A stretch of 64,000 bases of DNA from Lingula anatina (lineage: Eukaryota; Animalia; Brachiopoda): assembly GCA_051362555.1 (NCBI GenBank), contig CM120648.1:2767721-2831720 (forward strand), read 5' to 3'. Within the stretch, counting starts at the first letter, position 1, and each line of letters begins with the position of its first letter. This document shows, one piece after another, positions 1-64,000 of this stretch. The notes under the pieces are model-generated. The model was given only the letters and a program-made list of their open reading frames with translations, made no database searches and was not told the DNA's origin. The translations under genes and the position numbers were made by a program.

Positions 1-22
1 AACTGCCCTCTATCCACTGTAG

Positions 23-3000
23 GTGGTACCATCGCTGCAGCCTGGGCAGCTATGAGGGTTTTAGGGGAGGACGGGTACACAGATATCGCCCGTCAACTGA
101 TGAACGCTAGGGACAAAGTTCTGGACGCTGTGCGCAATATTCCTGTAAGTAATGAATGGGAAGCGGACCCTCTGTCACGGGGGACTCTCTGTCACGTTAC
201 ACCGGTCACTAATATACTTTACAAAATACAAAATAAAACTACAGTCTCCATAAATACACAGAATTAAAACAAACCCAAACACTTACGTAACTGTAGAGTC
301 ATGGAAAGAGAACCATTTTACAGGTACCTCTCCTCTCTGGGTCAGGTAGCAGTATGATCTAGGTGTAGTCTCATGAGTGTCACATGAGTGATTACATTTA
401 CTTCACACCTGACTGACACAGCGAACACTTATGTTGTGTTCGTGCATTTTCCTACCTTCACCCGGTGTGCTCTCCCTGCGCGGAGAGCGCGCAATTACGG
501 TAAGTACTGCGCACACCAGGTGGAGAGTCCAACTTCCCTGCCTGATCCCGGTGAGTACAACTCAACCACAGCTACCGTGCAGACGTGTACGGTACAGACG
601 ACAAAAATAATCAGAATTGAGACACAATACACAGTGATCTACAATCTCACTCCGTAAGTAGAACCAGTGAATACTTTATTGGCGACAAGGCATTCGTAAC
701 TTGTAATTTTGCGGGCCTAAAGCTTAGTTTTCGCTGCGATCTAGCTGAAAGTGGATTACGCGTTAAATTCCTTTGTCTAACATCCTTTTGAATAATTGGG
801 TGGAGCGGCGGTCAAAATTGTAAATTCAATTTTGGATCATAAAGGTTACCGCTTCAGGAGACACTGGTATTTGTTGCGTATCTACTGTATTTTCAGTGCT
901 TACGTGTGTGAATTGTGATATAAAGGAGACGTTGGTCTCATTCCCCTGTGTGTTGTTATCAAAGCTGAATTTACCCCAAGACTGAGGTGCACACATAATA
1001 CTTTAGTTTCTTTGTTTCTTTAGTTTATTTGAAAGAATAAAATATTGACTTTAGTGTTGTTGTTGATTATTCTTTTGTATTTTAGATAGGATTCTGAACA
1101 GAATTTCTGTCTAAATTCAACTTATTGCGTTGTGTGCCGAAGTCTTCTTTCCCCGAATTTGAATTAACTGTACGTTTTTGGATTCTATTTATAGTGAATT
1201 TCGCTATAAGCTTGGTAGTGTATTGTGCTTTGATAGGTGAAATTATTTTGAATCAATTTAATTCTCGCTTACAAATGTACAATGGCGAGTGCATCAAGGT
1301 TGCCAATCAATCGTGCGACTTACGATGAGCTCGTTACGCTGCCGGGTATAGGTCCTAAACGTGCAGAAAGGATAATATACGCTAGAGAGCGAGGGATCCC
1401 CGTGACCAGATCCAACATTTTGGAAATTTGTGGATCCAATACCGGATCAAATAAAATCAAAAATTTCTCTTTTGAGGGTACTCACAGCAGTGAGTTAGGA
1501 TCTGAAGTCAAAATGGGTGACCTAGACCCTAGCGTATTATCCACTCAAAAAGCTAATTGCACAACTTCTAAAGTGACTTCCTACATTCAGCATGAAGGAA
1601 GAGCGGCTGCTGAGAGATATAGGGTGGAATTTGAAAAAATTCTCAAACTGGGTGAAAAAATTCAACACCAAGAACAAATTTCTCGCAGTAAAAATATAAA
1701 AAACGCTGCTAATTATTCACCATCAACGTATTCTAAATTAAAATCTTCTTCAAAATCCCATTTTCACTCAGCTATTGACCCAAAATCTTTCACATCGCAG
1801 CCAGCCACTTTAGCCTCTGAATACGACATTTTTGCTCTGCCTATTGAGAGGCTGCGTGCCAATAACAAAGATAAAAAAGTAACATCTTCTGTGCATGCAA
1901 AGTCTCCAGGCCGCGTCATGAACCCTGATACTGTTACTTCCTTGCCGAATGGTAAGGACAGTAGTCGGCACTTTGCTCCGTCTATCCATAAGGGTGATGT
2001 GAATTGTGATCTGTATCAGTTTCATGTTCCTAAACCCGGACGGCGGCAACGACATGTTGAGCAAAATTTTGCCGATACAGTTCAACAAAATTATGATTAC
2101 CGGTCTAGTTCAATAGGAAAACATTATACGCGACCTAGAATCTCGTCTCCCGTTTTCTGTGACGAACCACTAATTTATGAAAGGGATAACAGTGAAAAAG
2201 AATACTTTCGGCTACCCAAATCAGAAAAAGTAGGTCCAAAAAGTAAAAAGGACAGAGTAGACCCCAGTGATTTACCTAAACAATTATCGTTTGACGGAAA
2301 CAGTGGCGACTGGGAGTCTTTCAGAAAAAGATATGAAAGTTATCGCCAGATAAAAGAGTGGTCAGAAAACGAGTGTCTGGACTACCTTCTGTGGTGTCTT
2401 GAAGGCGAGGCTTTGGTCCTGTATAATAGCCATCTCAGAGCAAATAAAAATGTGTCGTACACATCTATAATGAAAGAAATGGACTTAGTGTTCGGGATTA
2501 AAAAACATCCCGATTCGGCTCGCCTGGCATTTCATACTGCCGTTCAATCGCAAAACGAAACGTTAAACCAATGGCTGTGCCGCGTTTTGTTATTGGTCAG
2601 AGATGCTTATCCTGATAAATCGGAGTCTTTTAGGACAAAAGAAACAATATCAAAATTTTGTCAAGACTGTATTGATCAGGATGCTGGGCGTTATACTAGT
2701 TTAAAGCACCCAGCAAGCATCAGCGACGCAATGACACATATGGTGGACTATCAACATGTTTGTAAACCCACGAATAGTCAAAAAGAAACAAGAAAAGTTC
2801 GTGAAAAAATTCAAATATGTTCTCTTGATCTTGCAGCTAGAGAAAATCAACAATCTCCATCTGAAAATGTTGAAAAAATAGTTGAGTCCATCATAGAGAA
2901 ACGCGTCAGCCAGCAGCCAAAATTGAGCACAATTCAATTTAATTCAAGGGCTGTCTTGGAAAAAACGGTTGAACATTTGGTCAGGAAGTCCACACCTAAA

Positions 3001-6000
3001 ACATCAAGTGTGTGTTTCTTCTGTAAAAGAAAAGACCATTTTAAAAGAAATTGCCAGAAATATAAAGAGTTCTTAAAACGAAAAATTACTGAAAAAGAAT
3101 TCGAAAAACAAAAGCGAGCTGATAACGCTGAGTCATTTAAACTTGAGGTTCGAGCATCGAGTACATGTTCAAATACACCGTCTCAAATGCATGGCACTGA
3201 AAAACCTCACCTTGTAGAACAATCATTGCAGCAAAATCAACGTAGGGGCGTCGAGTGGGAGTCTGATCCTAGTATAGGTCAAAATGCTGGGCTTTCAAGC
3301 AAGTTTTCGTCCATTAGGTGGTCTCGGGTGTAGATCAATGGAAAAGTGGACGTGGGTGCGCTGATTTCTGTAATGTCATGGAGAGTGTATTGCGCGCATT
3401 TAAGGTTAGCCATCAGTTTTAAGTTGCCTCGACCTACTATCTCTTGCTGCAGGGAATAATCGGAAATTAGGAAAACGGGTTTGCATACATAATTTTGAGT
3501 CATTTTAGAATCAGTTGTTGTACATGTAGCACCAATGACAATTTAAAAATTGAATGCATATTTTCAGTGCAAAGTTTTCTGCAAATTGACGGAAAAGATA
3601 AAGCAGAATAAAGGATTCGTAGATCAAAGAAATAAGAGTAGCACCAGTACGTATAGTAAAAAGAAAAGGATAATGGAATCCCCAAAAAATCGGAACATGA
3701 TTCCATGCGAAATCAATAAACAGACTGAAAGGTAGTCATGGAAAGAAATAAAGAGTAAAATGGGGTTACTGATTCAGAAAATGGTGCTGTCCGAAAATTC
3801 CGATCAATAAAGAAAACTTCATGCGATAAAGTCATGTGGTAGCTACAGTAGCAAATGACATTTTGGAAACCTCTAAATTGGATTGGTATAAGCTTAGGGG
3901 GGTGGATTGTAAAGTAAAAAAAAAAAAAAATCTGTGCCTGCATTATCAGTTACAAAGCTGATGAGACAACATGTACCGATGTACCGGTGGGAACACCTGA
4001 AATTATTCATAAAATCAGCTGTTTCTAGAACCGGTATCGAATCTTAAAATACGCTTGTGGGATAAAACATACTAGTGGAGGTTTTCATTCACCCTCCTAT
4101 AACTGGTAACATCCCTATAACAAGTGTACACCCGAACCAGACTTAACTTGTGGGATTAAATTCTGCAGGGGTTTCAAGTGTTAATTCCCCTAATTTCGAG
4201 AATATCCCTAGAACAAGTAACCGATTGAAAAGGACTAAATGTCACAGACTCTGAAGGTGGGTGGAAGCACTAAGGGCCCTTCAAGTGCCCCATTCACTGG
4301 AAGACGTTTGTAAAACTAAAAATTAACACAAAACTACCGGTAGTATAACATCTTTCAAGACTCCAAACATCGGGAGTCCAAACTTAAATAAAACCGCTGG
4401 TGACGTTCACTTTGGGCTAGACTCTTCGGGTTGCGTGTCTCTAGTAAAACGGGAAATCCCTGAACATCTAGAAGTGATGTTTAAAGTATCTAAAGGGAAT
4501 AGTGTAGAATCAAATTTAGAAGGGGTGTTTTCTAAATTGAAATATGTTTTTACTAGAGACAATTTTGATCTTGGTCGGTCTTAAGTCACTCAACGTGGAA
4601 ATGAAGCCGAGAATGCCGAGTCCCTTAAATCGCGTATGCGGTGGATGCTTGCGAGTGTCATGCAGAAAGCATAGGGGGCATTGTTAACGGAATGTTAACA
4701 ACCGGATTCATGCAAGGCTGACAAGAGTCTCAGTTTGTGTGGACATTAGCACCAGTGTTAAATAAGAAAACGTGACGTCACGGTGAAAAATTTCCAATGG
4801 GGAAAATTAAAAATATTGCTAGCAATATCCTTAAAGAATTAGACTATCACTTTGTGATGTAGTTTATTTTTGTGTTTAAGAAAAATGGCTACAGTCTATT
4901 AAGATCAATTAATGGACTATAACTGTTATGTAGCTTATTTCTGTGTTAACACATGACTACAGTCCATATGACTATCACTCTGTGATGTAGTTTATTTTGT
5001 GTTAATAAATCGCTACAGTCTATTGTGATCAATGGACTATAACTGTTATGTAGCTTTATTTTGTGTTAACACGTGACTACAGTCTAATTTGATGAAATTT
5101 TTGAAATACCGGGATCTTATTTTAGCATTCCATTTTTCTTTTCATTTATTTATGAGAATGTGACTGGCTGGTGAATGAACAGCCTATCACAGTCTGTTCT
5201 GCTGTTTATTTATTTTTTGTACTTTTTTTTTCGGCGGACTATCACCTCGGTGATGTTGTTAGCACTAACAGCTAATGACAGTCTGTACGAATATTTCAAC
5301 TGGAATCCACTTTATTTTATTTATCGAAAGGAATTTTGAGTTTGTACATGGACAAACATGTATTTATAAGTAGCTCCTTTCAAATAAAAGTGGGGGGAAT
5401 GTTGTGTTCGTGCATTTTCCTACCTTCACCCGGTGTGCTCTCCCTGCGCGGAGAGCGCGCAATTACGGTAAGTACTGCGCACACCAGGTGGAGAGTCCAA
5501 CTTCCCTGCCTGATCCCGGTGAGTACAACTCAACCACAGCTACCGTGCAGACGTGTACGGTACAGACGACAAAAATAATCAGAATTGAGACACAATACAC
5601 AGTGATCTACAATCTCACTCCGTAAGTAGAACCAGTGAATACTTTACTTATCAACTTACCTGTGGTTATCCCAGAACAATATCATCTTGTATTGGAATTA
5701 AAATTCTTAACAGAGTTCAAAACAGTCAAGGAAAGAACCGACCTGGGAATGTATTATTATTTATTAATATAGTTTATATATTTTGTTTTTGTTTTCCAAG
5801 AGCCTGCAGGTGGTTGGTGAGCCCCACATGACCATATTTGCACTGATGTCAGCAGATCCAAAATTTGATATACTGGTATTGGCAGATATCCTAGAGAATA
5901 AAGGTAAGGTTGGACAGTGGGCTGTGCATGTATGTTGATCATTTGGGTGGATTATTTAAGGGTTAGGTCCTAGAACAAAGTTGCGAGAAGCTACCGGTAA

Positions 6001-7019
6001 CACCCCTTTCGAAAACGAATGGCTTTTCAATTTACTCCTGAAATCACCCCTACCCCACCCCCACCACACCTAGCCATTTTGACGCCCTGGAAGAACATTT
6101 GTCATAGTTTCTAAATACACCAGTTAAAGCCTACTTGTTGCATGGTAATGCTGCTGGCATATATATTCTTAAGGTCTGAGTTCTAGATTTCAAGTGTACA
6201 TGCTTGTAGGATTCAATTATGTGTCAGTGATAAATAACATAACACTTAAAATCAAACGTGTTATTATTGTATCTAACTTTCAGGCTGGAAGATTGAACGC
6301 CAGCAACTTCCAAATTCGATTCACTTCACGCTGATGCCTCACCATCTGAACGTGCTGGACGGTTTCATTGCAGACCTGAAGACGGCGGCAGAGGAGGTAA
6401 AGGTAAGAGCAATCAGTTTGTCACAACTAGCGCAATGAAGGATGTGTGCTGAAGTCAAGTGTGAATACCGGTAACGCATATCAACCACTTGTGCTAGTTT
6501 CTTACACGACTCAAATAAAGTCGACATACTAAGGGATAAACAGAATTAATCTCTCGATCAGCCATAAAAGAGCTTTGAAACTGCGCCTTCTTCACTGTTT
6601 TGGTCGTAAGTAGACGTACCATTCCGTCACATGTAGCATAGAAAGAAAGCAGAAAATATTCATTCAAATATCACTTTTCGGCTAATATGAAATGAAATCC
6701 TTAGGCATTTCTTTAGTTTTCACAGTTTGAAACTATAAGTTGGCATCTGGAGGGCTTATGTGTCAAGAAATGATTTCAAATACATCATTAGGGTTTTATT
6801 CGTCAGTGAACTTTACTCACATTGATGGAAGATCAGATTTAAAACTTTATCAAAAATATTTTTAGATTAATTAAAACCAAGTTTCTCTCCCTCCAGGCAA
6901 ACCCTGGCCAGTCAGCTGGCGGCACTGCAGCCATGTACGGCATGATGGCCAAGATTCCGGACAAAGGAATTATTGACGATTTCATCGTGGAGTTCTTCAG
7001 CGAGATGTACAAGAATTAA
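23..7019 (+). CDS. SGPL1: Sphingosine-1-phosphate lyase-like, 3' part (5' end outside window); exons 23-144, 5801-5903, 6284-6402, 6897-7019
   Basis: GT-AG bounded exons splice in frame to GTIAAAWAAMRVLGEDGYTDIARQLM...SLQVVGEPHMTIFAL...GWKIERQQLPNSIHFTL...GTAAMYGMMAKIPDKGIIDDFIVEFFSEMYKN*, which matches the C-terminal region of S1P lyases. Confidence 0.85.
432..678 (+). repeat. 5' LTR
   Basis: Direct repeat identical to 5400-5646. Confidence 0.95.
1282..3333 (+). CDS. Gag polyprotein with N-terminal helix-hairpin-helix (ComEA/HHH_3-like) domain, capsid-like region and CCHC zinc knuckle
   Basis: 683-aa ORF: PINRATYDELVTLPGIGPKRAERIIYARE (HhH); LPKQLSFDGNSGDWESFRKRYESY...W...LLWCLEGEAL (Gypsy capsid-like); CFFCKRKDHFKRNC (CX2CX4HX4C). 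Confidence 0.88.
   Translation: MASASRLPINRATYDELVTLPGIGPKRAERIIYARERGIPVTRSNILEICGSNTGSNKIKNFSFEGTHSSELGSEVKMGDLDPSVLSTQKANCTTSKVTSYIQHEGRAAAERYRVEFEKILKLGEKIQHQEQISRSKNIKNAANYSPSTYSKLKSSSKSHFHSAIDPKSFTSQPATLASEYDIFALPIERLRANNKDKKVTSSVHAKSPGRVMNPDTVTSLPNGKDSSRHFAPSIHKGDVNCDLYQFHVPKPGRRQRHVEQNFADTVQQNYDYRSSSIGKHYTRPRISSPVFCDEPLIYERDNSEKEYFRLPKSEKVGPKSKKDRVDPSDLPKQLSFDGNSGDWESFRKRYESYRQIKEWSENECLDYLLWCLEGEALVLYNSHLRANKNVSYTSIMKEMDLVFGIKKHPDSARLAFHTAVQSQNETLNQWLCRVLLLVRDAYPDKSESFRTKETISKFCQDCIDQDAGRYTSLKHPASISDAMTHMVDYQHVCKPTNSQKETRKVREKIQICSLDLAARENQQSPSENVEKIVESIIEKRVSQQPKLSTIQFNSRAVLEKTVEHLVRKSTPKTSSVCFFCKRKDHFKRNCQKYKEFLKRKITEKEFEKQKRADNAESFKLEVRASSTCSNTPSQMHGTEKPHLVEQSLQQNQRRGVEWESDPSIGQNAGLSSKFSSIRWSRV
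3334..4790 (+). pseudogene. Decayed pol remnants (protease motif and start of reverse transcriptase)
   Basis: In frame after the gag TAG: INGKVDVGALISVMSWRVY, a degenerate D[TS]GA protease motif. At ~4453-4580: EIPEHLEVMF...KYVFTRDNFDLGRS; at ~4680-4790: GML..G...W..APVL.KKRD.TV. Both resemble the Gypsy pre-RT/RT start and are broken by stops and frameshifts. No RNase H or integrase seen. Confidence 0.6.
4841..5090 (+). repeat. Tandem repeats in the retroelement 3' untranslated region (two ~125-bp units built of related subunits)
   Basis: Recurring GACTATCACT(T/C)TGTGATGTAGTTT and ATGGACTATAACTGTTATGTAGCTT...GACTACAGTC. Confidence 0.8.
5400..5646 (+). repeat. 3' LTR
   Basis: Direct repeat identical to 432-678, preceded by the PPT and followed by the TSD CTTA. 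Confidence 0.95.
6482..6800 (+). repeat. Dispersed repeat, copy 1 (second copy at ~10787-11150)
   Basis: AACCACTT.T.CTAGTTTCTTA.ACGACT.AAATAAAGTC.ACA...AAGGGATAAAC... aligns colinearly with 10787 onward; family not identified. Confidence 0.75.
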
Positions 7020-7680
7020 CTCTCCATACTTTCGATACCGACACTTTTCTTTTGCTAATAGACTTAAGTTGGAAGTACTTGAACTTAATTTTATGATCAA
7101 ATATCAGCGAGATGTACAAGAATTCTTTGTCGATACCGACAATTTTCTTTTGCTTGTAGTTTTGAGTTAGAATTACTGATCTAAATTTTATGATCGCATA
7201 TCCGGTGCGTTCTTTTCTTAATAAGAAAGAAAGGCATTTTTATCCCCAAAAGGTCTATTCCTCACCTTATATAGGATTATGTTAAAAACAAGAATATTTG
7301 TTATCTCTGAATTATCCGTGCGTTTCCTGTTTTAATTTCAATACTGCTGAAAAGTAAGGTCATATTAGCGATCTTTAAGAAAGCATGTACGTTTTACGCT
7401 AACTGGGCTAGAAATGGGGGACCACGGCGAGCATGGAGTCGTTGATCTGTGAGGGGCACAATGTAAAACTTCACACGTGGCTTGGTGCCTGAGTCCTCCT
7501 CACATTCTGCAGTATATTTATCTGTATAGCAACGTTTTCACTGGTCGGGGGGGGGATGATCCCTTTAACAAGTTCACTTCAAGCTGTTTGGAACAATCAA
7601 AGCATTCCAATTTTGCCATGACATGTGTACGTGTTATATTAAAATGTTGGATATAACATGAAAGTAATATATTATGGCTG

Positions 7681-7686
7681 AATAAA
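7681..7686 (+). terminator. Candidate polyadenylation signal of the SGPL1-like gene
   Basis: AATAAA ~660 bp downstream of the stop, followed by (TTA)n; position-based inference only. Confidence 0.4.

Positions 7687-7687
<1 letters not shown>

Positions 7688-7727
<40 letters not shown>
7688..7727. repeat. (ATT)n microsatellite
   Basis: Direct reading. Confidence 0.95.
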
Positions 7728-7728
<1 letters not shown>

Positions 7729-10700
7729 ATAAAAATAGCATTCCATACAACCCTGTGTCACTGCTACACTATCTGTTCTCTAACATAACTAGACTCAAAC
7801 TGCCATTAATGACCTTTTACGATTAATTATTATTATTATTTTATTTTTTTTATTAAGGACAGGTAAAAATTTAAGACGTAGATATATCGACATGTCTACT
7901 GTTTATGACAGGGATGTAACAAAAGGGCGAGGTTAGATGGGATTTTCTCGTGATAACACCACATAAGAAAGTTATCCTCTATAACAGCTACACAGGTGAC
8001 TTATTGCCATGCGCCTATCTCGCCATCTACATTTTAAAAAAAAGTTGGCTCTCTGTATAGGACACAATCATAAACGGCCCATACTCTATAGCTATGTGCA
8101 GGGACACGTCTGTAAAGTGGCTCCACCTGTACATTACAAATCAGGGTCAATGCACAGGCATGCGGGAGGGCCGTGTCACTTGTTTGCACTGTTTTGTTGA
8201 CGTGCCCTTCTTCTCCGACAGAAATGTAGCTACTCGTATTTTTTTTTGGTCCTGGATGTTGTGCGCTGTTGCACAAGTTCTCTGTTAGGTGTGCATTTAA
8301 AGCTCTCTTTTATGAAAACACTGATGTTGTATTATTCACTCTCTTTTTCACACACACGTAACACACCAAGATATCTCCAGTGCTATTCCCGACAGATAAC
8401 TCGGTCTAGTTCTTACTATCAGTCGAGATACGCCTCTTTGCCCAGTCCTTTCACGTTATACTTGTACATGTATCATCATACACGTTTCTCCCTCGTGGTG
8501 ACTGTACTGGACGTTATCGAGAAGCCAGGTCGCTGACACTTATCGAGACAAGATTCCTGTCACACTGATTTGTGAACTTTTACAGGTACACAAGTAGTAG
8601 GTCAAATCTAGACCATGACGCTTAGAGAGGTCGACAATTGTCGCAGTCAGGGAGAGGAAGTGCACCGCAGGTAGGTCTAAGCCAGTGTGTATGAACCTCA
8701 AGTTAGTCTGATGTGTGGGACTGGTATCAGTAGGTCCAAGTATGAACATGATCGGACACCAGGGGGGTGCTGGGACCCACGCGACAGTGTAAATGACAAA
8801 ACCTGTAACTAAATTAGCAGCGGAGAATGGATCGGGTGTGTTTACAGCGCCTACCTGTAGCTGGGACATGGTTTGTTCAACTGCAATAACGACCTCTGGG
8901 GCTTTTACTACCTTTCTGCTACATGTAAATCTCCAATAAAGTATTAATTAGCAAAACTAGGAGTACTAGGTATTTAAGTTAAGAAGATAGCGAATCAATG
9001 CAATGTAATGTAATGGCAGTAATGCGAGCATGAAGAGGCACAGGTAGGGGTGTTGTTATCATAGAGATTTCTTAAAATAGATCATCAGCACAAGGCGCCC
9101 GAAGGCGCCCGAAGTTATTCAATGTACTGAGTGTAAATTGCAGGTACACATTCTAGAATTAAGTGTGCCCCCTCAGCAAATAGGTGACCCCCTCTCCCCC
9201 CACCCCTCCATCCCCTTATCCAGCCGTGCCAGGAGCTACGATTGTAGAGTGCATCTACATTTGTATTTATGGACTGCTGACGACATTGTCGTACACACAT
9301 ACTGTTTACCGTTATTATAACTGACCAACGCCCTCTAAGTGTCCAGCCATAAATGTCACATTCTTTAGATAAACGATGAGTGACCGTTCACTCGTTAATG
9401 CAGAGTTGGCCAAGCGTGGTGGTCGGTCATTGTATCGGCCAGCAGTATTGTACCCCACAGATTAACTCACTGACAGGTTAAATAAGGTGTGCTTTTAAGA
9501 CGTAGGCGTGGGCGCATTGGTTTGGGGTGGGAGGGGCTGACGGGTTGGGCTGGGGGGGGGGGGGGTTCCTGTACATGTTTATATGTGTTACTATCCAGCC
9601 GAGTACTAAGTCTACATGTACATATTTAGGTGAAGGTAAACATTTAACCTGTGTACCAATGCATGCAGTTGCTTAAACAGGCAGCACGTCAAATGTATAT
9701 ATATATAAACAAAAAATCTACAAACGTATTGTAGTTAAAGCAGTCTTGGAAGTTATTGTATAATACTTAAATTTTGTTTGCTTTTATTCGTGAAAGAGAG
9801 TACATGGTTACAGCATTGGAGGTTATCGCCTCGGACTGAAGTCTTGGAGAATATTTCACCCAGTAGACCTACCCAATACCATTAACCACTAGGTATGGGG
9901 TGCGAGTTGGGTGGGGGTGGGGGTGGGGGTGGGGGCTGCACAGCACCCTGGACGCTCCGGTATACATGACCTGGTCAGCGAAGCAAAGGAAAAGTGCATG
10001 TTTTATCTACCTTCCACTCCCCCCAATCTCCATACCTCCACCTGCTAGTGCTCCAGTTTATTGCCATTCATGACAGAAGACGGGGTCAGATGTCAGGTGA
10101 AGAGGAGACGATGGTATGCATGTTATGACATTGGGGGGCCTACCTACTGTATACCTTATCTCAGGAAAATAAACAGTCTTGAGGATCTCTTCTGTTTACC
10201 TTGCAGGTCAATCAGCTGACGAAATACATATCTATAGGTTCAGGAAAAAGTTCCGAATTTTGGATATTCTACTGATTTTGACAAAGAAGTCGTTCATTGC
10301 TGTATAAGTGGAGGGTAGCGCACAGCGCGGGACTGGCGTTCTACCGGTAGGTGTAAAAAGTGGTAAAGTTGAACTCTGAGCGTCTTGATGTCCGCACAGG
10401 GCAGATACCAGGACAGAATTGTCTAATTTTTTGTTTTATTTAACTTTATTAATTAACTATACACGAAGCCTGCATTGCGATCTGATATCGTGGCAGTCGC
10501 TGTGGGGAGCAATGTTTTGCTCAGTGATTCTTTAAAAAAAACATTGTCGTACGACGACAACAAAAAAGGTAAACCTAACTCAGCTGCTGGAATATTTACA
10601 CAAGGTAAGTCTTTTAAATTGCTGCCTCAGCTGTGACAGGAATGAATATACTTATATAGATTGCGTAAAGACGCCAAAGAACTCATCTATCATGGATTGC

Positions 10701-10786
10701 CATACTTTTATGGTATTATCTAAACTACTTTAAATGTACATTTTAAACTGAGCGTCGACGGAGTGAGGATTTTTAGTAACACATAT

Positions 10787-11150
10787 TAACCACTTATACT
10801 AGTTTCTTATACGACTTAAATAAAGTCAACACGTGAAGGGATAAACCAAATTATTCGCTAGATCATCCATAAAAGAGATTTAAACTGCACATTCTTCAAA
10901 CTTTTTGCCGTATTAAATACCTACTTAGGCCTACATGAATTCGGCCTACTAGATATAGAACTAATCTGCCTCGTTTAAATACAGAACAGAAAACGAGCAG
11001 AAAATCTGTTCAAATTTAATTTTTTTCGGGTGATTTTAAATGATATCTTTTGTTATTTTTCTTAGGTATACAATTTGGAACTATAAGGTTGTTTGTTTGT
11101 TGGCTTTTGTGCCAAACACTGACTTCATATCCGTCTTTAATGCCATTATC
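10787..11150 (+). repeat. Dispersed repeat, copy 2
   Basis: Diverged colinear match to 6482-6800. Confidence 0.75.
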
Positions 11151-11660
11151 TAGGAACACTTTAATGGGCTAGGCGTTTGCGTGCGACGCTTAATAGATTT
11201 TATCTTTTAAAATTGCTGATTGGATTTTGACACGCCAGTTTGAGCACAGTTTCTGGATGTCAGCTAGTATTAACTGTTGGTAAAAGTTGAGTCACTTGTT
11301 GTCTTGTTCCGCATGTTAAAGAAACCAGGATTATCGAAACAATCCGAAAACAAAAAAAGCTTGACACAGTCGAAGCCATAGTAAAGTTACGAAATGCTCG
11401 TAGTCGATGAGTTAAATTAAAAACCCAGTACGCTTTGGCAATAACGCTCTGATAACTTCTACACAGCACAAATGCATTGTTCTGCCATGGACAATACAGT
11501 AATTAATGTACCACATTTAACTTATACGCGAACAAGAACAGCCATGTCATCTGATGTTAAAATCACTCGTCCTGGACCTCTGTAATATACCATCTATAAT
11601 CTACTCATATTTTCTCTATGTAACAAGACAGCCATGGCATGAAAATCACTCGTACTTTAT

Positions 11661-11973
11661 GGGAGCAATCACATCGAGAAGAGCCGAGGTCAAGTAAGGC
11701 CGCGACCTAAATATGGCGGACCTACATGATAGAAAGACCGCTAATCCTGTAATGGTCTCTCCGGCTCTCACACGCCTCCCCACGCGTGTCCCTCGGCAGG
11801 TTGAAGTGATCTGAGATTTAATCACTGTGCCCCTGCAGGGACGACACGTGGGGAGGATTAACGGGATTAGCATTCTTCCTTTCATGTACACTAACACTGT
11901 CACTAACACTGTCACTGCCATATTTAGGTCCTGGCCTTACTAGACCTCGGCTGTTCTCGATGTGAATGCTCCC
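11661..11973. mobile_element. MITE with ~57-bp TIRs and 3-bp TSD (PIF/Harbinger-like)
   Basis: GGGAGCAATCACATCGAGAAGAGCCGAGGTC...GACCTCGGCTGTTCTCGATGTGAATGCTCCC, flanked by TAT on both sides. Confidence 0.8.
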
Positions 11974-12096
11974 TATCTCTGTAATATACCATATATGTAA
12001 TCTCGACACGTTTTCTTTATGTTGCAAGTATCTCTGTAATATACCATTTGTAATCTCTTCATGTTTTCTGTATATATTAATGTAGTAAAGGCAGCC

Positions 12097-24833
<12,737 letters not shown>

Positions 24834-24994
24834 TAATAGATATTGTACTGATATATAGCTTACTACACTGGAGGAAACATAGCGACGGTCCAACTGCCTC
24901 TCTACTACTATAATACCAGACATTGTACTGACATATAGTTTCATCTACATATCAACATCGGTCTTATGAAGTGCTTAGCCGCTTCCAAAAGCAA

Positions 24995-25039
<45 letters not shown>
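24995..25039. repeat. (AAT)n microsatellite in the 3' UTR region
   Basis: Direct reading. Confidence 0.95.
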
Positions 25040-25040
<1 letters not shown>

Positions 25041-26499
25041 GAAAGAATAAAAGCTGGTTATTTGAATTTGATGAAAATGTTGCGTAGGAAAAATGAATTA
25101 ACGTATTCTGATATCGTGCATGCGAACAGCATTATACCATTCAAGAGAACTGTAAATTGATATTGTATAAACCGTTTTTATGTGTGACATATTGTATTTT
25201 AAGGAGTTTGCTTAAAGTAAATAAGTATACTTTTCATTTTTTTTAACTATTAAATAAGGTTAGAAACCTGGAAGATTTGTCTATTTCTGCATGTAGGTGA
25301 TACCGAGTATGTGTCGGCGGAGGCTATATTTTCATGTCAGAATTTCAGTGGAGTTGAAATGTCATGCCATTATTGATTTTGGTTATAAAAAAGCGACAAT
25401 AATTATAGTGGTGGATGATTCTAGTAAATTTTTGTCGGCTTTTGTCTTAACATTTTCAAGTCACTTACGTAGGTTAGGCCTGGTTCTTTTTCCTCATCAG
25501 TGTAATTAATGCGAAAATAAAAAAATATCATGTACATGTAATAAGATCATGCTGTCACATCATGAGACATTTAGGTGAATCTGCTTATTTCAATGTCTCC
25601 CATTATTTTTTATATTCCTACAGCCTTTCAGCCCGAAATCTCTCGGGGGCGCACAAGTTAAAATGAAACATTAAACGCACATGTATAAAATATGATATAT
25701 AATAAGGTGAAATTCACAAGAAGACGTCGCTGTTCTCCGTTCGCTACTAACTTAATGGGCAGCTACAAGCGTTGAAAACGGACTTTGACATGGTCAAAAG
25801 TTTGGACTTAAAGGAATCAAACAAGATTTTCAAAGCAAGGGGAAAAGAACTGAAACGCCCTGGTAAAGTGGCAATCGTGCAATTATGAATGTCTTTCAAC
25901 TGCTGCCCTCTCTTCTATAACTGCACTGATGTTACTATAAACTACCTTTAAAAAAAACATTGTATTGTTATTTATCATGCTTGGAATATCAATAAAATAT
26001 AAAATCTGACAAAGAAAATTGTTTTATTTTACTGTTATTTGCCTCACATAAATTTGTATTCATGGAATATTAACTTCGTGTTATATTTTTAAGATAAAAC
26101 AAATATCAGCTTTGGTTTCTTCCCCATCTCATTCAAACATTTATCTGCGCCAATACCAAATATTGGCCTCTGCCAAAGTCCACAACTGTGTAATAAATTG
26201 GAAGATGTATTTCGTCCGTGCAATAATGGATGCAGTTTATTTCACTGGAGTCATTCCAGTTCATTTTTGAAACTCGATTACAGCAACAATGGCAAATAAA
26301 TCTTACATATTTATTAACATTCACTTTCAGCTCCATTAATATACGTCACGGCTAGCGACGCCTGACAGTCAACCCAAAAGTACTAGTACTGTGAGTTTGT
26401 GTGTGTAATGTGGAATATGCGTTCTATAACTATTTTATCAGCTCTAAGGTACTAAGGGGCAATTCATACATATACTGCCTGCCAGTTTTTACATCGAAG

Positions 26500-29400
26500 C
26501 GCGTTTTCTGTTTGTATTTTGTCTCGTTTTTTACTAGATTGTATTTTACTCTAACAGTTTGTGATCGACCTACCTACGCACAATAACACAATTACATAGC
26601 ATTATACGCGACACCAGGTAAATGAAAAGAAGAGAAAAAAAGCGGAGAAACACCTTTTGTCGGACGGTCTTTAAACACATTCTGTTTTCATAACGTGTCC
26701 CGCTAAGAGCAAAACATACTTTTTTTTGTGTGTTTTGCCAGGGTAAGTCAAACGCTTGCTATTCAATCTACTGCTTTGTCGTGAGATGTTTGTGTTTGGT
26801 ATTTTCAGCTTTTATTAACATACCCCGGTACTTATCGATTTTCAATTGCAGTGACGAGGAATTGTGCAGTCAGTTGAGAAGTCATAACAGTCCTAGTAGG
26901 ACAACATTAGGGGGAGAAGAAAATAGATCCCAATTATCTGAGGTTTAATCAAAACAGTGTAAGCTTCTGGTAAGTTCATGAAGGGAATTTGTACATTAAT
27001 TTGATCATACATTTTCTAACACCGCCTGATGTCTAGTTTGTTCTTTTTAATGGCGGCCGTGTAGCTGTGAAGGTGGTGGGTTTAATTATGCACTGTCTTT
27101 CAGGGGTAGCGTTAGCGATAAAATATATATATATATTTTTTTTTAATTGAAATTAGTTTTGGACACCAAAAATACAAAACAAACACATTCTATAAATGCA
27201 GTATACATTCTTCATGTGCACACATTCACCCACTCCGTGATGAAATATTTGTTAAATGGGTTAACGGAAAAATTTGTATTGTACTAGTTATGGCGTGACA
27301 AATATGGCCAGTTAAAATAATGACAGCTGCGCTGATTGCACTTGCACTAGTATATTCAGATTTTCCAGAAAGCATGATATCGTGGGCATGAAATTGTCCC
27401 AATACAACGCTAGCTTAGTCGAATGACTGACGTTGGCCCAATGAAGGCTGCAGCCGGCATTAGGCCAACGTATGGCTGCTTATCAGCTCGACATTGGCTG
27501 CGTCATAGGCACAATATCAGTGTGTCAGCTGGCCAATGTTGGGCCAATGTCATTTGTTCAACCAGTTAACCGACATTGGACCAACTTTATGATAACGCTA
27601 GATACTTTCAATACGTTTGGGGTAGATGTGGTTGATTCATTGATTACACGAATAGTATTTTTAGGTACAATTCCTTATCTGATTCAATACAAGTAATGCG
27701 CTTATATTAATTACAACGGGATTATTAGAAGTTCTTTCTGAGTTAGAAATAATGTGCGTGTATTAATTGCACTTACTCGTAACATAATACAACATTTAAA
27801 ATTTTTCACTGATTACCTATTTTTTCAAGTAAAAAAGTGACATACTTTTTCTTATTTCAGTCAGCTTTTGTCCTCTTAACAGCATTTGCTAAAAAATGGC
27901 CCTAAGTCACAGTGGAATATTGCCCAGAGGAATGAAAGCGGGTGGTAGCATCGCCGCTAGAAAGGGGTCAACAGGGGCTGCCAAAACGCCGAGACAATCA
28001 CAAATGGACCAAGGACAGAAAACAACCTGTCAGAAAAAGCTACACGAGTTCCTCGATGCATGCGAAGTTTTCGCCCAGTTTATGCACTGTATACGTTTCC
28101 CAAACAACGAACAGAGGAGGGAAATACATGATAGGATTTTGAACGACCTTCGGGTGCCTTATTCAATTTTCAAACACCGAGAACAGAGACTTATTTTAGG
28201 AGATCGCGTTACTGAACTCGGGTTGGTCCCCTTGTTGGTTAAATATTACGAGACTTCATTGAAACATTTTCGTCTAAATGCAGTGACATGCTATAGGAGT
28301 GACACGGCGTGGACCACTGAACTGAGCAATTTGCGGTCTTTTTTCTGGGACTACAGTGATGCCAGTCCACAATTTGCCGAGCAACTTGCACGCTCTGGCT
28401 ACTTGAAGCTCATGATGAGGGACCTAGACGTCATACAGATTGGGATACAAAACGACATTATTGATGAAAGTGTACGTCGATTTTTTCAACACATGTTTTG
28501 TTCAAACACTTTGTGGTTTATCAAATTTGATAAAGTATTCTTTCATTTATGGTCATCCATAAAACCTTTCAATAACTACGCATTTGTGCAAATCTATTGT
28601 GATGAACATCCTTGTTTCTACAAATTGAATATTGATAAAGAAAGACTTACATTTTCAAAAGAAAGTATAATGTTGCATTTTGATTAAGTGAAATAGAGGA
28701 TATGTGAACGTACCAAATGTGTAATAATCATGAAACGTTTTTATTCTTGTTTTATAGAACAAAGAGACATTGGAAGCCGTTCAAACCGCCATAGCTCCAG
28801 TGTACAACTGTTCAAGGCTCGAGATTACAAAAGACATTTTCCGTGAACTTAACGTCGTGGAAAGAATCAAACCTTACTTACAGTCATGCGATGCCAGTAA
28901 GTTATATTCTTAGGAACAGAATAAAAGCTATTTAATTTATTGACTGTTTGTGGTTTTACATACAAATATATTAAAATATATTTTGGTCTGACTTAAATAA
29001 TATTATCTATTAGTATAACTGTAAACTAAATTCTATAGGAATAGTGAAATAGTCTACCAGGTACCATGGTAAAGTAGATTTAAGGGTGGCTATCAGTGTC
29101 AAAGTTTATGATGGTTTTCTCCTTAATCTTTCGGTCAGGGTTGTGATAATTTGCGCGTGTCCCGTGTCCTTAAATACAAAAACACGGACTAGTACTTTAT
29201 AATCTAGCTGAGCACGTTTATTCCAGAGATAAAAGCGGAAGCGACCTTAATAAAATGGTACATCATAGAAGAAGAACAAAACGATTTGCTGACAACAGAC
29301 GAAACCGTTTTCGAATTTCTCATTAACGGGCTGAAGTGTGCGCTGGATGCCGAAAATAATAGATTCAGAGGATTATCAACATCTGAACTGGCTGAAGGAT

Positions 29401-30047
29401 TGGGGGTACTCGCTAGAAACGACAAGAGTAAAGCCGCCATAGGACAACATGGCGCCTTACCACTTCTGTCTAGAATGCTGGAGTCAACTGATGAAGAAGA
29501 TGTAGAACAAGCAGCAAAAACGCTGTGGAAACTTTCTTTTGTTCAAGAAAATAAAGCAAAAATAAAGGTAATTTTCAAAAAAAAAAAAAAAAAAAAAATA
29601 GATTGAAAGCAACTGATATTTTTGGATCAAATGAATTGTAGAGATTTGCGATCGATAAATATTGATTTATATAATTTTTTGATAAATTATTCAAGTTGAT
29701 GCGTGACATTAAGTGACATAATGCGTTTTACTGCAAAAGATTCAACGGTTATCCCAAAGGCCACTTTATTTGTAAGGAAGTGACTCTCAACATTTTTTTT
29801 TGTATAAATACACCTACTGTTTAATGTGGATAACTGGGTAAACCTTATGGAATATAATCTCCAAATTTCAATTGTTGTCTATTTCTAGGAAGATACAAAG
29901 TGCGTAGACAGGCTTCGAAAATTTTCTCGACATTATCGTCATGAAATAAAGAAAGCCGCATCAGGAGTGTTATGGACACTTGAACAGGAATTAGGTAGGT
30001 AGAGGTTCATTACTATGTAGAATAGGGTTAAAATGAGAATCGTTTAA
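26500..30047 (+). repeat. Segmental duplication, copy A (promoter, 5' UTR exon and ARM exons); paralogous to ~38400-42150
   Basis: Colinear similarity through non-coding sequence, e.g. GGTCTTTAAACACATTCTGTTT.CATAACGTGTCCCGCT.AGAGCAAAACATAC in both copies; same UTR donor (CTTCTG|GT at 26970 and 38884) and same intron positions and phases. Confidence 0.92.
27364..27621. mobile_element. Degenerate MITE with internal GTTGGCCCAA repeats (CACTA/EnSpm-like), also present in the paralog at 39281-39541
   Basis: CCAG...TGGG termini with direct and inverted TTGGCC(C)AA motifs; the same position in both duplicates means it predates the duplication. Confidence 0.55.
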
Positions 30048-33000
30048 GGATATTGTAACCCTTTATAATCATCCAGATACTGAAAATGAGGTTCTTCCTG
30101 CATCTTATTATTCAATAATGTACTGATTGTACTGATTTAAAATAAAAAACCCCGTAAATATAAAATATCGGCGTTTATATTTCTCGTTGCAATGTATAAG
30201 CAAAGGCAACTCTAAGATTTTATCGTTAATTTAACACCTTTCTCTTTTGAGGTGAGATAGCAGTCGGTAAGGGGGATCAATATTTTATCACGAAAATTGG
30301 CAGGCTTGACCTCGAGTGTATACTCTGCAATTCTGTGCCATCATTTTTTTTTGTTATGAGTGCCTAATAACAGATTTTCATCCAACAAAGGCATGGTTTA
30401 CTTTATCAACGATAAAATCTGAACTAAGATTTTAAGAAAAATTGCTGGCATAATTTTGGATTACTAAATGGTGTTATTAAATCGGCATAGAAACGGTCAT
30501 CGTGGGTGCTCATGTAAAAGAGAAATTTGCAAAACCGATTTTTCAGTTTGTACCCCAAAATCGCAATTATGACGTCACCCGTAAGATCTGATAATTCATT
30601 TTGGGTAAAAATTGTATGTTAAACTAATTGGTTTTGAGTCCACATCTTGCAAAATTTAATTATTTTTACAGACACTGTACGGTTACAAGAAGACACAAGC
30701 ACAGATAACTTAAAGTTCGCACTGGTTGCATCAGGAATCTGCATTCAGAGGTTCAGTATGGACCATCATGGTGGCTTTGTTTATTTAAAGGAACTAGGGG
30801 TCACACTTGTGGTACCAAGGGGTTCACTTCCTGAAGAAAAAGTGATAGAGATGTACCTTGGAGTTAGCTGGAAGCCAGGAGACAGCCCTCATTTGACAGG
30901 AAAGCAGACAAGAACAAGCCCAATTGTGGTATGTGGTCCTCACGACTTAACCTTTCTGAAACCAGTTTATCTGAGTTTTCCTCACTGTATTCAACGTGTT
31001 GAAGATGCAGGGACAGAGATGACGTTCTGGACATCAAAAACTGACCTGCTGGGGAGTTGTCAGTGGATAACAGATGAGAACGACCCTGTGGTGTTCTACA
31101 GCCAAACCAGGTACAGATCATATGATATGTACTATATGAGATTTAATTATGAGTTTTAATTACAAAAATAAACAATATTGAAAATAAAATGGATTAAAAT
31201 GTTCTTGAAATAAGAGTTGTTTTTAATAAGACACAATATATACAATTCCAGATTGTAGTGAAAATGCAGATATAAAAATTGAGTGTATCCTGTGGACGGG
31301 TATGCAGGGTGCATACACTGCCCCCCCCCAAAAAAAAAAAAAAAAAAAAAAAAAGCCTGCATTAATGTGGTATTTTAATTTCTGAAAGTATTTGATTCAA
31401 GTTAAACTTTAAATACCATTTATATCAAATGTATATTGCTGTTTGTGTACATGGGCCGGACACACTTTTGTCTTTTGGCTCCAGGTGTACCGCAGCTTTG
31501 TGGAACCTGTGTAAATACACCACGTCATCCAATAGAAGAAGAGTGCTGGCTGCAGCATTTGGCGAGTTTGATCCAGGAACAAACCTGCTTCAGATTGCAG
31601 TTAACTGCATCAGTGATACTGCAGATGAAATTACGGTAATGCTACATGCAATTGTGAGGCAAATATTCGTTTCAAATTCGATTCTTTGATGTGTTAGTTG
31701 TGACACATAATTAGTGGTATATTGTGTTAGTTACGACACATCATTGAGGTTACATATTAAGGTTATACATTCCACTTTGCGATGGGTCTATTTCCTCTCA
31801 CTTGGCGCTTTTCTTCATAGACCCTTCAGGACAGTTAACCATGTGTTTAATATACCACCTTACTCACGATTCAGGTTCTAAGCAGTTGGATGGAAAGGAT
31901 GGGTCTTAAGCGTATAGTACTTGATGGATTCTTCAGACTTTACATCTGTCCCCATGGTGATGGTGACCAAGGTGATGATGACCATGACAACAATGAACAT
32001 ATTGTTTGTGAAGATGATCATGATATACTGGTCACCATAAAGGACTTTCAAGGATGGACTTTGAGAGGGGAAGATGAAAAGGTATAACTTAGAGTAAGGT
32101 TCTTTCAAGAATGTAAACATATCATAAGACATTATTTCACAAAATTTTCAAATTTTTTTCCCAGTATTAATTTTGTAGAAACAATTCGTGTGTATCTACA
32201 TGTTGTATAGCAATCACGCATTTTAACTATTTACGCAATTTATAATATACCATGTGACTATTATGCAATTACTGGAGTGATTTATGACCTTAAGTGTAGG
32301 TAAAGTGCAAATAGCAGCTTTTTGGATACTTTTCTTGAAGTTATGCATTAAAAAATATTTGTACGTGTAAGACAAATGCGAATAGCAGCTTTTTGGATAA
32401 TTTTCTTGAAGTCATGCATTGAAAATATTCGTAAATTTTTCATTTTCCCTAATTGGAATTTCAAGTTGTGACTGTAAACCCTTATGGGCCAGAAGCACGA
32501 ACAGTAAAATTTTCTGGATATCCACATTAACAAAAGTACTGCTAAATGTTATGTAATATGGCATCATGAATGACAAAAAAACTTTAGTTTGTACATTGTC
32601 ATTGATACAGGATTAGTGGATGGCTGCGTCGGTACATTCTTAACTTAAAATCTATAATATAAGAGTGATTCTTTACTCTTCTGTATAGGCCACAATTAAA
32701 AACCAGCTTTGCTGAACCATTTTCTTGAAGTTATGCAATTGTTGGCTATTTTTTTTGCATCCCATCCCTTACATATTGGCTAAATCAATGGGTGATTCTG
32801 AAATCTGTAAGCTTGAAGCCTTATGCTAATTGCATTTTCTGAATGTCCATGTTACCGGTAGTACGTAAGCTAAAACTGGTGGTGATTATACTGTAAAGCA
32901 TTGTGCAACATTGCATCAGAGCTGACTAAAACTGTATTATGTGCACTGCCACCATAAGCATTATAGAATGTAAATTGTGTTCCCTATTATTTTAATCTTT

Positions 33001-35972
33001 GGTTTATTTTCTTAAAGTGATGACGAAAACTTCATAAACTGTTTTAAGCTTTCTTAGTGTGTTGAATGCTATAATTTTTGTGTAGTTTTTTATCTTCGTT
33101 TTAAAACAAATTGTTTCTAGTAACAGTGTATTATTTATTGTAGGCATTGGATTACCAGAAGATGATTGATGAGAGCAGACCTTATTGTACCTTTTCTTTG
33201 AACCCTGAATCTACAACACCATGCCCAAAGATTTTCACCGGCAAAATATTGGTGGCCCAACAGGGCCTTAAGGGTAGAGAGGCAAGGTTGTCGTCAGTAG
33301 AGCTTGATGTGTGCCGCCCTTTACATGAGGTGATGACATATTAAGATGTATTTGGTAGTGACATCAGTGTGCTTTTGGTACATACAAAATTGTATGAGTT
33401 GATTCTTAGTGAGATATAATGTTCTAGCTTATATATTTGAGAGCCATCAATGTAAACAAACCCCTGTGTTTTCTTGGAGACGAATTATCATCCTCCCCTA
33501 ACTTAAGAATTTTTTGTTTGATTGAGTAATCAATTTATAGACAAGTAGAGTTTGCAGGTCATCATCGTCACATAATAATTTTATTGATAAATAAGTACAA
33601 ATTAATTTTAATTGTTAAGTATTCATACAGTACCCTGGGTACAATGGTACGCAAAGTTCCTAATATTGTACTACATACTCATGGACATTTTGATTGTAAA
33701 ATGTTATATACACATGAAGTGAATATCTGATAATATCTTTCAGATAACAAAGGTACCTGGCACTGAACAACTCGGCATACAAGCACTCCAGTCTTCAAAT
33801 CCAGATACAAGGCTATTTTGGGGAAACCAGCCACAGAGGACCATAGAACCTTTGCAGCAGCAGTCAGTCCTAAACTCATCATCACCAGGGACCTCAGGAC
33901 CTCTGCAGCTACATTCGGTTTTGAACCCATCAGCGCCCCACCAGTGGGATCTTCCCGCCGCAGGGCTACCCTACCACCTCGCACATGGTGTTGAGGCATT
34001 TAAGCAACACCAACAACCACTCGAACAGTATGTCCATCACCAACCACCACAGTTGCATGGCGGTCATAATCCACAAACAATACCACATCTACCCCAAACA
34101 ACACATTATGGTGGTCCAGATCCTCGTCAAAAGCAAAATATTGCTATAGCAGAGCCACCATTTCCACGGGGATTGGTAAATTTTCCACAAGAACAAGCGA
34201 AACCAAACATGCTTATGCAGCAATTGCCTCAGACATGCAATAACAAATCACCAGGGGAAATTTCCCCATCAGAATTGAATTTACCCTCTCTGTCAATTCC
34301 AGCTGGTGACCATGGGCAGTCAGATAGCACTTCAATCATCACACCCGAACCAATATCTGGCTTACCTAATGCAATGGCACAATCAACGCAACTAATGCTA
34401 GAACAACAGAACTCAGCTGAGGTCAGCATCCCATCACCACAAAACAATCTTGAGCAATTAAGCTTGTCAGAATCTGCCGATCCGTCACCTTCAGGGGACA
34501 CCAAAGACCACATTCACCCGCTCCCAATAGATCCTATGCGAGTTTTACACAATGTATCCAACGTGCCATCAGTTACACCTGAAGGCCATATGGGAAAATC
34601 TGTTCTAAACCCAGAGCATCACCCACAGGAAGTTGCACAGTCATTTATTATAGCACCACTACGTGTTTCGCATTCTTCCGCTGTGTCTGAGACGGCATCA
34701 GCACCAAAAAACCAAGATTATGAGGCGTATCCAATTGTTGAAACACCATCTCAACTAGAAATTTCACAACAACAGCGACACTTTCAAGAAGAGCTACATG
34801 CGCAGCACCATCGATTCCCACAGCTTTCATCGCCACCACTACAACAACAGCAGCAGCAGCTCCCACACCCCTACGCCCTATATGCTGTATCTCAGCACTA
34901 TGGCAGACCAGATCTTTCTCAGCCACTCTGTACAGCTGCACCGCAAACAAACATGACTGTTGCATATGGTTGTGGTGCTGCTGCCAGGTGGACCGAGACA
35001 GCAGGGCAACACAATGTCTTTGTTCAAAATGTAGGCCGGCTTGAAATTCATCAAAATGGAGATCGGGAGTTGATGGGTGCTGCACCACCAGCTCATGTCC
35101 ATGTTTTGCAACGGTATCTGCCTTTGGGGGCAAAAGGACACTTGGATCGTTTTCTTAAGATCCCACAGGTGTGGGAGACTATTATATGTCAACTCCACCT
35201 ACGGAATGCTGGTTGTCCTAAAGAACCTGTCGAATTTGTCTTTTGCCATTTACAGGGCTCCTTTCAGCTACTTATATGGCTGTTGCGGAAAATTGGCGAG
35301 GGAGTAAAGAAAATCGTTGAACAACCTGAAATAGAAGTCCTGATTGATGAAGTTAGAGTAAGTTTCCTCTCACTCATAAAATAATGTTAATTTTATGGGG
35401 GTAGGGTAATACGTAAACATGTAAGTTGTTAGGTAAGAAGCAAAAAGAAACTTTTTGTTACCTTAAGCAGGGATATATTTTCACTATAACAAAGAACACT
35501 TTTATTTTCAAAATATTTTTTTGCATGTGCTTGACAATGGAAAATAAAGGTGATATACACCATGCTTTTTAGTGCCCTTTTATTTACTTTTCAGAAAGCA
35601 AGGATTCGTGAGGTTGAATGTGAAAATCTGCGCAAAAACCTGTCCTACATAGCTGATGAAGGGTTTAATATAAGGAGATTGTTAGATTTCCTTTTTTCAA
35701 AGGGCATCATCAGTGATTCAGATATGGATAAAATTAAATGCCAGCAAGCATCATCAGAGAAGTGCAGTCTACTATTACATAAGATATTGAAGTGCTCAGT
35801 GGATAAGGATCCCGTGGGGCACCTGCGGCAGTGGTTTGTTGACGAGGACCGACGTGATCTGGCAGATCTGCTGGTAGTGAACCCTGAGGATATACAGGGA
35901 TCGTATGACCCAGATGATGCCCTAAGACCTGATGAATACCAGGATGGACATCTCGCACTCAGACAAAATTGA
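27896..35972 (+). CDS. ARM-like repeat, ZU5, UPA-like, P/Q-rich, Death-like and CARD domain protein; exons 27896-28471, 28758-28896, 29227-29567, 29889-29994, 30672-31110, 31485-31635, 31875-32081, 33144-33329, 33744-35357, 35595-35972
   Basis: All ten exons join in phase with GT-AG. ARM-like: ELAEGLGVLARNDKSKAAIGQHGALPLLSRML...AAKTLWKLSF...AASGVLWTL. ZU5: GGFVYLKELGVTLVVPRGSL...SPIVVCGPHDLTFLKPVYLSFPHC. CARD: LRKNLSYIADE..IRRLLDFLFSKGIISDSDMDKI....EKCSLLLHKI...RRDLADLL. The UPA and Death-like calls rest on position and a loose pattern and are weaker. Confidence 0.8.
32311..32740 (+). repeat. Three ~40-bp intronic direct repeats (32311, 32382, ~32703)
   Basis: CAGCTTT..(GGATA)..TTTTCTTGAAGT.ATGCA occurs three times. 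Confidence 0.7.
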
Positions 35973-36218
35973 GAAGTCCTGTAGAGCTAACCGTGCATCT
36001 CTCACCATATGTGGCATTTCACTTTCTTCGGCTACAGATGAAAAACTTCCAGATTTTTTTCATCTGCAAATCTGAATATTTTGATGCCGTGGAGCTGTAC
36101 TCATGCCCTTTATACCCCGGTATAAGGCTAAAGGTACTTGGTGTTTGCATTTTTCAGGATTTTTAAAGGTCCACTTTAATCTCTGTTGAGCAGAGTTTTG
36201 AAAAAATATATGATATAA

Positions 36219-36219
<1 letters not shown>

Positions 36220-36255
<36 letters not shown>
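36220..36255. repeat. (ATT)n microsatellite
   Basis: Direct reading. Confidence 0.95.
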
Positions 36256-36257
<2 letters not shown>

Positions 36258-38399
36258 TACAGCGTCTTTATGTGAAAGCTCTAATTTCGTCAACCAAAAT
36301 AATTGATAAACTTAGTTTTGACAATGCCCCCATCTAGTGGCTGCACAAAGGCAGACAAGAAGCAGTCAAAATTCAGGAAAACTTCATCAGCTTTGTTGTA
36401 TTATGTCATTTCAGGTTTTTATAGATGTCCACATTATGAAAATGATAACATGTAAAGTGTGTGGAGTTGTGACTTAAATATTTGTACAGATATCTGTACT
36501 ATGCGATGTATATTCTTTACAATTTATGGAGTGATTTCGTGTATTCATAGATAAATCTACACATACTCGGAAGTACTCTTTTCTCTGTGGTTACTATATG
36601 CAGTCAGCTACCAAACCCTTTGTTGATTTATTTTAAGATAATACTGCTTCAGTGAGTTTTTGTAAACAGCATATAACTGGTTAAAGTAACCGTTATATAG
36701 TTTCTATAAAAAGATATTAATTGTTTTATCGAAGCATGTATTTATAAAGAGAAATCTGGATTTTAGCTCAAATAATATTTTAATAGTGAGTTTTGTATTT
36801 GCATCGTATATGAAAATTCATTAATAAATTTGGACAAATACATTGTGTCGATCACGACTTGATGATTGAAAAGTGGAAATAATTCGACTGCAATCCCGTT
36901 GGTGTGCGTGTTCCAAAAGCTAGTCTGCTACCTGTAGACTTGGCAAGTATGTATTGAACAAAGTGATCAAAGCAAGTACCCTAGCTTCATAATCCCTTAT
37001 ATCGTCTCAAACCATTTCCATAATCTCGAGTTCAGTTTCTGTTTAAACATTTGATTAAAAGAATGTTAAATAATAAATATTGAATACTAACACCTCGTGT
37101 GGTCCGTTATTTCATGTAATAATGGCAGGTATGGCAGCGGCGGTTTCACAATGGGCATATGCATTGTTTATCCCAGGAAGCAATGCAAAAGAGGTGGACA
37201 TCTCACCTGCGGGAAGTTGGCCTATACCAGTAGTTAATACTGGGACCGAAATCATAAACCGATTTCATCATCTATTTTAAGACCGCCGTTTTTCATCTTG
37301 ATTCGTCATCACAATGTTAAGTACAGTAGATGTGTGGGTGGATTAAAATTCACTTCCCAGGCTTCTAAAGACAACAAGCTTGAGGAGTGAATTTTAATTC
37401 ATCCATCTTGTGCTTGCAAAAAAGGGCAGTTTTGATAAAGTTGATTTTATGATACCTTATTCAATACACACAATACAATAAACAACTCCAGTACATAAAA
37501 ATTCTTAAAAACAAATCAGCGTTGCACAGGGACTACCACGCATTACTGCATTGAGATTAAAGTGGATTTTAACTACCCTTCCCCACAACACTCAATTTGT
37601 CCACTGTCCACTGTCAACCCCCATTTTATACTGAACAGTGCTCTCCGCAGTGCAAGATTTTCGGTCCACGATTCTTGTAAGTGGTATTGAATCCATACTG
37701 GATCTCTGTTGTTAGTTTTTAGCATTAACATAAAAAACAGTCGGTAAAAAATGATCGTAATTTTTCTGAAAGGTAGGATAGGGAATATTATTGCCATGCA
37801 TATACCCCGTTTACATTACTGCAATATTACCGAGAAATAGTCACGATTCGAATAGTTGCTACAGTGTGGCATGAGGAATTCTGATTACCATGCAATTTGT
37901 AAAAATCCTGCTGGCAAAAGACCCCTGGTTAGGGCGCACGTGTGCGCTCAAGAGTATATGAGTGCCGAAAGTGCCGAGTTAAACTTGATATTATGATTTA
38001 AAAACAATCGAAAGAACAAACAAACAAACGATTAAACAAACAGACAAAAACAAACAACCCCCCCCCCCAAAAAAAAAAAAAAAAAAAAAAAAAACGCACA
38101 GTTCGAAAAGCTATACAGCTATACATATTTTATGTATGCATATGTTTTTCTGTGCAGCGCATGCGCAATTGCTCAAACAGGAAACTGCACCTGTGGCATA
38201 CGGTTAATTAAACTTTGCTGTGTGTGTACGGGAAAGCGAATCGATTTTTAACATAAATTTTGAAAAGGATAAAGGCCTACTCGGATTTTTTCAGATGGTA
38301 GTGTAAATGGGATATCATATACTTTGAGAGCTATTACTACATGTAGCTCAAGGTTGTCGAAGACTGATGGTCAACCACAAAGCAGCTTTGATATCGTGG

Positions 38400-41300
38400 T
38401 GTGCCTTCTTTTTGTACTTTGTCTCATTTTTACCGCTGCTATTGTATTTACCGCTGCTATTGTATTTAACTCAAACAATCTGCGACCTACATATTCACAA
38501 TGACATAACATTTCGTTATACGCGACAGAAGCTAAATGCAAAGAAAAAGAAAATACATAGAAACACCCTTTGTCGGACTGGGTCTTTAAACACATTCTGT
38601 TTGCATAACGTGTCCCGCTTAGAGCAAAACATACTTTTTTCTGTGTGTTTTGCCAGGGTAAATCATACGCTTGCTATTCAATCTACTTCTTTGTCGTGAG
38701 ATGTTTGTGTTTAGTATTTTCAGCTTTTATTAACCTTCCCCGGTACCTGTCGATTTTCAATTGCAGTGACGAGAAATTGCGCAGTCACTGGAGAGGTCTA
38801 ACAGTCCCAGTGGGGCAAATTTAGGGGGACAAGAAATTAGATTATGATCATCTGAGGTTTAATCAAAACAGTGTAAACTTCTGGTGAGTTTATCAAGGGA
38901 AGTTCTACATTAATTTGACCATATAAGCTGAATTAGACAGCACCTGATGTCGTGTTTGTTTGTTTTAATGGCGTCGTGTAGCTGTGATTGGGTGTGATCG
39001 ATTATCCGTCGTCTTCCAACGGTAGCATTAGTGATAACATATGTTTTTTGACATTTATTTTGGACATCCAAAATTAAAAAACAAATACATATATGTAAAT
39101 GCAGTATACATTCTACACGTACACACACACACACACACTCTCACTCTGTGATCGATGACATATTTGTTAAATAGGCAAACGGTTAAAACAAGAGTGACAT
39201 GACAGATAAAACCAGTTTTAATAATGATATATGCGCTGCTTGCACATGCATATACAAGTATATTGTACATGTACAGATTTCCCAGACAGCAAGATGACAT
39301 CGGCATGAAGTTGTCCCAACGCCAGCTTGGTTAAAGGACTACTGTTGGCCCAACGTCTTGAAGTCAATCGCCGGCATAAGGGCAACGTATGGTTGCTCAT
39401 CGGCTCGACATAAGCTATACCGTAGGCACAATTTCAGTAAGTCAACTAGCCATGTTTGGCCAACGTCATTTGTCCAACCATTTCCCCGACATTGGGCCAA
39501 CTTCATGCCAGCGTGAGATGATGTCAATAGCTACACTTGGGGCAATGATGGTTGTTTTATTGATTACTACAAAAATCAATTGTTCTATATATATAGTAGG
39601 CATGGCAATGACTTTTTAGTTACAATTTCCCATCTGATTCAATACAAGTTAAACGTTTACATTAATAACAACATAATTAGTGGAAGTTCTTTCAGAGTTA
39701 AGAAAATACTCGTATACATGTACAGTACATGTCCAAGTACAGCATTTAGGACACATTTGATATATTTAATTGCATGATTACCTATTTTATTCATGTAAGG
39801 GATAGTGACAAAGTGCTTCGTCCCATTGACAAACTTTTTTTCTTATTTCAAACAGCCCAAGGCCTCTTAACATTTGCCACAGTAAGCCCATGGTGTGTTG
39901 GAAATTCAAACTAATTTAGTCACTCTGAAATAGTGTCCGGAAAGATGGGGACAGGTGCTAGCATCGTCGCTGGAGAGGTCCTTAAAGAAACAGTACGTAT
40001 CCTTGCGGTGCCAGACAAATCGCCGAGGCAGTCACAAAAAGACCAAAGACAGAAAGCAATCCGCCAGAGAGAGCTAGACATGTTTCGCGATAGATGCCTG
40101 CAGTTCGCCGAGTTTTTGAAACGTGTGCGTGCCACAAACTACGAACAGAGGAGGAAGGAAATACATGATGGGATTTTGTACCACCTTCGGAAGCCTTATG
40201 GTTGTTTTAGAAACCGAGAGCAGAGACTTATTTTAGGAGATGATGTAACTGAGCTCGGGCTGGTCTCCTTGTTGGTGGACTATTACAAGGCTTCATTGGA
40301 CTTTTTTGATATTAAGGCAGTGACATACTATGAAGATGGCACAGAGTGGACCACCGAACTGAGCAATTTGCGGTCTTTCTTCTGGGACTACAGTGATGCC
40401 AGTCCACAATTTGCTGAGCAACTCGCACGCTCTGGCTACTTGGAGCTTATGATGAAGGACCTAGACGCCGTACAGATCGGGATACAAAACAACACATTGC
40501 AAGAAAATGTACGTTACTGTGTTCAAAACGCCATTCTTTTGAATGTTTCGTGGTTTTTAAGACTTGATAAACTATTCTTTGTTTCATGATCATTCATAAA
40601 ACATTTAATGACTCCCTACGTCAGTATATTAATCAAACTTAGACATCCTGGAAATATTTTGAAACCAGCGGCCTTTGGTGCAAAACATCCATGAGAACTA
40701 TTTGTGATGAAATACATATTAATAATGAAAGGCAAATGTTTTATTTTCGACGAAAAGATAAATTTGTATTTTGATTAAATGAAATGTCAACACACCAAGA
40801 AATAAATAAACATGAAGCGTTTTAATTCTTGTTTTATAGAACAAAGGGACATTGGGAGCCGTACAAACAGCCATAGCTCCAGTGTACAACTGTTCAAAAC
40901 TCGACGCTATAAAAGACATTTTCCAGGAGCTTGACGTCTTGGAGAGAATCGAACCTTACTTACAGTCAACTGATGAGAGTAAGTATTCGATATCATATCT
41001 TGAGGTCTGATTTAAATAACATTATATCAGTATATTTCTATAATTGTGAAACTAAACTCGGGGAAAAGTGAAACATGCTTATTGTGGTAACTCAACAATG
41101 GTAGATACGTCCTTCAGCCACGGTTGTGCTACCTTGCGCGTTCCTTGTTTCAAGAAGTGCAGGAACACCTACTTTTACGTCATGAGCTGAGCACGTTTAT
41201 TTCAGAGATAAAAGCAGAAGCGACCTTAATCAAATGTTACATCACAGACGAACAACAAAACGATTTGTTGACAACAGACGAAACCGTATTCATGTTTCTC

Positions 41301-42150
41301 ATTAACGGACTGGAGAAAGCGCTGGAAGCGGAGAAAAGAAGATTTCGAGGGTTGTCAACATCTGAACTGGCTGAAGCATTGGGGGTACTTGCTAGACACG
41401 AGAATGATAAAGTAGCTTTAGTGCAGCACGGCGCTATACCACTTCTTGCTACTATGCTTATGTCACCTGATGAAGAAGATGTAAAACAATCAGCAAAAAC
41501 GCTGTGGAAACTTTCCCTTGATCAAGAAAACAAAGCAAAAATAAAGGTAATTTCCATAGTTTTTGATTGTAATAAACGGGATATTTTTCCCATCAAACTA
41601 TTGCAGAGTTTCGTGATTATGAGTATTGTTTGACATTTATTCCCTAAATGTATATTGCGTAAGTTGTATATGAACATCCTAAAAATGACGTTTGTAAGCC
41701 GAACGGATGAAATGAATTTCAAAACCAATTTTAAAAAGCTGAAAATGTGGTAGGTTACAGTGTTTTGAATATTCCTATGGAATAGCTATTTTGGCAGTTC
41801 ATCATTTTAGCGTATGTATCCAGTCGTGCTTCTACAAAAATGTTATATTTGGTAATTATCCCAAATTTAATGCTCTATTGTTGGGAGATGGCTTTCAACA
41901 CTTTTCAAAATGCCTACTGTTTAAGTTGGAAAACCAGTGGCAATATATTCTTCAAATATAATTTGGTGTCTATTTTAGGAGGTTGGAAATTGCATAGACA
42001 TGCTTCAAACACTTTCCCATCACTCTAGTAATGAGATAAAGAACACCGCGTCAAGAGTGTTGTTGGCACTGGAACAGAATCAGGGACAAGCTGAAGGTAG
42101 GTCGCATAAATACCATTATATAGCGTAGGGTTCAATTAAGCCTCGCTTTA
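38400..42150 (+). repeat. Segmental duplication, copy B
   Basis: Colinear with 26500-30047; similarity ends ~50 bp into the intron after the last ARM exon. Confidence 0.92.
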
Positions 42151-45100
42151 ATAAACGCGTTTATTGCGTATTTTGTGCTCCAATCTATGATCATGTTTTT
42201 TTTAAATTTTTATTGGATCTTACCCGGACATTAAAATGAAAAATTTCCAGAAAGTGAACGATAAGTACCGCATGCGCTGATAATATATTAATTAAAATTG
42301 TTGTCCTTTCAAGAAGAGTGTACAGAAAATCCCGTGAGCCTGGTGGGTCTCTAGTCGTAGAACTAATAAATAAATTAAAAAAAAAATAAATAAACAAAAG
42401 ACATGAATCAACCCCGACTTCGAGTTTCACGGGCATACCCAGAACGATGAGGATTTTCAAATAACAGTGTGAGTAGTAAGAGAGGAGTTCCAGAAGCTGC
42501 AAAACCAAGAGGCGCCATATACTTTTAATGCAGTTTTTTTAGATCGTAAATGAGGCGTAGCAAGCGAATGTTAATGACGAATGCACTTGATGGCCTGGGA
42601 TACCTACGAGGCGACGCAACAAGCAGAGAGCGGGCGGGTCTTATCGATCAAGTGGATTTGTCAACAAACTAACACTTGAAGAACGTGCAGGCGGATTTGC
42701 AAATATCGCTTTGTAAGCGAATGTCAATGACGAGGTACTTGGATACCTACAAGGTAATATCTCAAGTAGAGAGAGATAAACGGATGTGTCAGCAATCAGA
42801 CAGGCAGAGTCGACAAGGCAGCAGACTTGTTTTGCTTAAAAATAGCAGAGTCATTTTATTTCACCAAAGATGGCCATGCTGTATTATATAAGTTTTCTAA
42901 TATTTGCTATTAAAATGAAGGAAAAAAAAGTGCAAAGTCATGTCATTCGGTCGCCTATAATACCCCGATAAATATTTGACATGCAAAGGTTTAAATCTTT
43001 ATGTTTTGGTGAAAAATTGCAGAGTCATTTTAATTTTGCCAACGACTGTAGAGTTGAAACGGTGTATTATATAATTATTTTTTTATATTTTAAAATAAAG
43101 AAAAAGACCTGCAAAGCTCCACCATTTCTCGGTGTTAATACCACTCCACCATGCCAGCAAAAATTGTCATCGATGACTGCATTATTTGCTTGCGTTTGGT
43201 CAGACACTTAATTACTAATGTACAAATCGAGTAATGCAAAACAACGTACATGGTTCACGACCAAGAAAAAACAAAAAAGAACTGTGCTGTGAACTTTAAA
43301 CAAGCAGTGTCTTATGCTGAACGCTGTCATGCATAGCGCCTTCGAGCTATATAACATTCAATGTTCACATGCCTCGCTCGTGAATTCAAATATTGCAAAC
43401 ATGTCCAGGCATGTTTATGTTTACTCAGATAAGGTGGACCTCTGGTCAACAAAGATATACCACCGACCAGGGGAAACTATAGCTATCAATGCTTTTTTTA
43501 ATTGTTGTTTTCCTTTTTTAAAGTCTTATTATTATTATTTTTTTGCGTATTTAAAATTTTATAACATCATTTTCTGTGTCTTTGAAAATCTTATCTTGAC
43601 TGTTTTGATTACAGTCGCGTCCCTTCTTTACAAATACCAATAAAATGACCCTATGAAATAAATGAGATATACTGAAAGTGAGGGAGGAGGATGTAAAAAG
43701 GAGGATGATTAAGCGAGGGGGAGGAGGGACAGTTAGTGAGGAGGAGGGTGTAAATATATAGGTTTAATATAAATAGCTTACTCCTTGCTCTAACTTCTCA
43801 TTCTTTGACAAGATGCTGAAGTGTCCAGAGTGCCAAAAAACCTTCTCCAGAAAGGACAACTTGAATAGACACGTAATGAGTGTACACCAAGCGAAAGCTC
43901 AGCTTAATCTGCAGGCTGGTAGTGAGTGTGGACCACTCATGTCCCCATTTACTGCCATGGTGACTGGTCCGACTGGCAGTGGAAAATCGGTTTTCGTGAA
44001 ACGATTGATTGCACACGCCCAATCAATGATTACACCGCGCCCACAGAAAATAACTTGGTGTTACAATATCTGGCAACATTTATACGAAGTCATGCTGGTC
44101 GAGGCAAAGGGTTTTATTACGTTTCATCAAGGCATTCCTTCCTATATCCAAGATGACGATTTCTTTGATCCTAAAGTGAACAATCTCATTGTATTCGACG
44201 ACCTGTTTGCCGAGGTGGCGGTTGATAGCAGAATACGTAACTTATTTACCAAAGTGTCACACCATCGCAATGTTAGCGTCATACTTATTAACCAAAACCT
44301 TTTTCCCAGAGAGAAGGAAGCCAGGGGCCGGTTTCACAAAGCAGTAGTTAGTTAGAACAACTAACTACTGAACTACCTCGCTAACGAGCAAACTTAGCGA
44401 TTTTCGAAGGGTGTTTCACGAAGCAGTCGTTAACTCAACGAGTCGGCTACAGAGACGGATGGTAGTGAATCGTAGCCATGAGGAGGAGAGGTTGCCTGCT
44501 TAAAAGCTCGGAGGAATTCCTTAACCTCACCGGGGTACATCTGCTGGGCTAATGTTCTGACCTGCAATGTGTCTCTAGGGCTTTTAAAGAGGACGAGATA
44601 ATGACAGTTCAAGGAGATGGTTCTGGGGCCGGTTTCACAAAGCAGTAGTTAGTTAGCGATCGGTAGTTAGCCTCTCGCTAGTTATAGTGCCGTTTCACGA
44701 AGCAGTCGCTAGTTCTCTCGCTCGTTATTGTCTCGTTGTTGCCTTGGATATTTAACAACTGGTCAGACCAGTCGCTAACTCTAGAGTTTCATCGTACGCA
44801 TGCGTAATGAGTGAAATAAAAAGGTTGCTTAGTTACCGTTGTCTGTCGTTTGTCTTTGTATCCAATATGGCGGCTACTTTTCTTGCTATCCGTACCGCCA
44901 GACGGCAACGTAGACTACGACGTTTTCATGAAAGGCAGAATCTATTAGTCAAAAAGGTTTCATTTATGCTAGATCCTGAAATTTGATTTACCTGTTGACT
45001 GTTTATGTCGTCATACACATGGGACAGCTTGTGTGCTCCTTCATCTCTGTTCATGGTGTGTTTCTTCCTTCTTATCCAGATCGATTCCAAAACTTCTCAA

Positions 45101-47562
45101 ACCCATCCTGGGGGGAGGGGGCGAGAGGGGCTAACAAGTCATCATCAAGACTGAGATAATTACCTGTTCACCTTCACCTGAACAGGTAATTCAGTTGTGA
45201 CCAAGTCTGTCAGAGTGAACAGACGAAACAGTCAACAGGTAAATCAAATTTCAGGATCTAGCATAAATGAAACCTTTTTGACTATCAAAACTAAGATCCA
45301 ATGAAACTGTTTTCACAGAATCTATTAGAATATACACACGATGATGCAATTTACGAGAGGTTGCGCCTAGCTGTGACAAAAAGAGCGGCAAAAAGGTGGT
45401 GGAGATCCTTTACGACGACCTCAAAGCAGACGTTCTTATGCATTTCCAGCCACCACAAATTGGAGAGTTAGTGCTTTCGTGACACTTTTACGCAAGAGTT
45501 CCACTTCCGGCAGACGGTTTCGAGACTACGGTGAGTAACGAGAGAACTAACGACCGAACTTTACGACTGAACTTAGCGATGAGTTAACGACTGCTTCGTG
45601 AAACACCCTTCGAAAATCGCTAAGTTTGCTCGTTAGCGAGGTAGTTCAGTAGTTAGTTGTTCTAACTAACTACTGCTTTGTGAAACCGGCCCCTGGCTTC
45701 CTTCTCTCTGGGAAAAAGGTTTTGGTTAATAAGTATGACGCTAACATTGCGATGGTGTGACACTTTGGTAAATAAGTTACGTATTCTGCTATCAACCGCC
45801 GCCTCGGCAAACAGGTCGTCGAATACAATGAGATTGTTCACTTTAGGATCAAAGAAATCGTCATCTTGGATATTGGAAGGAATGCCTTGATGAAACGTAA
45901 TAAAACCCTTTGCCTCGACCAGCATGACTTCGTATAAATGTTGCAAGATATTGTAACACCAAGTTATTTTCTGTGGGCGCGGTGTAATCATTGATTGGGC
46001 GTGTGCAATCAATCGTTTCACGAAAACCGATTTTCCACTGCCAGTCGGACCAGTCACCATGGCAGTAAATGGGGACATGAGTGGTCCACACTCACTACCA
46101 GCCTGCAGATTAAGCTGAGCTTTTGCCTGGTGTACACTCATTACGTGTCTATTCAAGTTGTCCTTTCTGGAGAAGGTTTTTTGGCACTCTGGACACTTCA
46201 GCATCTTGTCAAAGAATGAGAAGTTAGAGCAAGGAGTAAGCTATTTATATTAAACCTATATATTTACACCCTCCTCCTCACTAACTGTCCCTCCTCCCCC
46301 TCGCTTAATCATCCTCCTTTTTACATCCTCCTCCCTCACTTTCAGTATATCTCATTTATTTCATAGGGTCATTTTATTGGTATTTGTAAAGAAGGGACGC
46401 GACTGTAATCAAAACAGACAAGATAAGATTTTCAAAGACACAGAAAATGATGTTATAAAATTTTAAATACGCAAAAAAATAATAATAATAAGACTTTAAA
46501 AAAGGAAAACAACAATTAAAAAAAGCATTGATAGCTATAGTTTCCCCTGGTCGGTGGTATATCTTTGTTGACCAGAGGTCCACCTTATCTGAGTAAACAT
46601 AAACATGCCTGGACATGTTTGCAATATTTGAATTCACGAGCGAGGCATGTGAACATTGAATGTTATATAGCTCGAAGGCGCTATGCATGACAGCGTTCAG
46701 CATAAGACACTGCTTGTTTAAAGTTCACAGCACAGTTCTTTTTTGTTTTTTCTTGGTCGTGAACCATGTACGTTGTTTTGCATTACTCGATTTGTACATT
46801 AGTAATTAAGTGTCTGACCAAACGCAAGCAAATAATGCAGTCATCGATGACAATTTTTGCTGGCATGGTGGAGTGGTATTAACACCGAGAAATGGTGGAG
46901 CTTTGCAGGTCTTTTTCTTTATTTTAAAATATAAAAAAATAATTATATAATACACCGTTTCAACTCTACAGTCGTTGGCAAAATTAAAATGACTCTGCAA
47001 TTTTTCACCAAAACATAAAGATTTAAACCTTTGCATGTCAAATACTTATCGGGGTATTATAGGCGACCGAATGACATGACTTTGCAGTTTTTTTCCTTCA
47101 TTTTAATAGCAAATATTAGAAAACTTATATAATACAGCATGGCCATCTTTGGTGAAATAAAATGACTCTGCTATTTTTAAGCAAAACAAGTCTGCTGCCT
47201 TGTCGACTCTGCCTGTCTGATTGCTGACACATCCGTTTATCTCTCTCTACTTGAGATATTACCTTGTAGGTATCCAAGTACCTCGTCATTGACATTCGCT
47301 TACAAAGCGATATTTGCAAATCCGCCTGCACGTTCTTCAAGTGTTAGTTTGTTGACAAATCCACTTGATCGATAAGACCCGCCCGCTCTCTGCTTGTTGC
47401 GTCGCCTCGTAGGTATCCCAGGCCATCAAGTGCATTCGTCATTAACATTCGCTTGCTACGCCTCATTTACGATCTAAAAAAACTGCGTTAAAAGTATATG
47501 GCGCCACTTGGTTTTGCAGCTTCTGGAACTCCTCTCTTACTACTAGTGTGTTATAGAGAACT

Positions 47563-47626
<64 letters not shown>

Positions 47627-47904
47627 TGATTTCAGCCACCAGGGTTATCACAAAGGAGGACATCGAATTTTTGAGTCAGCACTTGGGTAACCGCTGGAAG
47701 CAACTAGCAAGGAAACTGGACATTCCTGAAGGTGAAATAGAAATCATAATCCATGACCATAATGTGTCTGGACTTAGGGAGATGATACACCAAATGTTAA
47801 ACAGATGGAAGAACAGAGAGTCCACAAAAGCCACAGCTAAAGCTTTGGCTGAGGCACTATGTGAAATAGGAGAAACCCGCATTGCTGCTATGCTGCCATT
47901 GTAG
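39945..47904 (+). CDS. ARM-like repeat and Death domain protein; exons 39945-40508, 40840-40978, 41206-41546, 41979-42096, 47636-47904
   Basis: Exons 1-4 are paralogous to the upstream gene (WTTELSNLRSFFWDYSDASPQFAEQLARSGYL identical). The phase-1 donor after 42096 matches the phase-1 acceptor at 47636, giving a canonical Death domain LSQHLGNRWKQLARKLDIPEGEIEII..DH...LREMIHQMLNRWKNRE...ATAKALAEAL. The start codon is inferred. Confidence 0.82.
43813..44355 (+). pseudogene. C2H2 zinc finger fused to Polinton packaging ATPase, truncated copy in the left arm
   Basis: CPECQKTFSRKDNLNRHVMSVH; Walker A GPTGSGKS; Walker B LIVFDDL; LFTKVSHHRNVSVILINQNLF. Runs into a Harbinger TIR at 44325. Confidence 0.85.
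44626..45692 (+). mobile_element. Internally deleted PIF/Harbinger DNA transposon
   Basis: TIRs GGGCCGGTTTCACAAAGCAGTAGTTAGTTAG / CTAACTAACTACTGCTTTGTGAAACCGGCCC; TSD CTG (44623-44625, 45693-45695); relic transposase start at 44867, MAATFLAIRTARRQRRLRRFHERQNLL|EYTHDDAIYERLRL, once the nested insert is removed. Confidence 0.88.
44946..45314. mobile_element. Small TIR element nested in the Harbinger
   Basis: ~59-bp inverted repeats TAGTCAAAAAGGTTTCATTTATGCTAGATCCTGAAATTTGATTTACCTGTTGACTGTTT (from 44946) and its complement (ending 45284); the insert is bracketed by the direct repeat CAGAATCTATTAG (44936-44948, 45315-45327). Confidence 0.8.
47566..47623. repeat. (TA)n microsatellite just upstream of the Death-domain exon acceptor
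   Basis: Direct reading. Confidence 0.95.
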
Positions 47905-50366
47905 AGTCGTATACGGCACCACAGTAATCCCGAAGGAGATTAATATTTGACTTATCTTGAATACTGACAATTATTACCCATATCTAATGTACAGATACAT
48001 CAACATTTCCCAATAATGCTTTTAAAGTAGATGCTGTTATTTCTACATCGTATAATGTATCAGTGAAGACTAGGGTTGCAGAATATTATCATTGTTTAAG
48101 CTCATACATGTATATTACTAACATATGGATATTTGTTATGGTTGTTCCTTTTTTTCACTGAGCATTTAATATGAGGAGATTTTACGATATTGGAGTTTAT
48201 TTTATCTAGCTATGCTAAAAGTGACATTCGATAGGATGTGTCCAATTCTAAGCTAGCACATTATCATTCAGTTGTGTAAGGAACTTTATATGTTTATCTG
48301 CTTTGTAAGTATTTTGTTTTCTAAAATTACAATATTATTATTACAGGTATATTGTAAGTTTCATACATATCATATTACACCGTGGGTGCATCTATATCTG
48401 TACAGAGAGGTTTTATTAAACCCTAAGACGGCACGGCAGAGAGGGTATACATTGAATGGCTATAGCACCTTGTTCTAAATTAGATTTGTCCGTTAAATCC
48501 GACTCAAATACTGTAAAATACAGTAGGTATGTACAGTGTTTATGATACATGTAGGTATGTTACTTAGAATTTTTCAAAGTCCCTACGTGAAACAAAGTGC
48601 TTAACATGGAATGGAATTCACAAAGGTAACATTTTACAAATTTCATGATAATTAAAGTGGGTTGGGAGTAACTGAAATTATCTCTGCATAGATATGATAA
48701 TAGATATGATACATATACTACAGTTCTTGCCTCCTGTATGTAATGTATTATTCACAGTTGCAAAAGCCACATACAACATGGTATCTTGTGTCAGTGACTA
48801 TTAGTGGACTCACCGTACATTTCATGTATAGTATAGTCGATGGCAAAATGGGTATATCATGTAGGTGATAAGGTGTTCATGAATTATATTTAGTATGCAC
48901 ACTATGTGCTCCTTTTATGATTTGAGTTTTGAAAGCTATAATTTTTTATTAAATTACTAGTACTTACAAACAGGCGTGATATTGTATATGAGCAACTACG
49001 TATCCACTTATATCCTGTTAATATCCTTACATCTAATTTATGTTAAGAGTGGCATTTTTGGCTTCTTGTAATCCCACTTTTGCTGGGATAATTTGATCTG
49101 AATATGTCACAGTTTACGCTGGTAGCAAATATATCAAAATTTATAAGATAAAATACGTATATAGATGTGCAATTAGAATACAAATGCGACTAAATAGCTT
49201 GAAATAAATACATCTGAATATGCCCTTTTTTCTTTTTCTATCTGTCCTTCGACGTTTGTGTAGTCGTTATGCGATGAAGACGTTTCCTCAGGATCGCAGA
49301 AATCTTTATGTCTCCTCCATCCCAGTGCACCACAAACTTGCATAGTCCCATTCATAACAGAAGAGAAGGCAACAAAGACTATCAGTTGTTCGTGATTTGG
49401 CCAAACAAGGCCGCTTTTATTATATAAACTCACTATCCTAATAATTTTATCAATAATAACAATGTAGCAAAATGTTGCCTGCATTAACTGTTATGGCCTT
49501 AGGGATAAAAATTAAATATGAAATATTAAATAACACTCATCGTCCTAAAAATAATGATGTGACGAGTCAGCAAAAGTAATTATTTTCAAACAATTTTGCA
49601 CGATCCCGAAATCTATAATATCCAAATCGCATATTACTATCTGAAATGTAGGAATCACACTTCAGTCTTTTGACGCTGTAAAAAATTAATTACTGTTCGG
49701 CATTTCCATCCATTCGATGGCCTGTGTCATGATAACTGGTCAGATATCTGTTCTTACTCTGTTTTTTTACTAAGGGACGCGTTGCCTCTAACCAGTGTGA
49801 TTTTTTTCTTCTGTGGTGGACAATATGACATTCGCAAACGGCAAAAATATTCTCATTGGCAGTTTTCCGGGATTTGAAACTTAAAATGTTTTTCTATCAA
49901 CAATTTTTAAGATATTTCCCACAATTGGCACAATTCTCAACGTCATCGTCGGCGTCTCACCTTCGTGTCATTTTCGCTAATACCGTAAGTATGGGTACAT
50001 AATTTCCGAACGCTGCATAAGGAACAAGTGACGATAGCACTCAAGATTAGAATGAAAGAATTTTTTCTTTGGGAAATGGCAGTTCATAGGATAAGATGCT
50101 CCAATAATGACTCAGACGGTGAAAACATTACAAAAATAGTTACAAGTGAACATTTCTTTTTTTTTTTCGTTTTTCCCTTTTTTAAGCATTAAATCTATAA
50201 GCAGCCACATTACAATTTAAATCTATTTTCTGGGGGTATTGATTTCATAAAGTATTCCTTAGTTGAATTTACCAATGGTAATCACGGCTACGACACACGC
50301 ACGTGATGGCTGTGTAAAAAATGTGGTCAGCACTTGAATATCCAGCTCTGTAGTATATATAATAAA

Positions 50367-51048
50367 TCATGGATCATAACTTAATTGCGGTATGTTGGCT
50401 CCTACAGTGGCCCTGATCAAGGATGTACATATAGGACAACTTCTCAGCGCAGGCGCACACTGTGCACAGATAACTAAGTGACCACACGGTAGAAATACCA
50501 CGCTAACCTCCTCGTCCATGCAAATCTTGCACGTCATCTGTGCTTTCAAACGCTGGTTCTCCTCTATGAGAGATATGGCTTCTGAAATGTAATAAGATGC
50601 CAGGAAATCAAATATTAGTTCAACGTATGCACTGGTTTCGTGTTATACTGTGGCACACACTATTTATACATGATATATGCATAAATAAATATTCGTACTC
50701 CAAGCTATACACCCCATGCTTCTGTTTCTACCAAGCAGAGATACCAGATCTGAAGGATCTTTACTGTCTGTGTGAAATGCAGAGAACAAACAGATAAGGA
50801 CGGCTACTAGTACAGGTTGTTACAGTGTACAATCAAGGAGCTCTAATGCACCTTGCTGCAATATTGTACATACCTTCGTCATTTTCGCCTACAGTCGTTT
50901 TGGCCTCTGTACTTTTTTGCTTCTTCTTTCCTCGCTTCTTTTCCTCTTTAGCTACAGAAAATATAAAGAGCACAGAAGTGAAGATTTGTAGTCATACCTT
51001 GGGGCTTCTCTGTTATTACTATACACTATGGACACGTACCGGTATAAT

Positions 51049-51087
<39 letters not shown>

Positions 51088-53932
51088 TAAATTTTGATAT
51101 TAAAATGCCATACCAGGCTTTGGAGTCCGACTGGGTGAGGGAGTGTCCTGAGCGGGTTCAGCGACACCTAGCAGAGTCTGTTCACGTGCCTCTCCTTGCG
51201 TCTGCCACTCCTCATAGGACAGAATAGCTTCAAACAGGCTCTCGGCGTTCGGGAAGTCGTCCCCGGTGGTCCGCAGTCTGTTCTCAATGACTTTTCTCAC
51301 TGTGTCCCTGGGATAACCCATCTGCAGTACTGCCTGGACAATGGGGATGTCCAGTCTGGCCTCGATTTCTCGGGCCTCTACCACGTACTGACCGGCTGTA
51401 ATGGACAAAATACATTGGTCCATGCATAATATCTTTTCTAACAATTGTTACTGGTCCCCGACAGTGATAAGCACTAAGGGCCATGAACTACATGTATAGT
51501 GCATATTCTGACGCATGATTCTGAGCCCAATTTTTTTCCAAGTTGCAAACGTTTTAAATGGGGTGTATTCTGCGTATCATTTGTGTTTTATAACTTGTTG
51601 AGACAGACGCAATCGGTTCAGCTTTTCAATCATAGGATTTATTAGACAGTCAAAGAACTAGACTAATGGGCTGAAGTAGACAGCCATGACTACGTTGCAG
51701 AAGGTTACCTTCTCGTCGTCTGACATTTGTTATAGCTGCTTGGTTTTGAGAGGTCAACTGCGGCTGCTGACATAAGAAAATAATATAATATTATATTCAG
51801 AAATAGACAAAAAGTGGAACGGATTATCACATATACCCGGTAGTAGAAGGTGATTGAAAGCATAGCAACTCATGTATAAATCATGTATGTATGTATGTAC
51901 GTAGTTTTCAATGAACTTTATGATATGGCATGTATTAGATGCAAAGCAAGAATATTATGCCCTGAAATACAATATAAAAGTGCAAGAGGCTGTTTTACAA
52001 TACACAGCAATTATGCCCTGGAATACAATGTAATTGTACAATTTGTTCTTTTACAATACACTAAATAAAAAATTCTGTTACTCTTTAAGATATAAGTAAA
52101 TTAAATTAAGCACACATATTACGAACACCAATGAACTTACTCTTACCGTGTCGTTGCTGTGGCATGCGAACCGCTGTTGAACATGTCGAATAAACTCCTC
52201 CCCCTTGCGCTGAAGGACAAAATCACAAAAAGGGAACCAGCGCGCATGCTCAGTCCATGGGTCATCTTGTGGCTCCCAGTTTCTCAATCCCCCATCACAG
52301 TAAAAGCACTTCACGTTGTCTGAAATTCCTGTGCACAGCAAAAATAAAATTTAAATAATCGTTAATTGATCTCCTCCTTTTTGAACTTATACTTCTATTA
52401 AAAGAGAGGCATAACCTCGCGTTATGGACTTTACTCCTAAAGTCGGTAGAAAAAGTAACCTTCGAACAGATTAACATTACATACCTTAAATAGCACAGGA
52501 TTGAGTATTACTAGTACGTATAATCCTTTCATGACTTAATGTCGAATAGTTTTGTTTGCTGTGCGTTTTGAATTGGCCACTAACACCCCATTTCCATAGA
52601 TTTTTAGATCGATCTATCCCTGTGGGGAGTCTCACTAGATTACTGTCAGCTTGGCCGGCTTAAGCGTCTGTCCCGCCTACTACAAGCTGTAAGGGGGCAA
52701 TTAACTATGGTGCCCGCTCGGCTGACTGCAATTTAGCGTGAACCCCCAGGGAGTTAGGTCGATCTAAAACTTAATCTTTAGATCGATCTTATTCTCTGGG
52801 AAAGCACCTTAAGTTTCATTTGCCATACGCTCTTGAAAAATTAACTGATATTTACCAATAATCATACATTGGTGAATGGTCGATCCCTACAAAAAGGATG
52901 TCGGACAATAAAAATCGATCAAAAACTGGGACAAAAATCGGTCCTCAGCCAGCACCAAGAAAAAAAAAACCTGGACAAAATGTAATAACATTAACCAGAA
53001 TAGTAAAACATCAAAATACTGGGCAAAGAAAACTGTGACTCTCACCGTGAAGTTTTTGAAGATATTCACATCAGGCTGCATGGGGAAAAACTCAACAGAA
53101 ATGATAGAACTGAGTTATATCAATTTTCCACTTCTCTGGGAGGGGGTCGAGTAGGAAGAGGGGGCACCTGACTAACTACCTCACCTTAATGGTGACAGGT
53201 TGTAATACTTATCACAGCCCTCATTTCCCTGATGTAGTCTGATTGTCAGCGGACTAAATATCAGCTTATTTTTTCCGGAGCTATTGACAAATGCTTACTC
53301 TTTTAACCTGATCACTGTAATTGCAAACACACAATATCATTAAATACAATGATTTTCCTTTGCTTGCTCGTTTTGTTTTTGGAACATATTCATTTCTTAA
53401 TAAAATACATATACTGTTACACCTGCGTGAATAAAAATAATTAAGTTTCCCGTCCTCAACGAAGGAATACCGTGACCCATGCCAACCTGTCCAAAGAAAC
53501 ATTCCGAACCTGCCACACGGGACACTTATCCTATGGGACCTTGTCGTGCTAATAGTGCGTATCTTACCAGCGTAGAAGAAGCCGGCCTTAGCCAGGTTGA
53601 CAGGGTTCTGAGCCCAGTGAGCAGACCAAGTTGCAAACGTTTTTTCTCGTACACTTTCATTTGCGAATCTTTCGTGCTTTGGTCTTTCCGTTAGGTTTCC
53701 TCCATGAAATATAGCTAGGTAAAAAGAAATGATATCAAAGATGATCGAATGAATTCTCATTCCGACGACATTCTAGTTCTTTCCACCTCTAGTCTGACTA
53801 CGGTATAACATATTAGATTAAATAATGCCCACCAATCGACAATATTAAAATTAAACAATATAAGCATGTTATAGTTATATTTGGAGAAGCGCAATTTGTA
53901 GACTCACCATTTAAGTTTTCTCTACGAAACAT
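50367..53932 (-). CDS. Inhibitor of apoptosis protein (BIR-UBA-RING; BIRC2/3/7-like); exons 53932-53908, 53714-53568, 52328-52147, 51766-51709, 51395-51114, 50951-50874, 50581-50367; further upstream exons possible
   Basis: BIR: R..TF..W......[49 protein letters not shown]: [20 protein letters not shown]...[19 protein letters not shown]: [35 protein letters not shown]. Exon phases are compatible. The start codon is uncertain because an acceptor precedes the first short exon. Confidence 0.9.
51047..51086. repeat. (ATTT)n microsatellite
   Basis: Direct reading. Confidence 0.9.
52585..52808. mobile_element. ~220-bp MITE (PIF/Harbinger-like), copy 1
   Basis: Colinear with 59863-60076 (GTGGGGAGTCTCAC...GAACCCCCAGGGAGTTAGGTCGATC); imperfect TIRs with TAA/TTA flanks. 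Confidence 0.75.
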
Positions 53933-54444
53933 AGCTGGTTAAAAATAAAGAATCACTTTGATGATCGCTGATGAAACTTAACGAAAAGAATAACTGTCCG
54001 TTTTAGTGCCGGTACTTCAGCAGCTGTTGAACTTGTATCTCACTGCAGTATGTATGTACATGTATTTTCCAATAAAAGGGGAGGTTATGTGTCAAAGAAC
54101 ACTACGAAAGAGCTTTTATATATGCCGACCGATATTTCATAATTCATGCTTGGCTTTATCAAAAGATGGGTCACAGACAAGTTCATGTGAATAATTGACA
54201 GTACTTCAGTCATTGTCACTTTGCAACTTAACCTCCCTATAGCATACAATGTTCATGTATCTATTCATGTCGGTTCACAACACGCTGAAAAAACATGCTT
54301 TAACGATCGACGCTTTATAGGTCATGTAACAAAAGGAAGGGGGCTCGGCCTAATCTACACATATTGTTCCGGGTGTTGTACAAAGAAGAAATCTCATAAA
54401 TGGTGTTTTATACACGTATACAAAGGTAGTCGTTTAGATACCGG

Positions 54445-54607
54445 TGTCATGTACCAGAAAGTCACCTGTAACAGATTCCGCTTCCCATTCATTTGTACAG
54501 GTGAGCCTCGCCCTAGATTTCGACCCACTTAGGTCAGACTAACTCTAACCATTATGACTTCATGGAGGGGGGGACTTTCTGTCACACGGACCTTCAGTTT
54601 CGTAAAA
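54445..54607. mobile_element. Short non-autonomous element with CCGG target duplication (Ginger1-like)
   Basis: Flanked by CCGG (54441-54444, 54608-54611) and starts TGT. A paralogous empty site TTTAAATA-CCGG-TACTTC lies at 57073-57090. A related terminus (GGGGGACTCTCTGTCACGTTACA-CCGG) lies at ~165-205. Confidence 0.65.
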
Positions 54608-55211
54608 CCGGTACTTTAGCCGCTGTTCAACCTGTACCTCCCTGCAGTGCATGTGTTTGTTCGTTATTGTGAGACAGAATGGTATCAAACAACACGCTAA
54701 AAAGCTTTCGTCGACCGACTTCTTACAGTTTATGAAAAGGTAAAGGGTTAAAGTCAACAATTGAGGCCAGGTGCTCCAGCAGCTGTTGAACCTGTACATC
54801 CCTGTAACCTACATGTATTTTCCAAACATCGGGGTTGCTAACACGCTGAACATCGATCGATGTTTTATGGTGTATATAATTCTATTCATACCTTATTAGA
54901 TTCATTCATCTGAATCAGGGCAAGTACAATGCCTTCAATATACACTTATTTCAAACTTGTGACTTTAAAGCTTTTCTAGTGTAATCTAAATCAAACAGGC
55001 GTTTTACGCTTACCATTATAAAGGGGAAATGTCAACCAAACGACAAAAATAAAATAACCAAAAAGCACATTAAATTAAGATATTGGGAATTTTTCATTCC
55101 GCATATTTTTGGGAAGACCTAGTGGCAAATTCACCATGCGTGTGAATACTCAATCAAAGTACAGAATAACAAAGTTACACGTTTACTGTTTTTATAGATA
55201 TTACATGATAT

Positions 55212-55447
55212 GCCTAGATTACATTTACACGGGCGCCGTGCGATGAAATTGTCCGTGCGACATTTTTTTGAAATCGTAAGGAGCTACGGGCTACGCCGAG
55301 TATATTTACACTACATGACATTAAATCAGTACGATTCGGTGCTATTTCGCACGGCCACCGTCTACCTCCACTCAGACGCCGTACGAAAAGGGTATTACGG
55401 GCAGTATACGTGCACCGTACGGACATTGCATTTGAATGTAATCTAGC
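55212..55447. mobile_element. Palindromic MITE
   Basis: G.CTAGATTACATT ... AATGTAATCTAG.C termini; internal CGTA/TACG-rich repeats. Confidence 0.7.
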
Positions 55448-56313
55448 CAATAGAGAATCCTCTTTTGATGTGCAGCTGCGCGTACTTAGTATCTAAGGGT
55501 TCAGTGCTGGTACATGTATAAAAACAATAGTGATAGCTGGGTGTACAAATAGTTAGAATAAATAGAAAAAAATATTCAAGCCTAGGAATCTAGGAGCAGC
55601 AAAAAACTTACTCAACTAACCAAAGTAATTCTAGAAGTGTGAATAGAAATAAAATATAAATAAATAGCCATGGTAATAACGTGTGACTTTACGTGTACAC
55701 GTATATTTTAGCACAGTGGCCAATTTTGGTGACACTAACCTTTAAAATCAACGCAAAAAAAGGATGCTGTGGTTAAAAAACAAACTGGGGGGGGGGGGGG
55801 GGGGGGTCAGAACAATTGTGCCTATACAATTGATACAGAGGATTTGTACTTACAGGTCGAATTTCTAGAAAATCGTGCCAAGAACCTACTTTTTGTAGGT
55901 CATGCTGGGCGAATGTATCAAGAGGGACTCGGCTTAACCTGAACAATTGAGGTCGGGTATAATACAAAGAAGAAAGCTCATGAATGAAAATATATAGCAA
56001 GACTTGATGTTTTCCACGCTTATACAAGACCTAATCTCCCTGAAAAGAATAACTATATGATAAAGATACCGTCACGCCAACCTGTACTCCTGTATTTCCG
56101 AGATGCCAGATATGCGTCAATGAGCGCGCAGAAAGAGCAAATATTCTTATTCATATACGTGGGTTTTAAAAAGTCGGGCGTTATACAAAGAATATATCTC
56201 GTAAATGAAGTTGTATTCTTTGTGTATGCTGGACTTATTTTTTTCACCCGGTTTAGTTGTATCGGCGCGTCGCACTGTGTTTAATCAACGCCACGCCACG
56301 CCACGCGTGTCTA

Positions 56314-56444
56314 CCCTCTACCAGGGTGGCAGATAATATAGGGAAAATGGGGGAAATCCAGATATAGTGAAAGGACCGTCTATATATCTTAAGACATATC
56401 TGTGGATTTCCCGTGAAAAGTCAATCTGTGGCCCTGGTAGAGGG
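56314..56444. mobile_element. MITE with CCCTCTACCAGG TIRs and TA flanks
   Basis: TA-CCCTCTACCAGGG...CCCTGGTAGAGGG-TA; same TIR family as 60563-60784. Confidence 0.75.
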
Positions 56445-58075
56445 TAGTGGCAGATATTATAGGGAAAAAGACTCACCATCAAGGTTTTCTCCACAGAACA
56501 TAGCTGGTCAGAAATAAAGGCCCAATTTGATGATCGGTGATTAAAAAAATAATTACCCCTTAAAGTTAAAACTAACACAGTATGAAAGAATGATTGTATA
56601 TGCAAGAACAACAAGGTTATGCAAACTGATGACTACATATACATTAATAAGGTAAAATGCCCGATAAAGCAGAGTAGTACTACTTACTGGCGCTCTCACT
56701 AGCTGCATAGCTGTTTCCGTATGTATACAATGGTGAGTTTCGCTCCATTAAAGCGATATCAAAGAAAAAAATTAGTAAGCCTGACTTAGATTTTGTCTTT
56801 TTTTTCTCTATATCTTCTAGATTTTAGCACGCCGATGAATCGCGTAGTGCAGGGGGAAACCGAGGCAAAGTACATAACTAGGTCATACTGGCCAATAGAA
56901 ACTATCGATAAGGGGGGGATCGAAACTATTAATATGCGCTCAGCTTAACCTGAACAATTGAGGCCGGGTGTAATATAAAGAAGAAATCTCATAAATACAG
57001 TCATATAGGATGACTTCATGTTTTCAACATGTTTACAAGGTACTCGTTTCTCTGAAATGAATAACTATCTTGTTTAAATACCGGTACTTCAGGCGCTGTT
57101 CAACCTGTACACCCCTACCTACACATAAGACCTACCAGTGTTACTCATACACTGGACCTTCCTTTCTGCGTCCTTTCAGCCACCATGAAATTTGGCATCG
57201 CTGTGGTTTTAATAAGGAGTCACGAGCATTGATTTTGTATCAGAATAAATGTTCAATGATCGGCCAGTTGTCGGCACGTAAAATATTATAAATTTTTAAC
57301 TCTCAAATGGGGCCGTACTCCTGGACGCAGAGAGGACGCCGTCTAGTGTAAGGGGGGCTTTAGGAAAAGGGAAACAAAGCATGCTGAAAGACACATGATT
57401 TAATCGAACGCCCTTTTGAAGGACAGCGATTGTTCAAACTGTAACCTACATGTATGTGGGTTTTATCAAAAAGTAAGAACATGATAACGGGTACGCAGTT
57501 GGTAATCATAATGCCTGGCCGTTTGTGAATGAAAAATAATATTTATATAATAAACATATGTACTAGTAAAATTACTCATAAAATATTCTATCTAAGCAGC
57601 AAGATAAACCTTGGTATGATTATAAATTTACCATAAACATACTATAAATATATAGGTACAAGCATATGTTACAAAAAAAAAATGATATGTTCAAACTTAG
57701 GAGGGAGAATACAGTTACATAGCCGTTTACATGGCTGTTTAAAGCCAGTTTGATGACATAGATAATTATGATTAATGACAATTACATAAAACTAGATAAG
57801 TAAATAAGTTACACAGATATAAATATTGTGCCATGGTCAGTCCCACTGCTGAGTCACTTCTCATAACAGTGGGACCATACATTGGCATTTTATGGGATAT
57901 ACTAAGAGTTACCAAGCAGAGCAACCACTTCATTTCTTTTCTTGAATCAATTTATTATAAAGTTGAAGAGTAACACTAAAATATATTTGTTGGCACTGTT
58001 AAATACATGGCATAATTGACTGTCTGGTGACCTAGTATCAGTATTTAGGATTGAGGTATGATTAATTATATGATA

Positions 58076-58086
58076 GGGGAATCCCC
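58076..58086. promoter_or_regulatory. Candidate NF-kB site GGGGAATCCCC
   Basis: Matches the GGGRNWYYCC consensus, 5' of an IAP gene; function is inferred only. Confidence 0.4.
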
Positions 58087-58233
58087 CTATTTGAAGTGCA
58101 GCAGTACTGTATTCAATATTTAAAGGCCACAGCAGACAGCTGGGTATACACACATAAAGCAGTCAACACGCGCTGATAAACAATCTGACAAAGGAATTCT
58201 TGTAGTGTAAATGCAAATTATCTCAGCGGCCTA

Positions 58234-58547
58234 CCCGCACGAAAATGCAGTAGTATCGAAGTAGCAAAAAAGCATTAACGCAGTTGTGGTGTGGAGCATA
58301 TTTGCAGTAGAATTGCAGCATAGCCTACTGCAATTCTACTCCAAAAAGTACATAGGTTTGTACAGAGAGAAGCATTAATGCAGTAGATTAGCAGCATGAT
58401 AGAAGCATGTTTCAAATATGCTAATAAGCTCCCAAATCGAAGCAGATTTGAAGCATGTTTGCAGTATGATTGCAGTAGTCTACTGTGGTTTTCAGTATGA
58501 TTGCAGTAGTCTACTGCGCTGGAGTATCTACTGCGTTTTCTTGCGGG
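58234..58547. mobile_element. MITE with CCCGCA TIRs, TA flanks and internal TGCAGTAG/CTACTGC repeats (CACTA/EnSpm-like)
   Basis: TA-CCCGCACGAAAATGCAGTAG...CTACTGCGTTTTCTTGCGGG-TA. Confidence 0.8.
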
Positions 58548-59052
58548 TATTTTCGGTATTTTTGTGATAATAACCTCGAATACAAACGTTAACCTTTAGT
58601 GCACCTTTTACGCAGACAGAATGTTACATATGAAATGAGAAAAATGCCCACCAAACGCCAAAAACAGAATTGAACAATAAAATCATATTTGGGGGAAGGC
58701 TTAGTGGCATTTAGGTTTTCTCAATGAAACATATAACCAGGTAGAAATAAAGTCTCACGTTGATGATCAATGATGAAAGTTAACGAACGCGGTATGGACG
58801 TATAATTTTGATTTCAATTTTTTAAATATAGACAGTGACAGCACGGTTATGTTAACTGATAAAGGCATTGAGTAAAATACGCGATAGAGCAGAGAGTAAG
58901 GTACTTACGGACTCTTTCATTTACTACACAGCTTCCGCCTGACTCACCCCCAGTGGCCGATGCCGTCGCCCCGCTGTGGCTGTCACTGAGCTAGGGCTAG
59001 CTACAAAACAACTTTACTCTCATTACAAATGTAAAATACATATTCATATTCA

Positions 59053-59083
<31 letters not shown>

Positions 59084-59862
59084 TTAATTTTAAACAACAG
59101 TGCTATATATAAAGGAGGTATGATGATAAAGGGTGATCGTGATGATAGTGAGACAATAATGTTTCATTAAACTTTTAAGTGTCAAGAGTTATGGGATTGG
59201 CTACTGGGCTGAGATAAGCGTGTACATGTACCAGTATAGCCAATCGGTCATTATTGCCATGGCGAAGTATATTGTTCTATTGACACTACTATAGTATTAC
59301 TTGTGATTAGTTTGGTTGTCAGTGAATGTTTTGCTGTTGTCTGGGCTTGGCAATTTATTCTACCTATTAGTTTACAAAGGGTTAAATTAACACGAACATT
59401 AAAGGCTACATGTATGCTTCATGATACATGCAGATGTAATAAACGCTATAGGACCTACATATATAGGACCTACGTTCATCGCCATTATGTCAACTGGACT
59501 CAACCCTGATGTCAATAGAGACAAAATGTTGTTATTCTATCACTTAAAACTCAACCGTGATAACGCGAGAGGGTAAATGTCGAACTGCGAGAAATATTTT
59601 AACTCCCCGTAACTTTTCGGCTAGAAAACATATGGCAAACAGTCTTTGTACTTTGCTTATGAATTGGTGACTTTCTAACCGAGAAAAGATTAGATTATTG
59701 AGCAATCAAGACTTCTAGGATACATGCGATTTGATAATAATTAGTTAATCTAATGTTCACCCAAGAAATAAAACGATAAATTAAATAAAGGGTTCCCAGT
59801 CAGATTAATACAAAGCTATAAAATCATTCTCAGGTAGTGAAAGTTACTTATACAGGGTCTTA

Positions 59863-60076
59863 GGGTCTATTCCCACAACTTTAGATCGATTTATCACCGT
59901 GGGGAGTCTCACCAGACTACCGTCAGATAACCCCCCTTAAGTGTCCGTCCCCGCCCACTACAAGCCGTAAGAGGCAATTAACTCTCGTGTCCGCCCGGCT
60001 GACAGCTATTCAGCGCGAACCCCCAGGGAGTTAGGTCGATCCAAAGTAGGTCGATCTAATCTATGGAAATGGGGTC
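59863..60076. mobile_element. ~215-bp MITE (PIF/Harbinger-like), copy 2
   Basis: GGGTCTATTCCCA...TGGAAATGGGGTC flanked by TTA on both sides; matches 52585-52808. Confidence 0.75.
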
Positions 60077-60511
60077 TTACACACTAGGATGGGGTAGGCG
60101 GAGTAGGGGGTAGTACATAGTAACAAAAAGTGATACGGATGGAAGAGGGTAGAATGACATGCAACTAACACCATGGCTAGTGTACCCCCTCCCACTCCGC
60201 CACACACTCACCCACCAAATTTGACTATTTATTCTAATCATTAATTTAATAAGGGCTACCATAGTCATTTACTCCCTGATGATGGTGACTGACAGTCACA
60301 GAAATATTGGAGGTAATACCCACATATTTTACAAGCTCTTGACAAAAAGAAAAACAATAATTTGAATTTATACATACAGAGCTAATGAAACTGTTCTCTA
60401 ATAAGGGCTACATTAGCAAGTAAATAATATGCTCCATGCTAGATGTTTACCCAGGTATCGGTATTGCCTTATATGCACTTAGTTACCCGGTACGCGCAGC
60501 CGGATACCGAA

Positions 60512-60522
60512 GGGGAATCCCC
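60512..60522. promoter_or_regulatory. Candidate NF-kB site GGGGAATCCCC
   Basis: Second copy of the same 11-mer, 5' of the IAP gene. Confidence 0.4.
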
Positions 60523-60562
60523 TATCATACAATTTCAGCCAGCAGTGAAGCGTTTTTATTTA

Positions 60563-60784
60563 CCCTCTACCAGGCCAATTGACTGTTTTGATTACTGTCA
60601 CGCGGACTTGACAGGGACATGATAAGTGACAGTGCCTGAGTATCAGTAGTTATTCAAACAGTTATCAGCCAAGTAAACATCCTTGAGATTTCTGCACAGG
60701 GTCTCAGCACAGAGATTAGCCACCTGCTTAACGAGATACATATCTGTTAATATTTAGTGAAAATCTTGTGGACCTGTCAGAGGG
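60563..60784. mobile_element. MITE with CCCTCTACCAGG-type TIRs and TA flanks
   Basis: TA-CCCTCTACCAGGCCA...TGGACCTGTCAGAGGG-TA. Confidence 0.65.
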
Positions 60785-61030
60785 TAAACCTCACCCTTTC
60801 TTTGTAGCATGTTTGCATTGAAAGATCAACAGGAAAGGAAACAAACAGCAAAGTTGAAAGGGTGGTTAAAAGGTAAATAAACGCCACTGCGGCTGCAGTT
60901 CTATTGACTTTGTTTTTAGGTTTGCAATGCAGCGTTCTGTAAGCATGCTCTACAGTAAATATTGCAAAGAGAGTACAACAAACCGTCATTATTCTTATTA
61001 TTAAAAGTTAAACAGTTCTCATCATATTTG

Positions 61031-61031
<1 letters not shown>

Positions 61032-61090
<59 letters not shown>
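61032..61090. repeat. (TTA)n microsatellite
   Basis: Direct reading. Confidence 0.95.
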
Positions 61091-61091
<1 letters not shown>

Positions 61092-61699
61092 CTTTTTATC
61101 GTTTTCCTTGTTATAGTTTTAATCTAAATAAAAAAAATGAGAATCGGTGCCTTTTAATAGTTAACATCTTCATAGCTACAGGAGTTGTTTCTTTTACCGG
61201 TTAGTGTACCGGCGGGTGGCACTTTGAATATGTCTTTAACCAATGCCACGGGTATCCATGCGCAGACCGGAGTGTGGCCTATTTGCATATTGGGGATCCC
61301 CCGTATCACTCTTGTGTGTAAGTGCGTATTCATCCAGTTTATCGAGCATCAGAAATTTCTAAAAAAATAAAAAATCACCAAGTCTGCGGACACATACCCG
61401 GTACATCGGTGATACATGTACAGACTTGACATTTAATATGGAATATTTCAGTTTGAAAGGTATGCCTAGGTAAAAATGCGTTCTTTTTTTCATAAAACTC
61501 AGATCTCATATAAGATATCTGACTGGAGAAGTGTGAAGTCAGGTGTGTCGCTACCAATTAACTGACTACCAAGTCTGTTGCACTGCTGCATTGTGTAATA
61601 TGCGGTGATTTAATTGGGTAGTGCTCCTTTAGGCTGGTCAAAGCTTGGCTTTGGCAAAGCATGGTTCTGTCAAAAAAGTATCCATATGTCGGCAACTAC

Positions 61700-62760
61700 T
61701 GCATAGAAGAATTTGAAATTTTGCATGTAAGCGGTCAGTTTTGCAGTGCGTAAAATGAGTCAAACAATGTTTTACAGAAATGTTAATCTGTGCCAGAATG
61801 GCGCGAAAAAAAACAGGCATTGCCAGACAGATTATTGTGTCAAACGGAATAGTCTGCACAGTTTTATGAAGTTATGCCCAGACTGATGTACCTACACAGA
61901 GACCACGCCCAATGTATCGACATCTTACCACCAGGGCACAGGATTCACCGTCCTTCAGGATATGCTGCTGCAACTAAACAAAACCCACCCAGTCCGTTCA
62001 GAATGAGGGGCAAATTGTGACCAAAACGCGTTTTTCAAGGCTCTTAGCGAATATCAAACTGGTTTTAGCAGGTTAGAAAACCAAACGACCTCTGAGGAAG
62101 CCACTGTAAACAGCAGAACAGCGTCGTCTGTTTCTCTAATGAATTGAGGACCATGACCGTTTCTGGGTAGAACACTGAAACCGCGTGGCTTTCTTTATTG
62201 AGGTCAGATTTCACCTGTACCGCTTAACTGGTTAAAACAGAGTTTACAGACATCCTGCAGAGGCCTACGACAAGGCGTGTGCCGCTTCTAAAGTGACTAG
62301 GGTCATTGACAGCGTCAGTATTTGGGGTGAATACCACATTGGTGCCAAAACACCAATGATAGTCATCGACGAAAACCTTAACCAGATCAAATAAAGGGAT
62401 ACTCTGGGAACCACTTGACTATCATTTGATAGGGGGGAACTTAGGAACAATTTTAGGTTGCACGATGAGAGTGCCGGTTCACACAGCGCACTTTTAATTG
62501 CAGATTTCTTACAGAACCAAGGGAATGAGCAGATACATTGGTCATCAAAATCGCCATATTTGAACCACATAGACAATACATGGGTAGGTTATTACTCTCC
62601 GAATTAACGGCCTACATGTCCTACAACAAAACTGAACCAAATTGGACAGGTTTTGACCGTTGCCTGGAATTTTTTTCCATATTAAACTCTAAAAACCTAT
62701 CCTAAGGAATGCCTTGCCACTTGAAAGCTCTGGTAGCAGCCAGATGAGGTCAGGTGTAAC
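61700..62760 (+). mobile_element. Highly decayed Tc1-like transposase relic (boundaries approximate)
   Basis: Plus-strand fragments in Tc1 order: CFSNE (LFSDE), SVSIWG (SVMVWG), LHDESAGSHSALLIADFLQNQG (QDNARPH), WSSKSPYLNHIDNTW (WP..SPDLNPIE..W). Confidence 0.75.
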
Positions 62761-63806
62761 AGTAACCGTTGCTGTGACAAGACACTAACATGAGGGTCCT
62801 TTGGGGGGCGCAAAACTCTTTTAAAGACGATAATTTCGAAAATATGGAGATCCAAAATATCGCTTTCAATGGTTGTCGTACGACTTAAAATAGGCAATGC
62901 ATTTTTGTTTGCTCCACTGGCGAATTCAATTAATGAACTGATGTCACAATGACATCAAAGAGATAGATAAAAGTTATAAAAACACGATTTTAATCTTTAT
63001 TTTCATTTATCAGTCATGAAAATATGAAAAAAACCGATGAAAAATAATTTGGAAAAAATATTCCATATTAAATGTCAAGTCTGTACATAGATGTTTAGCA
63101 GAAACAGGCGTTAAGGCGTAAACTGCTGTTTCTGACAACGGAATTTTTATCACTACTGCTAAATTACACTAGTACTATTACAGTTTGTTTTATCAGCTTT
63201 GGGCAAGAAGAACAAAATCACGCACGGGTATCTGGTGAGTAACATGTCTTTCTCATACTATAATTCCAGTATGATCATGTGACAGTCGATTTTAAAATTA
63301 AACATATTCAAGATATTTAAGAGTAACGTTATGCATGTCATTCAATCAGCCCTTTAAAGCTGAATAATTAGACTAGGAAACAAATACAGTAAACAATTAA
63401 AAATGAGATACATTTATTTGAATGTTTCTAGAGTTTATGTTAATTGCATATAATTCAATACACGGCAATTGACATCCATTTACTAAATTATATAAGCATT
63501 ACTATTGTTATTTATAATTATTATATAGGTAAGATTCTGGTATATTTATGGAAGACTTAATATCAATAAACGTGCGAAGTTCCTACGAGAGTATCTTGAT
63601 AAAGTCCAATCCAGCTCTATACATCGATTCCAATGATCGAAAAACAGTAAACAAAGCTCTACCACTGGTACTGTACTGTACCTACAGTAGGAATGTGAAG
63701 TACTTGATATTAAAACATTAAGATATTTCATATCACAGTGTCAGTTCTGTTACGCAGGTTATGTCTAATATATAATCGCGTGCCTGTATATAGAGAAAAC
63801 ACTAAA

Positions 63807-64000
63807 TTAAGCTATATACGTTCGCACAGTTCCCCTAATGGACGCTCTACATATAGGACAACTTCTTAGCGCAGGCGCACACTGTGCACAGGAAACTAAG
63901 TGACCACATGGTAGAAATACTACGCTGACTTCCTCGTCCATGCAGATCTTACACGTCCTTTGTTCTTTAAGACGCTGGTTCTCCTCTATGAGAGATTTGG
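63807..64000 (-). CDS. Second IAP paralog, terminal RING exon (rest of the gene beyond the window)
   Basis: Minus strand reads [63 protein letters not shown], highly similar to 50367-50581. Confidence 0.92.

What the first reader, a model, noticed from the sequence alone, without database searches (positions are those of the whole stretch)
42472..47544. Integrated copy-back (snap-back) defective genome of a Polinton/Maverick
Seen: AGTAGT/ACTACT termini, a perfect 6-bp TSD (AGTGTG) and two ~1.97-kb inverted arms differing at only about ten sites by eye. The arms are not ordinary TIRs. Each contains the packaging-ATPase gene, and the left arm ends ~113 bp inside a copy of the Harbinger that interrupts the ATPase on the right. 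This fixes the order of events: Harbinger insertion into the Polinton ATPase, then fold-back copying of one end to make the other, then integration of the palindromic product with a fresh TSD. Known: Polintons make 6-bp TSDs and are proposed to replicate by protein-primed synthesis with TIR panhandles. Inference: this is a defective-interfering-like genome, replicated and integrated in trans by a helper, and so a fossil of the extrachromosomal Polinton cycle carrying a host transposon.
Basis: partly seen in the sequence, partly recalled or inferred. Interest (0 to 1): 0.85.

Follow-up and report, generated by a model that had tools for sequence, protein, structure and literature searches.

The report
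Mirror-armed defective Polinton carrying a transposon
This 5-kb remnant of a virus-like Polinton transposon has two 2-kb mirror-image arms, one likely copied from the other after a small host transposon landed in its DNA-packaging gene, and the copying more likely happened by DNA repair where the element already sat than during free, virus-like replication.

Summary
The structure is real. The 5,073-bp element has AGTAGT/ACTACT ends, a 6-bp TSD, and 1,966-bp inverted arms differing at 11 sites. A 1,067-bp Harbinger-like MITE with a 3-bp TSD splits a Polinton-type packaging ATPase. The left arm stops 113 bp inside that MITE, then 34 untemplated bases follow. Contigs of two other individuals cross the left junction, and in one the arms stand cleanly at about two per junction. 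All four runs hold related copies without the MITE. So 'MITE first, then one end copied from the other' holds. Three corrections: each arm holds only the first 170 codons of the ATPase; the 1.14-kb loop makes it copy-back, not snap-back; and the TSD cannot be shown to be fresh. Repair in place leaves the same picture, and depth suggests one locus, with no amplification. Best reading: in-place TIR-templated repair (0.5). Rival: copy-back during extrachromosomal replication, then helper integration (0.33). The inner junction was not tested in reads. Gene-bearing 2-kb Polinton TIRs and mobile Polintons with TE cargo are in print. This scan noted gene-less palindromic Polintons in other genomes (unchecked).

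The parts
42466..42471 (.). Left copy of the 6-bp target-site duplication AGTGTG
42472..44437 (+). Left arm, 1,966 bp, beginning AGTAGT; inverted copy of 45580-47544; inferred to be the copied arm
   Evidence: left junction crossed by contigs of X1 and X2 (table 8)
42828..43116 (+). Two subterminal direct repeats of about 110 bp, 71% alike (42828-42937, 43002-43116), mirrored at 46901-47188
43813..44322 (+). N-terminal 170 codons of a C2H2-zinc-finger + A32/IVa2 packaging ATPase, left copy, broken at the MITE
44325..44437 (-). 113-bp inverted copy of one end of the Harbinger-like MITE; marks where copying stopped or started
44438..44471 (.). 34-bp filler at the switch point, no template found in the window
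44472..44624 (-). Second piece of the ATPase (51 codons, ending at the PHGY motif); single copy; about 30 further residues of relatives are absent
44626..45692 (.). Harbinger-like non-autonomous element (MITE), 1,067 bp, 31-bp perfect TIR, 3-bp TSD CTG at 44623-44625 and 45693-45695; high-copy in the genome
   Evidence: summed depth up to several hundred times the flank in most of its bins, and empty-site joint; family name from end signatures (recalled)
44936..45328 (.). 380-bp insertion nested in the MITE, with a 13-bp direct repeat (44936, 45316) and a 59-bp perfect inverted repeat (44946-45004, 45226-45284)
   Evidence: joint 44935-45316 skipping 380 in 4 of 4 runs
45695..46204 (-). N-terminal 170 codons of the ATPase, right copy, broken by the MITE
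45580..47544 (-). Right arm, ending ACTACT; inferred template of the left arm
47545..47550 (.). Right copy of the TSD
42097..47635 (+). Predicted phase-1 intron of a host armadillo-repeat + death-domain gene that holds the element
   Evidence: GT donor and AG acceptor in matching phase; Arm and Death hits; splicing not tested

Best explanation
This is a dead, single-locus Polinton/Maverick remnant whose left 1.97 kb was likely rewritten as an inverted copy of its right end by host break repair at the place where the element already sat, so the 6-bp TSD would be the parent's old one. Shown: Polinton-type ends and TSD; a MITE with its own 3-bp TSD inside the ATPase; related copies without the MITE; the left arm ending inside the MITE; a 34-bp filler; loss of everything beyond ATPase codon 51 of the second piece. 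Inferred steps: (1) a Polinton integrates in a host intron and decays; (2) the MITE jumps into its ATPase; (3) a break removes the interior up to 44472; (4) synthesis templated on the element's own right end covers the 1,966 bp between the terminus and a point 113 bp inside the MITE, primed either by the left TIR invading the right TIR or by the broken end folding back about 1.1 kb; (5) the ends are joined through the filler on one side and TIR homology on the other. The product has no polymerase, integrase or capsid gene. It would need a helper to move, and there is no sign that it has.
For: One locus: in X1 the arm-exact contigs, including the one that runs from the ATPase into the MITE, stand at 1.87-2.23 times the contig that crosses the insertion junction; in X3 an arm contig stands at 2.24 times the matching flank; in X2 the ATPase|MITE contig is 2.15 times the junction contig. 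So no separate MITE-bearing parent and no second palindrome is needed in these three individuals. The in-place model needs no lost donor. The switch point has a 34-bp filler with no template in the window, a common mark of host end-joining (recalled). TIR extension by repair from the other TIR, giving TIR1-F1-F1-TIR2, is described for resident Galileo copies, and that paper says expansion of inverted repeats has been reported for Polintons (PMC3573991, Discussion). Four ATPase sites listed carry the window's letter only at two-arm depth in X1, and 3 of these 4 are first or second codon positions, as expected if the copy had decayed in a chromosome before the arm was duplicated. Two of the 10 arm substitutions lie in the first 58 bp (P about 0.03, post hoc), which would fit a retained older tip.
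Against: Arm differences are spread evenly (4 in the outer 650 bp, 6 in the rest; P=0.74). If the private changes are decay at this site and the outer 650 bp of both original TIRs had been kept, about 13 differences are expected there against 4 seen (P=0.003). Private letters shared by both arms reach to 73 bp from the tip (42544). So the simplest version, with the old left TIR left in place, is disfavoured; the arm had to be rewritten nearly to the tip or converted later. That test assumes a 650-bp native TIR, which is not known. In X2 the ATPase|MITE contig is 3.15 times the outer flank contig, and its outer-arm contigs are only 0.56-1.1 times the junction contig, so extra MITE-bearing copies in that individual are not excluded. 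Contig depth is a rough measure. A donor copy could simply be rare in the population. No unrearranged parent at this site was seen among three carriers.
Confidence: 0.5

Rival explanations
1. Copy-back defective genome. A MITE-bearing Polinton was replicated outside the chromosome by a helper's protein-primed polymerase. Synthesis broke off at 44472, restarted about 1.1 kb back on the same molecule and ran off the end. The palindromic product was integrated here by the helper's integrase with a new TSD.
For: The map is exactly breakpoint, loop, re-initiation site and stem (definitions in PMC6140465). On a linear molecule one fold-back suffices. Arm differences are even along the whole length and private letters are shared to within 73 bp of the tip. 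Copies with an uninterrupted ATPase site stand at roughly 3.5-6 flank units in 4 of 4 runs, so helpers may have existed. Polintons with TE cargo and without polB appear to have stayed mobile in Pieris (10.1101/2025.02.07.637071, section 13). Earlier unchecked notes describe multi-copy palindromic Polinton derivatives in other animals.
Against: No amplification and no separate MITE-bearing donor in X1 or X3. A 34-bp untemplated filler is not what one polymerase switch gives. The TSD does not date the rearrangement. Interference was not observed. Whether any related copy is autonomous was not tested.
Confidence: 0.33
2. The parent family natively has long TIRs that include the ATPase start. The MITE hit one TIR copy, and arm-to-arm conversion plus a deletion carried part of it to the other arm.
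For: Polintons with about 2-kb TIRs that hold core genes in two copies are reported (10.1101/2025.02.07.637071, section 12). Related contigs cover every bin of the arm, and depth shows no doubling over an outer short TIR (table 2). The ATPase lies 1.34 kb from the end here, whereas a polymerase gene lies upstream of it in 16 of 20 long related loci.
Against: The complete relative L020 has a TIR of about 0.67 kb and its ATPase 8 kb inside. Depth of relatives drops after about 43130 in X3 and X7, a weak hint of a shorter native TIR. A deletion and a filler are still needed, so it adds steps.
Confidence: 0.12
3. Assembly artefact: a fold-back or a misjoin of two separate copies.
For: No contig spans the element, and the inner junction and right junction were not tested in reads. 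One left-arm letter (44216) was seen in none of the 4 runs (table 3).
Against: Matching TSD (P about 2e-4) and unique flanks; 11 arm differences; left junction crossed in X1 and X2, a different study from the likely source; left-arm-only letters at about one-copy depth in X1 (42930: 103 against 96) and X2 (43890: 84); arms at about 2 per junction; an untemplated filler; splice sites in matching phase across the element.
Confidence: 0.04

Closest known systems
Polintons/Mavericks (Polintoviricetes; name of the class recalled)
   Same: 6-bp TSD, short terminal tandem repeat (AGTAGT), inverted ends, A32/IVa2 packaging ATPase. Related ATPases sit beside a B-family polymerase (16 of 20 long loci) and an rve integrase (17 of 20). 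Complete relative L020 (15,051 bp) has the same AGTAGT/ACTACT ends. Family features from PMC4196379 and 10.1101/2023.08.22.554363.
   Different: 5 kb instead of 13-25 kb; no polymerase, integrase or other core gene; ATPase broken and 1.34 kb from the end; arms of 1.97 kb exceed the quoted 100-1,500 bp TIR range and end inside a host transposon.
Pieris/Euchloe Polintons with about 2-kb gene-bearing TIRs, and polB-less Polintons with TE cargo (10.1101/2025.02.07.637071)
   Same: Core genes duplicated inside 2-kb inverted ends; host TEs inside a Polinton.
   Different: Those are long, multi-copy and mobile, with hexon and adenain in the TIRs. This one appears single-locus, and its arm boundary is marked by a partial TE copy, which gives the direction and order of copying.
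Galileo 2RT elements: TIR extension by recruiting internal sequence (PMC3573991)
   Same: Non-autonomous copy with TIRs lengthened by inverted duplication of internal sequence; the proposed repair mechanism gives this map.
   Different: Galileo is a P-superfamily cut-and-paste element without an extrachromosomal replicon; extensions cited there are a few hundred bp.
Copy-back defective viral genomes (PMC6140465)
   Same: Stem from one terminus, unique loop, helper needed for replication.
   Different: Described mainly for negative-strand RNA viruses and defined by replication and interference; neither is shown here.
PIF/Harbinger non-autonomous elements (MITEs)
   Same: The inner element has a perfect 31-bp TIR, a 3-bp TSD, no coding capacity and a high copy number.
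   Different: TSD is CTG/CAG, not the TWA quoted for plant Tourists (PMC12595863); CWG targets for animal Harbingers are recalled. No transposase partner was identified.

Membership tests
Polinton/Maverick (autonomous) | 5-8 (usually 6) bp TSD | tested here: met
   AGTGTG on both sides
Polinton/Maverick (autonomous) | Inverted ends with a short terminal tandem repeat | tested here: met
   AGTAGT/ACTACT; same ends in complete relative L020
Polinton/Maverick (autonomous) | Packaging ATPase of the Polinton type | tested here: met
   Pox_A32 and Adeno_IVa2 above cut-off; relatives lie beside polymerase and integrase in 14 of 20 long loci; broken here
Polinton/Maverick (autonomous) | Protein-primed polymerase B and retroviral-like integrase | tested here: not met
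   tblastn with polymerase, integrase and other core ORFs of L020 and L035 finds only the ATPase in the window; 0 of 19 other frames of the element gave a relevant Pfam family
Polinton/Maverick (autonomous) | Length 13-25 kb with capsid and protease genes | tested here: not met
   5,073 bp; no such ORF. Filed as a defective derivative, not an autonomous member
Non-autonomous Polinton family (mobilised in trans) | Several copies of the same rearranged structure with different TSDs | tested here: inconclusive
   Depth fits one locus in X1 and X3, ambiguous in X2; no genome held; inner junction not tested in reads
Copy-back defective (interfering) genome | Terminal stem plus loop from one end of the parent | tested here: met
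   1,966-bp stem, 1,142-bp loop
Copy-back defective (interfering) genome | Made by the viral polymerase, replicated by a helper, interferes with it | not testable with these tools
   No free copies or amplification data; only contigs were laid
Snap-back (hairpin) defective genome | Little or no loop | tested here: not met
   Loop 44438-45579; copy-back and snap-back differ in loop length
PIF/Harbinger MITE (inner element) | Short perfect TIR, 3-bp TSD, empty site, high copy number | tested here: met
PIF/Harbinger MITE (inner element) | Ends shared with an autonomous Harbinger (transposase + Myb protein) | not tested
   No genome held; assignment from end signatures, recalled

The most novel reading that the evidence does not exclude
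A host-transposon-tagged fossil of the free Polinton replication cycle: a chromosomal Polinton picked up a MITE, was replicated outside the chromosome by a helper, folded back on itself like a copy-back defective virus genome and was integrated afresh. Fold-back during protein-primed replication would then be the general source of gene-bearing Polinton TIRs and of palindromic Polinton satellites, and this copy would give its breakpoint and restart site to the base.
Probability: 0.33. Interest if true: 0.7.

Novelty: new variant of a known kind. Interest (0 to 1): 0.42.

Why it matters
How Polintons replicate is still a model without direct observation, and how some acquire 2-kb gene-bearing TIRs is unexplained in the section I read. 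Here a host transposon marks the DNA, so the order (insertion, then copying) and the direction (right end to left end) can be read off. If the junction turns up at other sites, it is natural evidence for a helper-replicated linear intermediate that folds back. If an unrearranged allele turns up at this site, it shows that long Polinton TIRs arise by ordinary repair and that arm identity does not date an insertion. As a single dead copy it is a clean example rather than a new system.

Tried and rejected
No whole genome is held, so copies with other TSDs could not be listed. Empty site from the tandem paralogue of the host gene (27893-36000): similarity ends at the exon before the insertion, so no empty site is visible. 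X7 (S4) has a flank haplotype about 8% diverged and no cover at 42451; X3's second haplotype (9% diverged) leaves the window at 42171. These show neither an empty site nor absence. No RNA holder was listed, and no RNA run was laid. Source of the filler: no match above 11 nt in the window; it holds the reverse complement of the last 6 nt before the break (1.2% of shuffles for that exact word, 30% for any 6-mer of the 29 nt before; post hoc), so it is not counted. It is not the ATPase continuation in any frame. Priming through the MITE's own TIRs was rejected: it would give a loop of MITE only, without the second ATPase piece. Harbinger alternative transposition was rejected: neither switch point is at a MITE terminus and the outer end is the Polinton terminus. 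Native TIR length from depth: unresolved. Viral contigs gave no locus. Solved-structure search gave only P-loop matches. The arm's non-coding DNA matched none of 80 related loci. The by-place and by-sequence look-ups of earlier findings and one word look-up were empty. Searches for a printed copy-back Polinton: 'Polinton' + 'defective interfering' gave 1 review (listing only); of 55 papers with two of polinton/copy-back/snap-back/fold-back, none of the 20 listed contains 'polinton'; searches gave nothing closer than the papers cited. Searches found no paper on palindromic products of protein-primed replication; such products for phi29 and adenovirus are recalled only. The library lacks most subscription papers and Repbase, and bioRxiv supplements could not be seen (the Pannagram extended data may bear on TIR origin).
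Full report
Observation. The element spans 42472-47544 (5,073 bp). It begins AGTAGT and ends ACTACT, and AGTGTG flanks both ends. The chance of that 6-mer match from flank composition is about 2e-4, and the symmetry stops at the termini. The arms are 42472-44437 and 45580-47544: 1,966 bp with 10 substitutions and 1 indel, 0.5% apart (range 0.2-0.9%). The loop between them is 1,142 bp.

Anatomy, read from the right end inwards on the minus strand. First come 1.34 kb without a recognisable gene, holding two 110-bp subterminal repeats. Then the first 170 codons of a protein with a C2H2 zinc finger and an A32/IVa2 ATPase. The nearest Atlas cluster has the same pair of domains and is eukaryotic (score 0.99, Pox_A32 on 41% and zf-C2H2 on 39% of 66 members). 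Then a 1,067-bp element (44626-45692) with a 31-bp perfect TIR and CTG on both sides. Then 51 more ATPase codons (44472-44624). The two pieces match abutting stretches in relatives, for example residues 4-122 and 123-173 of 204 in P0001; all 22 proteins match both pieces, and about 30 C-terminal residues are missing here. Then 34 bp with no template in the window. Then the inverted copy starts, 113 bp inside the MITE end, and runs out to the left terminus. So each arm carries part of the ATPase, not the gene, and the loop makes this a copy-back, not a snap-back, geometry (PMC6140465, passages).

Is it a Polinton? Of 80 metagenome loci with a related ATPase (the best 80 of 252 confirmed in a scan cut at 12 of 64 parts), 20 are 7 kb or longer. 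Of these, 16 carry a B-family polymerase upstream, 17 an rve integrase downstream, and 14 both. L020 is a complete 15,051-bp element with the same AGTAGT/ACTACT ends, a TIR of about 0.67 kb and the ATPase 8 kb inside. One of 72 scored ORFs has the in-frame zinc finger (L001). No polymerase, integrase or other core ORF of L020 or L035 matches the window. TSD, TIR range and the racket-like replication model are from PMC4196379 (passages) and 10.1101/2023.08.22.554363 (passages). The element is a defective Polinton derivative.

Independent sequence data. Ten DNA runs of one organism hold the stretch or part of it. Contigs of four runs (four samples, three studies) were laid on 41700-45570. X3 matches the flank without a difference over 680 bp and may be the source of the assembly, so it is not independent. 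X1 and X2 cross the left insertion junction on flanks 0.6% different from the window. In all four runs a contig joins 44321 to 44624 on opposite strands: related copies lack the MITE at this place, at roughly 3.5-6 flank units. The MITE is high-copy, and copies without its 380-bp nested insert exist in 4 of 4 runs. Arm-exact contigs stand at 1.87-2.23 times the junction contig in X1, including the contig that runs from the ATPase into the MITE (1.94), and at 2.24 in X3. In X2 that contig is 2.15 times the junction contig but 3.15 times the outer flank contig, and outer-arm contigs are 0.56-1.1 times the junction contig. A homozygous carrier with arm-specific contigs would explain most of this, but extra copies are not excluded. 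Left-arm-only letters appear at one-copy depth in X1 (42930) and X2 (43890). One left-arm letter (44216) appears in no run, and none of these three appears in X3; contigs drop rare variants. Depth of contigs is rough, and the tables were cut (296 letter rows and 4,386 pieces not shown). The inner junction and the right junction were not tested in reads, and no record spans the element. Together with the TSD, an artefact is unlikely (0.04).

What is fixed and what is not. The MITE has its own TSD and empty sites exist, so it inserted into the ATPase. The left arm holds only 113 bp of it, so the left arm was copied from the right side afterwards. The third step does not follow: a resident copy that is rewritten from its own far TIR keeps its TSD. 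Marzo et al. describe this for Galileo: a break in one TIR is repaired from the other, the tract runs past the TIR, and internal sequence appears inverted at both ends. They add that expansion of inverted repeats has been reported for Polintons (PMC3573991, Discussion read whole; I did not trace the cited source).

Mechanism, weighed. In place (0.5): break, synthesis on the element's own right end, joining through filler and TIR homology. For it: apparently one locus, no donor needed, an untemplated filler (end-joining mark, recalled), and signs of decay before duplication. Among the 40 rows shown, four ATPase sites carry the window's letter only at two-arm depth in X1, and three of them are first or second codon positions. 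Against it: the arms are evenly diverged, and private letters are shared to 73 bp from the tip. If those are decay at this site and both old 650-bp TIRs had been kept, 13 outer differences are expected and 4 seen (P=0.003). The arm must have been rewritten almost to the tip or converted later. Two substitutions in the first 58 bp fit a kept tip (P about 0.03, post hoc). Outside the chromosome (0.33): one fold-back on a linear molecule gives the whole arm at once, which fits the even divergence. It needs a MITE-bearing donor that is not seen, and leaves the filler unexplained. Native long TIR plus conversion (0.12) is kept because depth shows no clear step at a short TIR and the ATPase lies unusually near the end. 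Both switch points lie within about 155 bp of the MITE's ends, which hints (inference) that the MITE provoked the event under either model.

What is known. Polintons with about 2-kb TIRs that carry core genes twice, and polB-less Polintons with LINE or LTR cargo that seem to have amplified, are reported in butterflies (10.1101/2025.02.07.637071, sections 12 and 13 read; extended data not seen). Fragmented PLVs and virophages that keep TIRs and TSDs, and TEs inside them, are reported in a protist (10.64898/2026.07.28.741278, passages). Polinton TIR remnants drive rearrangements in C. elegans (10.1101/2024.01.15.575659, passages). Anolis has a 17.5-kb Polinton with a 584-bp TIR and no non-autonomous copies (PMC3014272, passages). 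PMC6431247 and PMC12595863 were seen as passages. I found no paper that describes a copy-back Polinton; the founding papers and Repbase were not seen, and non-autonomous Polintons in Repbase are recalled. Three earlier notes of this scan describe gene-less palindromic Polinton-ended elements in other genomes, two as multi-copy families; they are unchecked AI notes, and I used them only to keep the rival's probability up.

Host context. The element lies in a predicted phase-1 intron (42097-47635) between an armadillo-repeat exon and a death-domain exon, 85 bp upstream of the acceptor. Splicing was not tested.

Verdict. A real, likely single-locus defective Polinton whose TIR was extended to 1.97 kb by copying one end, with the order and direction marked by a host MITE. 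It works like a copy-back genome in shape; it is not shown to be one in origin. New variant of a known kind; interest 0.42, and 0.7 if the junction is found at other insertion sites.

Noticed in passing
window 44936-45328: A 380-bp insertion nested in the MITE, bounded by a 13-bp direct repeat and holding a 59-bp perfect inverted repeat; MITE copies without it occur in 4 of 4 runs. Its type is unknown.
   Followed up: partly
window 26538-29995 and 38459-42084: Tandem paralogues of an armadillo-repeat gene, about 72-80% alike. The first continues into ZU5 (30638) and a weak CARD match (35535); the second appears to go straight to a death domain (47636).
   Followed up: partly
window 43627-43677: A 50-bp purine-rich stretch inside the arm, just upstream of the ATPase, is shared with a very high-copy repeat (summed depth up to about 60,000 at 43652).
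   Followed up: no
window 41700-42231: Flank haplotypes in X3 and X7 differ from the window by 8-9% plus gaps, while carriers differ by 0.6%: a very polymorphic host.
   Followed up: partly
window 1252-3333: 693-aa ORF with a helix-hairpin-helix start and a PNMA/gag-like region, probably an LTR-retrotransposon gag; a 248-bp perfect direct repeat lies at 431-678 and 5399-5646.
   Followed up: no
window 51100-53772 (minus strand): BIR and UBA matches of an inhibitor-of-apoptosis gene, with local repeats at 53800-58800.
   Followed up: no
window 11661-11973: A 313-bp element with 57-bp inverted arms (91%), probably another MITE.
   Followed up: no
L020:1-15051: Complete Polinton in a metagenome contig: AGTAGT/ACTACT ends, TIR about 0.67 kb, order polymerase, ATPase, integrase.
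   Followed up: partly
L066:67-772, L043:1-460, L074:1-727: Related ATPases lying 0.3-0.6 kb from an inverted repeat of 110-220 bp; L066 shows no polymerase or integrase in 7.2 kb. Possibly other deleted derivatives.
   Followed up: no
window 47567-47624: A (TA)n microsatellite between the right TSD and the predicted splice acceptor.
   Followed up: no
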